Part shown: piece by piece, positions 1 through 64,000 of the stretch
How the letters are laid out: each line of letters opens with the position of its first letter
How positions within the stretch are numbered: position 1 is the stretch's first letter
Assembly: GCA_964436815.1 (NCBI GenBank)
Contig: CAYTER010000002.1
Location: forward strand, 15,401-79,400
DNA: 64,000 nucleotides
DNA from: an uncultured Syntrophomonadaceae bacterium
GTDB lineage: Bacteria; Bacillota; Dethiobacteria; DTU022
Reading direction: 5' to 3'
Translations under genes and position numbers: made by a program
Notes under the pieces: generated by a model
Databases searched by the model: none
Seen by the model: the letters and a program-made list of their open reading frames with translations, nothing else
What the model was told of the DNA's origin: nothing

Positions 1-1041
1 AGTGAAGATAGCGTAAGGAATGATGCGTCCCCTGGTATTAATCTCGCTCTTATCTACCAGGTGTCGCCCCAGTAACATCCCGTCATGCCACGCCCGGTGG
101 GTGTACATAGCTCCGCCGGTTATATCGCCGATAGCCCAGATACCGTTTACATTTGTCCGAAAAGCATGATCGACCGTGATAAAACCCCGATCATCGGTGT
201 CAATCCCCGCATTAAAGAGTTCAAGCCTCTCACTGTTTGCTGTTCTTCCGGTGGCAATGAGCAACTGAGCAGCATGGTAAGTGAAGGTCTTGCCCCCAGA
301 TACAGCTTCGGCAAAAATGAGCGGTTCATCTTGCTTAATCTCTTTTACAACTGCTTCATTAATCACCCTTACGCTTGCCGCCTCCAGTATTTTTTGGATT
401 TCAGCGGCAATTTCCGGATCAATATTGGGAACCAGCCGTTTATTGCGCTGCAGGATGGTTACCTCCACCCCAAGCCGGTTAAAGAGCTGGGCAAATTCCA
501 AACCGATCACTCCACCCCCGATAATCAGCAGGCTCTGCGGCAGCTCCTTCAGCTCCATGATTGAGGTCGAAGTAAGAAAATCCACTTGAGCCAAACCGTT
601 AATCGACGGCAAAGCGGGGCGCGCTCCGGCAGCGATGACAATTTTATCAGACGCAATAATCTTATCGTTTACGGCAATCTCCCGGGGGCTCTTAAAAACA
701 GCTTCTCCGGCCAAAAAAGATATCCGGTCGTTTTCTTCCACCGATCGGTAATTACCGGCCCGAATTCTTCCCACCAGGCGGTCCTTACGGTGAACCATTG
801 CCGGCCAGTCGGCTTGCGGCTGCCCGGTAATGACGCCGGCTTTTGAAGCTTCGGCCACCATGTGCATCACCCTGGCTGAATGGATTAGGGTTTTTGAAGG
901 TATGCAGCCGACATTTATGCAGGTGCCGCCTAAATGATCGCTTTCAACCAGGGCAGTGTTCCAGCCGGCTGCCGCAGCTTTCCGCACTACGGCCAAACCC
1001 GCCGATCCGCCACCAATGACAATAAGATCGAATTCACTCAA
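1..1041 (-). CDS. Class I pyridine nucleotide-disulfide oxidoreductase (dihydrolipoyl dehydrogenase/mercuric reductase family). Partial: the C-terminal end lies beyond the window start.
   Basis: The minus-strand translation from a TTG at 1039-1041 reads LSEFDLIVIGGGSAGLAVV...GGTCINVGCIPSK. That is a GxGxxG FAD-binding fold followed by the redox-active CxxxxC disulfide. A GAGGGGG RBS sits 8 nt upstream. The six-frame track omits it because the ORF has no stop inside the window. Confidence 0.8.
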   Translation of the reverse strand, partial: MSEFDLIVIGGGSAGLAVVRKAAAAGWNTALVESDHLGGTCINVGCIPSKTLIHSARVMHMVAEASKAGVITGQPQADWPAMVHRKDRLVGRIRAGNYRSVEENDRISFLAGEAVFKSPREIAVNDKIIASDKIVIAAGARPALPSINGLAQVDFLTSTSIMELKELPQSLLIIGGGVIGLEFAQLFNRLGVEVTILQRNKRLVPNIDPEIAAEIQKILEAASVRVINEAVVKEIKQDEPLIFAEAVSGGKTFTYHAAQLLIATGRTANSERLELFNAGIDTDDRGFITVDHAFRTNVNGIWAIGDITGGAMYTHRAWHDGMLLGRHLVDKSEINTRGRIIPYAIFT

Positions 1042-1059
1042 GAAGTTCCGCCCCCTCGA

Positions 1060-2160
1060 TTAGCGCTGGCCGGCCATTAAGTAACCGGAAAGGACAGCTG
1101 TCACCGGAACCGCTGCAACCAGGCCGATACTGCCGGCAATACCGCGCACAAATTCTGTGGCAATGATATCCATGTTAATGACCTTGAGCCAGTCTATTTC
1201 ATAACCCATGACCAGCAGCAGCATCGGGATCGCCGCCCCGACATAGGCCAGGATCAAGGTATTAGCCATGGTGCCCATCACATCCCGCCCGACATTGAAG
1301 GCTCCCTTGACCAGATCCGCCGGACTGATGTCGGGGCTAGCCTGTTTAATTTCTGCAGCGGCCGAAGCAACGGACATACCGATATCGGTAATCGCTCCCA
1401 GCGAACCGATGATAATCCCGGCAAACAAGAGCCCCCTGAAATCGATAGTCTGGTCCATAAAATAAAGCATCTGCGCTTCATGCGATCCAAAACCGGTCAG
1501 ACGCGCCAGGCTTCCGGCCCAGAAAGCCATCAATCCGGCGACAATAACGCCAGTAATAGTTCCAATAATTGCCAATATGGATTTGCGGTTCAACCCGCCG
1601 ATCACAAAAATAGTAAAAGCAATAGCCACCGCGGCAATACCGACCGCTAAAAGGATTGGATTGTAGCCGGCCAGCAGAAGCGGCAGTAAAACCCAAAAAA
1701 TCAGAAAGATTGTGACCGCCAGGGTGATGATCGTCTTGACCCCTTTCATCCTGCCCACCAGGAGAAGAGCGATGATAAAAACACCAATCAGGTTAAAAAT
1801 GCCCCGATCCCGGGCCAGGTCCTGGACGTAAGCCTGCTCAAAGGAACCTTCTTCGCCGATTGTGACAACGATTACTTCCTGGCCTGCTTCAAGGACGAAG
1901 TCATAAACCGGATCACCGGCAAAAAAAGTATTGTAGATGGTCAGCACTGTCCCGCGGAAAGGCCCGCTGGTCAGCTCAACCACTACTTCCTGTTCAATGG
2001 CCGTAAAATACTGGTGCTGAAGCTCTTCAGTCTCGTTGACCTGGAGAACCCTGCCCCGGTAAAAATGCTCTTCAGCATAAACCGGTTCTTCATGAACAGC
2101 CGATACAGGGGTTGAAAAGACGAGTAATAAAAATGAAACAATGATCAGGAGATTGCGCAT
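1060..2160 (-). CDS. YibE/F-like polytopic membrane protein with an N-terminal signal peptide and a soluble N-terminal domain
   Basis: 366 aa. It has a signal peptide (MRNLLIIVSFLLLVFSTPVSA), a ~120-aa soluble region, then ~8 predicted TM helices. The architecture matches the YibE/F family. It ends 18 bp upstream of the oxidoreductase gene on the same strand. Confidence 0.55.
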   Translation of the reverse strand: MRNLLIIVSFLLLVFSTPVSAVHEEPVYAEEHFYRGRVLQVNETEELQHQYFTAIEQEVVVELTSGPFRGTVLTIYNTFFAGDPVYDFVLEAGQEVIVVTIGEEGSFEQAYVQDLARDRGIFNLIGVFIIALLLVGRMKGVKTIITLAVTIFLIFWVLLPLLLAGYNPILLAVGIAAVAIAFTIFVIGGLNRKSILAIIGTITGVIVAGLMAFWAGSLARLTGFGSHEAQMLYFMDQTIDFRGLLFAGIIIGSLGAITDIGMSVASAAAEIKQASPDISPADLVKGAFNVGRDVMGTMANTLILAYVGAAIPMLLLVMGYEIDWLKVINMDIIATEFVRGIAGSIGLVAAVPVTAVLSGYLMAGQR

Positions 2161-2209
2161 CTATTAATACCACCCTAAGATTTTTAGTTTTATAGATTCA
2201 CTAAATGGT

Positions 2210-2902
2210 TCAGTAGCCCACAAACAGCTGGGTGTAAAAATGGCTGCCATCACCGCGAACCTGGATTCCAACCCCAACGAGGCTGTAACTGCTCCCCAAG
2301 ATGTTATTCCGGTGGCCGGGGGAGGCCATCAACATATCATGGGCCGCAGTGACACTGCCGCTTGAATTCATCGCCAGATTCTCTGCGGCGGACCGGTAAC
2401 TCACCCCGAAATGGTTAAGCAGATCTACAAAACTGCCGTAGGTCGGAGAAGTGTGACTGAAATAGTTTTTATCAATCATATCCCTGCTTTTGGCCCTGGC
2501 CGCGTTGGTCAGCTGACTGCTTACCTGCAGGGGCGGCAGTCCGGCGCTGGCCCTGGCCTGGTTGATCAGGTTAACCATCTGCTGCTCCTTACTGACTGCG
2601 CCTCCGGTTTGCGGCGGCGCCGGTTCAGGCTCAGGCCGGGGGCGCACCTTTGGACCCGGTTCAAAATCAAGCTCCTGATCAAGCCAGACAGCGTAAAGTG
2701 AAAAATCGATCAGTTCACCTTCTGTTTCCGCTTCTTTCAAGCCCTGATCAGGGTTCAGTCGATCGAACGCCGGCAGATCACTTAAAAAGAAAAGGATCCC
2801 CAGGCTGATGATTAAAAGGGTGAGAAAAAGCAGGAACCGCATAAAAAGTTTAAGAATCATTGACTCAATTACTCTCCGGTTTCTTTGAGAATTTAACAAC
2901 AC
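2210..2902 (-). CDS. Secreted CAP/SCP-domain (YkwD-like) protein with a Pro/Glu-rich linker
   Basis: An N-terminal TM/signal segment is followed by an RPRPEPEPAPP linker. The C-terminal ~130 aa carry CAP-domain motifs (NQARASAGLPPL..., HRNNILGSSYSLVGVGI). The true start may be the internal Met at about 2857. Confidence 0.65.
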   Translation of the reverse strand: MLLNSQRNRRVIESMILKLFMRFLLFLTLLIISLGILFFLSDLPAFDRLNPDQGLKEAETEGELIDFSLYAVWLDQELDFEPGPKVRPRPEPEPAPPQTGGAVSKEQQMVNLINQARASAGLPPLQVSSQLTNAARAKSRDMIDKNYFSHTSPTYGSFVDLLNHFGVSYRSAAENLAMNSSGSVTAAHDMLMASPGHRNNILGSSYSLVGVGIQVRGDGSHFYTQLFVGY

Positions 2903-2931
2903 CCGGATCTAGTGATGAAGCTACAAACCAG

Positions 2932-3681
2932 TCAGGCATTAGAACCCGGAGGGCTAATCTGCTCAATTTCCCGGTGAACCGCCGGTAAGTCACGATTAGT
3001 TATAATACCGATCAGCTTCTCATCAGGATTTCCATTCTGCGTAATTAAAACCGCTTCCAGCTTTCGTCCTTCATGCTGCCAGCGGTAGAAATGTTCCGGT
3101 ACAGTAAAAAGTGACTGATTGGCTGAAACAATCTCATAATCGTTTTCATGACCTGTTTTTTTGATCACATCCAGTAGTGTAGTTTCATTGATATTAATCT
3201 CCCTGTTATTTTCAACCAGGCAAATCCCCATCCACTTAACGATCATATTTGAAGTCAGCAATCCGACCAGTCTGCCATTATCGTAAACCGGAGCCTGGGT
3301 ATAAGACATCCTGCTCAGGTCGCGAATCGCCCGTGCTACCGGGTAGTTTCCCGAAAGTGTAAGCACTTCTTTCAGAAAGAGGGGCGCTACCTTTGGCGGT
3401 TCAACTAAAAGCTTGGCGATACGTTCAATTTTTTCAACCACTTCAGCGGTAGGGACGGCAATGATTTCACCGCCCGCCCGATCATGGACAATAGCGTTGC
3501 GCAGCTCGCTGTACTCGCGCAAGTCAAAGCGGTACCTCTCAATAACCGGATTAACCCTGGCGCTTTTATCCACCAGTTCAAAAAAACGGCGGTGATCTTT
3601 TAAGTTCAGAATTCTTTCCATTTCATGTTCAATGGTCGAGTAGGCATTTAAAAAGCGTTCCGCATTGTTGTTTCCGGGCAT
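2932..3681 (-). CDS. CBS-pair domain protein with an N-terminal HEPN-like (RNxxxH) domain
   Basis: 249 aa. The C-terminal ~150 aa have tandem CBS-like repeats (GLLTSNMIVKW..., LIGIITNRDL). The N-terminal ~100 aa are helical and contain LRNAIVHD, which matches the Rx4-6H HEPN signature. Confidence 0.55.
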   Translation of the reverse strand: MPGNNNAERFLNAYSTIEHEMERILNLKDHRRFFELVDKSARVNPVIERYRFDLREYSELRNAIVHDRAGGEIIAVPTAEVVEKIERIAKLLVEPPKVAPLFLKEVLTLSGNYPVARAIRDLSRMSYTQAPVYDNGRLVGLLTSNMIVKWMGICLVENNREININETTLLDVIKKTGHENDYEIVSANQSLFTVPEHFYRWQHEGRKLEAVLITQNGNPDEKLIGIITNRDLPAVHREIEQISPPGSNA

Positions 3682-3729
3682 TTAAAGAAATAGCCTCCTT
3701 TGACCGGCTGCCTGCCGTCTGGTTCTTAA

Positions 3730-5220
3730 TCAGGATTCACGAATAAAGTTATAATAAAAATTAACAACCCCCTGGAGCTGATCGATGCTGATATACTCGT
3801 TGACCCCGTGAATACTGCGCAGTTCTTCCCTGCTCATTTTAACCGGCGAAAACCTCAGCACATTGTCGCAGATCGCACAAAAGTGCCTGGAATCAGAAGC
3901 ACCGAGCATGATGTAGGGGGTGACCAGGGTATCATGAAATACAGAACTGACCACCCTCGCTAGTTTCCTGTAGGCCTCCGAATCCGGGCTGGTCGAGGGG
4001 GAAGGGTTGTGCCCATATATTCTCCTGACTGAAAGTTTGAGCGGATCATCAGACTGCCTGGCAGACAGAGATGCCTGCCTAGCCTGTTCTGTCAAATAGT
4101 CCAAAGCGCTGTCACAGGTATCGCTCGCTGAAAGCCTGATGTTGGCGACAGCCCTGACCCGGTCGGGGATCACGTTGGCAGCTTTGCTTGCTTCAGCCAT
4201 AGTAAAGACACTGGTAGTGCGGCACAGTGCATTAAGCTCTCTGCCGATCAGCGGCAGCGCAGCCAGCAGCAACGGCTTAAAGCACCAGAGATTGGCAAAA
4301 ACTATTTTTAACCCGAACGGCATATGCCTGCCGAGGATGTTAAACATCTCTTTGACTTCACCTGGCATAAACGCCGGAAAAGGTTTTTTATCCAGCCTCA
4401 GGATAATTTTGCTCAGCACCGCCAGGGGAGTAATTCTTCCCGGGGTGGAAGCATGACCGCCACTGCCTTCCAGAACTACTTCAATATCGGTCAGGCCCTT
4501 TTCCGACAGGCCAACTGCAGCTATCGGCTTTTTGACCCCCGGGAAAACCCCGGTAACGATCGCTCCGCCTTCGTCCAATACAGCAGCCGGTTTAATATTG
4601 CGGCTTTTAAGCAGTTCTACTATCGCCGGGGCTCCCGATCCCATGGTTTCTTCATCATGGCCAAAGGCAAAGTAAATGTCCTGTGCCGGTATGAACCCTT
4701 CAGCTAAATGCTTTTCAGCCGCTTCCAGGGCACCAAAAAGCGTGCACTTGGTGTCTAGAGAACCTCTCCCCCAGATCTTATCATTGTCGATTATCCCGGC
4801 AAAAGGCGGAAAACTCCACTGTTCAGCTTCCGCCGGCACCACATCATAGTGAGCCATTAACACCATAGGTTGATCGCTGCTACGGCCAGGCCAGTGATAG
4901 AGCAAAGAATGACCCATGACCAGCTCCCGTTTCAGCTGCTGATGAACAAGCGGGTAATACTTTTCCAGCAGATCCCGGAAACGCACAAATTCGCTATAGT
5001 CATCCGGCGACCAATCTTCACCTGCTCTTTCCGGATGAATCGTGCGGCAGCGCAGCATTTCAGCAAAACGTTCCGCAAAAACCAGGCGATCGCTTTCGGA
5101 TAAATGCTGTAATGCGGCAACTGCTCCCGGGCATTTCTGAACGGGCTTAAAAAGGGCCGCCCTGATTAGAAGAATGGCCACAAAAGCTGCCAGCAGGCTG
5201 ATAATAGTCCACAAGATCAT
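3730..5220 (-). CDS. M20 family metallopeptidase/amidohydrolase with an N-terminal membrane anchor
   Basis: 496 aa. It has an N-terminal TM helix and M20 motifs (HYDVVPA, WGRGSLDTK, GHDEE metal ligands). Confidence 0.75.
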   Translation of the reverse strand: MILWTIISLLAAFVAILLIRAALFKPVQKCPGAVAALQHLSESDRLVFAERFAEMLRCRTIHPERAGEDWSPDDYSEFVRFRDLLEKYYPLVHQQLKRELVMGHSLLYHWPGRSSDQPMVLMAHYDVVPAEAEQWSFPPFAGIIDNDKIWGRGSLDTKCTLFGALEAAEKHLAEGFIPAQDIYFAFGHDEETMGSGAPAIVELLKSRNIKPAAVLDEGGAIVTGVFPGVKKPIAAVGLSEKGLTDIEVVLEGSGGHASTPGRITPLAVLSKIILRLDKKPFPAFMPGEVKEMFNILGRHMPFGLKIVFANLWCFKPLLLAALPLIGRELNALCRTTSVFTMAEASKAANVIPDRVRAVANIRLSASDTCDSALDYLTEQARQASLSARQSDDPLKLSVRRIYGHNPSPSTSPDSEAYRKLARVVSSVFHDTLVTPYIMLGASDSRHFCAICDNVLRFSPVKMSREELRSIHGVNEYISIDQLQGVVNFYYNFIRES

Positions 5221-5232
5221 AGCAGATCACCC

Positions 5233-5901
5233 CTAAATCATATTCTTGTTATACATCAATCTGGCGGCAGCAATTGCCGACAAAGCACTGACCGGAATCA
5301 GGATTCCGACCGGCGCATTTGGAACAATAACGAAGATGATAATCATCAGGGCAACCGGCACCACTGCGAGTTTCCAGTTTTTGGAGATATAGAGGTAACC
5401 AAGCGCGCCAAAGAGCGCCGGCAGAATATTTTCAAATGCCGGCTGTAAAACAGGTGAAGCCAGGATCGGGGTGAGCTGAACAAAAAGCAGGACTCCAATC
5501 ACCAAAACCAGGTTGGTTACCAGGGAAGAAGTAGCCACCGCTATGGTAGAAATGATCTCCCCCTCATTTGAGCCGGGTTCAATATCGGCTATTTCCATGG
5601 CATTCAAGGCACAGGGAACTTTCAGATTGGTCAGGTTCCCGGTAGTGAAGGCCAGATAGGTTGCCCCGCTGCCCAGCATTGGTGAAAAGGTAATTACTTC
5701 AATAATCCCGATCGGAACATAGATCATCATAATGGGCAGAAGTCCGCCAAGCAGTGGACCGGCAGCCGGCCAAACATTGAAATAGGCTGAAATGGCCAGG
5801 GGAATAGAGAGGATGACCAGCAGAGCAGCCGACATCCAGATCCGACCCATGCGGTGAATAGCCTGATCATAACTTAAAGGCTTCTCGTTTTTAGCAGTCA
5901 T
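5233..5901 (-). CDS. Polytopic membrane protein, possibly DUF969/DUF979-like permease component
   Basis: 222 aa, highly hydrophobic with about 6 TM helices. It sits 4 bp from the next membrane-protein gene and downstream of it on the same strand. Confidence 0.4.
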   Translation of the reverse strand: MTAKNEKPLSYDQAIHRMGRIWMSAALLVILSIPLAISAYFNVWPAAGPLLGGLLPIMMIYVPIGIIEVITFSPMLGSGATYLAFTTGNLTNLKVPCALNAMEIADIEPGSNEGEIISTIAVATSSLVTNLVLVIGVLLFVQLTPILASPVLQPAFENILPALFGALGYLYISKNWKLAVVPVALMIIIFVIVPNAPVGILIPVSALSAIAAARLMYNKNMI

Positions 5902-5905
5902 TTAG

Positions 5906-6613
5906 CTAACCTCCCAGGATTCCGGCATAGAGAATTGCCAGCGCCATTGCACCGACCATGCTCAGCGGCAGGGCAAAGTCTTTAAATATTTTCAGGCCGC
6001 CTTTTTGCTCAAGCATGATGCAGATGATCATAATCAGGGCCGATGAGAGCAAGGTCAGGATCGAAACAAGCCCACCGGCTAAGGCACTGCCTAAAAAGGA
6101 GCTGATCAGGCCAACAAACATGGCGGCAATGAGCAGCGAGCCCCAGCGGTTGTCTTCAACCTTGATCTTGTTAACCCTGCCCTGTAGTTTCTTGAAATAA
6201 GCAATGATGAATAAAGGACCGGACATGATTCCCAAGGTCATGACCCAGACAATTACCGAAAATACATCAAGCGGGACCCCGGCGCCGGCCAGGCTGGCTC
6301 CGGCTGCCTGCGCTGCCGCCTCTGCAGCAGGAAGCTCGTAGGTTATCGCTCCAATCACGGAAAGACGGATCCAGGGCAGGGCCAGCCCCAAGGCGCCCGA
6401 AAGGGTCAGCATCGTCAGTAGAATTGACAGTGAGGGAACAAGAGTGAAAACAGCGCTTGAAATTACTGCCCGGCTCATTTTACCGGGTTCCAAACCTTTG
6501 CGTTTGCCTTCCAGCCATGCACTTCTGAGAAAAACCAGCGATTGCACTGTGACAAAGATCGCGACAACCGCTCCGAGCAGAAACATAAAAGTGCTGTTTC
6601 TGAAATCAGCCAT
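5906..6613 (-). CDS. Polytopic membrane protein, partner of the 5233-5901 gene
   Basis: 235 aa with about 7 TM helices. Its tight linkage to 5233-5901 suggests a two-component permease. Confidence 0.4.
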   Translation of the reverse strand: MADFRNSTFMFLLGAVVAIFVTVQSLVFLRSAWLEGKRKGLEPGKMSRAVISSAVFTLVPSLSILLTMLTLSGALGLALPWIRLSVIGAITYELPAAEAAAQAAGASLAGAGVPLDVFSVIVWVMTLGIMSGPLFIIAYFKKLQGRVNKIKVEDNRWGSLLIAAMFVGLISSFLGSALAGGLVSILTLLSSALIMIICIMLEQKGGLKIFKDFALPLSMVGAMALAILYAGILGG

Positions 6614-6740
6614 CGGTAATCCTCCTTGAATAAGAATATATTTCAGTTAGTTCTGCGCAATAGCCGCTGCTGATAGTGTTTTCTATATGTTATCATAGTA
6701 AGAAAGATAAAGCAGATAAAAAATTACAGGAGGTCAGCTG

Positions 6741-7145
6741 ATGACAGGTTGCGTCTTTTGCCACAGAGAAAGTCTTGCTATTATCGATGAAAATGAACTG
6801 GCTTTAGCTTTCTATGATGCCTGCCCTGTCAGTGCCGGGCATACTTTGGTTATTCCTAAAAGACATGTTGAAACGTACTTTGATGCCAGTCCTGAAGAAC
6901 ATGCCGCAATCAGCAGCCTGGCAGGCCAGGTGTGCCGGAATTTGCAAAAAGAACTAAACCCCGATGGTTTTAACATCGGGGCTAATGTAGGCGAAGCGGC
7001 AGGGCAGACAGTATTTCACTTTCACATCCATATCATACCCCGCTATAAGGGTGATGTCGCCGATCCCCGGGGCGGGGTCAGAAAGGTTATTCCCACTCGC
7101 AGCTGCCGTCTGCCGGGCAGTGCAAAATCTGATCAGCGGGATTAA
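6741..7145 (+). CDS. HIT family hydrolase
   Basis: Histidine triad HFHIHIIPR, and an N-terminal CxxC-like CVFCHR. AGGAGG RBS upstream. 134 aa. Confidence 0.85.
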
Positions 7146-8979
7146 ACCTGTAATCAAGCGCTGAGAGTAAATAGGTATAGGCTGTCGGCTGTTTTCTGAG
7201 GTTCTTAAGCTGAGCGGCAATCAACTTATCCCCTGTTTTATTAAGTTCTTCATCCTGTAATAACCTGCCCAGCCGGAATTGATTCATAACGGCCATTGAA
7301 TAACCTGACGGGGAGGCGCCATCGTAGGCTTCAGCCTCAAAGGGCAGCTGCCCGTCCCCTTTTAGCTCAGTACTGTAGTTTAAGGTTCCACGCTGATTAA
7401 GAAAAAGATCCAGCATGATTGTATTCAGACTCACTGCTTTATCAAGATGCTGCTGCTCGCCAGTAGCCCTGTAAAGTTCCAGGTAGGCCCAGGTCATCGC
7501 CGCATAATCATCAAGAAAAGCTTCAATTGCCGCTTCTTTATCCCTGTAGCGCCTTAACAGTTTACCGGCAGGTGTAACCAGGTTTTTTGCGATAAAGGCC
7601 GCAGCCCGTTCAGCTTCCCGGATAAAACCGGTCTCTCCAAGGACCTTTCCGGCCCTGGCCAGGGCAGCAATAGCCAATCCATTCCAGGCGGTAACCACTT
7701 TGTCATCCAGGAATGGTTTTTCCCGTTTGGCCCTTTCTGCGAGCAGCACAGTCCTGGTCTCTGCGATCTCCTCCTGGAGGTTCTTTATGCTTAAACCCAT
7801 TTTTTCGGCAAATTGAAGATCATCGCAGCGCCTGTTTAAAACATTTAGTCCTTTCTCAAAATTGCCTTCAGCAGTTACTCCGTAGTACTCGGCCAGCATT
7901 TGCCCCTGCTGTTCACCGAACAGGTCAAGCATTTCAGCCAATTTCCAGACATAGTAAGTGCCTTCTTCACCTTCACTGTCAGCATCCTCTGCCGCATAGA
8001 ATGCTCCCTCTGGCGCCTGCATTTCCCGCAGCAGGTAAGCGGCAATTTTACGGGCCATTTCAGCTGCTGCGGCATCACCGTCCAGCTGATACGTTTCAAC
8101 TGCAGCAAGCAGTGTCATCGCCTGATCATAAAGCATTTTTTCAAAATGCGGAACCAGCCATTCCCGGTCAACCGAGTAGCGGTGAATACCATATCCCAGC
8201 TGATCAAAAATTCCACCCCGGTGCAGAGCCTGAATTGTTTTTCTAACCATCTCAACAGCATCCTGCTCATCTTGCCCTTTCCCGTAGCGCAGCAGAAAAA
8301 GCAACTGATGGGGAGCCGGAAACTTTGGCGCCCCTCCGAAACCGGCATATTCTCTGTCGAAACTTGATTTAAGCTGTTTATAGGCCTTGTGCAAGATGTC
8401 CCGGCCTTCTTTCTCATCCAACTCTGATTCGGTATCACGCGATTCTTCGGTCATGCTGTTCAAAGCGTTGACCAGTTCATCAGCCGCCTGAACGACCCGC
8501 CCTTTTTCTTTTTTCCAGTATTCGCTGATCCGGGGAAGGATATCAAGCATCCCACTTATTCCATAACGGCTTTCTTTTGGGAAAAAAGTGCCGGCATAGA
8601 AAGGCTTGCGATCCGGAGTGAGAAATACGGTTAAAGGCCATCCTCCCTGACCGGTAAGAGCCTGGCAGGCAGCCATATATTGCTGATCAAGATCAGGTCT
8701 CTCTTCCCGATCAACTTTTACCGCAATATAATCTTCGTTCAGCAAAGCCGCCACTTCTTCATCCTCAAAAGAATCGTGGGCCATCACGTGACACCAGTGG
8801 CAGGTCGAATAACCGATACTCAAAAATACCGGCTTGTCTTCTTCAGCCGCCTTCTTGAAGGCTTCATCACTCCAGGGGTGCCAGTCAACCGGATTAAAAG
8901 CATGCTGCAGCAGATAGGGCGATTTTTCCTTGCCTAGAAGGTTTGGTTTTTGCCTGGCGGATTTTTCCACCAGAATCAT
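7087..8979 (-). CDS. Thioredoxin-domain protein YyaL (DUF255 with N-acylglucosamine-epimerase-like alpha/alpha-toroid)
   Basis: 630 aa. The N-terminal thioredoxin-like region is [50 protein letters not shown]. Its 3' end overlaps the convergent HIT gene by 59 bp. Confidence 0.85.
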
Positions 8980-9114
8980 CTCCCTTCAACCTGATAATAA
9001 TATATTAAGTCTATAGTTTTAGTATATTATATCATACATGGTGTTAGCAACCAGGTCAGCACCCGGTTGGTGCTCACGTAAATCTTTCCTATGATGATTA
9101 TTGGCGAGGACGGT

Positions 9115-9855
9115 TTAGATTACCGCAAGAAGAAAAATACCGGAAATTGTACCGAAGACTGCACCAAAAGTGCCGGCATGACCGTTTCCCGAATTCTGAG
9201 AACCGGGAATTAACTCTCCGAAAATTATATAAAGCATCGCCCCACCGGCAAAACCTAAGGAAAGCGAAAGCACCATTTCGGAGATCGCTCCCAGTGTTGC
9301 GCCGAGAAAGGCGCCTATCCCCATTGGTAGACCGGCCATAGCTGTATAAAGAACGATCCAGCGCAATCGCAAACCTCCGGCACACAGCGGGCAGGCCATA
9401 GCTATGCCTTCCGGTATATTATGCAGGGCTATGGTCAGAGCGAGGGTAAAACCGACTGCCGGTGATGCTACATAACTGGCCCCGATTGCCAAACCTTCCG
9501 GCAGGTTGTGCATGGCAATGCCTAAGCCAAGGATCGTCCCGGTGCGGATAAAACGGGGCAGATCACCCGTTGCTTCAAAAAAATGAAAATGGGGTATTTT
9601 TAGGTCAAGAAAAAGGATGAATAGCGATCCAAAAATCAAACCGGCGAAGGCTGTAAAAAAATTTCCGGCTGCAACCGATTCGGGTAAAAGATCATTTAAA
9701 ACTATAGCCAGCATTATACCTCCGGCAAAACCGAGGATAAATCCAAGCGTCGCTTTACCGGGTTGTCTTAAAAAGAGGGCAATAACAGCGCCCGAACCGG
9801 TACCGATTACCCCGGCGCCTAAACCGATCAGGGTAATCTGGAAAACATCATTCAT
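9115..9855 (-). CDS. ZIP family metal (Zn/Fe) transporter
   Basis: 246 aa, 8 TM helices, with HNxPEGLA motifs (HNLPEGLAIG and HNIPEGIAMA) typical of ZupT/ZIP. Confidence 0.85.
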   Translation of the reverse strand: MNDVFQITLIGLGAGVIGTGSGAVIALFLRQPGKATLGFILGFAGGIMLAIVLNDLLPESVAAGNFFTAFAGLIFGSLFILFLDLKIPHFHFFEATGDLPRFIRTGTILGLGIAMHNLPEGLAIGASYVASPAVGFTLALTIALHNIPEGIAMACPLCAGGLRLRWIVLYTAMAGLPMGIGAFLGATLGAISEMVLSLSLGFAGGAMLYIIFGELIPGSQNSGNGHAGTFGAVFGTISGIFLLAVI

Positions 9856-10033
9856 TCAGCAACCTCCGTTCAACGACTGGTCTGCATATTCTGCCACCTC
9901 CCCATTATATCCAATAAAGAAAGTAATATGAAGGTATAATTATTTAAATAAAGAAATGTAATAGGGTATAATCACGAAGGGACAATCCTTAGATCAACAT
10001 AAACAGTCCATTGTTCAGGAAAGGAAGATTTTA

Positions 10034-11737
10034 GTGGCCGAAAAGATCCAGGCAGAGCAAAAAACTAATTTTATTTACACCATGATCCGTGAGGATTTGG
10101 AAAAGGGAACCCTTGAAGGAAGCCCGGTTCATACCCGCTTTCCTCCCGAGCCTAACGGCTATTTGCATATCGGCCACGCTAAGGCCATTCTTCTAAATTA
10201 TATGATTGCGCAAGATTTTAACGGTAAGTTTAACCTAAGATTTGATGACACTAATCCGGTAAAAGAAGAGCAGGAGTTCGTCGATTCAATTATTGAAGAT
10301 ATTCGCTGGCTTGGCGCCGACTGGGAAGATCGCCTCTTTTTTACTTCCGACTATTTCGAGGTCAAATACCAGTTCGCCCAGCGCCTGATTAAAGCCGGTT
10401 ATGCCTATGTTTGTGATTTAAGCCCTGATGAAATCAGGGATTACCGGGGCACCCTGACTGAACCAGGCCTGGAAAGCCCCTATCGCAACCGGCCGGTTGA
10501 AGAAAATCTCGACCTTTTTGAAAGAATGCGTAACGGTGAATTTCCGAACGGCAGCAGGGTGCTGCGAGCCAGGATTGATATGGCTTCAGGCAACCTGAAT
10601 ATGCGAGATCCCGTTATCTACCGCATTCTACACGCCAACCATCACCGGACCGGAGACCAATGGTGCATCTACCCGATGTACGATTTTGATCATCCCTTTT
10701 CCGACGCCCTGGAAGGAATTACGCACTCGCTCTGCTCCATTGAGTACAGCGATCACCGGCCGCTGTATGACTGGATTGTCGACCGGGCAGTAGAGCTGAT
10801 TCCGGAAAAAATAAAGTACCGTTCCCGCCAGACTGAGTTTGCCCGCCTGGGAATGAACTACACGGTGATGAGCAAGCGTAAACTGCGCCGCCTGGTTGAG
10901 GAAAACTATGTTGAAGGCTGGGATGATCCGCGTATGCCTACTATAGCAGGACTGCGACGCAGAGGAGTTACCCCGGAAGCTATAGCCGATTTTCAGGACC
11001 GGGTCGGCGTATCCCGGGCTGACAGCACTGCCGATTTTGCCCTATTTGAACATTGCATCCGGCAGGACCTGGAAAACAAAGCTCCCCGGGTCATGGCTGT
11101 ATTAGAACCACTAAAAGTGGTCATCACCAACTGGCCGGCAGGCAAAACTGAAGTGTTTGAGATGGAAAACATCCCCGGGGATGAGAACGCCGGAACCCGA
11201 CCAGTGCCTTTCAGCGGCACCCTTTATATCGAACAGGAAGACTTTATGGAGGAACCGCCTAAAAAATTCTTCAGGCTGGCGCCTGGCCGGGAAGTACGCC
11301 TTAAAGGCGCTTACATTATCCGCTGCGACGAAGCCGTCAAAGACGGAAAGGGTAATCTGCTTGAACTGCGCTGCACCTATGATCCAGACACCAGAAGTGG
11401 ATCTGACACCAGCGGTAAAAAGGTAAAAGGGGTAATCCACTGGGTAGCGGTGGATCATGCAGCGTATGCCACTGTCAACCTCTATGATCCATTGTTTTCT
11501 GTCGAAAACCCGGAAGAAGCTGAAGAAGGAGATTTTACTGCCCTGATTAATCCGGATTCCCTGCTGGTGTGTCATGATGTTCCGGTCGAACCTTCAATCA
11601 GGGAAGCTCTTCCGGGCAGTCGCTTTCAGTTTTTACGTAAAGGCTATTTTTATTTAGAGCCGGAGAGATCAAAAGAGGATCAGTTGGTTTTCAACCGCAT
11701 CGTCCAGTTGCGAGACACCTGGGCTAAAATAAAATAG
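10034..11737 (+). CDS. glnS: Glutamine--tRNA ligase
   Basis: 567 aa. Class I HIGH motif PEPNGYLHIGHAKA, then FDDTNPVKEE, and KMSKS as VMSKR. The N-terminus is close to E. coli GlnRS. Confidence 0.85.
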   Translation: MAEKIQAEQKTNFIYTMIREDLEKGTLEGSPVHTRFPPEPNGYLHIGHAKAILLNYMIAQDFNGKFNLRFDDTNPVKEEQEFVDSIIEDIRWLGADWEDRLFFTSDYFEVKYQFAQRLIKAGYAYVCDLSPDEIRDYRGTLTEPGLESPYRNRPVEENLDLFERMRNGEFPNGSRVLRARIDMASGNLNMRDPVIYRILHANHHRTGDQWCIYPMYDFDHPFSDALEGITHSLCSIEYSDHRPLYDWIVDRAVELIPEKIKYRSRQTEFARLGMNYTVMSKRKLRRLVEENYVEGWDDPRMPTIAGLRRRGVTPEAIADFQDRVGVSRADSTADFALFEHCIRQDLENKAPRVMAVLEPLKVVITNWPAGKTEVFEMENIPGDENAGTRPVPFSGTLYIEQEDFMEEPPKKFFRLAPGREVRLKGAYIIRCDEAVKDGKGNLLELRCTYDPDTRSGSDTSGKKVKGVIHWVAVDHAAYATVNLYDPLFSVENPEEAEEGDFTALINPDSLLVCHDVPVEPSIREALPGSRFQFLRKGYFYLEPERSKEDQLVFNRIVQLRDTWAKIK

Positions 11738-11748
11738 TAAATTAAAAA

Positions 11749-11790
11749 ACAGTGGAACCGGGTTATAAAGCCAGGTTCCACTGTTTTTTT
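11749..11790. terminator. Rho-independent terminator downstream of glnS (bidirectional, A-run/T-run)
   Basis: Perfect stem acagtggaacc...ggttccactgt followed by TTTTTTT. An A-run precedes it. Confidence 0.8.
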
Positions 11791-11794
11791 ATGT

Positions 11795-12628
11795 TTATTT
11801 TTCTTTAGGGGAAACCGGGTATATCGGACCGGGGTTATATTCAACACTGGGCCGGGCATTGCGCGGTTGGGGAAACATGCTCATCAGGGCATAAATCTCC
11901 TGGGGCATATCTGTATTGACATTAATACCCAAACCGGCAATCTGGGCAACATCAATCGGGTAATCGTGGGTCCAGGTGCCCTGTGTCAGCAGCTCAGCGG
12001 TTTGATCAGCCTTATCCTCATCCAGATGCTTGGCCAGCAGGTTTTTAGCGGTAGCCTTCACCTGTTTTAAAGCTTTAACAGCCACGTCTGCTAAAATGAC
12101 GGTCTGATCATCAATGTCTTTAATTGGCTTGCTTTCCAAAACCTTAACCAGCGAAGCAGCCGGGTACTGTCCGAGCTGAGGATCAAGTGGTCCTAATACG
12201 GCATTTTCATCCATGATAAGTTCATCTGCCGCTAAAGCAATCATCGTTCCACCCGACATGGCATAATGCGGTACAAATACCGATACCTTGCCCGGGTGGC
12301 GCATTAAGGATTCGGCAATCTGCTCAGACGCAAGCACGAGGCCACCAGGCGTATGCAGGATCAGGTCGATCGGTACATTTTTGTCAGTCAGGCGGATAGC
12401 CGTCAGAACCTGTTCCGAGTCTTCAATATTTATAAAACGGGTCAGCGGAATACCGAGCAGGTTTAGCGCCTCCTGGCGGTGGATCAGGGTGATTACCCTG
12501 CTGCCGCGTCTGCGTTCCAGTTCGATCATTTTCCGGGTTCGCGCCGCCCTTAACATCTGCTGCTGCAGGTAAGGGGTCAGCGCCGAGATGATAATAAAAA
12601 TCCAGAAAATCTGTGACATATATTCCAT
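11795..12628 (-). CDS. SDH/ClpP-fold membrane-anchored serine protease (S49/DUF114-like)
   Basis: 277 aa with an N-terminal TM helix. The Clp-fold-like core is HTPGGLVLASEQIAE...YAMSGGTMIALAADE. Confidence 0.5.
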   Translation of the reverse strand: MEYMSQIFWIFIIISALTPYLQQQMLRAARTRKMIELERRRGSRVITLIHRQEALNLLGIPLTRFINIEDSEQVLTAIRLTDKNVPIDLILHTPGGLVLASEQIAESLMRHPGKVSVFVPHYAMSGGTMIALAADELIMDENAVLGPLDPQLGQYPAASLVKVLESKPIKDIDDQTVILADVAVKALKQVKATAKNLLAKHLDEDKADQTAELLTQGTWTHDYPIDVAQIAGLGINVNTDMPQEIYALMSMFPQPRNARPSVEYNPGPIYPVSPKEK

Positions 12629-12673
12629 TTAAAAACCTCCTTGACGCTTCAGTAAAACGCTGCCGTAATAGAG

Positions 12674-13351
12674 CTAACAGTAATCCCGCCAGCACTCCCA
12701 GAAGGGGTCTGCGCGGTAATTACGTTTGGGGCGCATAATCAGAATCAGGATTAAACCGAGGGCAAAACCGCCGATATGTGCCCACCAGGCGATGCCGGGC
12801 AGGCCGGCAAAGGCGTAGACAACCTGGATGACCGCCCAATAACCAAGATAGATCGGGGCCGGGAGCCAAAAAAAGAAGAAGATCAATGGTGGAATAACCG
12901 TCAATACCCTGGCCCTGGGGAATAAAACCAGGTAAGCGCCCAATAAGCCTGAAACGGCTCCGGAAGCTCCCACCATCGGGATTGTGCTGTCGGGTACAGA
13001 AAACCCTTGCAGCAATGCTGCTGCAATCCCTGAGAGCAGGTAGAGAATTAGAAAGCGAAAGAAACCAAGCCGCCCTTCAACAGCCGGTCCGAATACCCAG
13101 AGAAACCAGACATTGCCTACCAGGTGCATAAAGGATCCATGAACAAACATGCTTGTGAAGATGGTAAAATATTCGGCAGCCGGGTTGCTGAAAAAAGCAG
13201 CGGGAATAAAACCGTAATGATAAAATATTGCCTCGAAAGCTTCTATCCCCAAGGAAAGCTGGAATAGAAAAGCTAAACCGGTAATGATAATCAACCCGAA
13301 AGTTGCCAGTTTAGATCCATGGTAGGTAATGGTGTCGCGCAGGGGAAACAT
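12674..13351 (-). CDS. Rhomboid family intramembrane serine protease
   Basis: 225 aa, 6 TM helices, with GASGAVSGLLGAY (catalytic Ser) and AHIGGFALG (catalytic His). Confidence 0.85.
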   Translation of the reverse strand: MFPLRDTITYHGSKLATFGLIIITGLAFLFQLSLGIEAFEAIFYHYGFIPAAFFSNPAAEYFTIFTSMFVHGSFMHLVGNVWFLWVFGPAVEGRLGFFRFLILYLLSGIAAALLQGFSVPDSTIPMVGASGAVSGLLGAYLVLFPRARVLTVIPPLIFFFFWLPAPIYLGYWAVIQVVYAFAGLPGIAWWAHIGGFALGLILILIMRPKRNYRADPFWECWRDYC

Positions 13352-13415
13352 AGGCTGTCAAAAACCCTCCTGATTATTAAACGGCAAACTGATTATATCA
13401 TAATGTTTTCGTTAA

Positions 13416-13447
13416 AGAGGGCGCAGCGTTTGGCAGCTGCGCCCTCT
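13416..13447. terminator. Strong hairpin terminator at the 3' end of the formate dehydrogenase operon
   Basis: 12-bp perfect GC-rich stem AGAGGGCGCAGC-gtttggca-GCTGCGCCCTCT, flanked by T-rich sequence. It lies 32 bp downstream of the fdhA stop. Confidence 0.75.
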
Positions 13448-13478
13448 TCCAATTTTGTAATCTAGCGTAAATGCCAAG

Positions 13479-16151
13479 CTAGACTTTGTCAATCCGGATC
13501 GCGCAAACCTTGGTTTCCGGGGTCTTCGCCACCGGGTCAAGGGCATTGCTGGTCAGCAGGTTTGTCGGGCACTCGGCAAAGTGGAAGCTCAGTGAAGCGA
13601 CACCCGGTTGACTGCGCCTGGAAATCTTGACCCTGACCTGAATTTTACCCCGCCGCGATTTGACTTCCACCAAATCCCCGTCAGCAAGATTCATCTTTTC
13701 AGCATCCAGGGGGTTAATCAGGATCTGTTCTTCCCCGCTCAGCTGGTCAAGCCCTTCAGAATACCTGGTCATCGTGCTATGGAACTGGTAGAGGCTGCGT
13801 TCGGTAGTAAGAATCAACGGAAAATCAAAGTCACAGCATTCGGCTGAAGGCCTGAACTCGATGGCCGCCAGCTTGCCTTTGCCGGTTGGAGTAGCAAATT
13901 TCTCAGTATGCAGGATTCGTGTCCCCGGGTGATCCTCTGCCGGGCAGGGCCACTGGAGCCCGCCGGTTTCAAGACGCTCATAAGTGATCCCGGCATAACT
14001 TGGCGTCAGAGAGGTCATTTCCTTAAAAATCTCCTCCGCACTGTTGTAGGCAAAACCTTCGACTCCCATCTCATTGGCAATAGCACTGATAATCCACCAA
14101 TCAGGCTTGGCTTCACCAACCGGATCAATAACCCGGCGCACGCGCTGGACGCGTCTTTCCGTATTAACAAAAGTGCCGTTCTTTTCAGCGAAAGATGCAG
14201 CCGGAAGAACTACATCAGCTTTCTGAGCCGTTTCATTGAGGAAGATATCCTGAACGACAAAAAATTCAAGTTTGTCCATCGCCTCGATCGAATGGGCGGC
14301 ATTTGCTTCTGTCAGAACCGGGTTTTCCCCAACCAGGTAGATCGCTTTGATCTCACCATTATAGGCGGCGTCAAAGATTTCAGTATGGGTTAACCCCGGC
14401 TTTCCACTGAGAGGTACGCCCCAGGCTGTTTCAAATTTCTTGCGGGCTTCTTCGTTGTCAACTTTCTGGTAACCGGTAAAGACATTGGGCAGGGAGCCCA
14501 TATCACAGGCACCCTGAACATTGTTCTGGCCGCGCAGGGGATTAACACCGGCTGAAACACGCCCGAGATTACCGGTGATCAGGGCCAGGTTGCTGACCGC
14601 CAGAACGTTATCAGTGCCGTGCGAATGCTGAGTGACACCCATGCAGTAGAGAATCGATGCCGGGCTGTTTTCAGCATAGATCCGCGCTGCTTTGGCGATA
14701 TCATCCCAGGGCAGCCCGGTCATGTCACTGACAAATTCCGGGGTGTAGCTTTCAAGCGACTTTTTAAACTGTTCATAATTCTCACAGCGTTCTTCAATAT
14801 ACTGCTGATCATGAAGCCCTTCTTCGATGATGACCCTCGCCATACCCATCAGGAGGGCTACATCACTGCCCGGTTTTAATGGCAGGTGAAGATCGGCAAA
14901 ATTAACCAGGGCAACTTCCTGAGGATTGGCAACAATCAACTTAGCCCCGTTGCGAACCGCTTTTTTAACCTGGTAACCGATAATGGGATGGGCATCCGTC
15001 GTGCTGGTTCCAACTGCCAGGATGCATTTTGCATCGCCAATTTCGGCTATCGAGTTGGTCATTGCTCCCGAACCCAGTGCTATGGCCAGACCGGCCACGG
15101 TAGGAGCGTGTCAGAGGCGGGCGCAGTGATCAATATTATTAGTTTCCATCACTGCCCGCGCAAATTTTTGCATCACATAATTGTCTTCATTAGTGCATTT
15201 TGCCGAAGCAATCATGGCAAATTGATCGCCTTTGTATTGCCCCAGTTTGCTTGCTATGAGCGACAGAGCTTCTTCCCAGCTTGCCTCGACCAGTTCCCCG
15301 TCCTTACGGATTAAGGGGTGTGTCAGCCGGTCCGGGTGATTGACAAAACCAAGGCCGTAGCGGCCCTTTACACAGAGACTGCCGCCGCTTGCCGGGCTGT
15401 CTGCTACAGCTCGCGAACTGACAACCCTGTTGCCACGCGCTCCTACGACAATGCCACAGCCGCATCCACAGAAGGGGCAGATAGTTTCAACTTCGTAAGT
15501 TGGTTCAATCGCTTTGCGGGGCACCAAAGCGCCGACCGGGCAGCGCGATACACATTCGCCGCAGGTAACACACGTTGAATCGATGATCGGTTTATCACCG
15601 AGAACACTGATCTTGGTTTTCATCCCTCGAAAAGCGAAGTCTATGCAACTGTCACCCTGGATCTCTTCACAGGTGCGTACGCACACCCCGCAGAGAACAC
15701 ACTTGTTCATATCGCGTAAATAATAGGGGTTGGAATCATCTAATGGATGATCAAGAACCGGTTTACGCATCGCCTTGATCCGCTCTTCATCCAAACCAAT
15801 ATAGCGGGTTAACTCCTGCAGCTGGCAGCGGCTGTTTTTGGCACAGCTCTGGCAGTTATAGTCATGATTAAGCACAAGCAGCTCCAGGTTAACCCGGCGG
15901 GTCTGATCCAGATCGGCGCTGGCTGTAGTGACAACCAGCCCTTCTTCAACTGGGGTCATACAGGATACAGTAGGTCTGCGCCCCTCAATCTCCACCAGGC
16001 AAACCCGGCAGATCCCGACTGAGGTAAGGTCGGGATGATCACAGAGATGAGGGATATAGATCCCGTTGGCCAGGGCAGCATGCAGGATTGAGGTGCCCGA
16101 TTCAGCCTGAATTTCCACTCCATCGATAGTCAGGGTAATTAGCTCTGACAT
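13479..16151 (-). CDS. fdhA: Selenocysteine-containing formate dehydrogenase catalytic subunit (NAD-linked FdhA/FdsA type with NuoG-like N-terminal Fe-S domains). The ORF track shows it as two ORFs (13479-15098 and 15111-16157) because of an in-frame TGA at 15111-15113.
   Basis: The 15111-16157 ORF ends ...NIDHCARL-TGA. The reading frame then continues unbroken (all codons in phase) as [20 protein letters not shown]... into the next ORF. This matches the conserved Sec context of FdhF/FdnG (xRV-U-HGP[ST]VA...GxGAM[ST]N). The N-terminus has 2Fe-2S and 4Fe-4S Cys clusters, and the C-terminal part is a molybdopterin oxidoreductase domain. The start is likely the second ATG (MSELITL), where GAGGAGGG is spaced 6 nt. 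Confidence 0.85.
15060..15110 (-). promoter_or_regulatory. Candidate SECIS hairpin immediately 3' of the UGA in fdhA mRNA
   Basis: The mRNA after the UGA reads CACGCUCCUACCGUGGCCGGUCUGGCCAUAGCACUGGGUUCGGGAGC. An outer GCUCC/GGAGC pairing and an inner GGCC-GGUCU-GGCC stem-loop are possible within ~45 nt of the UGA. Confidence 0.4.
15111..15113 (-). other. In-frame UGA selenocysteine codon of fdhA
   Basis: TGA on the minus strand separates two abutting in-phase ORFs. It falls at the conserved Sec position of molybdopterin formate dehydrogenases. Confidence 0.8.
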
Positions 16152-17992
16152 TTGCATCCCTCCTCACATGGTATATGTTCTTCGGCCTGGGGCAATCCTT
16201 CTGAGACTACCAGTACCGCCCGTACCTTTTTGGGACAAACCTCGTAGCAGGCTCCGCACTTGGTGCATAAATCCTGATCAATTTCGTGCGGCTCTTTCTT
16301 CTCCCCACTGATCGCTTCAACCGGGCACTCCTTGGCACAGCGCTGGCAACCGATACATTTCTCCTGGTCTATGCGGTACTGAAGCAGCGCTTTACAAACC
16401 AGGGCCGGGCAGCGTTTTTCATTAACATGGGCCTCATATTCATGGTGGAAATATCGCAGGGTGGTTAAAATCGGGTTGGGGGCAGTTTGTCCCAGACCGC
16501 ACATCGAGCCCTTTTTAACAGCCCAGGCCAGTTCCTGGAGCAGGTCGAGATCTTCCGGTTTGCCGCGTCCCTCGGTAATATCCTCTAAAATTGTGTACAT
16601 CTGGGCCGTTCCAAGCCGACATGGTATACACTGACCGCAGGATTCGTTCTTGGTGAAATTTAAAAAATAGCGGGCCATGTCAACCATGCAGGTGTCTTCA
16701 TCCACGACAACCAGTCCTCCGGAGCCCATCATCGCTCCGGCTGCGGTTAGTGAATCAAAATCGATTGGCAAATCAAGATGTTCTTCGGGAATACAACCGC
16801 CCGATGGGCCACCGATTTGGGCTGCTTTGAATTTTTTACCGAAGCGAATACCACCGCCGATATCGAAAACAACTTCCCTGATCGTAACACCCATCGGCAC
16901 TTCAACCAAACCGGTGTTGTTAACCTTTCCGGTTAAGGCAAAAACCTTGGTGCCCTTACTGCCATCGGTTCCAACTGCAGCAAATTGCTCCGACCCGCGA
17001 CGCAGTATCAACGGGACATTAGCCAGGGTCTCCACGTTATTAATACAGGTGGGTTTACCCCAGAGACCCTCAACCGCCGGGAACGGCGGACGGTGGCGGG
17101 GCACACCCCTTTTACCCTCGATCGATGCCAACAGGGCTGTTTCTTCACCACAGACGAAAGCGCCGGCGCCTTCCTTGATCTTGATCTTAAAGTTAAAACC
17201 TAATCCCAGGATATTATCACCAAGCATCCCGTATTTTTCAGCCTGGCTGATGGCTGTGCGCAAGCGTTTGATGGCTAACGGGTATTCGGAGCGTACGTAG
17301 ATATAACCTTCGTCAGCGCCGATTGCCCGTCCAGCAATCATCATTCCTTCAAGCACGGCATGGGGATCCCCTTCGAGCAAACTGCGATCCATAAAAGCTC
17401 CGGGGTCGCCTTCGTCAGCATTGCAGACAATATATTTCTTTGAACCGGCGCTGCTATTGGCAAACTGCCATTTCATCCCGGTGGGAAACCCGGCCCCACC
17501 GCGACCGCGCAAGCCGGAAGATTTTACTTCGTTAACAACGGCCATCGGCTCCATCTGGAGCGCTTTCTTCAAACCCAGGTACCCACCCCTGATAATATAC
17601 TCATCTATATTTTCGGGATCAATTACCCCACAGTTGCGCAAAGCCAGCCGCATCTGCTTATTGTAAAACATGATTTCATCATGGGAGACCACCCGCTCCC
17701 CGGTAACCGGGTCGCTGTAGAGCAATCGCTCAACTTTGTTGCCCTTGACCAGGTATTCTTCAACGATCTCAGCTACATCTTCTTTTTGAACCCCACAATA
17801 GAAAACATCATCCGGAAAAACAATAAATATTGGCCCTTTTTCACAGAAGCCGTGACAGCCGGACATAATTATGCGCACATCGTCCTGTAACCCGTGCTTT
17901 TTCAGCTCTTCATCAAGGGCATCCCTGACATCCAGGGCCCCTGACGAAATACAACCGGTACCGGCACAGATCAGAATATGACGTTCATACAC
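16139..17992 (-). CDS. NuoF-like NAD(H)-binding flavoprotein (beta) subunit of formate dehydrogenase/hydrogenase, with an N-terminal thioredoxin-like 2Fe-2S domain and C-terminal 2x[4Fe-4S] ferredoxin domains
   Basis: 617 aa. It has GAGAF NAD-binding and FMN-binding regions and an ESCGQCIPCR 4Fe-4S motif. The C-terminus has CIGCQRCAKECP and CTKCGACYEVCP ferredoxin motifs. It overlaps the fdhA start by 19 bp. Confidence 0.85.
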   Translation of the reverse strand: MYERHILICAGTGCISSGALDVRDALDEELKKHGLQDDVRIIMSGCHGFCEKGPIFIVFPDDVFYCGVQKEDVAEIVEEYLVKGNKVERLLYSDPVTGERVVSHDEIMFYNKQMRLALRNCGVIDPENIDEYIIRGGYLGLKKALQMEPMAVVNEVKSSGLRGRGGAGFPTGMKWQFANSSAGSKKYIVCNADEGDPGAFMDRSLLEGDPHAVLEGMMIAGRAIGADEGYIYVRSEYPLAIKRLRTAISQAEKYGMLGDNILGLGFNFKIKIKEGAGAFVCGEETALLASIEGKRGVPRHRPPFPAVEGLWGKPTCINNVETLANVPLILRRGSEQFAAVGTDGSKGTKVFALTGKVNNTGLVEVPMGVTIREVVFDIGGGIRFGKKFKAAQIGGPSGGCIPEEHLDLPIDFDSLTAAGAMMGSGGLVVVDEDTCMVDMARYFLNFTKNESCGQCIPCRLGTAQMYTILEDITEGRGKPEDLDLLQELAWAVKKGSMCGLGQTAPNPILTTLRYFHHEYEAHVNEKRCPALVCKALLQYRIDQEKCIGCQRCAKECPVEAISGEKKEPHEIDQDLCTKCGACYEVCPKKVRAVLVVSEGLPQAEEHIPCEEGCKCQS

Positions 17993-18034
17993 TTAGCCTC
18001 TCTCCTTTCTTAGATCCCCAACCCTGTTCCGGCT

Positions 18035-18214
18035 TCAGTGTTCCCGAAAAGCCGAGCCATGTGAATACTTATTGATAATCGCTTCACGGGCTGCTTTACA
18101 CTCTTCATTTTCATGACATAGAGGCCCTTCCAGACAGCATTCGATAAAAACATCGCAGGGTCTCTCCTTACTGTTGAAACACTTTTCACAGCAATGATCG
18201 ATAAAATGCTCCAT
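18035..18214 (-). CDS. Small cysteine-rich protein (59 aa, 8 Cys) inside the formate dehydrogenase operon. It is absent from the ORF track because it is shorter than 60 aa.
   Basis: Its ATG directly abuts the TAA of the upstream NuoE-like gene (TAAATG). It translates to MEHFIDHCCEKCFNSKERPCDVFIECCLEGPLCHENEECKAAREAIINKYSHGSAFREH. Its stop lies ~40 bp before the AAGGAGAGAG RBS of the NuoF-like gene. Confidence 0.45.
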   Translation of the reverse strand: MEHFIDHCCEKCFNSKERPCDVFIECCLEGPLCHENEECKAAREAIINKYSHGSAFREH

Positions 18215-18688
18215 TTAAGCTTGCCCCCCTTCAGGTTCGCCGCCGAAGCTCTCGATTATACCTTTCGTTTTATCCGGGTCTAGCTTGCCGAATGTTTTAT
18301 CGTCTATGGTCATAACCGGCGCCAACCCACAAGCTCCGATACAGGCAACTTCTTCGTAGGTATATTGCTGATCGGCTGTGGTTTCGCCGACACTGACTTT
18401 CAGAACATCCTTAACCTTATCGGCCACTTTTTTAGCGCCACGAACATGACAGGCTGTTCCACAGCAGAGGCGGATTATATGCCGGCCGCGTGGCTTCAGA
18501 TGAAAGCGGGCGTAGAAGGTGGCCACCCCGAAAACCTTGCTCTCAGGAACACGGACAAAACGGGCAACCGCTTTCATTGCCTCTTCGGGTAAATACCCCA
18601 GCTCTTCCTGAACATTCTGCAGCACAGGGATTAACTCATTTTTTTCGCCTTTAAATGAAGCAAATACTGTTTGCAGTTGTTCTTCCAT
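18215..18688 (-). CDS. NuoE-like 2Fe-2S (gamma) subunit
   Basis: 157 aa, with the thioredoxin-like 2Fe-2S motifs CCGTACHVRG...CIGACGLAP. Confidence 0.85.
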   Translation of the reverse strand: MEEQLQTVFASFKGEKNELIPVLQNVQEELGYLPEEAMKAVARFVRVPESKVFGVATFYARFHLKPRGRHIIRLCCGTACHVRGAKKVADKVKDVLKVSVGETTADQQYTYEEVACIGACGLAPVMTIDDKTFGKLDPDKTKGIIESFGGEPEGGQA

Positions 18689-18976
18689 TTAATTTAATCA
18701 CTCCCTTTACCGCTATTTCGACATAAACAGACCTGTTCTTATTCTCCTCACGAAAAGGCGAATCCTGCCCGGTTCAGGTAAAAAAGCGTCAACCTTAAAA
18801 AGACGCAATAGACAGTATATTATGGAATTATCTCTTTGGTATTATAGTCACTTAGCAGATGATGCACAATGGGTTATTAGATGGTTAAAAGGACCCAATG
18901 CTAATCAGTAACAAATCCTAATTATTGCATTATTATATTTAAAATATTATAATAACCTCAAAAAGGAGGGAATACA

Positions 18977-19480
18977 ATGTTACCAAAAAAACTTCTGGCG
19001 AAATTAAATGAACAGATTACTCATGAATTTTATTCCGCACATTACTACCTGGCCATGGCTTCCTATTTTAAAAAAGAAGAACTTGACGGTTTTGCAAACT
19101 TTTTCATAGTCCAGGCTGAAGAAGAACGGTCCCACGCTATGAAATTTTTCGAATTTATCAATGACCAGGGTGAAGAAGCGTTGATTACCGGTTTTAAAGA
19201 TCCAAAAAGGGATTTTAAATCAGTGGAAGAGATTTTTACCCTGGCTCTTGAGCACGAAAAACTGGTCACCGGTTTAATCACTGAACTGATGAAAACCGCC
19301 CAGGAAGAAAAGCATTACCCCAGTATCGGCTTTTTACAGTGGTTCATTGATGAACAGGTCGAAGAGGAAGCTTCAATGAGCAGGCTGCTGAGTCTTGTAA
19401 AGCGGGTGGGCGAGCAGGGCCATGGCATCCTAATGCTGGATCGCGAACTTGCCGGCCGCATTTTTACGCAGGAAGCGTAA
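18977..19480 (+). CDS. Non-haem ferritin
   Basis: 167 aa ferritin-like four-helix bundle with ferroxidase ligands (E..EExH, QWFIDEQVEEE). A strong AAAGGAGG RBS sits upstream. Confidence 0.85.
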   Translation: MLPKKLLAKLNEQITHEFYSAHYYLAMASYFKKEELDGFANFFIVQAEEERSHAMKFFEFINDQGEEALITGFKDPKRDFKSVEEIFTLALEHEKLVTGLITELMKTAQEEKHYPSIGFLQWFIDEQVEEEASMSRLLSLVKRVGEQGHGILMLDRELAGRIFTQEA

Positions 19481-19522
19481 AAATATACAAAGCTAAACCG
19501 CTTTATTTTAATGAATTTTATG

Positions 19523-19556
19523 AAGGAGGATTCAGATAATTTCTGGAATCCTCCTT
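19523..19556. terminator. Bidirectional hairpin terminator between the convergent ferritin and DUF2284 genes
   Basis: Stem AAGGAGGATTCAG...CTGGAATCCTCCTT (13-14 bp) followed by a T-rich tract. Confidence 0.7.
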
Positions 19557-19578
19557 GATCTTTTCTTGCAGAAAAAGT

Positions 19579-20133
19579 CTAATTGATCATTAAAATTGCA
19601 TAACGATTCATTTCCTGATCATAGCTGCTCAGGACTTCGATTGGATAACCGGCGTTGCGAACAGTTGAAAAAACATCGACAGCCAGCGATTCAGGGCCCG
19701 GCCGCGCATCATCTTTATGGATACACCCTTCCCGTGTCCCGGTACAATCACTGCATAAACGACATTCATCCATGAAAAGCATAAAGGCTTTATAATATCC
19801 TGCCCAGAAAACTTCCCGCTCTATTTTGATCAGCTTCTGACTGAGATCTTTACTCCAGGGAATCCGATCGAGAGGTTTCTCCAGCTTCTTGACAAAATGA
19901 AAAAGCACGGCATCTGTATACTCATTAAAGAAGGCCCTGCATTCATCCACCGGCGGTACTTGCGGGGGACAGGTTCCCTTTTTGCCATAACTGGTGCAGC
20001 CAAACATACACTTGAACCGCACCCAGTTGGCAACCTCGATCGCTGAAGCCTTGATCCATCGATAATCATCAAAACCGTGGCGCTTAAAGATTTGATCCAA
20101 TTCACTGTGTTTAATGATGACGCCCCCCCGCAT
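19579..20133 (-). CDS. DUF2284-type predicted metal-binding protein (Cys-rich)
   Basis: 184 aa with CMFGCTSYGKKGTCPP and CRLCSDCTGTREGC cysteine clusters. It is the last gene of the Mo-hydroxylase operon. Confidence 0.6.
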   Translation of the reverse strand: MRGGVIIKHSELDQIFKRHGFDDYRWIKASAIEVANWVRFKCMFGCTSYGKKGTCPPQVPPVDECRAFFNEYTDAVLFHFVKKLEKPLDRIPWSKDLSQKLIKIEREVFWAGYYKAFMLFMDECRLCSDCTGTREGCIHKDDARPGPESLAVDVFSTVRNAGYPIEVLSSYDQEMNRYAILMIN

Positions 20134-20149
20134 CTACCGCAACAGGATC

Positions 20150-20626
20150 TTAACGGCTTAACAATTCTTTTGCTTTTTCAATTGAACGGTTAATCCCTTC
20201 ATAGCCTGTACAGCGGCACAGGTTACTCTGCAACCAGTCGCGGGATATTTCTGCTGAAGCGTCCGGGTGCTTTTCCAACATAGCGTAAGCATTGACCAGA
20301 AAACCGGAAGTGCAGAATCCACACTGATAGCCGCCTTCCTCAAGAAATGCTTTTTGGATGGCTGTATCTTTCAGTCCTTCAACAGTTATGACTTCTCTTC
20401 CCTGTGCTTCAACCGCAAGCACCAGGCACGATTTAACCGGAACCCCGTCAAGCAGTACCGTGCAAGCCCCGCAATCTCCGTTCTCACAACCCGGTTTGGC
20501 GCCAGTCAGACCGAGTTTTTCACGCAGGACCCGCAACAGGGTGTCTGCAGGTCTTACCACAACCTGCCTTTTCTCATTGTTAACATTCAATGTAATTTTG
20601 TTGACTCCCTTTAGATAGACGTCCAT
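20150..20626 (-). CDS. Molybdenum hydroxylase small subunit, [2Fe-2S]-binding (CoxS/XdhC-like)
   Basis: 158 aa, with CENGDCGACTV (plant-type 2Fe-2S) and QCGFCTSGF...CRCTGY (second 2Fe-2S). Confidence 0.85.
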   Translation of the reverse strand: MDVYLKGVNKITLNVNNEKRQVVVRPADTLLRVLREKLGLTGAKPGCENGDCGACTVLLDGVPVKSCLVLAVEAQGREVITVEGLKDTAIQKAFLEEGGYQCGFCTSGFLVNAYAMLEKHPDASAEISRDWLQSNLCRCTGYEGINRSIEKAKELLSR

Positions 20627-21462
20627 CAGCGACCCTCCATTTCCTTCAGCAGCAGCGCCAAATCCTGCTCGAAGAGGGCTCTGCGGTAGGCCGCAGAACC
20701 GCGATCATCATCATTAATTTTGCCAGGCAGGTTTTCAGGGATTAACCGGGCTAAATCCTCTGGCCGCCCTTCATACTCACTGATCACCCGTTCCAGTTCT
20801 TCGCTGCGAAAAGCAAAAGAGCAAAGCCCTGATACAGCGATTTTAAGTCTTCCCTGATCCCTGACCGAAACCAGGTGATAAAGAGGATAATCAACCGGGC
20901 CGTGTTTCTCACGGCGCCTGGTCCAGTAAGGCAGGTCAAGCTTTTCCACCGCTACTCTAAACTGCAGCAAGATCTCGCCTTTCCCGAGTTTCAAGCGTTT
21001 ATCAAAAAGGTTTGATATTTTCTCTGTTCGCTGACCGTCTGGTCCAATCACCAAGAGCTCGGCATCGGCCAGCAGAAAGGGCAGCACCGCTTCACGGTAA
21101 GGCAGCCGGCCGCAAATATTTCCTCCCAGGGTCAGACGGTTACGAACAGTGTGATCGGCAATCCTGCAGACCGCTGCCGACAGCAACGGATATTGCTGAT
21201 CCTCGGCAATCCTGTTCAAGACCAGGTTGGCCCCAACCAACAGCTGCCCGTCTTTTCTCTCAAAAAGCAGTGTTTCACTGATCTGTTTCAAGTCGATCAG
21301 CGCTTTTGTTTCAACCTTCTGCTGGCGGCAAAAAGTGATAATTTCCGTTCCACCGGCATAGTAGAGAGGTTTTTTCTGCTCAGCTTTTAATTTCTGAAAA
21401 TACTCGACCGCTTCAACTGCTGTCTGCGGAAGATAGTAGTCGAAATCAAAGGGTATCATCAT
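20626..21462 (-). CDS. Molybdenum hydroxylase FAD-binding medium subunit (CoxM/XdhB-like)
   Basis: It has YYAGGTEII and LGGNICG FAD-binding motifs. The track ORF (to 21696) includes a 78-aa antisense-derived extension. The likely start is MMIPFDFDYY, behind GGGGG and overlapping the large-subunit stop (TAATG). Confidence 0.8.
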   Translation of the reverse strand: MMIPFDFDYYLPQTAVEAVEYFQKLKAEQKKPLYYAGGTEIITFCRQQKVETKALIDLKQISETLLFERKDGQLLVGANLVLNRIAEDQQYPLLSAAVCRIADHTVRNRLTLGGNICGRLPYREAVLPFLLADAELLVIGPDGQRTEKISNLFDKRLKLGKGEILLQFRVAVEKLDLPYWTRRREKHGPVDYPLYHLVSVRDQGRLKIAVSGLCSFAFRSEELERVISEYEGRPEDLARLIPENLPGKINDDDRGSAAYRRALFEQDLALLLKEMEGR

Positions 21463-23785
21463 TAGCCCCCCTTCCAGCTTCCCAGATACTCTGTGGAGTA
21501 AGCGGGAGGCGATTGAGCTGCCGTCCGAGAGCCCTGGAAAGCGCCCCGGCCAAAGCGCCGGGCATTCCCAGCACACCCTGTTCGCCCAGGCCCCTGGCGC
21601 CAAATGGGCCGTCCCTCTGGGGTGATTCAACAAATTCAACCATGTAGCGCGGCTCTTCCCCATAACGCATGATTTTGTACCCGCGCAGGTCATCATTATT
21701 TACTCTGCCCTGACTGTTGAGATTGAATCCTTCCCACCCGGCGAATCCGAGGCCCATTGACATCCCTCCGACAATCTGGCCGTGGGCCAGAAAGGGATTA
21801 ATGACCTTACCCACATCCATGGCGCAGACCGCCTTTGTAACCTTATATGTCCCATCAGCGGGGTTCAGCTCAACCTCAATACCCTGGGCACCCATCGTCC
21901 ATTCCAGGGCCGGGTGTCCAGCGCCAGTTTCCGGATCAATGGCCGTTAACCGGCGTGAAATATAGCGGCCAACGCCGATCACCTGTCCCTCAATAGCGTT
22001 GCCTTCGGGATAGACATAACCGAGGGCTACTTCAGCCAGGGGCAGACCGATTTCCGGTTCATCAGCCAGGTAGACTCTTCCGCCTGATACCTTCAAATCC
22101 TCCGGCGGACAGCGCAGGACAATCGCCGCTGTCCTGCAGAGCTGACGGATAGCATCATCGGCTGCTTCAAGCAAAGCCCGGCCGATCATAAACAGACTGC
22201 GACTGGCCGCTGTTGCCCAGTCATGCGGCGCGACGCGGGTATTAACTTCACTGACAATGTGCACCTGGTCGGGGCTGATGCCCAGTTTTTCCGCAAGAAC
22301 CTGGGCCAGGGCGGTTTTTATACCCTGCCCGATCTCAATAACCCCACAGTGCAGATTAACGGTTCCATCTTCATTAAAAGTCAGAATCGCCCCGCCGTCG
22401 GCATTTGTGGGCATTGCCGGCGCTTTCCAGAAACAGCTGACACTTTTTCCGCTCACCCGGCCGTCCGAAAGCTCAGCGCGTTGTCCATTCTGCCAATCCA
22501 GCATAACCCCAACCCGTTTTAAGCATTCCCTGAGATCACCGGTGTTCGCGTCCATCACGCTCTGGGTTGGTGTAGCATCGCCGGTCTTGATTGCATTTAT
22601 TATTCTGAACTCAAGTGGATCATAACCGGCTTTTTCACTAAGCAGATCTACAGCCCGCTCCATGGCAAAAGCCAGCTCTATATGCCCGAAACCCCTGTAA
22701 GCGGTGGCAAAGGGATGGTTGGTATAAACACAAAGGGAATCACACCAGATGTTCGGAATCAAGTAGGGCCCGGTGCAGGCTATCGCAGCAGCCCGGCTGA
22801 TGTTTACCGCATAATCGGCATAAGCGCCGCTGTCAAAGCAAAAATAGATCTCAGCAGCCTGCAGTTTTCCATCCTGCGTGCAGCCCAGCTTGATTTTAGC
22901 CTCAAGTCCGGTCCGTCCCGGTGAGGAGACAAGATCATTTTCACGGCTGTTCACCAGCCTGACCGGTCGCCCGCCAACAGCTTTTGTCAGCAGGTAGGCC
23001 AGTCCTTCTAACTGAATTCCGGCTTTTCCTCCAAAACCGCCGCCAAGAGGACCGGTAATCACCGTAATTTTACCGGGAGGCAGGTTAAAAGCTGTCGCCA
23101 GTAAACTGCGCACTACAAAAGGAGCCTGGGTGGTGGAGTGGATCACTACCTGTCCGTCCTCAAGAATTTCTGCGGTTGACGCCCTGGTTTCCATAGCAAC
23201 ATGATCGCCGGGAGGAAAACTGAAGAAACCGGAAACCACAAAATCGCAGTTCTTAAAACCCTGCTCTGTGTTACCTTTGCGAATTTTAGTCCTGTTGGCA
23301 ATATTACTTCCCGGTTCGGGGAAAATCGCCGGTATGTGGCTGTAAGCAGCCATCTCTTCATGCAAAATCGGGGCTCCTTCGGCCAATGCCGCACCGGGAG
23401 AGTCAACAACCGGGAGGGGTTCATATTCTACGGTAATCAAAGGCAGGGCCGCAATCGCTTCGGCTTCACTGTCTGCAACAACAGCGGCAACCGGCTCACC
23501 GTAATGGCGAACCTTACCACGGGCCAGCGGCGGTTTATCACCGAGATAAATTCCGATATTACCGGGTATATCGGCACCGGTCAGTATAGCGCGGACGCCT
23601 GATGATTTGAGAGCCGCCGATACATCAACCTTGATGATCCTGGCATGGGCATGAGGGCTTACTTTTATAACCGCATGAAGAAATTCCGGTGACAAGTGAT
23701 CGTTTAAGTAGCGTAATTTGCCGCGAACCTTATCCGGACCGTCTTTACGCGGAACCGATACTCCAACATACTGTTCTTCAGCCAT
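21446..23785 (-). CDS. Molybdopterin-binding large subunit of a xanthine dehydrogenase/aldehyde oxidoreductase family enzyme
   Basis: 779 aa with the aldehyde oxidase/xanthine dehydrogenase a/b hammerhead and MoCo-binding domains. GGTGGAGGGA RBS upstream. Confidence 0.85.
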   Translation of the reverse strand: MAEEQYVGVSVPRKDGPDKVRGKLRYLNDHLSPEFLHAVIKVSPHAHARIIKVDVSAALKSSGVRAILTGADIPGNIGIYLGDKPPLARGKVRHYGEPVAAVVADSEAEAIAALPLITVEYEPLPVVDSPGAALAEGAPILHEEMAAYSHIPAIFPEPGSNIANRTKIRKGNTEQGFKNCDFVVSGFFSFPPGDHVAMETRASTAEILEDGQVVIHSTTQAPFVVRSLLATAFNLPPGKITVITGPLGGGFGGKAGIQLEGLAYLLTKAVGGRPVRLVNSRENDLVSSPGRTGLEAKIKLGCTQDGKLQAAEIYFCFDSGAYADYAVNISRAAAIACTGPYLIPNIWCDSLCVYTNHPFATAYRGFGHIELAFAMERAVDLLSEKAGYDPLEFRIINAIKTGDATPTQSVMDANTGDLRECLKRVGVMLDWQNGQRAELSDGRVSGKSVSCFWKAPAMPTNADGGAILTFNEDGTVNLHCGVIEIGQGIKTALAQVLAEKLGISPDQVHIVSEVNTRVAPHDWATAASRSLFMIGRALLEAADDAIRQLCRTAAIVLRCPPEDLKVSGGRVYLADEPEIGLPLAEVALGYVYPEGNAIEGQVIGVGRYISRRLTAIDPETGAGHPALEWTMGAQGIEVELNPADGTYKVTKAVCAMDVGKVINPFLAHGQIVGGMSMGLGFAGWEGFNLNSQGRVNNDDLRGYKIMRYGEEPRYMVEFVESPQRDGPFGARGLGEQGVLGMPGALAGALSRALGRQLNRLPLTPQSIWEAGRGANDDTL

Positions 23786-23862
23786 ATTGATCCCTCCACC
23801 ATTTCAGTATTCAATGTCTACTTTTCGAAATGATTCGACAAAAGCAGGCCTATTCCTTCCTA

Positions 23863-24741
23863 TTAATCCGGTTGGTGATTGATCAGTAATTCAACCAGTT
23901 CAGTTACATTAACAGCCAGCCCTTTAACTTCTTCCGGATCCCTGGTGCGCAGGGTTGCAAAGATAATTGCGCCAACCTCACCTTTTAAATTCATAACCGG
24001 GCTGCCGCTGCTTCCCGGGTAAATCATGGCCTCGATTACAAGATAAGGGGTTTCCCGCCACCCGGCCTGCATGTACCCGGTTACTTTTCCCCTGTTGGCA
24101 ATACGGGCAAACTGCAGGGGATTACCGATGATTAACACTTCTTCCCCCGGAACAAAAGAGTATTCCGCCAGCGGCAACACCGGCAGGTTATCGCCCTCAA
24201 TGACCACTAAAGCCAAATCAACATCTTCTGACATCAGCCAATTACCGGCGATATAAAATCCGCGATCCGGAAATGAAACCCTGACCAGTGCCGCATCTTC
24301 CACCAAATGGCGGTTGGTCACAATCAGTCCTTTTTCGCTGATATTAAAACCGCTGCCCCGCAAACTGCCATCGGCCGAGCCGGCCTTATTCTCAACAAAA
24401 ACCTGAACGACCGCTTCTTTCGCCTGATCTACGACCGGGTTGGATGAAAGCAACCATGATTCGCGCAGAAAACTGTACGCCGGTCCGGTAAAAACCGACA
24501 ACCAGCGGCCGGTAACCGTAAAGAAAAAAACCAGGGCCAGCAGGAGGGCAACCACCCTGACTGCCAGACCGATAATTTTCGATCTCTCCTTTTCAGGGGG
24601 GCGGTCAGCCTGCCGACCTGCATATTTGCGGTTCAGTTCGGCGATCAGTTCGCGATCTTCAGTGTTATTATTCCCGAGGTCGAAGGCTGTCACCTTCCCT
24701 GCCATTGTTATTATGAGTCCGGGCTGATAAACTAATAGCAA
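23863..24741 (-). CDS. Membrane-anchored trypsin-like (S1C/HtrA-like, no PDZ) serine protease
   Basis: 292 aa with a TM helix and the triad context TNRHLV (His), DLALV (Asp) and GSSGSPV (Ser). Confidence 0.75.
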   Translation of the reverse strand: MLLVYQPGLIITMAGKVTAFDLGNNNTEDRELIAELNRKYAGRQADRPPEKERSKIIGLAVRVVALLLALVFFFTVTGRWLSVFTGPAYSFLRESWLLSSNPVVDQAKEAVVQVFVENKAGSADGSLRGSGFNISEKGLIVTNRHLVEDAALVRVSFPDRGFYIAGNWLMSEDVDLALVVIEGDNLPVLPLAEYSFVPGEEVLIIGNPLQFARIANRGKVTGYMQAGWRETPYLVIEAMIYPGSSGSPVMNLKGEVGAIIFATLRTRDPEEVKGLAVNVTELVELLINHQPD

Positions 24742-24772
24742 TCAATTTATTTATTTTTCATCCTTAGAAAGG

Positions 24773-25039
24773 ATGGACAGATCGATCGATATGACTAGAA
24801 AACCACCAGTCTTATCAAAATCCAGGGAAGAAAAAATACTGAAAAAAAAGGTTCACCGGGCTCTTTTTGAAGCACGCAAAGCCCTCTATAGCAATGACGA
24901 AGAAGAAGCCCGCCGGATAGTCCGTAAAGTAGTCGAAGAATCAGCTTCCCTGGCCTACCAGGTTAATCTTGAAGGCGGGTTCAACTGGGTTATCGAGATT
25001 CTGAAACCGCTCGATGAGCTCTTTTTACCGGATGAATAG
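24773..25039 (+). CDS. Small hypothetical protein (88 aa, charged and helical)
   Basis: It has an AAAGGA RBS and sits alone on the plus strand between minus-strand genes. No recognisable motif. Confidence 0.35.
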   Translation: MDRSIDMTRKPPVLSKSREEKILKKKVHRALFEARKALYSNDEEEARRIVRKVVEESASLAYQVNLEGGFNWVIEILKPLDELFLPDE

Positions 25040-25052
25040 ATCCCCAAGAGCC

Positions 25053-25652
25053 TTAAAACGACAAATAAGCAAATACTATGGCTACCGCTACGAGCACAGG
25101 AATTCCGACCAGGATGACCAGGTGCAGGACATATACCCCGATACTGGCTCCGGTTGAAAGATTATGGCTTTCCCGCACAGCAATCACCTGCAGCACCAAG
25201 ACCCAGATCGACAGACCAAAGCTAATCAGGCTGGTGATAATATTGCCGACTGTTCCAAAAAATCCACTTAATAAAGTAACCGGCACCCCGATGATCAAGG
25301 GGAAATTAGCAAATGCATAGGCTGAGAAAAGGTTCCAGAAGCCCCCGCTTCCTTTAAAGAGGCGGGCGAAAAGATGAAGCACGCCCGTAATGATAAAAAT
25401 CGAGATTATGCCAATAAGCAGCGAAGCGGCAATAATCACCGAGACCGGTATATTAAGATTAGCTTCAAGCATCAAAGCCTGAAAAGCCTGATAGGATTGT
25501 TCATTAAAAATTGATGCCAGGACTCCCAGCATCGTCACTCCTAAGTAAATGAGGAAAGCAGCATTGGCCGGCTTCTCCCGCGCAATTTCATTTAAGGTTT
25601 GAACCGGCCTGGTGAGCGTCCCATACAGCCAGTTAACAACCTGATCAATCAT
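25053..25652 (-). CDS. Yip1-domain membrane protein
   Basis: 199 aa, 5 TM helices, with a Yip1-like N-terminus (GTLTRPVQTLNEI). Confidence 0.6.
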   Translation of the reverse strand: MIDQVVNWLYGTLTRPVQTLNEIAREKPANAAFLIYLGVTMLGVLASIFNEQSYQAFQALMLEANLNIPVSVIIAASLLIGIISIFIITGVLHLFARLFKGSGGFWNLFSAYAFANFPLIIGVPVTLLSGFFGTVGNIITSLISFGLSIWVLVLQVIAVRESHNLSTGASIGVYVLHLVILVGIPVLVAVAIVFAYLSF

Positions 25653-25712
25653 GAGTTACCGCCTCCTTCGGTTTTTATTCTCTAGCTTTGTATAAGTAGG
25701 ATTAATAAGCAT

Positions 25713-26645
25713 TTACCTGATTTGATAACGTATTTCAGGAACAAATCCATCGCGCAGGGTCTCAAGCAACAGAAGATCTGACCCCAAAATATTCTTTTCA
25801 AATGCAGCCAGTACCCGGTAGCCGATATCAAAGAGCTGGCTGAAAGCTGAAGGTTGAGGAAACTCGTAGCGAACCGGGTTTTCAAGGTTATTTAATTCAG
25901 CCAGATAATCGATGGCCTCTTCGATTCCGCCCAGGCGGTCTACCAATCCGAGTTCTAAAGCCTGCGTTCCGAGATAGAGCTGCCCGGTAGCCAACTCCCG
26001 GACCACTGCCGGATCCATCCCCCGGTCAGTCGCGACATCCGTAATAAATTGTGCATAGGCTTCATCGGATATAGCTTGCATGATTGAACGCTCTTCTTCT
26101 GTCAGCGCGCGGCTGAACATATCCTTAAATTCCCCGGATTTTATCGTTTCAACTTCTAGGCCCAGCTTTTCGTAGAGCCCTTCTGTATTGATCAGGGTGC
26201 TAATCACGCCAATTGAACCGGTCAGGGTACCGGGTTGGGCTACTATGCCCTGGGCAGGAGCAGAAATGTAGTAACCACCCGAAGCAGCCATATCAGCCAT
26301 GGAGACTACGATCGGTTTGCCGAAATTCCTGATCAGCGCGGCAATTTCCTGTGAAGCGGCGATTGAGCCTCCCGGGCTTTCCACTCTCAGAACCACACCT
26401 TTTATCTGCGCATCAGCTTCCGCTTTATCTAACTGTCTCTGAACATAGCCGGGGGTAATCCCTCCAGCCAGGAATCCTCCTGCTGCTTCCTGGATAGCCC
26501 CGGTCAGGGAGATTACCACCACTTTATTCTGATCGGAGCGGATTAAACTGCGCCCCTGGTCGGAGGTGCCGAGGAACGGGACGACAACCACAGTGATCAA
26601 AGCCAAAATTACCAAAGTTAAAATTACGAACTTCTTCGTTCTCAT
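25713..26645 (-). CDS. sppA: Signal peptide peptidase SppA (S49, 36K type)
   Basis: 310 aa with an N-terminal TM helix and the catalytic region VVLRVESPGGSIAASQEI...MAASGGYYIS. Confidence 0.8.
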   Translation of the reverse strand: MRTKKFVILTLVILALITVVVVPFLGTSDQGRSLIRSDQNKVVVISLTGAIQEAAGGFLAGGITPGYVQRQLDKAEADAQIKGVVLRVESPGGSIAASQEIAALIRNFGKPIVVSMADMAASGGYYISAPAQGIVAQPGTLTGSIGVISTLINTEGLYEKLGLEVETIKSGEFKDMFSRALTEEERSIMQAISDEAYAQFITDVATDRGMDPAVVRELATGQLYLGTQALELGLVDRLGGIEEAIDYLAELNNLENPVRYEFPQPSAFSQLFDIGYRVLAAFEKNILGSDLLLLETLRDGFVPEIRYQIR

Positions 26646-26823
26646 AACCGACCACCCTTAAATAAATTGTTGCCTTTTATTTTGACAGGCAGGACTAAGT
26701 TTCCTCTATTCTTAGCAAGTATGAAGTTACCGGATATGGTTGTATCCACTTTAAGACTATGATAAAATAAATATAACCTTTATGGTTATAAATAAAACCC
26801 AAGCTAAAGGAGTTGCCGTTGAT

Positions 26824-27144
26824 ATGAAAGAGTTTTTAGCAGAGACGTTGAAGATGAAGGATCTTGCCGCTTACCAGGATGGCGCCGTAGTGAGTAAGGA
26901 AGTTCTCAAAAAAGATACGGGCACTGTTACCATTTTTTCTTTTGACCAGGGTCAGGGATTAAGCGAACATACCGCCCCTTTTGATGCAATGGTCATTGTG
27001 TTGGATGGCGAAGCAGAAATTATTATATCCGGGAAGGCACACCAGGTCAGGGAAGGCGAAATGATCATCATGCCCGCTCACGAACCTCACGCTTTGAAAG
27101 CAAATAAACGGTTTAAAATGATGCTGGTTATGATTCGTTCATGA
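26824..27144 (+). CDS. Cupin-domain protein
   Basis: Small beta-barrel cupin with G(x)5HxH-like and P(x)4H motifs. I chose the start at MKEFL (AAGGAG 12 nt upstream) rather than the track's 26782. Confidence 0.65.
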   Translation: MKEFLAETLKMKDLAAYQDGAVVSKEVLKKDTGTVTIFSFDQGQGLSEHTAPFDAMVIVLDGEAEIIISGKAHQVREGEMIIMPAHEPHALKANKRFKMMLVMIRS

Positions 27145-27165
27145 TATAGTTAAGACAATAACAAG

Positions 27166-28389
27166 TTGCGCAAACCGGAGGTGTTAAAATTGTCTTTTAA
27201 AGTGAACGATAATGTGACCTGGGTGGGAAAAGTTGACTGGGAACTGCGAAAATTTCACGGTGACGAACTGAGCACTCATCGCGGCAGTACATACAATTCC
27301 TACCTGATCAGGGGCCCTGAGAAAACGGTCCTGGTTGATACTGTCTGGGGGCCGTTTGCCAAAGAATTTGTTAAGAGCCTGAAAAAAGAAATTGACCTGA
27401 AGAAGATTGATTACATTGTTGCCAATCACGCTGAAACCGATCACAGCGGCGCCCTGCCGGAACTGCTGCGCGAAATACCAGGCACGCCTGTCTATTGCAG
27501 CAACGCAGGGGTTAAATCTTTGCGTGGACATTACCATGAAGACTGGAATTTTAAGCCGGTTAAAACCGGTGATCAGATCGACCTCGGAGGTGGCAAAGCC
27601 CTGGTATTCGTTGAGGCAAAGATGCTGCACTGGCCGGACAGCATGTTTTGCTACCTGACGGGCGACAGCATCCTCTTTCCCAATGATGCTTTCGGACAGC
27701 ATTATGCTTCCGAGTATATGTACAATGATCTGGTAGATCAAAGTGAACTTTATGGTGAGGCAATTAAGTACTATGCCAATATCCTGACACCCTTCAGCCC
27801 GCTGGTAACCGCCAAGATTAAAGAAGTAGTGGGTATGAATCTGCCGGTCACCATGATCTGCCCCAGCCATGGAGTAATCTGGCGCGACAACCCGTTACAG
27901 ATCGTTAACAAGTACCTGGAGTGGGCTGACAATTACCAGGAAAACCAGGTAACCGTTATTTATGACACTATGTGGGATGGAACAAGGCGGGCTGCGGAAG
28001 CGATCGTAGCCGGGTTGAAAACAGCTGGCGGGGATCTGAATATTAAACTCTACAATGCCGCCCGTTCCGATATAAACGATGTAATTACGGAAATTTTTAA
28101 ATCGAAGCTGATCATCATCGGATCGCCCACTATAAACAAAGGAATTCTGCATTCCATTGCTGCTTTGATGGAAATTTTGAAAGGCCTGAAATTTCAGCAG
28201 AAAAAAGCCGCTGCTTTCGGCTGTTACGGCTGGAGCGGCGAATCAGTTGATGTAATCAATAAACTGTTTACGGAAGCAGGATTTGAGCTGGTTGAGAGTA
28301 ATGGGCTTAAAATGCTCTGGAATCCTGACGAGCAAGCAGTAGAAGCGGCTAAAGCCTTCGGCCGTGAACTGGCAAATGCGCTAAAATAA
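27166..28389 (+). CDS. A-type flavoprotein (FprA-family flavodiiron protein; O2/NO reductase)
   Basis: 407 aa. The metallo-beta-lactamase-like diiron site is HAETDHSG...H, followed by a C-terminal flavodoxin-like domain (LIIIGSPTINKG). The true start may be the TTG at 27190, behind GGAGGTG. Confidence 0.85.
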   Translation: MRKPEVLKLSFKVNDNVTWVGKVDWELRKFHGDELSTHRGSTYNSYLIRGPEKTVLVDTVWGPFAKEFVKSLKKEIDLKKIDYIVANHAETDHSGALPELLREIPGTPVYCSNAGVKSLRGHYHEDWNFKPVKTGDQIDLGGGKALVFVEAKMLHWPDSMFCYLTGDSILFPNDAFGQHYASEYMYNDLVDQSELYGEAIKYYANILTPFSPLVTAKIKEVVGMNLPVTMICPSHGVIWRDNPLQIVNKYLEWADNYQENQVTVIYDTMWDGTRRAAEAIVAGLKTAGGDLNIKLYNAARSDINDVITEIFKSKLIIIGSPTINKGILHSIAALMEILKGLKFQQKKAAAFGCYGWSGESVDVINKLFTEAGFELVESNGLKMLWNPDEQAVEAAKAFGRELANALK

Positions 28390-28438
28390 AGGAATCATGG
28401 AGCGTGACGGGGGGATGGGTGCTTACCACATCCCCCCA

Positions 28439-29050
28439 TTACACTCCGATGCCGTCCCAGTAAAGATTAAGCAGTCCGGCAACCTGATTCTCGGTTAGTT
28501 CAAGGTTATCAATAATGACCATCCCGCCCATGACAACATAGGTCAGCGCCAGGAAAAGTCTCCCCGCCATTTCAACATCAATATCGGAGCGCACCTCATG
28601 GATACTGATCCCTTCGCGGAGCAGGTTGACTACTTCATGGAGAAGCTCCTGGCGCCTGTCAATAACCCAACCCTGCAGCTCCTGGAAATTCAAAGGCCTC
28701 TCATTATAGAGCAGGTGCAGCCTTTTGCGGTTGCCCTTTAAGAGATCAAGGTGAGCGCTGACAACATTATAGAGCGCATCCTTTACTGAATGCGGTTTGG
28801 CAAGGTATTCTCTGAAAGACTGCAGGTAAAAATCAGCACAGTAAGCAAAGCATTCCTTGAAAAGCTCTTCTTTACTGTCAAAGTACTCGTAGACAGTACC
28901 TTTGCCCACCCCGGCCTGTTCGGCAATCTCAACTACTGTGACCTGGTAAAAATCTTTTTCCAGAAATTTGTCGACCGCGGCAAGCAGTATCTGTTCTTTC
29001 TTGCTGTTTGCTTCCCGTTTATCGGTAAGATCTAAGCTCATCCCGGACAC
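28439..29050 (-). CDS. TetR/AcrR family transcriptional regulator
   Basis: 203 aa with an N-terminal HTH (VTVVEIAEQAGVGKGTVYEYFDSKEELF). It has its own AAGGAGGG RBS and lies downstream of the RND gene on the same strand. Confidence 0.85.
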   Translation of the reverse strand: MSGMSLDLTDKREANSKKEQILLAAVDKFLEKDFYQVTVVEIAEQAGVGKGTVYEYFDSKEELFKECFAYCADFYLQSFREYLAKPHSVKDALYNVVSAHLDLLKGNRKRLHLLYNERPLNFQELQGWVIDRRQELLHEVVNLLREGISIHEVRSDIDVEMAGRLFLALTYVVMGGMVIIDNLELTENQVAGLLNLYWDGIGV

Positions 29051-29106
29051 TCCCTCCTTTGCAGAATCTCATAAATCAGGCAATCCGCCACTTTAATTGA
29101 TCAGGG

Positions 29107-32100
29107 TTACCAATATGTACCCAGAAGGTATAAAATCAGTGCTGCCAGCGCTAAAACCAGCACCATGCGTAACACCAACATCAGAAATTTGCGATCCTTC
29201 CCGTTACGAAAGCCGTTTAATTTTCCATTTACTACCACAGTTTTTGCTGAACCCGAATCCGTAAGGCCACCAGCCACTTCACGATTAACAACTTTATAGA
29301 TCGACGGTATGGCCAGGAGCAAAAGGATCGTTCCGGTAATCTGACCACCGATGATCGTTAGCGCCATCGGCGCCTGAAGCTGTCCTCCTTCGCCCAGGCC
29401 CATGGCCAGGGGAACAAGCCCCAAAACTGTTGTGGCAGTCGTCATCAGGATTGGCCTCAACCTGGCCGACGCCCCTTCCACTATCGCTTCGACAAGCGGC
29501 AGGCCGTGAATCCTTCTCTGCTGATTTATAAAATCGACCATGATGATGCCGTCATTAACAAGCACCCCGGAAAGCACTACCACGCCGATCATCGCCGGGA
29601 TACTGATTTCATTGCCGGTCAGAATCAAAGCCAGAACCGCACCGGTATAAGCAAGGGGCAAGCTGCAGATGATAATGAAAGGATGAAGCAGCGATTCAAA
29701 CTGCGCAGCCATAACCAGGTAGACAAGAAGAGCGGCAACGATCATCACCAGCTGCAGTTCAGACATTACATCGCCCATCAGATTTGAACTGCCGGCATTT
29801 TTTATTTCATACCCGGCAGGCAGGCTGAGATCTTCTAAGATGGCCAGCGCTTCCGTCGTGGCCGAGCCCAGATCGATATTGCTGTACTGAACCTGGATCT
29901 GACCGACTATCTGCTGGTTCTCCCGGGGGATACTTTGTGGTCCGTAAGCTTCGGTTAATTCTGCGACTTCATCCAATTTCAGGTATTCGCCGGTAGGTGA
30001 ATAAAAACCGATATTCCCGAGATCGTCAAGCGTATTAATGTCCTGTTTCTGGTAGCCGAGGACGATATTCAAGACGCCCGATTCGGTCTCCATCCGGCTG
30101 ACCGGTATACCTTCCAGAGCCTGGCGGACTGCCGTGGCCACCTGGATCAGGGTTACCCCTTTTTGCAAAGCCTGGCTGTGATCCAGCCTGATGTGCACCT
30201 CGGGGCGGCTTTCTTCCAGTGAAGATTGTATATCAGTAAACGAAGGATGTTTTTCAAGTAGTTTTACGGCCTGCTCGGTTAAGCTGATTACCTGCTGCAG
30301 GTCGCTGCCGCTAACCACCAGATCAAGACGGGTTTCAAGTCCGGCGGCATCCAGTAATGATTCACGGGTAAACGCAGCCTGGGCTTCAACCGGGATCGAT
30401 TCAACCTCAACTCTTACTTCATCCATAATGTTGTCAATCTCACCTACATAATCGGGAGCGATTTCGACCCTGACCTGAGCTTCGTTGGAAACCCCTCCTT
30501 CACCGGGTATACCGATAAATCCGGCACCCCCGATCCGTGAGGAATACGATGCGACTTCCGGTTTGCGGGCCAGAATTTCTTCCAGCTCAGAGACAAAATC
30601 ATCAGTTGTGTCCATGATCGTGCCCGGGGGCAGTGTAATATCAATCCTGAAAGCAGATTCTTCGGGAGAAGGGAAAAGTTCATTGCCAAGAGTACCGTAA
30701 CCAACTACACCAACTACTACAAAGAGAGCAGCGAAAAGCAGCACCCACCATGGATAGCGAACTGCCATTTCAAGCATTTTCCGGTAAGTCGGAAGACGCT
30801 TTGGTTTAGGGCTACTTTCTTGATGATCACGGTCGTTTCGGAGCGAACGCGATGCCATCAGGGGGATGATCGTTAAAGCAACAATCAGCGAAGCAAGGAT
30901 CGCACAGGCTACTGTAAGGGCAAATTCCCAAAATAGCTGGCCTGCCAGACCGCTCAGGAAAACAACGGGGAAAAATACGCTGAGAGTAGTGAGGGTCGAA
31001 GCAGTGACAGCGCCGGACACCTCGCGCGCGCCTTCAACCGCTGCTTCAGCGGGTTCTTTGCCCATCTGGTAATGGCGATAAATATTTTCACTGACCACAA
31101 TGGCATTGTCAACCAACATTCCGGCGGCCAGGGCCAACCCGCCCAGGGTCATTAAATTAATGGTCAGGTCGGTAAAATAAAGCAGGGTAAAAGTGGTGAT
31201 AATCGCTGCCGGTATGCTGATTCCGATAAAAAGGGTTGTTCGCCAGTTTTTTAAGAACAGGATCAAGACCATGATGGCAAGAGCAGCCCCACCGACCAGG
31301 GACCAGGCCAAATCGGCCAGTGCGCTTTCAATTTCCGCCGCCTGATCAAAAATGGTATTGAACTGAACCGGAAATTCTCCAACCTTACTTTCCTCAGTCA
31401 GTTTTTCCAATTCAGCCCTGATCTGGCGAGCCACGATCACCGTATTGGCGTCGCCTTCCTTCTGGATTACCAGCCCGATGCTCGGCTGACTGTCAAAGCG
31501 GCTAATGGTTGACGGGTTATAAATATCCTGCTTGATCTCAGCCAGCATCCCTAAAGAAATCGGATCAATCGGAAAATCATCACCAAGATTGAAGTTTCCC
31601 AGGGAAGAACCTCCGGGAATCATAGAGTTTATAATCATTGTCGTGGCGAGATCCGTAAGGCTGCTTTCCAGCATCCGGGTTGTATCGCCTATCCCCTGTT
31701 GAATATCTCCCTGGACTGCCGTCAGCCATGCCCCGTAGTCCGGTATGGATACGATCGGTTCACGGCGGATTCTCTCCCAGTCTTCATGAAAAGCGATCTT
31801 TATTTGGCTGGGGCTGGACTCAACGATGAGAGCCGACCTGTCGCCAAGGGTACTGATCTGTTCAAAGGTAATATTATTTTCAAACAACCGGTTTTGATCC
31901 AGGGGCACCGAGAGATAGCTGTCTTGCCAAACCGCCTGATTGATCAGCCATACATCTTCAAGCCTGGTTACCCCCTCGCCCAGAACGGCGGCAGGATTCA
32001 AATCAGTCTGGAGCGGTATCTGCCCCAGAGCCTCCAGGGACAAAACCAGGCTCTGCCGGTCACGGTTATAGGTTACATTGGGATTGGCCGTAAAGAGCAG

Positions 32101-33084
32101 CAGACTGGCCGACAGATCGCCATTGTTTTCCGCCACTCTTTGAGCGTTGATCGGCAGGTTAATACTGCCCGCTGCAAAAGTTACCTGATCGAAATTAAAC
32201 AGATCATCCCAGTAAAGATCATTAACCGGCACCGGCCTGGAAGATGGCGCACCGCCTCCGGCAAACAGACCGTTTTGCCCTGATAAAAGGCGGTTCAGGT
32301 TTATATCAACTTCCTGACCGACTAATTTTTCAAGCGCTTCCTGATCGATCTTGAAGCCAACGATCAGATCGGATAAAAGATCGCTGTCTGTGTAACGCCC
32401 CAGGAATCTGATCCTGACCTGGCGATCATCGAGCTCGATAATCCCGGCCGGCAGATCAATCAGGCTGGCTCTTAGAATATTAGCAATCTGTTCAAATGAG
32501 ACTTCATACTCAGCCATCACTTCAGGGGTGGTTCTGACAAAAAGATCCTGACGGGCGCCACCCTGAATCTGGACGCTGGCTACTCCCGTTAACGATTCCA
32601 GCCTTGGCAGAGCTTTCTCTTCCAGCCACTCAGTCAGTTCAACCGGATCTTCGCTGCCGCTGGCCGATAACTGCATAATCGGCAGCAGCGTGGGGTCAAA
32701 TTCAAAAAGAAGCGGCCGCTGGACACCTTCGGGAAAACTGAGTATATCCATCCGAACGTTAACATCTTCGCGCACTTTCTTGATGTCAGCACCCCAGTTA
32801 AAGCGCATAATTACCAGGGAAAGGTTTTCCCTGGAAAACGAATTAAGCGCAGTCAAGCCGCTTACTGCAGAGACGCTGTCTTCAATCGGCTTGGTAACCA
32901 GTTCAAGGGTTTCCTGGGGAGAGCTGCCGGGAAATACAGTGATAACCGCCAGAACCGGGGCCTGGATCTCCGGCAGCAGATCAAGCGGGCTTTGATAAAG
33001 GCTGACTAATCCTATAACCAGGATCACCAGCAAGATCATGGTGGTCGCTATTGGTCTTCTGACTGCTAAATCCGATAAGTTCAA
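29107..33084 (-). CDS. RND (HAE1/AcrB-like) efflux transporter permease, unusually long (1325 aa) with a large periplasmic insertion
   Basis: It has 12 TM helices in two 6-TM bundles and an AcrB-like N-terminus (RRPIATTMILLVILVIG). It starts at a TTG behind AGGAGG. A ~290-aa insertion (about residues 230-520) interrupts the first periplasmic loop. Confidence 0.85.
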   Translation of the reverse strand: MNLSDLAVRRPIATTMILLVILVIGLVSLYQSPLDLLPEIQAPVLAVITVFPGSSPQETLELVTKPIEDSVSAVSGLTALNSFSRENLSLVIMRFNWGADIKKVREDVNVRMDILSFPEGVQRPLLFEFDPTLLPIMQLSASGSEDPVELTEWLEEKALPRLESLTGVASVQIQGGARQDLFVRTTPEVMAEYEVSFEQIANILRASLIDLPAGIIELDDRQVRIRFLGRYTDSDLLSDLIVGFKIDQEALEKLVGQEVDINLNRLLSGQNGLFAGGGAPSSRPVPVNDLYWDDLFNFDQVTFAAGSINLPINAQRVAENNGDLSASLLLFTANPNVTYNRDRQSLVLSLEALGQIPLQTDLNPAAVLGEGVTRLEDVWLINQAVWQDSYLSVPLDQNRLFENNITFEQISTLGDRSALIVESSPSQIKIAFHEDWERIRREPIVSIPDYGAWLTAVQGDIQQGIGDTTRMLESSLTDLATTMIINSMIPGGSSLGNFNLGDDFPIDPISLGMLAEIKQDIYNPSTISRFDSQPSIGLVIQKEGDANTVIVARQIRAELEKLTEESKVGEFPVQFNTIFDQAAEIESALADLAWSLVGGAALAIMVLILFLKNWRTTLFIGISIPAAIITTFTLLYFTDLTINLMTLGGLALAAGMLVDNAIVVSENIYRHYQMGKEPAEAAVEGAREVSGAVTASTLTTLSVFFPVVFLSGLAGQLFWEFALTVACAILASLIVALTIIPLMASRSLRNDRDHQESSPKPKRLPTYRKMLEMAVRYPWWVLLFAALFVVVGVVGYGTLGNELFPSPEESAFRIDITLPPGTIMDTTDDFVSELEEILARKPEVASYSSRIGGAGFIGIPGEGGVSNEAQVRVEIAPDYVGEIDNIMDEVRVEVESIPVEAQAAFTRESLLDAAGLETRLDLVVSGSDLQQVISLTEQAVKLLEKHPSFTDIQSSLEESRPEVHIRLDHSQALQKGVTLIQVATAVRQALEGIPVSRMETESGVLNIVLGYQKQDINTLDDLGNIGFYSPTGEYLKLDEVAELTEAYGPQSIPRENQQIVGQIQVQYSNIDLGSATTEALAILEDLSLPAGYEIKNAGSSNLMGDVMSELQLVMIVAALLVYLVMAAQFESLLHPFIIICSLPLAYTGAVLALILTGNEISIPAMIGVVVLSGVLVNDGIIMVDFINQQRRIHGLPLVEAIVEGASARLRPILMTTATTVLGLVPLAMGLGEGGQLQAPMALTIIGGQITGTILLLLAIPSIYKVVNREVAGGLTDSGSAKTVVVNGKLNGFRNGKDRKFLMLVLRMVLVLALAALILYLLGTYW

Positions 33085-33198
33085 ACTGTAATGCCTCCTG
33101 AAAGTTTCAACCGGCTGACCGGTCGGTCGGCCACTTTCACATTATAGCATAAAATTTTTAACTGGATGCGTTACGGATAAATTTGCTTCCATGCAGTG

Positions 33199-34107
33199 TT
33201 AGCGGTTGCGGGCGACCGAGTAAGCGGCGAGCGCGATCGAGGCCATCTTGCCCATCGGCGGCTCGTTGCGTGAAGTCAGGATCACCGGTCTTGAAGCGCC
33301 AAGGACCAAGCCACCCATACGTCCGCCGGCAAAATAGATAATCGCTTTACCGAGAAGATTACCGGCTTCAATATTAGGAACCATCAGCAGATCTGTTTTG
33401 CCGGCAATCGGGCTGTCAATTCCTTTATGCAGCGCTGCTTCCAGGCTGACTGCAATATCAAGAGGAGTAGGACCGTCTACAACCGCTCCCGGAAAAGCTT
33501 CAGCAGCCATTTCTTTTAAAGCCTGGGCATCCACGGTTGACGGCATTTTCGGATCTACTTTTTCGTTGGCCGTTAAAAAAGCGACTTTCGGATGTTCCAG
33601 CCCAACAGCCTGCAGGAACTCAACCGCATTCTGGGTGATCGCTTTTTTCTGCTCCAGGTTGGGGCTGACATTCAAACCGCCATCAGTCATGTAAATCAGG
33701 CGATAGTAGCCGGGCACTTCGTATATAGCCAGGTGGCTTAGGATTCGATCGCGCCTCATCCCGCCCTCGGGATGAAGAACGGCTCTTAGAAAATCCGAGC
33801 TGTTGACCATCCCTTTCATCAGGATATCAGCCCGCCCGGAAGCGACCTCTTTTACTGCCCGGTGTGTGGCTGCAATCGGATCCGGTTCATCAATGATCTC
33901 GATTCCCTGCAGGTTCAGGCTGACCGTCATCGCCAGCCGCCAGATCCGCTCTTCGGGACCGATCAGGACAAAATCAACCAAACCTTCCTTGCGGCTGTCC
34001 CTGACCGCTTCCAGAACCGCTTCTTCCGAAGCAGCGGCGACACAGAGGCGGCATGGAGGCAGCTCTTTAACTGCTGCAATAACCTGGTAGAAATTTTCAA
34101 ATGACAT
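33199..34107 (-). CDS. ptb: Phosphate butyryltransferase (Ptb/Pta family)
   Basis: 302 aa phosphate acyltransferase fold, immediately downstream of buk on the same strand. Confidence 0.8.
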   Translation of the reverse strand: MSFENFYQVIAAVKELPPCRLCVAAASEEAVLEAVRDSRKEGLVDFVLIGPEERIWRLAMTVSLNLQGIEIIDEPDPIAATHRAVKEVASGRADILMKGMVNSSDFLRAVLHPEGGMRRDRILSHLAIYEVPGYYRLIYMTDGGLNVSPNLEQKKAITQNAVEFLQAVGLEHPKVAFLTANEKVDPKMPSTVDAQALKEMAAEAFPGAVVDGPTPLDIAVSLEAALHKGIDSPIAGKTDLLMVPNIEAGNLLGKAIIYFAGGRMGGLVLGASRPVILTSRNEPPMGKMASIALAAYSVARNR

Positions 34108-34162
34108 CCGAGAGAACCCTCCCCTTTAAATGCAGAGTTTTCACTGTAAACCTGGTACAGGA

Positions 34163-35224
34163 TTAATACCTGAGAGCTTCTGATTCGCCGCGTAAAACAC
34201 GAAGCGCCCCAGAAACCAGGGCTTCCAACTCTTCTTCACCAGCCAGAACTTCAACGGGCGCAATAGATGATACCCGCTCTGAAATCTGATCAACTAAGGT
34301 TTTTGCGTTAGCCATACCACCGGTGATTACAATCAGATCCACTTCGCCTTTTAAAACAGTTGCCATCGCGCCAATTTCCTTTGCCACCTGGTAAGCCATG
34401 GCAGAAACAACCAATGCAGCTTCCTGATCGCCATCCTGAACCCTTTTCTCGACACTGATGAAATCCTTGCTGCCCAGATAAGAAAAAATGCCACCCTGAG
34501 AGGTTAACAGACGGGTTAGCTGCTCCTGATTATAATTACCGCTGAAGCAGAGCCGCACCAAACCCAGGGAAGGCAGGGTGCCGCATCTTTCAAGGGAAAA
34601 AGGGCCTTCTTCATTAGCGTTATTGACATCAATCATTTTGCCTAAACAGTGAGCCGATACGGAGATGCCGCTGCCTAAATGAGCTACTACCATCTTCATT
34701 TCAGAGTATTTGTTCCCGGCCCGATCAGCCGCCAGTCTGGCCATCGCTTTCATGTTCAGGGCATGAGACATGCTTAAGCGGGGAACACCTTTTAAACCTG
34801 ACAAGCGGGCTTCCGGTTCAAATTCATCTACGGTTACCGGATCCACGGTGAAGAGGGGTAACCCCAATTTCCTGGCCAGGGGCAGAGCAATGATTGAACC
34901 TAAGTTCGATGCGTGCCAGCCGTATTTTGCAGTACGGAGTTCTTCATAAATTGCCTCATCCACCAGGTAGGTCCCTGAAGCTAGTGGCTTTAAGAGTCCC
35001 CCTCGCACAACAATGGCAGAGAGTTTTGTCAATGCAATTTCATTGGCTTTAAGAAAAGAGAGGATTGCCTCACGGCGAATTTCAGCCTGCTGTTCACGGT
35101 CAAGATCAGCTGCTATTTCTTTTTCAGAATGTCGCAAAGTCTCTTTAAGAAGACAGGTATGATCATCGAAAAGCCCGATTTTGGTTGAGGTGGATCCCGG
35201 ATTAAGGGCGAGGATCAGATACAT
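34163..35224 (-). CDS. buk: Butyrate kinase
   Basis: 353 aa acetate/butyrate kinase (ASKHA) family, with N-terminal LNPGSTSTKIGLFDD. Its size and the ptb neighbour fit buk. Confidence 0.85.
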   Translation of the reverse strand: MYLILALNPGSTSTKIGLFDDHTCLLKETLRHSEKEIAADLDREQQAEIRREAILSFLKANEIALTKLSAIVVRGGLLKPLASGTYLVDEAIYEELRTAKYGWHASNLGSIIALPLARKLGLPLFTVDPVTVDEFEPEARLSGLKGVPRLSMSHALNMKAMARLAADRAGNKYSEMKMVVAHLGSGISVSAHCLGKMIDVNNANEEGPFSLERCGTLPSLGLVRLCFSGNYNQEQLTRLLTSQGGIFSYLGSKDFISVEKRVQDGDQEAALVVSAMAYQVAKEIGAMATVLKGEVDLIVITGGMANAKTLVDQISERVSSIAPVEVLAGEEELEALVSGALRVLRGESEALRY

Positions 35225-35343
35225 TAAGCCACTCCTTTGCCTGCCGGTTCAAGCATAACAGTAAACTATAGCCTTAACAGGTTAATTCCGCTTTTATTCT
35301 ATGTGATTTTACGTTAGATTACAAACTACTAATAAACTTCTGC

Positions 35344-37506
35344 TTAAGGATCAACTTTACCTGCAGCCTGCCTGATAGAGAGGGCAATCCGGTTTCTTTC
35401 CCGATCGATACTCAGGATCTTGACTGTCACTGTTTCTTCCAACTGCAGAACATCAAGCGGGTGCTTAATAAAGCGGTCGGCAATTTCAGAAATATGAACC
35501 AACCCGTCATGATGCACCCCTACATCAATAAATGCGCCAAAATCAACAATATTGCGGACGATTCCATTGAGCGTCATTCCCGGTTCCAGATCGTCAATCC
35601 CGGTAATCGATTTCATAAAGACCGGCTTGGGCAGATCTTCACGCGGATCTCGGCCCGGTTTCCGGAATTCCTCCAGGATATCGCGAACGGTCGGCTCTCC
35701 TGCGTTAAACGCAGCGGCAAGTTCGGCTACGAGATCATCCCGGGTTGCTGGAATTTTATCCGGTGAACCAAGATCAGCCGGTTGAAGGCCTAGCCGCTCA
35801 ATCATTTTTTCTGCCAGGTCATAAGATTCCGGGTGTACGGCGCTTCGTTCGAGATATTTCTCACTTTCAGGGAGGCGTAAAAAACCGGCGCACTGCTTGA
35901 AGATCTTCGGTCCCAACCCCTGTAATTTGAGTAATTCGGAACGGGATTTGAAGGTCCCGTTCTGATCACGATATTCAACAATCCGGCCGGCTACAGTGCT
36001 GTTGATCCCGGCGACATAGGCCAGAAGCTCGGCTGAAGCATTGTTTAGCTCAACACCAACATTGTTGACACAGCTTTCCACTGTTCCGGCAAGAGAGCTG
36101 TCCAGATCTTTTGTTGCCATGTCATGCTGGTATTGACCTACTCCGATCGCTTTCGGATCAATTTTAACCAGCTCAGCAAGCGGATCCTGGAGCCGGCGGG
36201 CAATCGAAACGGCACTGCGCTCAGCGACATCAAGATTGGGAAACTCTTTTCGCGCAGCTTGTGAGGCAGAGTAAACACTGGCGCCGGCTTCATTGACAAT
36301 CGTATATTCGATCGGACGGTCGGCATCTTTAATTGCTCCGGCGACAAAGATCTCACTTTCCCGCGAAGCGGTGCCATTACCGATCGCGATACAGTCTATA
36401 TGATGTTTTTCCAACATTTGCTGGAGTTTCTCATTGGCTCCGGCCTGATCATTGCGCGGAGCGGTAGGGAATATTGCTGCTGTTTCAAGCAGACGGCCTG
36501 TTTCAGATACTGCCGCCAGTTTACAACCCGTCCTAAAACCTGGATCCCAGCCAAGGACCCGTTTGTTGCGTACAGGAGGCACCAGTAATCTTTTTTTTAG
36601 GTTCGCCCTGAATACAACAAGAGCGCCGGCAAAAGCCTTATCAATCAGGTCCTGCCACAGCTCCCTTTCCAGTGAGGGGTGAATCAGGCGTTTAATGCTG
36701 TCAGCTGCCGCTTCCCGGATTAAACTGGAACAGGCTTCGTTAACTTCATTACGAAGATATGCTGCGTTCACAATTTTCAAAGCCGGCTCAACTTCTAAAA
36801 CTATTTTAAAATCAAGAGCCTTTTCTTTTGCGCCGCGATTAATCGCTAATACCCGGTGATCTTTTATACTTGAAAGCGGTTCACTGAATTGCTCGTAATG
36901 ATCGTATTTATCATCCACTGCATCAGCTATCTTTTTAACTTCAATTATTGCCCCGCGCCTATGTAAGCTGCGGAGGGATTTTCGGACTGAAGCATCATCA
37001 GAGATGATCTCCGCAATAATATCAGCTGCTCCCTGGAGAGCATCTTTTACGGTTAACAATCCACTCCCGGGATCAATCAGCTTTATAGCTTCCTGCTCTG
37101 GATCAATCTGACCTTCCATCACCTTTAGGGCAAGCGGCTCAAGCCCCTGGTCACGCGCTACGGAGGCTCTGGTGCGTTTTTTAGGCCGGTAAGGCCGGTA
37201 GAGATCATCAAGTTCGGTAACTGTTTGCGCCAGTTCGATCATTTTCTGAAGTTCCGGGGTCAGCTCATCCTGGCTTTCAATCAGACGCATAACATCCTGT
37301 CGCCTTGCTTCAAGGTTACGATATTGAATCAGTCTGTCCTGCAGCAGCCGTAATTCTTCATCATTAAGACCGCCGGTTTGTTCTTTACGGTAACGGGCAA
37401 TGAAAGGTACGGTGTTTCCTTCGTCAAGTAACGCTGCGCTCTGGATAATTTTATACAGATCAATACCCGTTTCCTTGCTGATTCGTTTAAATACTAACTC
37501 CTGCAT
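35344..37506 (-). CDS. tex: Transcription accessory protein Tex (YqgF/HhH/S1 domains)
   Basis: 720 aa. The N-terminus is FIARYRKEQTGGL, followed by a YqgF-like core and a C-terminal S1 domain. Confidence 0.85.
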   Translation of the reverse strand: MQELVFKRISKETGIDLYKIIQSAALLDEGNTVPFIARYRKEQTGGLNDEELRLLQDRLIQYRNLEARRQDVMRLIESQDELTPELQKMIELAQTVTELDDLYRPYRPKKRTRASVARDQGLEPLALKVMEGQIDPEQEAIKLIDPGSGLLTVKDALQGAADIIAEIISDDASVRKSLRSLHRRGAIIEVKKIADAVDDKYDHYEQFSEPLSSIKDHRVLAINRGAKEKALDFKIVLEVEPALKIVNAAYLRNEVNEACSSLIREAAADSIKRLIHPSLERELWQDLIDKAFAGALVVFRANLKKRLLVPPVRNKRVLGWDPGFRTGCKLAAVSETGRLLETAAIFPTAPRNDQAGANEKLQQMLEKHHIDCIAIGNGTASRESEIFVAGAIKDADRPIEYTIVNEAGASVYSASQAARKEFPNLDVAERSAVSIARRLQDPLAELVKIDPKAIGVGQYQHDMATKDLDSSLAGTVESCVNNVGVELNNASAELLAYVAGINSTVAGRIVEYRDQNGTFKSRSELLKLQGLGPKIFKQCAGFLRLPESEKYLERSAVHPESYDLAEKMIERLGLQPADLGSPDKIPATRDDLVAELAAAFNAGEPTVRDILEEFRKPGRDPREDLPKPVFMKSITGIDDLEPGMTLNGIVRNIVDFGAFIDVGVHHDGLVHISEIADRFIKHPLDVLQLEETVTVKILSIDRERNRIALSIRQAAGKVDP

Positions 37507-37536
37507 TACTGCCTCCGATCATTACTGCCAAAAATA

Positions 37537-38769
37537 TTAAAGGTCTTCATCAGGAGATTCTTCTGGATCCGGAGATTCTTCTACATCCGGATCAGGAGAG
37601 GGTTCCGGTTCCGGAGCGGGTTCAGGCTCATCTTCAGGCTCTTCTTCCGCTTCATCTACCGGTTCCGGTTCCGGCACTTCTTCCGGCAAAGGCTCCGGCT
37701 CTATTTCCAGATCATCTTCGGGGTGCGGCTCGGCTGTAACCGGACCCGGCAAGTAAGGTTCTTCCAGCCTTCCCACGGTCAACCCAAAAACATTTTCGAT
37801 AATCTCAACCCGGTAATCCCCATCGATTACAAGATAATAGATATTCTGGCCATCACGGTTGGATAGTTTGCCCTCACCGGCAAATACATATCCTTCAATT
37901 TGATCATAATCAAGGCGCAACCCGAAAAATACAAGGGTTAGCATCTGCAGTGGGGTAAGGGTCGTATCAATATTTTCATTAACAGCACGGTAAAAAGGCG
38001 GAAGAGTAACCAACCCCCCTGGTGAAAGCAGCTGCCTGAACATGGCGATCAGCGCTTTCTGCTGCCTTTGGGTTCTACCCCTTTCCCCGCCCAGGTTATC
38101 AGCCCTGCTGCGCACATACTGCATAAAAGTTGCTCCATCCAACCTTTGTTTACCGGCATTAACAAGGATATCCCCTCTTCCGTAATTAGAGCGAACTTCT
38201 TTTTCAACCTCTATTTCAACCCCACCGATACTGTCAATAATATCCTTGGCACCATCCATATCAACAATGACATAGTCATGGATGGCAATGCCGCCTAAAA
38301 AATCTTCAATCGTCCGGATTACAGTTTCAATCCCTCCTAAATGAGGGTTAGCATCTTCAGCAGTGCGGTAATAACCATACATGTAGGAATGGTTGATTTT
38401 GTCATAGATATTTACCCCATTAATCTGCACATAGCTGTCCCGGGGGATCGATACAAGGGCCACTTTACCGGTATTTAAGTTTAACGCGGCAATCATGATA
38501 GTATCCGGCCGGAAAAGACTGTACTGGCTGTCGCGGGCTGCCGAACGGTCGAAGCCTAGCAAAGCAATATTTAAAGTTTCGCCCTCTAAATAATCCATTC
38601 GATCAACTGTCGAAGCCACCGGGGATCTTTCAATAAATCTTTCCGGGAAGAATGCAAAGGCTGCAGAGGTTAAAAAAACAGGAACAAACAACAAAATGAT
38701 CAGTATTTTCAACATTGAATATTTCTTATTTCTTTTCCTGTCCGCCACCGGAAAACAGCTCCTCGTCAA
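37537..38769 (-). CDS. LytR-CpsA-Psr (LCP) family cell-wall polymer transferase with an acidic Pro/Glu-rich C-terminal tail
   Basis: It has an N-terminal TM helix, an LCP core (DTIMIAALNLNTGKVALVSIPRDSY), and a C-terminal ~70 aa rich in EPEPEP/PDPE. Confidence 0.8.
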   Translation of the reverse strand: MTRSCFPVADRKRNKKYSMLKILIILLFVPVFLTSAAFAFFPERFIERSPVASTVDRMDYLEGETLNIALLGFDRSAARDSQYSLFRPDTIMIAALNLNTGKVALVSIPRDSYVQINGVNIYDKINHSYMYGYYRTAEDANPHLGGIETVIRTIEDFLGGIAIHDYVIVDMDGAKDIIDSIGGVEIEVEKEVRSNYGRGDILVNAGKQRLDGATFMQYVRSRADNLGGERGRTQRQQKALIAMFRQLLSPGGLVTLPPFYRAVNENIDTTLTPLQMLTLVFFGLRLDYDQIEGYVFAGEGKLSNRDGQNIYYLVIDGDYRVEIIENVFGLTVGRLEEPYLPGPVTAEPHPEDDLEIEPEPLPEEVPEPEPVDEAEEEPEDEPEPAPEPEPSPDPDVEESPDPEESPDEDL

Positions 38770-38807
38770 AAAACTAATGGTTTCTGGGATCCACTGATCT
38801 GTGCTTT

Positions 38808-39407
38808 TTAATAAAAAGTTATCTTGGCGAAAGGCAGAAAGCGCATGATCACTCGCCCCTGGATATTTCCCAGCGGCACTGGACCGATCTGCCTGCTGTC
38901 ACTGCTATGATTGCGGTTATCGCCAAGAACATAAATATGGTCTTGTGGAACTACAACCGGCTCATGCTCGGTGGTCATCTTACCTTTAATATAACTTTCC
39001 TCGACAACCTCACCATTGCGATAAACACGACCCATAATGAACTCCAGCCGATCCCCCGGGAGGCCGATAACCCTTTTTACCCACATATGATCGCTTCTTT
39101 CGCGAATGATGAGCGCCGGCAGCGGGCTTTCGATCAGGCGATCCTGCAGGGTCCTGCTCCGTTCTACCCGGCTGTCGATAATTACAATATCACCGTAATC
39201 CGGGGCAGCTTTAAAAATTGAGGGAGTCAGGAAAACCAAAACACGGTTTCCCTGCGAATCGAATGTCGGTTCCATCGAAATATCATTAATATCGTAGGTT
39301 TGAATAACCAGCACACTGATGGCAATAGTGATCACAATGATCAGCAAGATTTGTTTTAACCATGATACGATTGTTGATTCCTGCTTCGTTTTTTCCATGA
39401 GCGGCAT
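38808..39407 (-). CDS. lepB: Signal peptidase I (S26)
   Basis: 199 aa with an N-terminal TM helix and the catalytic Ser/Lys boxes SMEPTF and GDNRNHSSDSR...GRV. Confidence 0.85.
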   Translation of the reverse strand: MPLMEKTKQESTIVSWLKQILLIIVITIAISVLVIQTYDINDISMEPTFDSQGNRVLVFLTPSIFKAAPDYGDIVIIDSRVERSRTLQDRLIESPLPALIIRERSDHMWVKRVIGLPGDRLEFIMGRVYRNGEVVEESYIKGKMTTEHEPVVVPQDHIYVLGDNRNHSSDSRQIGPVPLGNIQGRVIMRFLPFAKITFY

Positions 39408-39513
39408 GACTCCTCTACAGTAAAAAATCTAAGCCCCCGGCTGCTAAAACACTGTGGAACCTTAGATGATTATAACACTTGCCGGAAATAGGATAATAAC
39501 CCCGAACTACTCC

Positions 39514-40152
39514 CTAACTGTCAAAAAGTTTATTTTGCAAAGCAAAAATGGCCAGTTGCGTGCGATCACGCAGGTTCAGTTTTTCCAGCAAATGCGTGAC
39601 ATGGGTTTTAACCGTCCGTTCACTGATGAACAGCTGATCGCCGATCTCCTTGTTACCCAAACCACCGGTAATCAGCTCCAGCACCTCCAGCTCGCGCGGG
39701 CTGATTTGATCTATTTTTTTCGTGCTGTTCATACTACCGCTAACTTCTTTCAGCATCCTTGCCGCCGCCAGGGGATGAAGGGTCGGTTCGCCTGCCGCCG
39801 CGCTGCGGATGGCTGCAGCAAGCTCATCTGCAGCGACATCCTTAAGCAGGTATGAAAGTGCGCCGGCTTTAATTGCCGGCAGGACCAGGTCATCTTCCGC
39901 CTTGCTGGTCAGCACTATGATTTTTGAGTGTGGACTGGCTTCCAGGCATCTTCTGGTTCCTTCCAGGCCATCGGCCCCCGGCATCAACAGATCCATCAAA
40001 ATCACATCAGGCTTTAACCGCCCGGCCATTTCAGCCGCGGATGCTCCGTCTGCAGCTTCTCCCACTACTTCAAGATCAGCTTCGGTATCAAGATAATATT
40101 TTAAACCTTCGCGAACCAGGCCATGATCATCTACCAAGAGGACTGAAATCAT
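39514..40152 (-). CDS. NarL/LuxR-family response regulator, LiaR/VraR-like
   Basis: The REC domain is VLLVDDHGLVREGL...D, with a C-terminal LuxR-type HTH (LSPRELEVLELITGGLGNKEIGDQLFISERTVKTHV). It overlaps the HK stop by 4 bp. Confidence 0.85.
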   Translation of the reverse strand: MISVLLVDDHGLVREGLKYYLDTEADLEVVGEAADGASAAEMAGRLKPDVILMDLLMPGADGLEGTRRCLEASPHSKIIVLTSKAEDDLVLPAIKAGALSYLLKDVAADELAAAIRSAAAGEPTLHPLAAARMLKEVSGSMNSTKKIDQISPRELEVLELITGGLGNKEIGDQLFISERTVKTHVTHLLEKLNLRDRTQLAIFALQNKLFDS

Positions 40153-41207
40153 TTTTTTTCACTTCCTTTATGCAAAAGCGACATCTGAATGGTTATTTTT
40201 GTTCCCCGACCGGGAGAACTTTCAAAAAAAACCCGGCCACCAATCGCGCCGGCACGCTCCCTGATTCCTGAAAGGCCAACAGCGGCAGGGTTGACCTGCA
40301 CTTTTGGATCAAAACCGGAACCGTTATCGCTAATTGACATCACCACCAGATCACCGGTCCTGGAAAGTTGAGCTTCTACAGTATCCGCATTGGCATGTTT
40401 ACTGATATTATTAAGCGCTTCCTGGGCTATCCGGAATAAACTTTCTCCCTGTTCGCCGACAAGGTTAACCTCAGGATCCAGATGATCGATAAAGTGCCAG
40501 CCCTCACGCTCAGCCAGCTTACCGATGTATTCTTTCAAAGCCTTGCCGAGACCTTCAAGATCAAGGCTGACCGGTCTGAGCTGCATGATCAGCTCCCGAA
40601 TCTGGGCATGGGCCTGACGCGCCATTAATTCAAGGTTTTCACTTTCAGCAATTAATTCTTCGATATTTTCAGGATTACTGCCGATCTTTTTCTTCAGCGC
40701 TGCCGCTCTCATCGCCAGTACAAAAAGCTGCTGATTGACCGTATCGTGCAAGTCGCGAGCCAGGCGCATCCGCTCTTCCAGGGCAGCTCCACGGCCCGCC
40801 TCTTCAGAAAGGCGCAGGTTTTTATCGGCCAAATCTTTTAAGGCTCCAACCGCTTCTTCCAACCGTACCGCCATTAGATTAAGTTGATTCTCCAGCCAGC
40901 CGACTTCATCAAAAGGACCTGTCTCAAGCCTGGCTTCATAGTCCCCGCGGGCGATCCGCCCGGCCATGCGACCCGCTTCCCAAAGCCTGAGCTTCACCGA
41001 ACGGGTTATCAGGGAACCGGCTACTGCCGCAACCAAACCAATTACAAAGCCGCAGATTATTGCTATGGTAAATGAAACCGGCTGCTCCAGGCCAAAGCTG
41101 ACAGCCAGACGGTAAGTTATCAGGGTCATAAAAGCGCTGATGACGCCGGCAGCAAGACAAATTGCCGCCAGGCGCCATTGCAGCCCAAAACTGCGCTCCG
41201 CACTCAT
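40149..41207 (-). CDS. Sensor histidine kinase, LiaS/VraS-like (HisKA_3)
   Basis: 2 TM helices plus a HAMP-like linker. The H-box is LARDLHDTVNQQLF, followed by a HATPase_c domain. Confidence 0.8.
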   Translation of the reverse strand: MSAERSFGLQWRLAAICLAAGVISAFMTLITYRLAVSFGLEQPVSFTIAIICGFVIGLVAAVAGSLITRSVKLRLWEAGRMAGRIARGDYEARLETGPFDEVGWLENQLNLMAVRLEEAVGALKDLADKNLRLSEEAGRGAALEERMRLARDLHDTVNQQLFVLAMRAAALKKKIGSNPENIEELIAESENLELMARQAHAQIRELIMQLRPVSLDLEGLGKALKEYIGKLAEREGWHFIDHLDPEVNLVGEQGESLFRIAQEALNNISKHANADTVEAQLSRTGDLVVMSISDNGSGFDPKVQVNPAAVGLSGIRERAGAIGGRVFFESSPGRGTKITIQMSLLHKGSEKK

Positions 41208-41978
41208 TTACGATTTACCCGGTAGGGCAGGCATGTAGATTATTTCCATTTCACCAAGCCCAAGTTTCGCCTCGATCTGCAGGGAAGCTTCGGCGCCCTC
41301 TACCGCGATGGACCGCTGCAATTCAAGACCTGAAATACCTGAGCGTTCTTCTTCAAAGAGATGGAGCTCGCCCAAACCGACAGAAGCTTTTATATCAAGA
41401 TTAACTCCACCCGGAACCCTGACGGTTACCTCGCCAATTCCTGTTTTTATGAAGATTTTATGCGTACCCGGTTTGATCTCCGCCGTAGTCAGATCAATGA
41501 CCACATCACCGATGCCGTGAAAAAACTCCTGATCTTCTTCTAAAACCCAGGGCGCACGTCCATGATAAAGATCGCCGATATGTCTCATCTTTGCGCATCT
41601 TTTCCATCCTTCACCTTCCTGGCAATTCTCGGACCAGAAGCGACCTCCACCCTTAACCCGGTCGCCCAGCAGAATAGAGAGACCAATGGCTACCAGGATC
41701 AGCGGCCAGCCATAGCGGGCGATATCTCCGCCGCCAATCGTGCTCAGTCCGGCATTCTTCAACATGCTGAACAGTCCTATCCCTCCAACCCACAGCCCGA
41801 GACCAAGCAAAAACCAGGAATTCCAACCGAAACTGATACTTTCCCATATAATAACCACACCCAGCAGAAGGAGAATTACCGGCCAAAAAGCGATGCCGAA
41901 ATTAAATACCCCGGTTACCTGTAATAGGATTAAAACACCAAGCACCAGCAGGATAATACCCCAGATTTGACGTTTCAT
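41208..41978 (-). CDS. LiaF/VraT-like membrane protein (DUF2154 beta-rich C-terminal domain)
   Basis: 4 N-terminal TM helices. The C-terminal region is made of repeated short beta-strand motifs (GEVTVRVPGGVNLDIKASVGLGELHLF...). It is immediately upstream of, and abutting, the HK gene. Confidence 0.6.
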   Translation of the reverse strand: MKRQIWGIILLVLGVLILLQVTGVFNFGIAFWPVILLLLGVVIIWESISFGWNSWFLLGLGLWVGGIGLFSMLKNAGLSTIGGGDIARYGWPLILVAIGLSILLGDRVKGGGRFWSENCQEGEGWKRCAKMRHIGDLYHGRAPWVLEEDQEFFHGIGDVVIDLTTAEIKPGTHKIFIKTGIGEVTVRVPGGVNLDIKASVGLGELHLFEEERSGISGLELQRSIAVEGAEASLQIEAKLGLGEMEIIYMPALPGKS

Positions 41979-42091
41979 CTCATTCTTTCCCTTCTTAAAC
42001 TAGAATTGCAGCTTAACCTGCCTTACTGCCGCTGACTAAACTCTAACCGCAGCGCAAAACTTATATAAGGTCCCCCGGATTGAATTTCCGC

Positions 42092-42107
42092 TCATACCTG
42101 GGTATGA
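42092..42107. promoter_or_regulatory. Perfect palindrome TCATACC-TG-GGTATGA in the liaF-hom divergent intergenic region. It is a candidate LiaR-type operator.
   Basis: 7-bp inverted repeat with a 2-nt spacer, ~115 bp upstream of the liaF-like start and ~140 bp upstream of hom. Confidence 0.35.
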
Positions 42108-42247
42108 TTTTAACCTGCCTTCCTAGATGATAACACTTCCTTTACTCCTGCCGGCTATTGTTCCAGTTATTGCTCAGTAAAGCTCAGCTTCCTGCTTATA
42201 CCACTTTCAGAATGCTATAATGCACTTAAGAAAGGGTGAATGCTTAA

Positions 42248-43288
42248 ATGGCTAAAGTAATTAAACTCGGCTTGATTGGTTTTGGCAACGTCGGGCAGGA
42301 ACTGGCCCGAATCCTGCTCGAGAAACAGGAAGCCTGGTTAAGGGATTATGATTTAAGTTTTATTGTTGTGGCAGTATCTACGCTCAGCAAAGGCTCCCTT
42401 TTTAATGAAACAGGAATTGATCTGAAGCGAGCGCTCACCGATCTTGGTGAAGAGGGCTTGTTTAACCGGCATAATCCGGACCTTGCTTCATTAAACCCGC
42501 TGGAACTGACCCGGCTGGATGTTGTAGATGTAGTAATCGAAATCAGCACTTTAAATATAACTAGCGGTCAGCCGGCCACTAATCACCTGGTCAGCGCCCT
42601 GCAAAACGGCAAGGATATCATTACTGCCAACAAAGGCCCGATTGCTTTTCATTATCATGAACTAAAAACCCTGGCCTCCTCGCTAAACAAAAGTCTGTTT
42701 TTTGAAGGCATAGTGATGGACGGCACCCCGGTTTTCAATCTGATCCGTGAAAACCTGATGGGCTGTACCGTTAAAAGTTTTAGAGGAATACTCAACAGCA
42801 CCACCAATTATATCCTGACCGAGATGGCCGCCGGAATAAAATATGAACAAGCCCTCAGTAAAGCCAGGAACCTTGGTTTTGTTGAATCTGACCCTACAAT
42901 GGATATCGACGGCTGGGATGCTGCCGCAAAAGTAGCCGCCCTGATGAATGTGCTCTTTGATGCCCGGATTACCCCGCAGCAGGTTGAGCGGACAGGTATT
43001 GCCAATATCAGGGAAGAAGATCTCAGAAAGACCGAGAGCGAGGGACAAACCATCAGGCTAATCTGCGAGGGGCACAGAGATGGAAACACGTTGCGGGGTA
43101 AAGTTTCCCCTCTTGCCATTTCCCTGCACAACTCACTGGCCTTAATCAGGGGAACATCTTCAGCGTTAACTTTAGATACCGACCTGGCCGGAGAGATTAC
43201 GATCATCAGTCATAACCCGCAGATCAGACAAACCGCTTACGCCCTGATCAGCGATCTTTTCTCGCTGGTCAGATTAAATTCACTTTAG
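42248..43288 (+). CDS. hom: Homoserine dehydrogenase-like NAD(P)-dependent dehydrogenase (no ACT domain)
   Basis: The N-terminal Rossmann region is KLGLIGFGNVGQELARIL. The central ITANKGPIA...EGIVMDGTPVF is typical of the homoserine dehydrogenase catalytic domain. 346 aa. Confidence 0.6.
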   Translation: MAKVIKLGLIGFGNVGQELARILLEKQEAWLRDYDLSFIVVAVSTLSKGSLFNETGIDLKRALTDLGEEGLFNRHNPDLASLNPLELTRLDVVDVVIEISTLNITSGQPATNHLVSALQNGKDIITANKGPIAFHYHELKTLASSLNKSLFFEGIVMDGTPVFNLIRENLMGCTVKSFRGILNSTTNYILTEMAAGIKYEQALSKARNLGFVESDPTMDIDGWDAAAKVAALMNVLFDARITPQQVERTGIANIREEDLRKTESEGQTIRLICEGHRDGNTLRGKVSPLAISLHNSLALIRGTSSALTLDTDLAGEITIISHNPQIRQTAYALISDLFSLVRLNSL

Positions 43289-43292
43289 CAGC

Positions 43293-44327
43293 TTAATAAT
43301 TACTGTTGTCATAAAGCATTTTACTGCCTATCACAACTCGAACAATATCGGGATCTAACTGCGTCCCGGTAACACTTTGCAGTTCTTCTTCCACTTCCGG
43401 GATGGATCTGGATGCAGCATAAGGCCTCTCCCACAGCATGGCGTCTATCGCATCGGCAACAGCAATTATCCTGGCGCCCAGGGGAATATTTTTCCCTACT
43501 ATTCCTTCCGGATAGCCCAGCCCGTCATACCGTTCATGATGATAGAGAATCAGCGGTATGATCTCCTTTAAAAAAGTGGCGGGCGATAAAATATCTGCTC
43601 CGATCACAGAATGTTTTTTAACCATCTCATATTCACCATCATTAAGGCTACTGCTCTTCCTGAGAATGCTTTCTTCGACACCAATTTTCCCGATGTCATG
43701 CAGCGTAGCTGCCTGCCTGATCGGTTCCAACTGATCAAGGGGTATATTCATATTTAAACCGATCTGCTCCACCAGGCTGGCAACTCTCTCCTGGTGCCCT
43801 TTTGTGTATGAGTCCTTGGCATCGACCGCCGCCACCAGGGATTCAATGGTTTCCCTGTAGTGGCTCTGGATGCTGCTGTACGTTATTTTAATCTCTTCCT
43901 CGAGCGCAACCTTGGCCAGCTTAAGTTCATCAATTTTTTTACTTGCTTCCCGTGTTTCAAAACGTTTATGCAGGCCTTTTTTCACGACTTCCCTGACCGA
44001 AGTAATTTCAAAAGGTTTGATCAGATAATCAATGGCGCCAAGTCGAAGGGCTTCCGTTGCTGTATCGATGGAAGCATAGGCGGTAATCATGATTACCTGG
44101 GTGTCAGGAGCCTGTTCCCTGATCACTTTCAACAAATCAATACCGTTCATTTCCGGCATCCGGATATCTAAAATAATCAGATCGTATTCATCTTTTTGTA
44201 AAATTTCAAGCGCCTGCTTGCCGCTGGCGGCAGTTTGAACGGAATAATCATCTCTTAAAATCATTCTCAGAGATTCTCTGGGTCCAAGTTCATCATCCAC
44301 GACAAGAATCAAAGGCTTTTCAGACAT
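43293..44327 (-). CDS. Response regulator with HD-GYP output domain (RpfG-like c-di-GMP phosphodiesterase)
   Basis: The REC domain is ILVVDDELGPRESL...DLIILDIRMP. The HD-GYP motifs are HDIGKIGV and HHERYDGLGYP. Confidence 0.85.
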   Translation of the reverse strand: MSEKPLILVVDDELGPRESLRMILRDDYSVQTAASGKQALEILQKDEYDLIILDIRMPEMNGIDLLKVIREQAPDTQVIMITAYASIDTATEALRLGAIDYLIKPFEITSVREVVKKGLHKRFETREASKKIDELKLAKVALEEEIKITYSSIQSHYRETIESLVAAVDAKDSYTKGHQERVASLVEQIGLNMNIPLDQLEPIRQAATLHDIGKIGVEESILRKSSSLNDGEYEMVKKHSVIGADILSPATFLKEIIPLILYHHERYDGLGYPEGIVGKNIPLGARIIAVADAIDAMLWERPYAASRSIPEVEEELQSVTGTQLDPDIVRVVIGSKMLYDNSNY

Positions 44328-44355
44328 TATAGTTGTATACCCCTTTACAATTTGC

Positions 44356-46359
44356 TCATTTAGCGACTAAAGGCAAACTGATTCCGAACTTGAGCGGACT
44401 ACCGTTTGCCTGAACGGCCTGAAGCGTCCCCCCGTGGTCTTCAACTATTTTTCTGCTAACCGGTACACCAATCGATATGGCATTATCAGGGCTAACCTCA
44501 AGGGGGTTAAAAATCTTTTCCGGATCATCCAGATCTATTTTAGTACAGTTATCAGTAATCATAATATGCAGTTGCTCAGGCTCATATTTAGCATCCGGTA
44601 TGGCGGTAACGATGGTGATTTCTTTATCTTTATCCGGAAATCCTTCATAAAGAAAACCGATTAAATAGGCAATTGCCCTGGCCATGCTGAGCCGGTCGAC
44701 TTTTACTGCGGTTTCCCCCGGGCAGATACTTTTTCTGACCAAACCGTTAAGATTACCGCCCTGTTCTTTTAAAAGAGCGATAGATTGCTCAATAATTTCG
44801 TTAATATCAACAATTTCGTACTGATAGTTCAAGGGAGTAGAGAAGGCGATCAGCTGATCGATCAGTTCGTTTAATCTCTTTACTTCCTGCTTTACGGTTT
44901 GCGAAAACAAGGTTCTAAATTCCTGGTCTTCGTATTTTTCCGGCAGCAGCTGGGCATAAGTCTGGATCGCAACCATCGGATTTTTAATCTCATGGGTCAG
45001 TTGACTGACAAAACGGTTCAATACATTAATCTGCTCTACTTTGTTACGTTCCGCTTCTGCAATCTTCCTTGCTGTAATATCGTCAATGATCATTACACTG
45101 CCGAGCACATCATCATTTTGATTAACCATTCTGTAGGTGCTTATTTCAAGAGGCAGCCGGTCCTCTGTCAACTCGAGGAATTCTTTATGATATGCTTTTC
45201 CGGATAACATTGTTTCATAGAGCATATCTCCAAGGGGGCTAATCAGTGATCTCAAATCTGCATTGATCACCTTCGCCGGATCATGTTTTAATATTTCACC
45301 GGCTCGCTGGTTAAAGGTGGTTATTTTTTCAGCGCAATCAATCGCCACAACCCCGCTGTCCATGATCTGTAAAATACTTTCAATATATATTTTTTGGTTA
45401 ACTAGCCGTTCATGCAGATCGATGTCATCCAAGGCAACAGCAATATTCCCGCAAACGGTATAAAGCAGTTCCAACTCTCGATCGTAAAAAGGAGAGCCGG
45501 CAACTTTCGAACCGAGACAGAGAACTCCATTTAACTTGCCCTGGGCGATCAGTGGCACACAAACCTGGGCATGAAGCAGTTTCATTTCCTGTAGAATTTC
45601 AGCCCTGCGTTCAGGAGAGATGTATTCGCAGAGTTCAGATTTCTGCAAAATCTGCCCTTCCGCAGCCAACCAGGCCACTAGACCCTCAGATTCCTTTAGC
45701 CGCAATAATAAATTAATATCAGGATCCAAGCCATGTTGTGCGGCGATGACAAATCCATTACCAGCGTTACTTTTTAACAGGACAGCAATTTTGCCAACCG
45801 GAACAAGCTCTTTAACCGCATAAATAAAGAGATTTATGAACTTCTCCCGATTAAACTGATTACTGACTGTTCTGGAAAAGTCACTTAAAACCCTCGCCCA
45901 GGGACGTGTCGTCAGATCATATTCCCTTTGCGGCACATTATTTTCTGGAAGGGCTTTTCTAACGTCCGCGGTAGGTTCGTCTTTGCTGCTTATCGATTTT
46001 TCCCAGGCGCGGTCAAGAATTTTTTTCAACTGCCATTGCTCGAAGGGCATCGGCAAATAATCATATAACAAATCAGCCAGCTGAAGCGCTTTTTTCTGAT
46101 CTTTTCCCAAACCGATAAAAATCAAACCCGGTTTATGGGCTGCTTCGTCCTTCAGCCAACTGTGAACATCCCGGCAATCCGTATCCAGCAACACTACGCC
46201 GTGATCAAGATCAGTTGTAATCGCACCATTAAAATGATCATCGCTGTTGCCGATTAAAAAATAGCTATCCGGGATAAGATTTTTGATCTCTTCGAGTAAA
46301 TTCTGATCTTCGGTAACCATGAGCACAACTTTCACCCGAGCACCCACTCTCCAGGCCAT
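44356..46359 (-). CDS. Cytoplasmic sensor histidine kinase (degenerate REC-like N-terminus, GAF, PAS, HisKA, HATPase)
   Basis: 667 aa. The H-box is LTHEIKNPMVAIQTYAQLLPEKYEDQEFR, followed by a C-terminal HATPase_c. It is a paralog of the adjacent membrane HK. Confidence 0.8.
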   Translation of the reverse strand: MAWRVGARVKVVLMVTEDQNLLEEIKNLIPDSYFLIGNSDDHFNGAITTDLDHGVVLLDTDCRDVHSWLKDEAAHKPGLIFIGLGKDQKKALQLADLLYDYLPMPFEQWQLKKILDRAWEKSISSKDEPTADVRKALPENNVPQREYDLTTRPWARVLSDFSRTVSNQFNREKFINLFIYAVKELVPVGKIAVLLKSNAGNGFVIAAQHGLDPDINLLLRLKESEGLVAWLAAEGQILQKSELCEYISPERRAEILQEMKLLHAQVCVPLIAQGKLNGVLCLGSKVAGSPFYDRELELLYTVCGNIAVALDDIDLHERLVNQKIYIESILQIMDSGVVAIDCAEKITTFNQRAGEILKHDPAKVINADLRSLISPLGDMLYETMLSGKAYHKEFLELTEDRLPLEISTYRMVNQNDDVLGSVMIIDDITARKIAEAERNKVEQINVLNRFVSQLTHEIKNPMVAIQTYAQLLPEKYEDQEFRTLFSQTVKQEVKRLNELIDQLIAFSTPLNYQYEIVDINEIIEQSIALLKEQGGNLNGLVRKSICPGETAVKVDRLSMARAIAYLIGFLYEGFPDKDKEITIVTAIPDAKYEPEQLHIMITDNCTKIDLDDPEKIFNPLEVSPDNAISIGVPVSRKIVEDHGGTLQAVQANGSPLKFGISLPLVAK

Positions 46360-46368
46360 ATCAATGAA

Positions 46369-48858
46369 TCAGGATAAGGGAAGCACTACTTCAAACCTTG
46401 AACCCGCCCCTTCAATACTGGAAAAATCAATTTTACCGCCATGACCGGCAATGATTTTATGGCTGATGCTTAGTCCGATTCCCACTCCATCTGCTTTGCT
46501 GGTCACAAAAGGATCAAAAATCTTTTCTTTTACAACCTCGGATATCCCGACGCCCGAGTCTTCAATAAATACTGTCAGATTGCCGGCGGCAGTTCTTATT
46601 CCTGCATTCAGAATACCACCTTCAGGCATAGCATGAACTGCATTAACGCATATATTCAGCAGGGCTTGCTTAATTAGGGCCCGGTCAACATCAATAAGCT
46701 TGTCCTCACCCTGAAAATCAAGATTGACCATTATTCCATTGGCATCAAGTTGCGGCGACAAGAGCGCAATAACTTCACCGATTAGATCTTTAATATTTAC
46801 TTTCTCCAATGTGAGGACCGGTTCCTTTACAAAATTTAAAAGTTCTCCGACTAAATCGTTTATCCTGATTATTTCCTGGCTGACGACACTGGAAAATCTG
46901 TTCCGGAAATCGTGATCCTCATATTTCTCGGGCAACAAATCAGCAAATGTTTTTATTGAAACCAGTGGATTCTTTATTTCATGAGCAATGCCGGCTGCTA
47001 CTTCACCGAGTGATACCAGGCGCTCCGACTTGCTCTTTTCCTGCTCCAGTTCTTTAATTCTGGTTACGTTGCTAAACACAATAATTACTTCGCGGGCTCG
47101 GCTTTCCGGAGATTCGACGATTGAAGTATTGCAGGTCAGGTAGCTGGTATTCTTTCCAACGGTATGTTTGATTTCGACCTGCTTGATACCTGCCCCTTTA
47201 TTTATTGTTTTCCAAAATAAATCGTAGATATCCGCCCCTAAAGCAGGCGTAATTTTTTGACCGATCACCTTTTCGGCATTAAGTCCAAAGATATATTCAG
47301 CCTCGTTATTAAATACGGTAATAATTTTAGCTTCATTAACGGCGATCAGCCCGTTGCCCATATTGAGCAAAATATTTTCCTGGTATTGCTTTATCGATAA
47401 GATCTCTTCATATAAGCGGGCATTGACAAGTGAAGAGGTAACCTGTGAAGAGAGGGATGATATCAGATTTATATCTTCCCGGTAAAACGGTTCCCCTGAG
47501 TTTTTCAGGCCGAGAAATAATATACCCTCGATTTCATCTTCGATCATCAGGGGTATGGCCATTTCCATTTCCAAAACTTTCATTTTTTCTGAAACCAACG
47601 CTTCGTCAAGCTGGCTGATCCCTTTACTGAAATCACTCTGTAATACAATTCTTTTATGGGTATCTAAATAATCGGTTATCAATTTTATAACTGCTAAATC
47701 GGGAACGATTCTCTCATAATCTGCCATGCTTCCGCTAAATCCCGGCAGTTCATACTGCCGGTCATTTCCCTTCAGGCAGTAAAGGCCATACTCAAGATTC
47801 ATATACTTGACCAAATCGTTGAGAATCGTTTCAAATATCAACTCTTTATCAAGAATATGCCTTAGATTGTTAACACTGTTGGCCAGCAAGCTGTGATAAT
47901 CGACAAAGTTTTTATAGAATAGCTTTCTAATCAGGTAATCAATCCGTCTGCTGATCGTTGGATACCCGATTACCACGAGAAAAACCACTATCGCGATTAA
48001 TAACTCTGAATCTGCAGTCTCAAATCCTGTATTCTCGTTAAAAAGCAGCCTGATCAGGACGACCGCAAAACAGGCTAAAATAATTGCCGCTACCACAGTA
48101 GTTAAATTTTTACGCAGTGCAAAGCGGATATCCATAAAACGGTACTTAACGATTGAATAGCTTACTGCTCCAAGCATGATCAGGCTGAAAGCCGGCCCCA
48201 TGGAACGAATATCGATACCAAAAATATAGATAACGCCCATAAACGGCAGCAGAACATTAACGATGATAATCATTGAAGCCGTAGCAAGAGTTCCGTAATA
48301 AAAATAACTGAGCTGAGCCCTGATTTTTGAGCGGGCAATTTTCATCTTTTTGTAAAGCTGACTGAAAGCAAAAGCAGTCATCAGCAGCAGGAAAAGGATC
48401 CACGGATAGGTTAGAAAACCATAAATGATCAGGTTCTCCTGATAAGGTTCCATGATCCCGGTTATAAAATAAGGTGTAAAAGATAAAACTGCAAATAATA
48501 TACTAAAAGCCATGGTGATTAAGGCAACTTTGTTTTTAAAAAGCTTTTCCTGGAAAAGCGACAGCGTTATAGCCAGTACATGCCACGGCGCAATTATTCC
48601 CAACGCATGGCTAACCCGAATCCAAAATAAAGTTAAATTGTAATCGTCCTGGATTGTTATAAACAGGATAGCCAGACCCCACATGGCGACAACTACAGAA
48701 AAGCTGAGCATCAGGAGATTTGAAACAGCCCTGGGATTGTTGACCGCCACGAATATGCCAAGGGTCAGGTGTGCCAGAATCGTAAGAATGAGCATTATAA
48801 CCGTGGCATCAAGCAACTGGCTTATACCCACACCATTATCGATTATTATAACTTGCAA
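46369..48858 (-). CDS. Membrane-bound sensor histidine kinase (about 8 TM helices, GAF, PAS, HisKA, HATPase)
   Basis: 829 aa. The N-terminal ~270 aa are polytopic. The H-box is IAHEIKNPLVSIKTFADLLPEKYEDHDFR, and the HATPase_c G-boxes are present. Confidence 0.8.
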   Translation of the reverse strand: MQVIIIDNGVGISQLLDATVIMLILTILAHLTLGIFVAVNNPRAVSNLLMLSFSVVVAMWGLAILFITIQDDYNLTLFWIRVSHALGIIAPWHVLAITLSLFQEKLFKNKVALITMAFSILFAVLSFTPYFITGIMEPYQENLIIYGFLTYPWILFLLLMTAFAFSQLYKKMKIARSKIRAQLSYFYYGTLATASMIIIVNVLLPFMGVIYIFGIDIRSMGPAFSLIMLGAVSYSIVKYRFMDIRFALRKNLTTVVAAIILACFAVVLIRLLFNENTGFETADSELLIAIVVFLVVIGYPTISRRIDYLIRKLFYKNFVDYHSLLANSVNNLRHILDKELIFETILNDLVKYMNLEYGLYCLKGNDRQYELPGFSGSMADYERIVPDLAVIKLITDYLDTHKRIVLQSDFSKGISQLDEALVSEKMKVLEMEMAIPLMIEDEIEGILFLGLKNSGEPFYREDINLISSLSSQVTSSLVNARLYEEILSIKQYQENILLNMGNGLIAVNEAKIITVFNNEAEYIFGLNAEKVIGQKITPALGADIYDLFWKTINKGAGIKQVEIKHTVGKNTSYLTCNTSIVESPESRAREVIIVFSNVTRIKELEQEKSKSERLVSLGEVAAGIAHEIKNPLVSIKTFADLLPEKYEDHDFRNRFSSVVSQEIIRINDLVGELLNFVKEPVLTLEKVNIKDLIGEVIALLSPQLDANGIMVNLDFQGEDKLIDVDRALIKQALLNICVNAVHAMPEGGILNAGIRTAAGNLTVFIEDSGVGISEVVKEKIFDPFVTSKADGVGIGLSISHKIIAGHGGKIDFSSIEGAGSRFEVVLPLS

Positions 48859-50105
48859 CCTCCATTATTCCTGCCGGCATTGAAATCCGGCTTCGAGATA
48901 ATCATAGAGTTCGTCGTTCCACCAAATCCACGGATATTAACCATCGCCCTTCTCACTCTCGCTACCCTGCCCCGGGCGGGAACATAGTCGAGGTCACAAC
49001 CTTCATCGCAATTTTCCAGGTTTACAGTCGGGGTGATGTAATTATTGTCAATGCTTAAAGCAGCAGAAATCAGCTGCAGTGGACCGGCCGCAGCCCCCGG
49101 GTTACCAATCATCGATTTAATCGAACTAACCGGTATACAATAAGCCCTGTCCTGAAAGACTTCTTTGATCGCTTCCGTTTCCACCTGATCAATGACCGGG
49201 TGGCCCGGGGCACATGCAGATATATAGTCTATATCATTCGGTCTGAACCCGGATTGGTTGAACGCATTATTCATTGCATCAACGAAGGAATTTTTCATCC
49301 AGGCCGGAGACATTACCGTGGAAGTTCCCCCTCCTGAATACAAAGCATAAATTTTTGCTTTTCTTTTAAGTGCCATGTTCTTTTCTTCCATTACTATTAC
49401 ACCGGCTCCTTCAGATACTATTCCACTTTCCCTGTCACGATCAAAAGGACGGCTTCCCTTTTCCGGCAGATCATTGAAGCCGGAAGGCACCAGACCAATT
49501 ACACTATAGCCGGTAAGGTAAAAGGGCGAAAGCGGTATATCAACGCCTCCGGCGATGACAATGTCAGCTTCCCCACGGGCAATTAAATCTGCAGCAGACT
49601 GGATACTTGTAGCTCCAGCCGTACAGGCTGTCGATACGGTCACAACATTGGTAAATATTTTGAAGATATGCGCTATCGCCGAAGCTGATGCATGCGGCGC
49701 TGCAGAGGCAAGGGCATCAGGCCTGACGGACCCGTCAGCAGAAAAAGCCGCGAACTCTCTTTGATAAACTTCCATGTCAGGGCTGCTGGCGCCCATAAAT
49801 ACCGCTCCGCTGCGTTTTGCGATCTCATCGGCTGAAAGACCGGCATCCTCGAGCGCCAGGAGTGCCGCAATTACTGAAAAACGGCAGGCTTTTGAATCCG
49901 GCAGCCAATCCGGTAAACCCGCCTTCCTTTCCTCTAACCATTCGGGTAAAATGTCGCCGGCAATATGGCAGGGACAGTCGGATTCAACCAAATCATTAAT
50001 TTGTCTGATCCCGGTTTTCCCCGAAGAGATGGCTTCCCAGAAAGATTTTTTCCCCACTCCGTTTGGCGCTACCGGCCCAAGCCCGGTTATTGCTACTTCA
50101 TACAT
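48846..50105 (-). CDS. Beta-ketoacyl-ACP synthase I/II-fold condensing enzyme (KAS-like), stand-alone and outside any fab cluster
   Basis: 419 aa thiolase-fold KAS. The active-site Cys is in VSTACTAGATSI, and a His is in CAPGHPV. The second His of the GHxxGAAG motif is replaced by Asn (SMIGNPGAAAG). Its 3' end overlaps the HK start by 13 bp. Confidence 0.8.
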   Translation of the reverse strand: MYEVAITGLGPVAPNGVGKKSFWEAISSGKTGIRQINDLVESDCPCHIAGDILPEWLEERKAGLPDWLPDSKACRFSVIAALLALEDAGLSADEIAKRSGAVFMGASSPDMEVYQREFAAFSADGSVRPDALASAAPHASASAIAHIFKIFTNVVTVSTACTAGATSIQSAADLIARGEADIVIAGGVDIPLSPFYLTGYSVIGLVPSGFNDLPEKGSRPFDRDRESGIVSEGAGVIVMEEKNMALKRKAKIYALYSGGGTSTVMSPAWMKNSFVDAMNNAFNQSGFRPNDIDYISACAPGHPVIDQVETEAIKEVFQDRAYCIPVSSIKSMIGNPGAAAGPLQLISAALSIDNNYITPTVNLENCDEGCDLDYVPARGRVARVRRAMVNIRGFGGTTNSMIISKPDFNAGRNNGGCKL

Positions 50106-50139
50106 GTTCTTTCCTCCAGGCAGAGAAGAGTGTAAAAAA

Positions 50140-50856
50140 TCAATTCTTGATTACGGCCAGAAACCAAATTTGCCCTCCGTAAATCAAATCAAAATCACTG
50201 ATCATAAAACCGCTTTCTGTCAAGGCTGCTTGTATTTGATCTTTATCAAAGAAGAAATACTTTTTATTCTTAATAATAATCAGGTTCACCAGGGAGAAGA
50301 CGATTACCGGCACTACATACAAGGTCAACTGTCCGATCAGGAATAATAACCAGCTTTTTGGCTTTTTCTGTTTTAAAACGGCAATATGTTCATGGATTAC
50401 CGGTAACAGTTTTGGTTCCTGGTAGGGTGTGGCTAAAATCAATTTACCGTTCTTTTTTAGCACCCGATTAAGCTCATTGAGCAAATCAGCCGGCTTATTC
50501 AGGATATAGAGGACATTAATGCAGACCAGGCCATCAAAAACCTCATGGTCATATTTTAACGGTCTGTTAAGATTACTGCTCTCAAGAACAACTCTTTTTT
50601 CATATCCGGCCAGCTTTTTCTCTGCCCGTTTAAGCATGGCGGATGAAAAATCGATTCCTGTAACCATCGCCCCTTCACTTCTGCGGCATATTTCTGCAAT
50701 CAAGTTGCCGGTGCCACATCCGGCATCAAGGTAAACTCCATCTTCGCCTGGATCCAATGCTGTAACTACTTTATCGATCATCTGTCGGTAGGGGATAAAA
50801 CGTTCTAGGATGAGATCATAAACGCAAGCATATATCTGCCAGATTAGCTTCTCCAC
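50140..50856 (-). CDS. Class I SAM-dependent methyltransferase with a hydrophobic C-terminal membrane segment
   Basis: SAM motif I is YLDAGCGTGNL, and motif post-I is the acidic ITGIDFS. A C-terminal TM helix is WLLFLIGQLTLYVVPVIVFSLVNLIII. Confidence 0.8.
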   Translation of the reverse strand: MEKLIWQIYACVYDLILERFIPYRQMIDKVVTALDPGEDGVYLDAGCGTGNLIAEICRRSEGAMVTGIDFSSAMLKRAEKKLAGYEKRVVLESSNLNRPLKYDHEVFDGLVCINVLYILNKPADLLNELNRVLKKNGKLILATPYQEPKLLPVIHEHIAVLKQKKPKSWLLFLIGQLTLYVVPVIVFSLVNLIIIKNKKYFFFDKDQIQAALTESGFMISDFDLIYGGQIWFLAVIKN

Positions 50857-51112
50857 TTTTTCACCTGCTTGCAGAAATCAATTACCGGTCTTTTTCGATG
50901 CCTCTATTTTTTCCAAAGGTAAATAATTAAACACTGGCATCAGGTTTTCCTTTAAGTATAAGCGTATTTGAAAAATTTTTTCATAATTAAAGCTATTATA
51001 CACTTTTTTAACCTGCGCAGAATTTTACCATACTTAAATCCGAATTATGATAGAATCAGTGGTGAGTTTATACAGAGTTTATTAATCAAGGCACACTAAC
51101 AGGAGAATATTC

Positions 51113-53230
51113 ATGGATAAAATCTTCTACCCGGATTCTATTGTCATCATCGGCCTTTCATCCAAGCCAACCAATATACCGCGGCTGACCCTCGAAAACC
51201 TGCTGCGTTGGGGGTATAGAGGCAGAATTTTCGGAGTTAATGCCCGCAGCGAGGACCCCCATGTAGATGGGATCAGGATGTTTAAAAATGTAGAAGATTT
51301 GCCGGAAATTCCTGATCTGGCATACTGCATGATCCCCGCCCCATTAATTCCGGAGATGGTCGATCGCTGTGGCAAGTATGGAATCAGGCGCATGGCCATC
51401 CCTTCAGGCGGCTTCTCTGAATTCAGCGAAGAGGGCCAGGCTCTTGCCAGTCAGCTCTTAAATACAGCGCGCAAATATGGCATCCGCTTTGTGGGACCAA
51501 ACAGCGTTACGGTTGCCAATACTGACAATGGGCTGTGCCTGCCTTTTGTCGCTTTACACAAAGCTCCAAAAGGAGAAATGTCGATCGTCTCCCAGAGCGG
51601 TGGAGTAGCTTTAAGTATGCTTAACTACCTGGCGGATGAAAAGATCGGATTGGCTAAGTTTGCCAGCATCGGCAACAAGCTTGATCTCGATGAAGTTGAT
51701 TTTCTTGAGTACTTGGGCAAAGATCAGCAAACCAGGGTTATTTGCCTGTACCTTGAAAGTATAAACCGTGGCCGCAAATTAATAGAAACGGCAAAAAAAA
51801 TTAATAAACCGATCGTTGTTTACAAATCAAATACCACCAGCGCCGGGAAAAGAGCAGCGATGAGCCATACCGCCGCTTTGAGCAGCGATGAAGCGATCAT
51901 TGATTCGGCCTTCGAGGAAGCCGGAATTATACGCATCCGGGATTTTTTAGAATTTATCGAGGTGACGAAAGCATTTCAATTGCCGCCGATGAGAGGCCGG
52001 CGCATTATGGTCATGAGCCCTGCCGGCGGATTTGCCGTAATGGGTGCTGATTTATGTGAAAAAGCCGGTTTCGAATTTGCCGACATGGGCAAAGATTTTT
52101 ACGAGAGCCTTAAACAGTTCAGCAACGCCGGGGTGATCAATTTTTCAAACCCGCTGGACATGGGCGATATCTACGACCCGAAACTGACAGCCCATGTCAT
52201 TTATTCTGTCATGCACTCCGACCAGGTTGATGGATCAATTTATATCAGCCAGAGACCGCAGATGCCCCAGGGTGAAAACGTTTTTCAGAAAATGTTTTTG
52301 GCCGATATCTCCATGGAAGCATGGGGCTCGATTCTTTCTGCCGGAAAACCGCTGGGTATCTGCCTTTTCGGCCCATCACGGGTAATCCAGCAGGCCAAAC
52401 GCTATGTTGAGTTTCCTATTTTTAACAGCCCGGAAGAGATGATCAAAGCCCTGGCTTCCCAGATGAAATTTTACGAGCGGCGCAAACAGCTCAAAGAGCA
52501 AAAAGATCTTGTGCCGCCAGCAGGGATAGATCAGGAAGCTGCCTGTCACTGGATGCTTGATAAACAGGGCGAGTATGGTGAGGAGGCCTTTGCGCTTCTT
52601 GAAGCTTACGGCATAAAAACTGCAGCCTCACGAACCGCGGTTGATGCGGAAGAGGCTGTCGTTCATGCCCGGGAGTTGGGCTATCCGGTTGTGATGAAGG
52701 TTGTATCGCCCGATGCCCTGCACAAATCAGACGCCGGCGGGGTTCTTTTAGGTCTTAAATCTGACCAGCAGGTTGCAGAGGGCTTTTTAAGAATAAAGAA
52801 AAACCTGCATAAATTTAATAAAAACGCTCTTTTCGGCGGTGTGAGAATTCAAAAGATGGCCGGTCCGGGCTTTGACCTTTTTGTCGGCGGAAAACAGGAT
52901 CCTTCATTCGGTCCGGTAGTTTTCTTCGGTTTAGGGGGTATATACATTGAAGCTTTCAAAGATGTGGCCAACCTGCTCTGTCCGGCCCGTCCGGAAATAA
53001 TTGAAGAGAAAATGGCTACGCTAAAATCAGCAACTTTACTGTCCGGACTCCGTGGAGAACCGGCTGGCGATCAGAGCGCCTTTATTGATCTGGTGGTGCG
53101 CACCGCCAGGATCCTGGCTGATTTCCCTGGCATCAAGGAACTAGACATTAACCCCGTCAGGGTTTTTACGGAGGGGGAAGGTGTGATCGCCCTTGATACC
53201 AGGTTACGGATCAGCCTGACCGATCACTGA
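51113..53230 (+). CDS. ADP-forming (NDP-forming) acyl-CoA synthetase, fused alpha/beta (CoA-binding, CoA-ligase and ATP-grasp domains)
   Basis: 705 aa. The N-terminal CoA-binding region is IVIIGLS...GRIFGVN, with succinyl-CoA-synthetase-like and C-terminal ATP-grasp domains. GGAGAA RBS upstream. Confidence 0.8.
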   Translation: MDKIFYPDSIVIIGLSSKPTNIPRLTLENLLRWGYRGRIFGVNARSEDPHVDGIRMFKNVEDLPEIPDLAYCMIPAPLIPEMVDRCGKYGIRRMAIPSGGFSEFSEEGQALASQLLNTARKYGIRFVGPNSVTVANTDNGLCLPFVALHKAPKGEMSIVSQSGGVALSMLNYLADEKIGLAKFASIGNKLDLDEVDFLEYLGKDQQTRVICLYLESINRGRKLIETAKKINKPIVVYKSNTTSAGKRAAMSHTAALSSDEAIIDSAFEEAGIIRIRDFLEFIEVTKAFQLPPMRGRRIMVMSPAGGFAVMGADLCEKAGFEFADMGKDFYESLKQFSNAGVINFSNPLDMGDIYDPKLTAHVIYSVMHSDQVDGSIYISQRPQMPQGENVFQKMFLADISMEAWGSILSAGKPLGICLFGPSRVIQQAKRYVEFPIFNSPEEMIKALASQMKFYERRKQLKEQKDLVPPAGIDQEAACHWMLDKQGEYGEEAFALLEAYGIKTAASRTAVDAEEAVVHARELGYPVVMKVVSPDALHKSDAGGVLLGLKSDQQVAEGFLRIKKNLHKFNKNALFGGVRIQKMAGPGFDLFVGGKQDPSFGPVVFFGLGGIYIEAFKDVANLLCPARPEIIEEKMATLKSATLLSGLRGEPAGDQSAFIDLVVRTARILADFPGIKELDINPVRVFTEGEGVIALDTRLRISLTDH

Positions 53231-54180
53231 CTTCTTTTATGGCGAATCAAACCGGAACAGGGGATAATCTCAACCCCTTTATCCTCCAGGCCATCCAGCA
53301 ACAGGTTCATGCCCAGCGAATCGCTGGCAATGTGACCGGCAATTACTACATTGATATGATGTTTCTCTGCTTCCTCACGGTGCTTGTCACTCATATGCAT
53401 GCCGACAATCGTTCCCACACCGGCCTGGGAAAGCTTCGCATATGATTTTTCCGAACCGCTTGTCCCTCCGGTCATGTCAACCAAAACTTTCCCGGCGCGG
53501 TTTTCCTTACTGCCGAGAACGATATCCGGTCCGGCGCTGTATTTTGTGGCTTCCGCATACTCCGGGATATCTTTCAGCAATTTGATGATGTCGCCAACAG
53601 TACGCGGCTCCTCCCGCTCAAAAATATCCTGCAGAAATGCCGTGACCTGGTTATCAGCCACGGTATGCGAACAGGCTATCGCCAAACCTAACAGCTTTGC
53701 GGCATCGATTGCCCGGTTATGGTTTACCGGCATTAAGCCTCTTTTAACTTCGCTAATCCGTGAAGACATCAGTGCTTCGGCCACGTTGATCGGCACTCCG
53801 AAGCGGGCCATGATATCTTCCTGCAGGTGCATAACATAGTGCAAATCGGCAAGCGCTTTGCCTTCCGGGTGATGGGCGAGGATCAAATCAATCGGCTGCC
53901 CTTTCTCACCCAGTCGCTCAGCCAGCAGCACTTCGCCAACTTCAATGTCAATTCCGACCATCATCCGCTTTACTTCTTTTTCCGGATCACCATAAAGAAC
54001 CCGGGTATCACTGTACGGGTTGGTCAGCCTCTCCAAATCATATTCTTTTTTTTCTTCGTCTTTAAGCCCTTCGTATTTTTCCTTTTCCCTGCCTAAAGCT
54101 TCCTTTACTTCCTCCGGTGAACGTGGATCTTTTTCAATACCATGCCTGACCAGATAATCGTAGATTTCCCTGATTTTCAA
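53224..54180 (-). CDS. Nif3-like dinuclear-metal-centre protein (YqfO/NIF3 family)
   Basis: His-rich metal motifs ILAHHPE and VIAGHIASDS. I placed the start at a TTG behind AAGGAG. The track ORF extends to 54255, into the upstream gene. Confidence 0.55.
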   Translation of the reverse strand: MKIREIYDYLVRHGIEKDPRSPEEVKEALGREKEKYEGLKDEEKKEYDLERLTNPYSDTRVLYGDPEKEVKRMMVGIDIEVGEVLLAERLGEKGQPIDLILAHHPEGKALADLHYVMHLQEDIMARFGVPINVAEALMSSRISEVKRGLMPVNHNRAIDAAKLLGLAIACSHTVADNQVTAFLQDIFEREEPRTVGDIIKLLKDIPEYAEATKYSAGPDIVLGSKENRAGKVLVDMTGGTSGSEKSYAKLSQAGVGTIVGMHMSDKHREEAEKHHINVVIAGHIASDSLGMNLLLDGLEDKGVEIIPCSGLIRHKRSQ

Positions 54181-54211
54181 TTTCGTCACTCCTTGCTTTA
54201 AATTAAACCCA

Positions 54212-55477
54212 TTAACGTCCGGCAATGGTCCGTACTGCGCTGACCAGGCGATCAATTTCTTCTTGAGTGTTATAAGGAGAAAGGCCTACCCTGACCAGTC
54301 CGCCGGCCTGCATCAAACCCAGGATTTCAACCAGCCGGATCGCATAAAAATGGCCATCCCAGACAAAAAGGCCCTGTTCACCCAGTTCTGCTGCAACCTT
54401 TTCCGCATGAACTCCTTCGATGGTAAAAGATACCGTGGAAGTGCGCGGGCTACCGGCAGGCGGGCCGTAAACCCTAACCCCTTTGATTTCATTCAGGGAG
54501 CTGATTAATTTGTCGGCAAGCGGTTGTTCATATAGCTCCAGCGCCTTCATTCCGGCGATGATGTTACAGCGGCGTCCGGACCAGTCTGGATTTAACTTGC
54601 CGATTTCAGCAGGATTTCCAAATCTTTTACCCAGGTCGGCAATAAACTCAACGGCTTCGCCGGCTCCGGCTATACCTTCATGGTTCAGGGTTCCGGTCTC
54701 AATGCGATAGGGGATCTGTTCTGACTGAACCCTTAAGCGATAGGTCGGCAGATTTTCAAAATGTTTGCGTTTTCCATAAAATACCCCGATGTGGGGGCCA
54801 AAAAATTTATAGGCTGAGCAGATTAAAAAATCTGTATCAAGCTCCCGGACATCGACCGGGCCATGCAGGGCGTAATGAACCGCATCGACAAGCGTCAGGG
54901 CTCCAACCTGATGGGCCGCCTGAATCATTTGACGGACATCGCTGACTGTGCCGATACCATTTGAGGCATAACTGAACGCTGCTATCAGGGTTTTTTCCGA
55001 TAGCTTCTGCTTAAAATCGTCGAGATCAAGGGTGCAGCTTTCAGGATCGAACCGCGCTTCCTTGATCGTAAAACCTTGTTCGGCCAGCGCCAGCCAGGGT
55101 CCGCGGTTAGCTTCATGATCAATTTCAGTAATCAGGATCTCGTTGCGGCCGACCGGTTTACGGCCGAGAGCTAACGCAAGCTGGTAATTCATCGTGGTCA
55201 TATTCTGCCCGAAAGCCACTTCATCGGCATCACAACCAAGAAAATCGGCTAGCGCCTGGCGCGCGCCGCTGATCACCTGATCGCTGTTTCTGCTGGTTAA
55301 AAATCCACCACCGGCATTGGCATTGCAGCGTATCAGGTAATCGACCATAGCATCAATCACCCGCTGTGGAACCTGTGTTCCGCCGGGTCCGTCAAAAAAA
55401 GCTGCCTGCTGGCCATTGACCTCCAGATCAAGCGCCGGGAATTGTTTTCTGACATAATCTACATCGTAGTTCATCAA
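54212..55477 (-). CDS. Class V PLP-dependent enzyme (cysteine desulfurase/selenocysteine lyase/C-S lyase-like)
   Basis: 421 aa fold-type I aminotransferase. The PLP Lys is in SAYKFFGPHIG, and the conserved DAVH is present. Confidence 0.75.
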   Translation of the reverse strand: MMNYDVDYVRKQFPALDLEVNGQQAAFFDGPGGTQVPQRVIDAMVDYLIRCNANAGGGFLTSRNSDQVISGARQALADFLGCDADEVAFGQNMTTMNYQLALALGRKPVGRNEILITEIDHEANRGPWLALAEQGFTIKEARFDPESCTLDLDDFKQKLSEKTLIAAFSYASNGIGTVSDVRQMIQAAHQVGALTLVDAVHYALHGPVDVRELDTDFLICSAYKFFGPHIGVFYGKRKHFENLPTYRLRVQSEQIPYRIETGTLNHEGIAGAGEAVEFIADLGKRFGNPAEIGKLNPDWSGRRCNIIAGMKALELYEQPLADKLISSLNEIKGVRVYGPPAGSPRTSTVSFTIEGVHAEKVAAELGEQGLFVWDGHFYAIRLVEILGLMQAGGLVRVGLSPYNTQEEIDRLVSAVRTIAGR

Positions 55478-56910
55478 TTATTATCACCTGTTTCTTTAAT
55501 TTTTAGATGCAGCAGTTCAGCCTTTTCTTTCCAGCTCCGGTATCTTTCAGAGTCCCAGGCAGCAGGATAATCAAGATAATGTTTGTAGATTTGAGCGGCT
55601 GAAGTAACCGCAGTGTTGAGTTTTAGCAACAGCTTGGGTTTTCCCAACCCACCGGTAAATGCCTGAAGCTTCTTCCCGATGCCGGGTAGTTTAAACTTAC
55701 CGTTAACTGCGTATTCCAGTGTTTCAGCATCGAGCAGTTCACGGGCAAAAAGAAAATCAAGTTCACCGTGGTTCAGGGTTTGCAGCATCGTTCTCAAAGG
55801 GGTCAGGGCGGCAAAGGATGCGCCGCGCTGTCCGGCACGGAAAAACCTGGCATTAATCGGCCACAACCGCTGCAGATCGATCACGCCCTCCCGCGCCGCC
55901 CTGATAATTTCATCTGCAGACCAGAGAGCGGACAGGATCGCCGAACCGGCTCCACAACCGGTTGTGGGAACTGAAGTTGAAGCAGCATCGCCTAAGACCA
56001 GAAAGCCTTTGGCTACAAAGTTCGTCAGCGGCCGGCCGACAATGCACAAACTGCGGCCGCCACGCAATTTTTCACTTTTTATTGCGGGATGGCGGCTGAT
56101 AAATTCTTCAATTAAAGCTTTTGGGTCAGGCCTATCCGGAACATTTTTAACCCCTGCCCCGATATCGATGGTTTCTCCATTATGAATGTGTGACCACTGG
56201 TAACCCTTGTGGAATCCGTAACGATAATAATCCGGAACGGCGTTTTCCCCTGAGCTGCCCGGATCGTAAAGCCTTACTTCCCTGTGAACCAGGGCAAAGT
56301 CATCATCTGAAAACTGATCGGCTAACCCGGTTGACAGAGGCAGGCTGGTGCGCAGCACAGATTTAAAACCGGAAGATTCCACCACCAGGTCTGCTGTAAG
56401 TTCTTTTTCTTCACCGGTTTCTGAGTCAGTCACACTCACCCCGTAAATTTCAACCGAATCCGGGCCATAACCGCTCTTTTCCCGGTAAAGAAGCTTTTTG
56501 CCCTCCTGCCTGTAATAGATCTTCGCTCCCTTTTCGAGGGCCTGATCAACCAGTAACTGCCCTAAACGGCGGCGATCGGTAGTGATCATCTTAAATGCCA
56601 CTGCTTTACAGTTTAGCAGACCGGGAGAACAAAGCAGCAGGCGGGGAACAGCATGTTTCTCAAATATTCCGGGAGCGCCAGGCGCTTCCTTCACCAGTTC
56701 ACCGACCCAGTTCAATCCTTCAAGGTGTGGCATCGGCAGTCCGGCTGCCTTAAGCGCAACGATCTCCACGGCGTCAGACCAATCGTGCCCAAGATCTTCG
56801 TAGCTGCCTTTCTCGTAAATTTCTACGGTGATACCCTGCCCGGCAAGTTCACGAGCCAGAATTACCCCTCCCGGACCGGCACCAATGACAATCACCCTGA
56901 AATTATTCAT
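55474..56910 (-). CDS. FAD-dependent oxidoreductase (geranylgeranyl-reductase/halogenase-like flavoprotein fold)
   Basis: 478 aa with the N-terminal dinucleotide fold VIVIGAGPGGVILARELA...EIYEK. It overlaps the downstream PLP-enzyme start by 4 bp. Confidence 0.65.
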   Translation of the reverse strand: MNNFRVIVIGAGPGGVILARELAGQGITVEIYEKGSYEDLGHDWSDAVEIVALKAAGLPMPHLEGLNWVGELVKEAPGAPGIFEKHAVPRLLLCSPGLLNCKAVAFKMITTDRRRLGQLLVDQALEKGAKIYYRQEGKKLLYREKSGYGPDSVEIYGVSVTDSETGEEKELTADLVVESSGFKSVLRTSLPLSTGLADQFSDDDFALVHREVRLYDPGSSGENAVPDYYRYGFHKGYQWSHIHNGETIDIGAGVKNVPDRPDPKALIEEFISRHPAIKSEKLRGGRSLCIVGRPLTNFVAKGFLVLGDAASTSVPTTGCGAGSAILSALWSADEIIRAAREGVIDLQRLWPINARFFRAGQRGASFAALTPLRTMLQTLNHGELDFLFARELLDAETLEYAVNGKFKLPGIGKKLQAFTGGLGKPKLLLKLNTAVTSAAQIYKHYLDYPAAWDSERYRSWKEKAELLHLKIKETGDNN

Positions 56911-56924
56911 CTGAACGGTTCCTT

Positions 56925-58355
56925 TCAGCTTTTTATACCACAGTGCATCTTGATCAGGCGCTTGCAGGAATCGATATCATAATTGTTGCGAATGGCAATT
57001 CTTTCCATAATCGGTGAACCGCCGCCGTGCAAACCCCCGACCAGGGCTACACCGGCATGGGCGCAGCAAAGCATATCTGATAGGGTTCGATAAAGCCGGT
57101 GTTGATCCTCAGCTGTAACTCCATCCCTGCGCATAATATATTTGTCCATAAATTCTTTGGTTTCATCGGCAAAAAACTCTTCCTCATAAGGCAGGGTAGC
57201 CGGCAGCCCGCCAGCCAGATCCGCCAAGGTTTCATACTCGTGGTAAAGCTTGACCCCGGCATGATAGCGACCCACATTAGTGTAAATAATATTAGGGATA
57301 TGAGTGCCCGAATTAGCCGGGGTAGATTTTACCGATGCGGCAATACCGGCAGCATAAACCAGTTCACCGGTGGCAATCAAATCAGACAGTTTATCTTTCA
57401 CATGCGAGGCTTCTCCCACGCCATTGTAATCAGCCACCAGGGCCGCCGCGCCCAGGATCAGGTCAGTCATGGCCGGTTTACAGCCCGTATAACTATGGCG
57501 GTGGTAGGTGGCGAAGAGCATCGCTAAAATGCTGGCAAAATAGGTTTCACCACATAAAAATACCCGATCCCACGGGATAAGAACATCATCAAAGATGGTC
57601 ATCGAATCGGCCATGCCGAAGAAATGCTTGGTTTTAAGCAGTTTTCGTTCACGTGGAGTAGTAATACGCACCACCTGCCTGATTCCCGGGGTATCCGCCG
57701 GTATGGCAAAGGCAACAGCCCAGTCGGCATCTTTATCGGTCATCAGGCGGGTCGGCACCGCTACAATCTCATCTGAAAAGGGCGCATTGGAATTATGCGC
57801 TTTGCAGCCACGGACGACAATTCCATCTTTTTTCTTTTCGACCACTCTTAAGTAGAGATCGGGATCGCTCTGTTCGAAGGGCCGCTTGGAACGATCGCCC
57901 TTGACATCGGATTGAGCGCAGTTACCTACCAGGTTATTCTTCTGGAAATACTTCATAAACTCAGTAAAACGCTGATAATATTCTGTGCCAAAAGCATCAT
58001 CGCAATCCTTGGTCACCACCGATATGGCGTTAAGGGCGTCAATACCCATACAGCGCTGAATGCAGCCCCCGGCCTTGCGGCACAAGTGACGGGTTAACTC
58101 TTGCTTTTTAAGCAGATCATCCGAGCTTTGATGGATATGGCAAAGGCGGTGAATCTCCTCACCTGTAAGGTGGGAAGTAGCCGTTATTAAGTTCTTTACA
58201 GCGGGATCATTGACCTGCTCATAACTTTCGGCAATCAAATCCAATCCCGGCTTTAAACGTGGATCATCCCTGCCGATCAGCTCTCCGCCCATGTATATAT
58301 TCTTCCGCATTTTATACATTCTTTCCCGATACTGGTCAGCGGTGCAGATACCCAT
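56925..58355 (-). CDS. 4-hydroxybutyryl-CoA dehydratase/vinylacetyl-CoA isomerase (AbfD)-like or HpaB-family enzyme
   Basis: 476 aa. The Cys98-x3-Cys102 pair (CIQRC) and a downstream H-x6-C (HSYTGC) match the spacing of the [4Fe-4S] ligands in AbfD. The acyl-CoA-dehydrogenase-like fold suggests FAD. Confidence 0.65.
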   Translation of the reverse strand: MGICTADQYRERMYKMRKNIYMGGELIGRDDPRLKPGLDLIAESYEQVNDPAVKNLITATSHLTGEEIHRLCHIHQSSDDLLKKQELTRHLCRKAGGCIQRCMGIDALNAISVVTKDCDDAFGTEYYQRFTEFMKYFQKNNLVGNCAQSDVKGDRSKRPFEQSDPDLYLRVVEKKKDGIVVRGCKAHNSNAPFSDEIVAVPTRLMTDKDADWAVAFAIPADTPGIRQVVRITTPRERKLLKTKHFFGMADSMTIFDDVLIPWDRVFLCGETYFASILAMLFATYHRHSYTGCKPAMTDLILGAAALVADYNGVGEASHVKDKLSDLIATGELVYAAGIAASVKSTPANSGTHIPNIIYTNVGRYHAGVKLYHEYETLADLAGGLPATLPYEEEFFADETKEFMDKYIMRRDGVTAEDQHRLYRTLSDMLCCAHAGVALVGGLHGGGSPIMERIAIRNNYDIDSCKRLIKMHCGIKS

Positions 58356-58383
58356 CTATTCATCTCCCCTCATTTAGAAGCTT

Positions 58384-58794
58384 TTATTTTAAGGCTATTA
58401 CTTCAATTTCAACCGGAAATTTACCAGGCAGTTCTTTAACCGCAACGCAGGAGCGCGCCGGTTCATTGGCTGTGAAATAAGTCTTGTAAACTTCGTTCAT
58501 TGCGCTAAAATCTCCCATATCGGTGAGAAATACCGTTACCTTGATCACTTTATCAAGGCTGCTTCCCGCCGAATCAAGAATTAGTTTGATGTTTTCCAGA
58601 ACCCGCGCTGTAGCTTCCTTAATGCTGGAACCGGCCGGTTCGCCGCTCTGCGGATCGACCGGAACCGTTCCCGAGAGAAACAGCATCCCTCCAGCCTCAA
58701 CTGCGTGTGAATAAGGCCCTGCTTTAAATAATCCTTCAATGTTAATACATTTCTTCTCCATATTCCTTCGCGACCTCCTGATTATAGATGCCAT
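58384..58794 (-). CDS. RidA (YjgF/TdcF) family reactive enamine/imine deaminase
   Basis: 136 aa chorismate-mutase-like fold with typical RidA motifs (GPYSHAV, VKVTVFLTDM). Confidence 0.85.
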   Translation of the reverse strand: MASIIRRSRRNMEKKCINIEGLFKAGPYSHAVEAGGMLFLSGTVPVDPQSGEPAGSSIKEATARVLENIKLILDSAGSSLDKVIKVTVFLTDMGDFSAMNEVYKTYFTANEPARSCVAVKELPGKFPVEIEVIALK

Positions 58795-58870
58795 AGTAGT
58801 TATTAAACTTTCAATTGTTTCAACAAAATTCCTGCTTATGTTACAATGTGCATATGCGGGGGTGGTAAAA

Positions 58871-59596
58871 ATGTCTTACGGAGACGATTATCAAAGGCTT
58901 AGTAAATATGATCGCCAAAAACTTTCCGGTAAGACTCTCGACTGGGAGCATAAACCGCCGCTTTACAAAAAGTACCCACCCGGGTTAAAGCGGATTGAAC
59001 TTGAAAAGCCCGAACAGGAGGGCGGTGCGCCCATCTTCAGCGCTATCCGGCAGCGCCGCTCGGAAAGAAAGTTTACACCAACGGCAGTAAAAGATACCCT
59101 TCTATCGCAAATCTTATGGGCGGTGCAGGGGATTACCAGGATAAACGAGTACCACCAGTTTCGCGCTGTCCCTTCGGCCGGGGGGCTTTTCCCGATCGAA
59201 ACTTACTGCGTAATTAACCGGGTAGATCAGATCGAACCGGGAGTATACCATTACCAGGTGCCCTATCATAGCCTGGTGTTAATAAAACCAGGCAGCTTCG
59301 GAGAAGAACTGGCCCGAGCCGCCCTCAGTCAGAGGATGATCAGGGATGCTTCTTTCAACCTGGTCTGGAGCGCCATGGTTGAGCGTTCAAAATGGAAGTA
59401 CGACCAGCGGGCTTACCGCTACATCTACTTAGATGCCGGTCATATCGGACAGAATGCAGCCCTGGCTGCTGTGGCCTGCGGTTTGGGATCCTGCCAGATC
59501 GGCGCCTTTTTCGATGACGAGGTTAATGAAATTATTGAGGTTGACGGTGTCCAAGAAACAGCTATTTATATGACCGCTATCGGCCCTGTCAGTTAA
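58871..59596 (+). CDS. SagB-type dehydrogenase / nitroreductase-superfamily protein (stand-alone)
   Basis: FMN-nitroreductase fold (RRSERKF, SAGGLFP). I placed the start at MSYGDDY, behind GGGGGTGG. The track ORF from 58739 adds a hydrophobic extension that overlaps the RidA promoter. Confidence 0.7.
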   Translation: MSYGDDYQRLSKYDRQKLSGKTLDWEHKPPLYKKYPPGLKRIELEKPEQEGGAPIFSAIRQRRSERKFTPTAVKDTLLSQILWAVQGITRINEYHQFRAVPSAGGLFPIETYCVINRVDQIEPGVYHYQVPYHSLVLIKPGSFGEELARAALSQRMIRDASFNLVWSAMVERSKWKYDQRAYRYIYLDAGHIGQNAALAAVACGLGSCQIGAFFDDEVNEIIEVDGVQETAIYMTAIGPVS

Positions 59597-59617
59597 CTGT
59601 TAATATTATGGCCGTGT

Positions 59618-59650
59618 CAAAAAAGCGCCGGGTTATTGCCCGGCGCTTGT
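59618..59650. terminator. Bidirectional terminator between the convergent SagB-like and PBP genes
   Basis: AAAAAGCGCCGGG-ttattg-CCCGGCGCTT. A 9-10 bp GC stem flanked by an A-run and a T-rich tract. Confidence 0.75.
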
Positions 59651-59659
59651 CTAATATAT

Positions 59660-62029
59660 TTAGTTGCCGAACTGCTCCCACCAGTTTGGCGGAGGATCCG
59701 GTGCCGGCGGTGGAGGATCTTCGCCTGGCGGCACTTCAGGCTCAGGATCCGGAGGCGGTGGCTCTTCATCCGGCGGTTCCTCAGGTTCAGGCAGCGGTGG
59801 AAAAGGTTCTTCGGGAAACGGATCCAGGGGCTCTTCATCCGGTAAAGGCAGCAGCTCTTCGTGGAAATCGCAGATCCGGTTAGGCGCATACCTGGAGATG
59901 AAATAATCCGTATTAACTGTACCGGCTGCCCGGCAGAGCTCATTTGGCCGCAGCCCTGATATGGAACATACTTCCATCCTGACAATTCCATCAGGACGAA
60001 TGAAATCCCTGATTTCAAGATTCTTAAAAGCCTCCAGAAAAACTTCCCGCAGAAAAGCGGTCGAGTAACGCCAACCCTGCTGGATACCCCCCATTTTCGG
60101 CTCGTCGAAACCCATCCAGAAGGATGCGACCAGGTTTGGAGTGTAAGCAACCAGGTAGACATCTTTCCAGTTTTCCGTTGTTCCGGTTTTTGCTGCAACC
60201 GCCCGGTCTATCTGCAGGGCCCTGCCTAAATATTTACGGACAAAATCCTGGAGAATATCATTGACAAGAAAAGCAGCCTGGGGGCTGATTACCTGCTGTG
60301 GATTAATTTTCTGCTCGTAGATAATTACTCCGTTGCTGTCTACGATCTTCTCCACTGTATGCAGATCAACTTTAACCCCGCTGTTTGCCAGAACGCCATA
60401 GGCCTGGGCCATTTCTATGGCGCTTACCCCATAGGTAAACCCGCCCAAGGTCAGGCTCAGGTTGTCGATCTCCTCTGGCGCAAAGCTCGTAATGCCCATC
60501 TGCTGAGCATAATGTACGCCAACCCTGGGCGTCAGGGCCTGAAAAGCACGAACAGCCGGAACATTATAGGAAAAGTATAGTGCTTCCCGGGCAGATATCA
60601 TACCCCTGAACCGGTTATCAAAATTCTTCGGCTGCCAACCCTGCGGCCCGGTAAAAGGGGAATCATCCAGTGTTGAACCGGCTCCGGCCAGAACGCCCTC
60701 GTTAAAAGCCGGAGCATAGGTAATAATAGGCTTGATTGCCGAACCCGGCTGACGCAGGACTGTAAAGCGCAAAATTTCATCAACTTTTTTACGGTAACTG
60801 CGGCCGCCGCCCAGAGCCTTAATCCGTCCGGTTACGGGGTCAGCGACTACAATCGCCGCCTGGGGTTGGGCCACCCCCCCTTCTTCGAGAGTCAGTTCCT
60901 GGATCTGCGCCCTGGTCAGGTCACGTCCGGTCGGCAAACCACTTACAGCCTCCCTCACTGCGGGCAGATCAACATAAATCGTTGAAGGGTAGAGATCAGT
61001 TCGAGCCAGAACTCCTTCAACATGTTCCTGGAGATCAGGTTCGAGCGTAGTGTAAACTCTTAAACCACCAGTATAGATAGCCTGGTAGGCTTCATGGCGT
61101 GTTCCGATTGCCGGCATAGCGCTTAAGATCCTGATTAACTCGTGATGAACAACGTAATCTACAAAATAAGGGTAAGCGTAATCAGGATCTTTGGGAAGCG
61201 CATAACTGATCTGCTCCGCCAATGCTTCCCGGTGCTGCCGTTCCGAAATAAGGCCGAGCCGTTCCATGTTAGCCAGCACAACCCACATGCGCGCTTCTGC
61301 TTCCAGCAGGTTGTCAAAGGGGTTGTAATAGTTAGGCGAGCGGACCGCTCCAGCCAGCATTGCCGCCTCCCCGATGCTAAGATTGCCGACACTTTTATCA
61401 AAATAGGTCTGGGCGGCCGCTTCAACACCGTAGGCTCCGTTGCCAAAATAGATCCTGTTTAAGTACATTTCCAGGATTTCTTCCTTGCCATAGTTGCGTT
61501 CCAACTGCAGGGCAAGCCAGATTTCCTGAATTTTTCTTCTATAGGTCTTATCCGTTGTCAGAAAAGCATTCTGGGCGAGCTGCTGGGTAATTGTGCTGGC
61601 TCCCTGAACGATCTCACCGGCCTTGAAATTGACATAAGCCGCTCGCAGGCTGCCGGTCAAATCGAAACCGAAATGATTAAAAAACCGCTCGTCCTCGATC
61701 GAAATAAAAGCGTCCTGCACGTGGCGGGGAATTTCATTCAAGCCGACGGCAACCCTGTTCTGCTCTTCATGCAGGGCTGCTATCTCATTGCCATTACTGT
61801 CGTAAAGGTAAGAGGTTTCGACTGTCGCCAGTCTGGATGGATCAAAGGGGGGAGCTTCATTTACATAGTTAACCACAACTGCCGCAACTGCCACGCCACC
61901 AATCAGAAAAAACAGAATCAGGGCAATCAATAAACCCTTTAGAATCAAACCGGCATTGATTGATCTTCGCTTTGGTTTTCTGTAATTGCCGACAGGTCTT
62001 TGTTCAAGCGGCACCTTTTTTTCTGCCAA
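59660..62029 (-). CDS. Class A penicillin-binding protein (PBP1A-type transglycosylase/transpeptidase) with a Pro-rich acidic C-terminal tail
   Basis: It has an N-terminal TM helix, a GT51 domain (EDERFFNHFGFD, RKIQE) and a transpeptidase domain (SGSAIKP, KTGTT). The C-terminal ~70 aa are rich in PEEP/PPPP. It starts at a TTG behind GGGAGGA. Confidence 0.85.
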   Translation of the reverse strand: MAEKKVPLEQRPVGNYRKPKRRSINAGLILKGLLIALILFFLIGGVAVAAVVVNYVNEAPPFDPSRLATVETSYLYDSNGNEIAALHEEQNRVAVGLNEIPRHVQDAFISIEDERFFNHFGFDLTGSLRAAYVNFKAGEIVQGASTITQQLAQNAFLTTDKTYRRKIQEIWLALQLERNYGKEEILEMYLNRIYFGNGAYGVEAAAQTYFDKSVGNLSIGEAAMLAGAVRSPNYYNPFDNLLEAEARMWVVLANMERLGLISERQHREALAEQISYALPKDPDYAYPYFVDYVVHHELIRILSAMPAIGTRHEAYQAIYTGGLRVYTTLEPDLQEHVEGVLARTDLYPSTIYVDLPAVREAVSGLPTGRDLTRAQIQELTLEEGGVAQPQAAIVVADPVTGRIKALGGGRSYRKKVDEILRFTVLRQPGSAIKPIITYAPAFNEGVLAGAGSTLDDSPFTGPQGWQPKNFDNRFRGMISAREALYFSYNVPAVRAFQALTPRVGVHYAQQMGITSFAPEEIDNLSLTLGGFTYGVSAIEMAQAYGVLANSGVKVDLHTVEKIVDSNGVIIYEQKINPQQVISPQAAFLVNDILQDFVRKYLGRALQIDRAVAAKTGTTENWKDVYLVAYTPNLVASFWMGFDEPKMGGIQQGWRYSTAFLREVFLEAFKNLEIRDFIRPDGIVRMEVCSISGLRPNELCRAAGTVNTDYFISRYAPNRICDFHEELLPLPDEEPLDPFPEEPFPPLPEPEEPPDEEPPPPDPEPEVPPGEDPPPPAPDPPPNWWEQFGN

Positions 62030-62343
62030 AGTAAGGGTCCTCCCAATGTGAATAAGATTAGCTTATCCTGGTAAATTATATCACAGGCGCCCGGCTCAAG
62101 CAGTGGCGCATACAGTCCCATAATTCTCAAAAAGTAAACCGATCTCATGGTTCTTTCTCATTATTGATAACTGATCAACCTAAATAGTTCCTTTCTTGAA
62201 AATCTCCTCCGGTAAGCGATCTTCATAAACATAGGGTCCTCCCATAGCCGGAAGCACAAACCGCATCTGCGAGTTTGATTGGCATTATTTTTGCATGAAC
62301 ATAAAGCACTATCTTTTTATCAGCTGAAGGGAGAACAAAAGTC

Positions 62344-63678
62344 ATGGATCGGGATGCTGTAATCAAGGAAAGCGATCGTATTTTAAATTATATTCTCAAG
62401 GATGAACTGACCTCCGAGGAAAAGAACAGGGTTGTTTCCGACTCTATTGAAAACTATGCCCAATATGTTAACCCCGCAATACTGTCAGCCCGTAAATCTG
62501 TTTCCTCCGATTACTCATTTGTCGAATGGGAAGATGAAGGAGCCGTCTTCCGCGATACGCATGGAGTTGAATTTATAGACTGCCTTGGCGGTTTCGGTAT
62601 TTATATGCTTGGGCACCGTAATCCCAAGGTTTTGGAGGTAGTACAGGCCCAGCTAAACAGGTATGCCCTGCACAGCCAGGAACTGGTCGAGCCGCTGCGT
62701 GGTTATCTTTCAAAATTGGTTGAAATGATTACCCCGGGAGACTTGCAGTATTCATTTATCTGCAATGGCGGCGCCGAAGCGGTGGAGATGGCGCTCAAGC
62801 TGGCCCGCCTGGCCTCAGGCAAGAACTGCTTCATCTCCACAGTTAACGCTTTTCACGGCAAATCAATGGGCGCAGTTTCAGCAACCGGCAAAGGAGTTTA
62901 CCGTAAGCCTTACCTGCCGTTGATTCCCGGATTCCAGCATGTTGAGTATGCTGATGCCGAAGCGGTGGAAAAAGCGATCCGTAACCTGATTGCAGTCGGG
63001 GAATCTGTTGCCGGGGTAATTGTCGAGCCGATTCAGGGCGAAGCTGGAATAATTGTTCCGCCTGATGGTTACCTGCCTGCCTTGCGTGAAATTTGTGACC
63101 GCTACGAAGTGCTGTTAATCACTGATGAAATCCAGACCGGAATGGGCAGGACAGGCAGCCTCTGGGCCGTTGAACAGGTTAATGTGGTTCCGGATATCCT
63201 GATCATGGGTAAAGCTTTTGGCGGTGGAGTGATGCCGATTACCGGCATCGTAGCCCGCAAGCACCTCTGGCAGAACATGCTTGATAATCCCTGGATCCTC
63301 GGCTCCCCAACCTTCGGCGGTAATCCTTTAAGCTGCTCTGCGGCTATTGCGGCTATTAAATACACGGTTGAGTGGGATATACCGAAAATGGCCGCTGAAA
63401 AAGGAAATTATATTTTAGAGAAACTAAGTGTATTTAAAGATAAATATACCGCCCTGCAGGCGGTAAGGGGCCGCGGCTTGTTAATCGGTATGGAATTCCC
63501 CTCAGATGAAATCGGCTTCCAGCTGGCTAAAGATCTATTTGACCAAAGGGTTCTGGTCGGGGGCACGCTTAATAATGCCCGGGTAATCAGGATTGAGCCG
63601 CCGGCAATAATATCTTATGAACAGATCGATACTGTTTTGAGTTGCCTTGAAAAAACACTGGGAAAGTTGAGCAAGTAA
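62344..63678 (+). CDS. patA: Class III PLP aminotransferase closely resembling putrescine aminotransferase (PatA/YgjG)
   Basis: 444 aa. From memory it aligns along its length with E. coli PatA (FIDCLGGFGI...GHRNP, LHSQEL, AFHGKS.GA.SATGK, ILEPIQGEGG, DE.QTGMGRTG, PDIL..GKA.GGGVMPI, RIEPP). Confidence 0.8.
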   Translation: MDRDAVIKESDRILNYILKDELTSEEKNRVVSDSIENYAQYVNPAILSARKSVSSDYSFVEWEDEGAVFRDTHGVEFIDCLGGFGIYMLGHRNPKVLEVVQAQLNRYALHSQELVEPLRGYLSKLVEMITPGDLQYSFICNGGAEAVEMALKLARLASGKNCFISTVNAFHGKSMGAVSATGKGVYRKPYLPLIPGFQHVEYADAEAVEKAIRNLIAVGESVAGVIVEPIQGEAGIIVPPDGYLPALREICDRYEVLLITDEIQTGMGRTGSLWAVEQVNVVPDILIMGKAFGGGVMPITGIVARKHLWQNMLDNPWILGSPTFGGNPLSCSAAIAAIKYTVEWDIPKMAAEKGNYILEKLSVFKDKYTALQAVRGRGLLIGMEFPSDEIGFQLAKDLFDQRVLVGGTLNNARVIRIEPPAIISYEQIDTVLSCLEKTLGKLSK

Positions 63679-63710
63679 ACCCGCTTAAGCAAAATGAATT
63701 GGAGTATGCG

Positions 63711-63750
63711 GCAGGCCTGTCCCGGAAGGGGGCAGGCCTGCTGTTTCCGT
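63711..63750. terminator. Hairpin terminator between the convergent patA-like and HD-GYP genes
   Basis: GCAGGCCTG...CAGGCCTGC stem followed by TGTTTCCGTTCGGTTTATT. Confidence 0.65.
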
Positions 63751-63774
63751 TCGGTTTATTAAGGATAAACAACA

Positions 63775-64000
63775 CTAAATAATGGAGAGAAAAACCTTAA
63801 CCAACTCCGGATCAAAATGATAACCGGCACATTTTTTGATCTCCTCCAGGGCTTCTTCCCTGCTGATAGCCTTTTTGTACGGGCGATCGTTAGTCATCGC
63901 ATCAAAAGCGTCAATGATAGAGAGAATCCTGCATTCTACCGGGATCTCCTCCCCCTGGAGCTGAATCGGGTAGCCGCTGCCATCCCATTTTTCATGGTGC
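63775..64000 (-). CDS. HD-GYP domain phosphohydrolase, C-terminal fragment. The N-terminal part lies beyond the window end.
   Basis: The minus-strand translation reads ...HHEKWDGSGYPIQLQGEEIPVECRILSIIDAFDAMTNDRPYKKAIS...*. It contains the HHExxDGxGYP and DxxDAMTxxRPY motifs. Confidence 0.7.
   Translation of the reverse strand, partial: HHEKWDGSGYPIQLQGEEIPVECRILSIIDAFDAMTNDRPYKKAISREEALEEIKKCAGYHFDPELVKVFLSII

Follow-up and report, generated by a model that had tools for sequence, protein, structure and literature searches.

A stand-alone CCxxC NuoF-prefix protein, a putative metal-binding subunit, encoded between nuoE and nuoF in a formate dehydrogenase operon of an uncultured Syntrophomonadaceae bacterium

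Introduction

Some NADH-dependent [FeFe] hydrogenases possess small thioredoxin-like subunits that are encoded between the NuoE-like and NuoF-like genes, HydD in Caldanaerobacter subterraneus and HndB in Solidesulfovibrio fructosivorans. A small accessory protein is likewise part of FdsABGD, a formate dehydrogenase that contains a NuoEF module; this protein, FdsD, is to our knowledge not rich in cysteine and binds no metal. In mitochondrial complex I, NDUFS6 is a zinc-binding accessory subunit.

The NuoF-like subunit of HydABC, NiFe-HydABCSL and NfnABC, referred to as HydB or BfuB, is present in several solved structures (7q4v, 8a6t, 7p5h, 7t2r, 9n5u). In HydABC, the N-terminal thioredoxin-like domain of HydB, with cluster B2, has been described as flexible, and the C-terminal domain of HydC, with cluster C1, as moving between 'in' and 'out' positions that are proposed to gate bifurcation (PMC10021017). 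A Zn2+ site made of Cys and His residues has also been described in HydB (PMC10021017).

The window analysed here is a stretch of 64,000 nucleotides from an uncultured Syntrophomonadaceae bacterium (assembly GCA_964436815.1, contig CAYTER010000002.1). A sequence-only reading of the window had pointed out a 59-aa ORF with eight cysteines at positions 18035-18214, inside a formate dehydrogenase operon, and had suggested that it encodes a small metal- or Fe-S-binding protein. The ORF, its family and its likely place in the enzyme complex are described below.

Results and discussion

The small ORF and its signals

The ORF at 18035-18214 is real and lies on the minus strand, which the sequence-only reading had left out. 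It reads from 18214 to 18035 in 59 codons, with an ATG start at 18214-18212 and a TGA stop at 18037-18035, and the translation given earlier, with its 59 amino acids and eight cysteines, was identical on re-reading. The product has a mass of 6.8 kDa and its cysteines are C8, C9, C12, C20, C26, C27, C33 and C39. As had been described, the ATG directly follows the TAA of the nuoE-like gene (18217-18215), forming a TAAATG junction; the sequence around the start, read from 18260 to 17950, is ...GAAGGGGGGCAAGCT-TAA-ATG GAG CAT... A Shine-Dalgarno-like sequence, GAAGGGGGG (18224-18232, minus strand), is found within the 3' end of nuoE, 9 nt upstream of the ATG. This layout, with the Shine-Dalgarno sequence within nuoE and the TAA abutting the ATG, is also present in the closest relatives (L006, L008 and L014).

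The stop codon had been placed about 40 bp before the RBS of the NuoF-like gene. It is in fact 42 nt before the GTG start and approximately 26 to 29 nt before the RBS, which is AAAGGAGAGAGG at 18008-17997. Besides this RBS, the 42 nt spacer (17993-18034, minus strand) contains, immediately ahead of the GTG, a TAA in frame. In the window, nuoF and the small ORF share a frame and are separated by two stops (TGA and TAA). A second 59-codon ORF with a GTG start (18010-18189, minus strand) overlaps the small ORF in another frame; as the same frame has 1 to 4 stops in 14 relatives, it was rejected as a gene and is seen as a chance ORF.

The host operon

The gene order is nuoE, small ORF, nuoF (hydB-type) and fdhA (with selenocysteine), and matches to Pfam and NCBIfam bear out the earlier description of the neighbours as NuoE-like and NuoF-like genes of an fdh operon with FdhA. 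NuoE (18215-18688, minus strand, 157 aa) is a HydC-type thioredoxin-like [2Fe-2S] subunit (PF01257, E=5e-51; NCBIfam NuoE, 158 bits). NuoF (16139-17992, minus strand, 617 aa, GTG start at 17992) is of the HydB/BfuB type by its Pfam domains and its alignment to HydB. It contains an N-terminal thioredoxin-like [2Fe-2S] domain, an FMN/NADH core and a C-terminal 2x[4Fe-4S] ferredoxin domain, and matches HydB of bifurcating hydrogenases from end to end (7t2r_B at 1e-267, 7q4v_B, 8a6t_B; all E<=1e-243). The matches to FdsB of non-bifurcating formate dehydrogenases are far weaker (1e-130 to 1e-114). The window NuoF is thus an end-to-end homologue, with the same architecture, of the HydB/BfuB subunits in the solved HydABC, NiFe-HydABCSL and NfnABC enzymes. 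With both extra domains on NuoF and a NuoE partner, as seen in Pfam matches and alignment, the host complex is, by its domain architecture, a bifurcating-type NuoEF module. It differs from the solved enzymes in that these are without a prefix domain and in that its catalytic partner is a selenocysteine FdhA, not a hydrogenase.

The alpha subunit of the formate dehydrogenase, FdhA (13479-16157, minus strand), combines a NuoG-like Fe-S N-terminus with a molybdopterin domain (TIGR01591, 662 bits). The gene has an in-frame TGA at 15113-15111 (minus strand; ...NNIDHCARL-U-HAPTVAG...), the usual position of selenocysteine. From 6 nt downstream of this TGA there is a stem-loop (approximately 15063-15107) with a GGUCU apical loop and a dG of -20.7 kcal/mol, for which the z-score is only -1.4. 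The stop is at the same position in 13 other loci, representing 12 independent relatives since L008 and L009 are duplicates, and the FdhA of L013 has Cys in place of selenocysteine (HCARLCHSPT).

Several other features surround these genes. The C-terminus of NuoF (16139-16180) runs some 30 residues past the HydB alignment and ends in ...IPCEEGCKCQS, with three more cysteines, and the 3' end of nuoF overlaps the start of fdhA by 19 nt. There is a promoter-like site upstream of nuoE. A perfect GC-rich palindrome with a 13-bp stem (13415-13448), 30 nt downstream of the fdhA stop and before a rhomboid-family gene, is probably the operon terminator; the scan flagged this palindrome on the plus strand only. 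Upstream of the operon are a divergent ferritin gene (18977-19480, plus strand), a gene for a DUF2284 protein (19579-20133, minus strand) and genes of a xanthine-dehydrogenase-family molybdoenzyme, all within 18977-23785: the small 2Fe-2S subunit (20150-20626), the FAD subunit (within 20626-21696) and the large subunit (21446-23785). This ferritin, DUF2284 and molybdoenzyme neighbourhood is kept in relatives L008 and L009.

Family membership and database status

The product of the small ORF matches the NCBIfam model NF040902.1 (NuoF_pre_CCxxC), in full the CCxxC motif-containing NuoF prefix domain-containing protein, over model positions 1-49 of 53, and its score of 59.9 bits (E=1.6e-16) is above the curated cut-off of 45. 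The domain is ~50 residues long. The product is almost certainly a member of this family, with which it shares the Cys/His pattern and the place right ahead of NuoF; the only difference is that it has the minority, stand-alone form and not the N-terminal fusion. All 63 sequences of a diverse set of these domains match NF040902 and no other NCBIfam model.

Pfam has no family for the small ORF, the only match being to GCN1_N at chance level (E~0.1). The 63 family members likewise gave only chance-level matches in Pfam, including one to PHD_3 at E=0.009. No match to a Fer4 family, Fer2 or rubredoxin was found in Pfam at E<=1, either for the small ORF or for the 63 members. The earlier statement that the product does not resemble FdsD is confirmed by the lack of any FdsD match in Pfam or NCBIfam at E<=1. 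PF01257 is also without a match in the small ORF and is found instead in NuoE and at the N-terminus of NuoF. Sequence searches of the PDB, both with the single sequence and with the domain profile, retrieved no homologue, and a literature search found no mention of the CCxxC NuoF-prefix domain.

A word-indexed protein search identified 14 stand-alone homologues of 59 aa, with 66-100% identity; run with the family profile, this type of search gave little beyond the close stand-alone clade. With the HMM, 1.84 billion representatives were searched exhaustively and 62 clusters identified. In most of these clusters the domain forms the N-terminus of a NuoF-like protein, and in some it comes after a NuoE domain. 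The identical protein is present in ENA and Logan assemblies, in which it is called as a gene. PGAP gives the NCBIfam name to 59-aa relatives in MAGs of Bacillota and Dethiobacteria, and IMG labels relatives as 'NuoF' or 'hypothetical'. The ORF had been presented as unannotated. This is true of the ORF track used at the time, with its 60-aa limit, but not of the public gene callers, of PGAP, which names its relatives, or of NCBIfam. Both the gene and the family are already known, being catalogued as NF040902 and named by PGAP in close relatives; the family is uncharacterised.

Conserved residues and predicted fold

The family signature, CC-x2-C-x7-C-x5-C-x6-CH-x4-C, is present in the window ORF. 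Seven cysteines and one histidine within 32 residues (C8, C9, C12, C20, C26, C33, H34 and C39) are invariant in the alignment of 63 sequences, an invariance that is slightly circular since the alignment was built partly with a filter for the cysteine pattern. The same eight residues are invariant in two further alignments, and 68 of 75 proteins retrieved by HMM fit the cysteine pattern unaided. C27, the second cysteine of the second CC pair, is not conserved in the family. The proposal that the paired CC motifs indicate metal binding is therefore probably right as to the metal, on the strength of the invariant residues, but not as to the second pair. Position 14 is His in most family members and Asn in the clade of the window. 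A compensating swap of ligands between H14 and C27 was considered and rejected, as some members are without both.

AlphaFold2 (AF2) modelling on the 63-sequence alignment gave a coil-rich two-helix knot with a mean pLDDT of 93 and a pTM of 0.70. In this model, residues 1-22 are coil, including the CCxxC motif and C20, and are followed by a helix (23-29, with C26), a loop with C33 and H34, and a second helix (37-50) that starts near C39. A two-domain AF2 model of the prefix with the thioredoxin-like domain has the same prefix fold (pTM 0.67), with a weaker linker and an uncertain relative orientation of the domains. Foldseek found 0 matches to the AF2 model in the PDB at E<=10, and the solved HydB and NfnB chains are without the prefix domain, their alignment with a fused homologue beginning in every case no earlier than residue ~60 of the latter.

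The presence of seven invariant cysteines and one invariant histidine in 32 residues suggests that the protein folds around metal. Taken with the confident, coil-rich AF2 fold, this makes it very likely that the product is a metal-binding protein. Two tetrahedral sites, Cys4 and Cys3His, would fit the eight invariant ligands best, and the CC and CH dipeptides could each give one ligand to each of the two sites. The metal may be zinc, with a structural function, or iron or Fe-S, which would be redox-active. The cysteine spacing fits no known Fe-S or Zn motif, and CxxCxxCxxxCP motifs are absent. Two-zinc cross-brace knots of the C3HC4 type have the same ligand count, seven Cys and one His, but their spacing differs and there is no profile or fold match. 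To NDUFS6, a small Cys/His module that binds metal and transports no electrons, there is a likeness by ligand count only. The same applies to the Zn2+ site of HydB (PMC10021017).

Distribution of the domain

For a census of the domain, one genome per GTDB species was searched for a degenerate DNA pattern that represents the Cys/His signature, a search that is biased towards the canonical spacing. It gave at least 120 matches. Approximately 100 of those listed were confirmed by the family HMM and, with the addition of contig look-ups, at least 105 non-redundant loci were obtained. Among these loci, 81 encode a fusion of the prefix to NuoF, 3 a NuoE-prefix-NuoF triple fusion and 15 the stand-alone form; in the other 6 the domain is broken off by a contig end or a frameshift. 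In all of the loci, wherever the DNA extends, the domain sits between NuoE and NuoF, either adjacent or fused. The expectation that a small ORF would be found in this slot in related operons is borne out, by the stand-alone 59-aa ORF in 15 independent genomes listed and by the domain itself in at least 105 loci.

The carriers among the matches listed belong to more than 10 phyla, including Bacillota, Ignavibacteriota, Bacteroidota, Myxococcota, Bdellovibrionota, Acidobacteriota, Actinomycetota, Chloroflexota, Planctomycetota, Verrucomicrobiota and the archaeal Thermoproteota. Desulforamulus putei (DSM 12395), Desulfotomaculum copahuensis and Stygiobacter electus are cultured carriers. The stand-alone loci listed are all from Bacillota (Dethiobacteria or Syntrophomonadaceae-like).

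Where the catalytic partner is visible, it is HydA in at least 40 loci, FdhA in at least 19 and a NiFe hydrogenase in at least 3. Pfam confirmed [FeFe] HydA downstream in L012, L026 and L084, large and small [NiFe] subunits in the archaeal L038 and L046, and NuoG-like proteins with FdhA in Bacillota loci. Among the matches listed, FdhA is the partner in 13 of the 13 stand-alone loci whose length allows one to be seen. As the partners elsewhere are [FeFe] or [NiFe] hydrogenases, the domain is not specific to formate dehydrogenase. Five archaeal loci from Thermoprotei and Desulfurococcales MAGs (L038, L046, L054, L078 and L123) have the prefix-NuoF fusion together with a short NuoG-like protein and large and small [NiFe] subunits, an arrangement like that of HydABCSL that carries the CCxxC domain.

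The thioredoxin-like domain that follows the prefix (residues ~60-110 in loci L010-L129) has only three of its four canonical cysteines in 64 of 84 fused proteins. In this three-cysteine form, found in non-Bacillota prefix-NuoF fusions of which most are linked to [FeFe] hydrogenase, ICAGTGC is changed to IGxGTCG. All four are retained in the Bacillota proteins, the window NuoF included. Most of the prefix-bearing enzymes may have a different cofactor here.

The stand-alone form

The small ORF aligns to residues ~1-55 of prefix-fused Bacillota proteins, and from residue ~63-78 onwards, in their NuoF part, these proteins share 60-68% identity with the window NuoF. ORF and NuoF are therefore colinear with the fused protein. 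In the 15 genomes listed, every stand-alone ORF is exactly 59 aa, with its own Shine-Dalgarno sequence and an ATG, GTG or TTG start. The relatives also have a conserved C-terminal tail and a dedicated Shine-Dalgarno sequence and start for nuoF. Since the spacer between ORF and nuoF ranges from 11 to 98 nt in the relatives, in mixed frames, the ORF is regarded as a separate gene. The best reading is gene fission, through which the domain would have been split off as its own 59-codon gene in one Bacillota clade, within an fdhA operon. A fusion to NuoF through selenocysteine or read-through was considered and rejected, given the second in-frame stop (TAA) that follows and the mixed frames of the relatives.

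Between stand-alone ORFs, non-synonymous differences are 0.13-0.39 per site, whereas synonymous differences, at ~0.85, have reached saturation. For the 18 stand-alone pairs with a finite dS, dN/dS has a median of 0.125, and the alternative reading frames of the small ORF are closed in relatives. By these comparisons, the small ORF is under strong purifying selection.

The nuoE stop abuts the ORF start (gap 0) in 4 of the 15 stand-alone loci, these being the window and its three closest lineages; the other 11 have a gap of 18-109 nt and a Shine-Dalgarno sequence of their own. Translational coupling to nuoE, as had been proposed, is thus plausible for the window and these lineages but is not a trait of the family. 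Two MAGs each have two operons of the type nuoE, 59-aa ORF, nuoF and fdhA (L006 and L061 in JAWODD01; L014 and L021 in JBNJHN01). One operon of each pair is of the subclade of the window (CFNS...YSH..REH tail) and the other of a second subclade (CTHT...FVIC tail), which indicates that the stand-alone arrangement has been duplicated and maintained.

Possible roles in the NuoEF module

The best overall explanation, and a probable one on the sequence comparisons, is that the product is a putative small metal-binding subunit of the NuoEF module that arose through fission. That it is a bound subunit is, going by the pattern of fusions, very probable. The 6.8-kDa protein would be a stoichiometric subunit of the NuoE/NuoF flavoprotein module of an NAD(+ferredoxin)-linked selenocysteine formate dehydrogenase, and the TAA-ATG abutment and its own Shine-Dalgarno sequence would keep its synthesis matched to that of NuoE. 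In the fusions, the prefix immediately precedes the domain of B2, and the triple fusions have it right behind that of C1 as well. Because of these positions, the 59-aa protein is likely to dock at the B2/C1 region, where it would be placed next to the two thioredoxin-like [2Fe-2S] domains, HydC C1 and HydB B2.

The small ORF corresponds to an N-terminal add-on that HydB-type NuoF proteins have in other organisms. In this it is comparable to HydD and HndB, small subunits from the same genomic slot whose separate genes encode what is the N-terminal domain in other HydB proteins. HydD and HndB, however, are the thioredoxin-like [2Fe-2S] domain itself, whereas in the window that domain stays in NuoF (residues 1-~100). 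The small ORF has a different, smaller and coil-rich predicted fold, without PF01257. FdsD is comparable as the small accessory protein of a formate dehydrogenase that contains NuoEF, but there is no sequence similarity between the two, and the window NuoF is far closer to bifurcating HydB than to FdsB.

For the function of the domain, a role that is mainly structural or tuning is preferred, tentatively. A rigid knot, held by metal, would position or tether the mobile N-terminal domain of NuoF. The domain seems to be an accessory add-on that the bifurcating core does not require, because all solved active enzymes bifurcate without the prefix. It is nevertheless a real possibility that the domain is an extra redox-active centre, either an Fe-S cluster (possibly ligated by His or by vicinal Cys) or an Fe(Cys)4 site like that of rubredoxin or desulforedoxin, by which the electron path would be extended or branched at the B2/C1 end; ferredoxin or another partner might, for instance, gain one more point at which electrons enter or leave. 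All other cysteine clusters in these subunits bind Fe-S, the domain is situated between two thioredoxin-like [2Fe-2S] domains, and vicinal cysteines are iron ligands in known centres such as NuoB cluster N2 and desulforedoxin. The adjoining thioredoxin-like domain, with three cysteines in 64 of the 84 fused proteins, also points to a cofactor set unlike that of characterised HydB. However, the number of invariant ligands, eight within 32 residues, is that of a two-metal knot and fits no known motif for a single or double cluster, and the Fer4 and Fer2 families of Pfam have no match. Active bifurcating enzymes work without the domain, and the family is found in Acidobacteriota, Actinomycetota and Myxococcota, in which an exposed extra cluster would be a liability. 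It is somewhat unlikely, in particular, that the prefix is an unrecognised redox or sensing centre of Bfu (HydABC-type) enzymes, a putative extra Fe or Fe-S site between the mobile thioredoxin-like domains. Such a centre would add an electron entry or exit, or would gate the movement of the thioredoxin-like domains according to redox state or metal.

Readings that place the protein outside the working enzyme, or that deny it a gene, are disfavoured by the fusion pattern and by the independence from the catalytic partner. The sequence-only reading had allowed for either an extra subunit or a maturation factor; the former is the best reading, while the latter, as a factor specific to formate dehydrogenase after the manner of FdhD, FdhE, FdsC or FdsD, is very unlikely indeed. 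A small, cysteine-rich product from within an fdh operon would suit such a factor, and FdhA is downstream of all the stand-alone copies listed wherever the locus is long enough, but the domain is fused to NuoF in at least 81 loci and bridges NuoE and NuoF in at least 3, its partner among the matches listed is more often an [FeFe] or [NiFe] hydrogenase than FdhA, and it resembles neither FdsD nor any other family in Pfam. That the protein is a mini-ferredoxin or a carrier like rubredoxin, diffusing freely to or from the formate dehydrogenase, is distinctly improbable. Its size of 59 aa and its ligand count do resemble those of clostridial 2x[4Fe-4S] ferredoxins; against this, the CxxCxxCxxxCP motifs and any Fer4 or rubredoxin match are missing, and the fusion to NuoF in most lineages indicates a fixed position in the complex. 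A last reading treats the ORF as an artefact, in which a frameshift, a nonsense mutation or faulty assembly has interrupted the N-terminus of NuoF, or in which read-through joins the two. The shared frame of small ORF and nuoF in the window would agree with this, but two in-frame stops intervene there. The same 59-aa ORF, with its conserved tail, the nuoF Shine-Dalgarno sequence and start, and mixed-frame spacers of 11-98 nt, is present in 15 independent assemblies, and the ORF is under purifying selection. The artefact reading is effectively refuted.

Conclusions

As a discovery the small ORF is ordinary, since the gene is real but its family is already catalogued. Its value is as a lead on an uncharacterised domain. 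At least 100 species from more than 10 phyla have this prefix attached to the flavoprotein subunit of their HydABC/Bfu-type enzymes, with three types of catalytic partner. It adjoins the thioredoxin-like domains that have been proposed to gate bifurcation, is absent from the solved structures, and went without mention in the literature found by the search. The stand-alone 59-aa form is a natural 'domain excision', which can be expressed alone or deleted without truncating NuoF. If the redox or sensing reading were true, the prefix-bearing enzymes would be a mechanistically distinct and widespread Bfu subclass, spanning more than 10 phyla including archaea, that is represented by no solved structure.

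Follow-up and report, generated by a model that had tools for sequence, protein, structure and literature searches.

A widespread gene cassette links a FabF-like protein with replaced catalytic histidines to a membrane histidine kinase

Gene content of the locus

The window analysed here is a stretch of 64,000 nucleotides from an uncultured Syntrophomonadaceae bacterium. Its minus strand carries a tightly packed block of five open reading frames, at the coordinates given in the initial annotation. Read in the direction of transcription, they encode a methyltransferase (MT), a ketosynthase-like protein (KAS-like), a membrane sensor kinase (HK1), a second kinase-like protein (HK2) and a response regulator (RR). 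The junction spacings are 34, −13, 9 and 28 nt, which bears out the packing with overlaps or gaps of ≤34 bp claimed earlier. Public gene calls of six contigs from the same species give the identical gene set, and a Pfam search backed the domain content of all five proteins. Upstream of the MT gene, an intergenic region of 256 nt contains an extended −10-like element, TGTATAAT (50995..51002, minus strand), a putative operon promoter as read from the sequence. Since a promoter-consensus scan of this region found no enrichment over shuffles, we regard the element as a candidate only. No Rfam family matched positions 42000–52000. The block is followed, after 1.3 kb, by a LiaFSR envelope-stress module, an adjacency kept in close relatives only.

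The KAS-like protein (419 aa; 48846..50105, minus strand; Pfam ketoacyl-synt N and C) has a FabF fold. It is homologous to FabF over its full length and keeps the active-site Cys and Lys, and its best named model and best PDB matches are FabF. However, the identity is only about 33–35% (counted from the alignment), and the score against the TIGR03150 fabF model is 281.5 bits, below the cut-off of 493.75. The nucleophile Cys161 (nt 49623–49625) is kept, whereas alignment to solved FabF structures places Cys298 (nt 49212–49214) at the position of FabF His303 and Asn335 (nt 49101–49103) at that of His340; the HGTST motif is gone. In the family as a whole, Cys161, Lys330, Asp306 and Glu309 are invariant; the His303 position varies (H/Y/C/S/W), as does the gatekeeper Phe. 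With both histidines replaced, and the first position variable, decarboxylative Claisen condensation is doubtful, and the normal condensing enzyme of the initial annotation cannot be assumed. The gene does lie outside a fatty-acid-synthesis setting, as had been proposed: no fab or pls genes were found in the ±10 kb flanks, and tblastn detected no further KAS or ACP genes within the 64-kb window.

HK1 (829 aa; 46369..48858, minus strand) has an annotated TTG start that overlaps the KAS stop by 13 nt. Its description as an 8-TM GAF-PAS histidine kinase was confirmed: about eight hydrophobic segments in residues 1–305 are followed by GAF (339–475), PAS (495–599), HisKA (617–678) and intact HATPase (725–828) domains. 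Extramembrane loops are almost absent, as in intramembrane-sensing kinases. HK1 orthologues carry PF16927 (HisKA_7TM), and all have intact H, N, G1, F and G2 boxes.

HK2 (667 aa; 44356..46359, minus strand) is a paralogous cytoplasmic protein that had been taken for a soluble GAF-PAS histidine kinase. The GAF (180–311), PAS (326–430) and HisKA (447–507) domains stood, but the protein also conceals an atypical receiver fold (9–124), undetected by Pfam, with TM scores of 0.78–0.85 in fold comparison. In this domain Asp59 is nearly invariant and the Lys and Thr signatures are missing. The H-box His is kept in HisKA; the ATP-binding domain (about 560–664), a weak HATPase match in Pfam, is degenerate. 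The N, G1 and G2 boxes are lost in HK2 of Bacillota, Omnitrophota, Armatimonadia and Syntrophaceae and intact in the Verrucomicrobiota forms. HK2 is thus probably not an ATP-dependent kinase in the window lineage, and the receiver fold, intact H-box and degenerate ATP-binding domain together point to a probable phosphorelay or modulator role. The orthologues form about 100 clusters, whose next-best matches are HK1-type proteins at 27–30% identity.

The two outer genes encode the RR and the MT. The RR (344 aa; 43293..44327, minus strand) is indeed an HD-GYP response regulator by its architecture, with Pfam REC (residues 7–115) and HD_5, an HD-GYP domain at 165–328 and intact motifs (HD at residue 210, HHERYDGLGYP at residue 263); against the NosR-family c-di-GMP phosphodiesterase model it scored 229 bits and did not reach the cut-off of 400. 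The MT (238 aa; 50140..50856, minus strand; Pfam Methyltransf_11/25/31) is a class I SAM-dependent small-molecule methyltransferase that no NCBIfam model matched at its cut-off. It had been called membrane-anchored, a claim we do not retain: the hydrophobic stretch at residues 150–195 (nt 50272–50409) is a conserved helical insertion inside the Rossmann fold in the AF2 model (pLDDT 90), a membrane-dipping hairpin being likelier than a transmembrane anchor. The nearest folds of this model are the natural-product and lipid methyltransferases RebM, AtmM, TleD, MitM, Coq5 and phosphatidylethanolamine N-methyltransferase.

Recurrence of the cassette across phyla

A search of other genomes showed that the gene neighbourhood is conserved. 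Beginning with the KAS-like gene, the order KAS-like, 7TM-GAF-PAS HK1, HK2 and receiver protein recurs in 29 complete and 4 truncated non-redundant loci of Bacillota, Verrucomicrobiota, Omnitrophota, Lentisphaerae, Armatimonadota and Thermodesulfobacteriota; with a related form in Nitrospirota, it occurs in at least seven phyla. The Nitrospirota clusters use a different, canonical KS, so that their inputs may be analogous rather than homologous. Active-site motif tables of 120 homologues and 90 locus-encoded KAS revealed a complete split: without exception, histidine kinase-linked KAS carry Asn or Gln where FabF has His340 and lack the HGTST motif, and non-linked KAS in the same data set are Cys-His-His, also without exception. 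HK1 follows the His-less KAS in 33/33 genes with enough downstream sequence; no canonical Cys-His-His KAS in the data set is followed by this kinase. The initial annotation had named as contrary evidence that homologues of the KAS and methyltransferase pair always lack sensor kinases; homologues of this KAS instead have the same kinases beside them wherever the available sequence is long enough. At many cassette junctions the genes overlap by 4 nt. Distance matrices for KAS, HK1 and HK2 are correlated (r 0.92–0.94), a correlation that could arise from shared species phylogeny. This recurrence in several phyla is far from chance. As a full-text literature search aimed at the arrangement found no description, we conclude that the window locus represents one copy of a signalling cassette that is widespread and undescribed. 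The earlier view that the combination was undescribed in Firmicutes agrees with that search, but the conserved unit extends beyond Firmicutes.

The ends of the cassette vary. The RR family of the window follows HK2 in 14 loci, and in other phyla sigma54-type or REC-HisKA-HATPase proteins occupy this position; GGDEF/HD-GYP proteins adjoin the cassette in L010, L096 and L034. The MT family is small (24 proteins). It lies upstream of KAS in L007, L008, L009, L013, L014, L018, L095 and L096; roughly half of the Bacillota cassettes and all Gram-negative ones lack it. The MT is accordingly an accessory, in some Bacillota only, rather than a core component of the module, and methylation cannot be essential to the circuit. 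What stands of the proposed association of KAS and MT with sensor kinases is that the MT family recurs beside 7TM kinases: in five loci (L093, L105, L106, L099 and L107) it adjoins FeeM/LuxI-like genes and 7TM kinases, a FeeM/Autoind_synth-type acyltransferase being its fusion partner or neighbour and a HisKA_7TM kinase coming next. In other lineages, the place of the MT is taken by different tailoring, carrier or transport genes. In L020 the start of KAS is overlapped by a B12-radical-SAM gene, and L044, L034 and L052 have one as well; FadL occurs at the cassette in L012 and L034, and a KS-ACP-thioester reductase set in L033. In L086, genes for KR, CLF-like, FabA-like, KS, reductase and FAD oxidase proteins lie directly upstream of an orthologous HK1-HK2-REC-HD-GYP unit. 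These accessory genes, like the FeeM/LuxI-like acyltransferases, fit a small hydrophobic product. The core itself encodes no ACP, acyl-activating enzyme or exporter.

Comparison with known signalling systems

PrsK/PrsR is the regulatory two-component system of PEP-CTERM/exosortase systems (Haft 2006, PMC1569441), and its genomic link to N-acyl amino acid synthases is attributed to Craig, Cherry and Brady (2011, J Bacteriol 193:5707) in PMC7293339. These proteins are the closest relatives of the cassette. Both systems have a sensor kinase with multiple transmembrane segments and GAF, and an acyl-ACP-using enzyme encoded beside it. HK1 of L044 aligns with PrsK almost end to end, the sigma54 regulator of Gram-negative cassettes scores 457.6 bits as PrsR (cut-off 502.6), and the FeeM-like partners of the MT family match TIGR03694, the exosortase-associated acyltransferase model. 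No protein tested reached the Prs model cut-offs; judging by its TIGR02916 (PrsK) score of 115.5 bits against a cut-off of 300, window HK1 is a distant PrsK relative. The cassette differs in that its partner enzyme is FabF-derived and not a GNAT, that a second kinase-like protein is always present, and that the output in the window is an HD-GYP and not a sigma54 regulator. The annotated genes of the flanks include no exosortase (EpsH/XrtA).

Other systems share the logic of the arrangement. In the Rpf/DSF system of Xanthomonas, the RpfF synthase, the RpfC kinase and the REC-HD-GYP regulator RpfG are encoded together and combine a fatty-acid-derived cue, a membrane kinase and a c-di-GMP-lowering regulator with the architecture of the window RR, a logic that the proposed circuit would share; the comparison is one of architecture. 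However, the putative synthase here has a FabF fold and RpfF is a crotonase, HK1 is a 7TM-GAF-PAS kinase and RpfC a hybrid with HPt and REC, and the window locus has HK2 and MT in addition. In the Phc system of Ralstonia, the SAM-methyltransferase PhcB makes 3-OH-PAME or 3-OH-MAME, which PhcS/PhcR sense. The likeness is again one of logic only, a SAM-dependent methyltransferase for a putative volatile or hydrophobic methylated acyl signal encoded with a sensor kinase; here the MT is accessory and the conserved partner is the KS-like protein. The resemblance to rpf and phc noted earlier therefore holds for the shared logic, but neither an RpfF-type crotonase nor an RpfC-type hybrid kinase is present at the locus. 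Stand-alone KS with non-canonical (non-decarboxylative or head-to-head) chemistry have a precedent as signal synthases in Photorhabdus, where PpyS makes photopyrones sensed by PluR and DarB dialkylresorcinols sensed by PauR. These KS are FabH-type and their products are sensed by LuxR solos, whereas the cassette has histidine kinases. HK2, for its part, recalls Spo0F and Spo0B of Bacillus in its receiver fold and DHp histidine, and Spo0B in an ATP-binding domain without nucleotide-binding boxes; unlike them, it carries these domains together with GAF and PAS on a single polypeptide, its receiver is without the conserved Lys and Thr, and its phosphotransfer role is putative.

A possible lipid-cue circuit and its alternatives

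We favour, with a probability of roughly one half, a circuit that would make and sense a lipid ligand and end in c-di-GMP hydrolysis by the HD-GYP protein, a reading built on comparative evidence. The KAS-like protein would take an acyl chain from acyl-ACP or acyl-CoA onto its kept Cys and convert it to a hydrophobic product through non-canonical chemistry (acyl transfer or a non-decarboxylative condensation); in the window lineage, the product may then be methylated by the upstream, membrane-associated methyltransferase. After partitioning into the membrane, it would be detected by HK1, whose autophosphorylation would feed the RR directly or via HK2. Because HK2 combines a receiver-like domain and a DHp histidine with no working ATP site, it could serve as a fused Spo0F-Spo0B-like relay; alternatively, it could be a phosphatase or a modulator, receiving input of its own through GAF-PAS. 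The phosphorylated RR would hydrolyse c-di-GMP. In favour of this circuit are the cross-phylum cassette, the complete KAS split, the small-molecule fold of the MT and the company that its family keeps with acyltransferases and 7TM kinases, the tailoring, carrier or transport genes of other lineages, the intact HK1 boxes and HD-GYP motifs, the GGDEF/HD-GYP neighbours in some loci, the H-box, degenerate ATP-binding domain and receiver fold of HK2, and the correlated distance matrices. Against it, translational coupling of KAS and HK1 fits a stoichiometric complex at least as well as an enzyme–receptor pair, the core lacks an ACP, acyl-activating enzyme or exporter, and the variability of the His303 position and of the gatekeeper Phe is not what a family with a single conserved chemistry would usually show.

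These same points lead to the main rival, a possible though less than likely reading, according to which the KAS-like protein makes nothing and is a FabF-derived pseudoenzyme that senses acyl-thioesters. As a receptor subunit, it would bind acyl-ACP or acyl-CoA, or be transiently acylated on Cys161, dock on HK1 and/or HK2, and thereby couple the phosphorelay and c-di-GMP turnover to the state of the acyl-thioester pool or of fatty-acid synthesis; the MT and other neighbours would be lineage-specific add-ons. Loss or variability of the decarboxylation residues beside an invariant acyl-accepting Cys would suit such a sensor, and His mutants of KAS I/II are known to retain transacylation with condensation abolished. 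So would the strict 1:1 co-occurrence with HK1 and HK2, the 4–13-nt overlaps suggestive of co-translation and complex formation, the core without ACP or exporter, and an MT dispensable in many lineages. Yet it leaves unexplained why an MT with a lipid-type insertion, B12-radical-SAM and FadL recur at the cassette and why the MT family pairs with FeeM/LuxI-type synthases beside 7TM kinases, and the large membrane sensor domain of HK1 would have no ligand. Moreover, Asn at the His340 position is catalytically competent elsewhere in the thiolase superfamily, in Cys-His-Asn enzymes. We consider it unlikely that the KAS-like protein and MT instead remodel the bulk lipids of the membrane, for instance through synthesis or methylation of an unusual acyl chain, with HK1 sensing the membrane state and co-expression serving homeostasis without a dedicated signal–receptor pair. 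Phosphatidylethanolamine N-methyltransferase and Coq5 among the nearest MT folds, the scarcity of extramembrane loops in HK1 and the nearby LiaFSR module are consistent with such a role; however, output falls to an HD-GYP enzyme or to varied regulators rather than to a dedicated lipid-gene transcription factor, a lone His-less KS is improbable as a bulk lipid enzyme, LiaFSR does not stay adjacent beyond close relatives, and the FeeM/LuxI-like partners of the MT family point to secondary lipids. That an ordinary housekeeping FabF sits beside a two-component system by accident, an outcome the initial annotation had allowed for, is exceedingly improbable. FabF is the best named match, but the score falls far below the TIGR03150 cut-off, both catalytic histidines are replaced, the surroundings lack fab and acp genes, and the adjacency is kept across phyla and specific to the His-less clade; we rejected this explanation.

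In the favoured reading, the circuit probably controls c-di-GMP breakdown in the window genome. More broadly, a His-less KAS beside the same kinase pair across phyla suggests a so far undescribed circuit for producing or reading a lipid cue.

The five-gene block and its setting

The block comprises five minus-strand genes in the order MT (methyltransferase, 238 aa; 50140-50856), KAS (ketoacyl-synthase-like protein, 419 aa; 48846-50105), HK1 (membrane kinase, 829 aa; 46369-48858), HK2 (cytoplasmic kinase-like protein, 667 aa; 44356-46359) and RR (REC-HD-GYP regulator, 344 aa; 43293-44327). The ORF positions and the junctions, which from MT to RR measure +34, -13, +9 and +28 nt, bore out the tight packing described in the initial annotation, and Pfam bore out the domain assignments of all five genes. 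The MT and KAS starts are each preceded by a Shine-Dalgarno-like sequence, and six conspecific contigs show the identical five-gene arrangement. In HK1, the annotated TTG start (window 48832-48858) directly follows GGAGG with zero spacer; since alternative in-frame starts exist (GTG at codon 10, TTG at codon 15 and ATG at codon 22), the 13-nt KAS/HK1 overlap may really be a short gap.

One neighbour of the block is a convergent gene for homoserine dehydrogenase, the other a divergent gene for an ADP-forming acyl-CoA synthetase. A scan for promoter and terminator consensus sequences gave counts no higher than shuffled controls, so that the operon boundaries were set by gene spacing alone; a candidate extended -10-like element, TGTATAAT (50995-51002), lies in the 256-nt spacer upstream of the block. 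The Rfam scan of 42000-52000 detected no riboswitch or other RNA family, and hence no sign of c-di-GMP or SAM riboswitch feedback. The synthetase gene (51113-53230, plus strand, 705 aa; CoA_binding_2, Succ_CoA_lig and ATP-grasp_5), divergent from MT, is syntenic in close relatives and not conserved in more distant loci; in one related locus (L008, 4863-6984) it is broken into four short ORFs, through pseudogene formation or an error of assembly. The proximity of a CoA ligase to genes that handle acyl groups could have a bearing on the circuit. On the other side, 1.3 kb downstream of the cassette and past the homoserine dehydrogenase gene, lies a LiaF-LiaS-LiaR-type envelope-stress module (39514-41978, minus strand; LiaF-like protein, HisKA_3 kinase and GerE-type regulator), whose adjacency is confined to the closest relatives (L001-L003 and L008) and absent in the more distant cassette loci examined.

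Neither a second KAS nor an ACP is encoded across the 64 kb window, and the flanks of the block carry unrelated genes, consistent with the initial view that KAS lies outside a fatty-acid-synthesis setting. The remaining window content is made up of ordinary chromosomal genes. Among them, two adjacent same-frame ORFs of 348 and 539 aa with Molybdopterin and Molydop_binding domains (13479-16157, minus strand) are split only by an in-frame TGA (15111-15113, context HCARL*HAPTVAGL); they look like a single 893-aa selenocysteine-containing formate-dehydrogenase-type alpha subunit, and adjoin a gene for a NuoF-like FMN/Fe-S subunit (16139-17992). A cluster at approximately 54212-59000 on the minus strand (L001, 1345-5894), upstream of a NIF3-like gene, encodes a RidA-like protein, an HpaB-type flavin monooxygenase, an FAD-binding protein and a class V aminotransferase, and is conserved and syntenic in the related loci L007 and L008.

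A kinase-linked family of His-less ketosynthase-like proteins

KAS is derived from FabF. Its top model, fabF TIGR03150 (cut-off 493.75), gave 281.5 bits; every other KAS model likewise stayed under its cut-off, and FabF structures were the best solved relatives (E about 1e-62, full length). The FabF catalytic triad is C163, H303 and H340 in E. coli numbering. Residue-level alignment to solved FabF structures revealed that KAS retains the nucleophile, Cys161 (context VSTACTAG), whereas His303 (NAHGTST) is replaced by Cys298 (SACAPGH) and His340 (KSMTGH) by Asn335 (KSMIGNP). The second His position was occupied by another residue in all of the best 120 database homologues, being Asn nearly everywhere, Ser in three and Thr in one. 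The first was more variable: Cys or Ser in the closest 30 homologues, His in many, Tyr in the verrucomicrobial forms and Asn or Thr in a few. The family shows no variation at Cys161, Lys330, Asp306 or Glu309, and the FabF gatekeeper Phe position varies (F, L, V, I, M or Y).

In KAS I/II enzymes, the two histidines are needed for malonyl decarboxylation and condensation, while acyl transfer to the cysteine needs neither. Because condensation requires the histidine pair, classical elongating condensation is doubtful for this protein. Its residues make acyl-enzyme formation plausible and FabF-type elongation unlikely, and they are more consistent with Cys-dependent acyl transfer or a non-decarboxylative condensation. 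The initial annotation had treated KAS as an ordinary condensing enzyme, which the loss of both catalytic histidines does not bear out; it had also considered that KAS might prove to be a housekeeping FabF, which we exclude from the sub-threshold score, the same two replacements and the lack of a fab/acp setting. A type II polyketide KS-alpha/KS-beta (CLF) pair was rejected as well, as the KAS gene stands alone, with no adjacent CLF paralogue and no ACP; the actinobacterial KS/CLF pairs recovered by the same search have Cys-His-His and no kinase linkage.

The initial annotation had proposed looking for the neighbourhood in other genomes. The order KAS-HK1-HK2-receiver protein recurs across phyla, with differing flanks, both around single KAS homologues at 71, 57, 49, 50, 44 and 39% identity and in a set of 80 loci taken from GTDB species representatives, where the window's domains served as BLAST queries for annotation. 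The carriers belong to the Bacillota (Dethiobacter, Dethiobacteria, Syntrophomonadaceae and other Bacillota), the Verrucomicrobiota (Chthoniobacterales and 'Spartobacteria'), Omnitrophota, Lentisphaerae, Armatimonadia and Thermodesulfobacteriota (Syntrophaceae); they include a relative of the cultured Dethiobacter alkaliphilus (L015). HK1 begins no more than 300 nt past the KAS stop in 29 non-redundant loci, often through an ATGA-type 4-nt overlap, and HK1 and HK2 usually overlap by 4 nt as well. On four contigs that end early, the HK1 N-terminus is still present after KAS.

When all KAS proteins in these loci were placed in one alignment, every kinase-linked protein had Asn or Gln at the second His position, and every unlinked true FabF or actinobacterial type II PKS KS-alpha had Cys-His-His. 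The sole unlinked members of the His-less clade, in loci L022 and L031, both lie where the contig runs on for less than 300 nt. The second histidine is also missing from two CLF-like KS proteins of a different type (L067 and L086), which have no Cys either. The kinase-linked proteins form a cleanly separable ketosynthase-like clade with a retained Cys and with Asn or Gln for His340. The linkage of KAS to the sensor kinases, proposed initially from one operon, is strengthened by the 29 loci, the four early-ending contigs and the completeness of this split. The pairwise distance matrices of KAS, HK1 and HK2 correlated with r of 0.92-0.94 (Mantel p <= 0.001, 27 loci), which fits inheritance as a unit, with a contribution from shared species phylogeny. 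A profile search with the KAS alignment against a 1.84-billion representative library returned giant multi-KS polyketide synthases as its best 150 matches; their summed scores swamp single-domain proteins, and this search therefore gives no usable family count.

In the source databases the cassette proteins bear generic names only, those of the clade being 3-oxoacyl-ACP synthase II, beta-ketoacyl-ACP synthase II or beta-ketoacyl-ACP synthase family protein. A full-text literature search aimed at the arrangement found no description. The initial annotation suggested novelty for Firmicutes; the range is wider than Firmicutes, extending to Verrucomicrobiota, Omnitrophota and others.

Kinases, outputs and accessory genes

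HK1 has about eight hydrophobic segments joined by very short loops; behind these come GAF, PAS and HisKA domains and then a HATPase domain that is complete. The window HK1 stays under the Pfam HisKA_7TM threshold that its orthologues reach, and its membrane region in isolation gave no significant Pfam match. The HisKA_7TM model describes a sensor domain without a known ligand (PMC5847659).

HK2 is a paralogue of HK1: the kinase cores are 33-34% identical, and HK1-type proteins are its next-best database matches. The H-box His is retained in all HK2 orthologues. The N, G1 and G2 boxes are intact in verrucomicrobial forms and lost in those of the Bacillota (the window included), Omnitrophota, Armatimonadia and Syntrophaceae; the HATPase_c score, 24.5 bits, is under the cut-off of 26.4. 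We therefore rejected HK2 as an orthodox histidine kinase in the window and in the Bacillota orthologues, whose CA domain lacks these boxes. The first 125 residues matched no Pfam family. A structure predicted with an alignment of orthologue N-termini folds as a (beta-alpha)5 receiver (pLDDT 86) resembling FixJ, DctD and other receivers (TM 0.78-0.85, rmsd about 2 A), in which the equivalent of the phospho-acceptor Asp59 is nearly invariant and the usual Thr/Ser and Lys are not conserved. Thus, of the 'second kinase' initially assigned, the HisKA H-box stands; the ATP-binding boxes are missing, and a hidden receiver fold has come to light. With a receiver-like domain, a DHp His and a dead ATP site, HK2 would look, by analogy, like a fused Spo0F-Spo0B-type relay; a phosphatase or modulator role is equally possible.

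The fourth gene of the cassette is exchangeable. It encodes a REC-HD-GYP protein in 14 loci (Bacillota, Nitrospirota and Syntrophaceae), a REC-sigma54 activator in 6, and a divergently transcribed REC-HisKA-HATPase protein in another 14, mainly of Verrucomicrobiota. Sensory modules typically combine, as here, an input that is conserved with outputs that can be swapped. The window RR (Pfam Response_reg, 111.9 bits; HD_5, 109.7 bits) has HD at aa 210 and HHERYDGLGYP at aa 263, and so carries the REC and HD-GYP motifs of an RpfG-like predicted c-di-GMP phosphodiesterase. GGDEF-HD-GYP proteins flank the cassette in three other loci (L010, L096 and L034).

MT, by comparison, is an accessory gene. 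It precedes KAS only in some Bacillota (L007, L008, L009, L013, L014, L018, L095 and L096) and is missing from L010, L011, L016, L017 and all Gram-negative loci; the initial annotation had counted it as part of the module, but it lies outside the conserved unit. It is a class I SAM enzyme with a fold like that of small-molecule and lipid methyltransferases, and its family is small, with 24 proteins at E <= 1e-10. The fold search returned generic class I small-molecule methyltransferases only, and the sequence models were likewise generic class I, so that the substrate class is not readable from the fold search. A conserved hydrophobic helical pair (aa 150-195) is inserted ahead of the last two strands. 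Because the elements flanking it share one Rossmann sheet, a membrane-dipping hairpin is more likely, on structural modelling, than the transmembrane anchor originally described.

The same methyltransferase family occurs in a second setting. The metagenome scan used a generic SAM-motif pattern and most of its 80 loci contained unrelated methyltransferases; we counted only loci matching through the hydrophobic insertion. In L093 (7210-11371), a FeeM / Acetyltransf_5 N-acyl amino acid synthase domain is joined in one protein to an MT copy that is 40% identical and has the insertion too. The fusion gene, with an OmpR-type regulator upstream, overlaps by 4 nt the gene for a HisKA_7TM-GAF kinase. 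In its membrane and GAF portion, this kinase can be aligned with HK1 along 488 residues (25% identity, E 4e-32). In L105 (1573-4677) and L106 (6502-9471), MT and a FeeM / Autoind_synth-type protein are encoded by individual genes and a kinase gene comes next, of the HisKA_7TM type in L105, while L099 (6108-10459) and L107 (823-5029) encode MT, a GNAT-related T_hemolysin-like protein and a membrane GAF kinase. The partner acyltransferases are sub-threshold relatives of TIGR03694, 'PEP-CTERM/exosortase system-associated acyltransferase'. Apparently, this sister cassette of MT, a FeeM/LuxI-like GNAT and a HisKA_7TM(-GAF) kinase, often with 4-nt overlaps, is a second undescribed type in metagenomes. 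One MT family thus serves two cassettes that differ in the acyl-handling enzyme and have the membrane-kinase type in common.

Other neighbours recur. An Omnitrophota locus (L020) has a gene for a B12-binding radical-SAM protein that runs 4 nt into the KAS start; such genes also adjoin the cassette in L044, in L052 and, as two copies, in L034. Next to the cassette in L012 and L034 is a gene for FadL/TodX, a channel that passes hydrophobic compounds across the outer membrane. Nitrospirota orthologues of HK1-HK2-REC-HD-GYP have small type II FAS/PKS-like gene sets ahead of them with 4-7 nt overlaps: KS-ACP-thioester reductase in L033 (9983-17993), and in L086 (7489-19272) KR, a CLF-like KS, a FabA-like dehydratase and a canonical KS, together with an NAD_binding_4 thioester reductase and an FAD amine-oxidase-like protein. 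These neighbours, MT included, seem from their domains to tailor, carry or transport hydrophobic small molecules, and point the same way; the lipid theme of the initial annotation gains from them and from the MT/FeeM pairing. In a Dethiobacter alkaliphilus MAG (L009, 3039-6725), the cassette adjoins a class II lanthipeptide synthetase gene (DUF4135 and LANC_like, 1076 aa) and a Nif11-type precursor gene. Upstream of the cassette, the verrucomicrobial loci share a gene containing a Lant_dehydr_N-like region, along with one for a ParA-like protein.

A candidate lipid-signal circuit and its relation to known systems

All functional statements made here are drawn from sequence and gene context. 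The conserved unit appears to couple an input protein from the thiolase superfamily with a membrane kinase plus a protein acting as relay or modulator. The coupling of KAS to the kinase, together with the MT, radical-SAM, FadL and biosynthetic neighbours, favours a circuit in which the first gene or genes would produce a lipid-type ligand, KAS acting by one of the two chemistries that suit its residues; HK1 would sense this ligand within the membrane and, here, control the HD-GYP phosphodiesterase. We give this reading a probability of about 0.5. The main rival takes the His-less KAS to be a pseudoenzyme that binds acyl-ACP or acyl-CoA, possibly acylating itself, as a sensor subunit of a kinase complex. 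The variable first catalytic position, the tight translational coupling and a core without carrier protein or exporter would suit such a subunit, but the tailoring and transport genes count against it and the large membrane sensor of HK1 is left unexplained, and we consider it rather unlikely. A role in membrane-lipid homeostasis is weaker than either and seems to us quite improbable. Overall, the initial interpretation keeps its functional linkage and its lipid theme, and is revised on four points: the chemistry expected of KAS, the place of MT in the cassette, the kind of protein that HK2 is, and how widely the cassette is spread among taxa.

To our knowledge, circuits that join a lipid signal to a sensor kinase are known from a few proteobacterial models only (DSF, Phc and Cqs/Lqs). 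A lipid cue with two-component sensing is thus a known kind of system; the parts of the cassette are new and widely distributed. The cassette shares with Xanthomonas Rpf/DSF the logic of fatty-acid cue, sensor kinase and REC-HD-GYP protein. However, no RpfF-type crotonase/ECH protein is annotated in the cassette or within 10 kb on either side, and HK1 and HK2 have GAF-PAS inputs with no C-terminal REC or HPt, unlike RpfC, a hybrid kinase (TM sensor, HisKA, HATPase, REC and HPt). The Rpf resemblance noted at the outset thus holds for the logic and the REC-HD-GYP protein and fails for the crotonase and the hybrid kinase, and with both of these absent we rejected membership. The likeness to Ralstonia Phc, where the methyltransferase PhcB makes a 3-hydroxy fatty acid methyl ester that a kinase senses, is one of logic only; the window MT matches only generic class I models.

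Among named systems, PrsK/PrsR of the PEP-CTERM/exosortase regulon comes closest in sequence. Against PrsK (TIGR02916, cut-off 300), the window HK1 scored 115.5 bits and that of the sigma54-type locus L044 scored 162.9 bits, aligning almost end to end (model positions 140-679). Against PrsR (TIGR02915, cut-off 502.6), the L044 sigma54 partner scored 457.6 bits and the Gram-negative cassette regulators as a whole 368.7-457.6. As no cut-off was reached, and as PrsR is a sigma54-type PEP-CTERM-box regulator whereas the window RR is REC-HD-GYP, we rejected membership and regard these as sister systems. Tentatively, PrsK-like (HisKA_7TM-GAF) kinases could be receptors for lipids from an adjacently encoded acyl-handling enzyme, which is a His-less FabF derivative here and, in the sister cassette, an acyltransferase of FeeM/LuxI-like type. 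As a still more novel variant, the FabF derivative itself may be the receptor, serving as a covalent acyl-thioester sensor. The PrsK stimulus 'remains obscure' in the words of Haft et al. 2006 (PMC1569441), and the cassette would offer a concrete candidate for the ligand of HisKA_7TM/PrsK-type kinases. Genes for N-acyl amino acid synthases have been reported beside PEP-CTERM/exosortase genes (Craig et al. 2011, as summarised in PMC7293339); the present cassettes extend this pattern to a second enzyme, derived from FabF, to Gram-positive anaerobes and to c-di-GMP outputs.

The cassette would add a lipid-signal circuit of different parts, namely a repurposed FabF, a PrsK-like 7TM-GAF kinase and a receiver-pseudokinase relay protein, with interchangeable outputs (HD-GYP, sigma54 activator or REC-kinase) and a spread over at least seven phyla, Gram-positive anaerobes included. 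Whether the His-less KAS clade has a new chemistry or none is of interest for enzymology and for annotation, and at five genes the block is small enough for heterologous reconstitution. If true, the reading of PrsK-like kinases as receptors for lipids made next door would define a new, phylum-spanning class of lipid signal circuits, found in mostly uncultured anaerobes and in soil bacteria, in which a fatty-acid synthase subunit has been repurposed and a kinase and a pseudokinase together form the phosphorelay.
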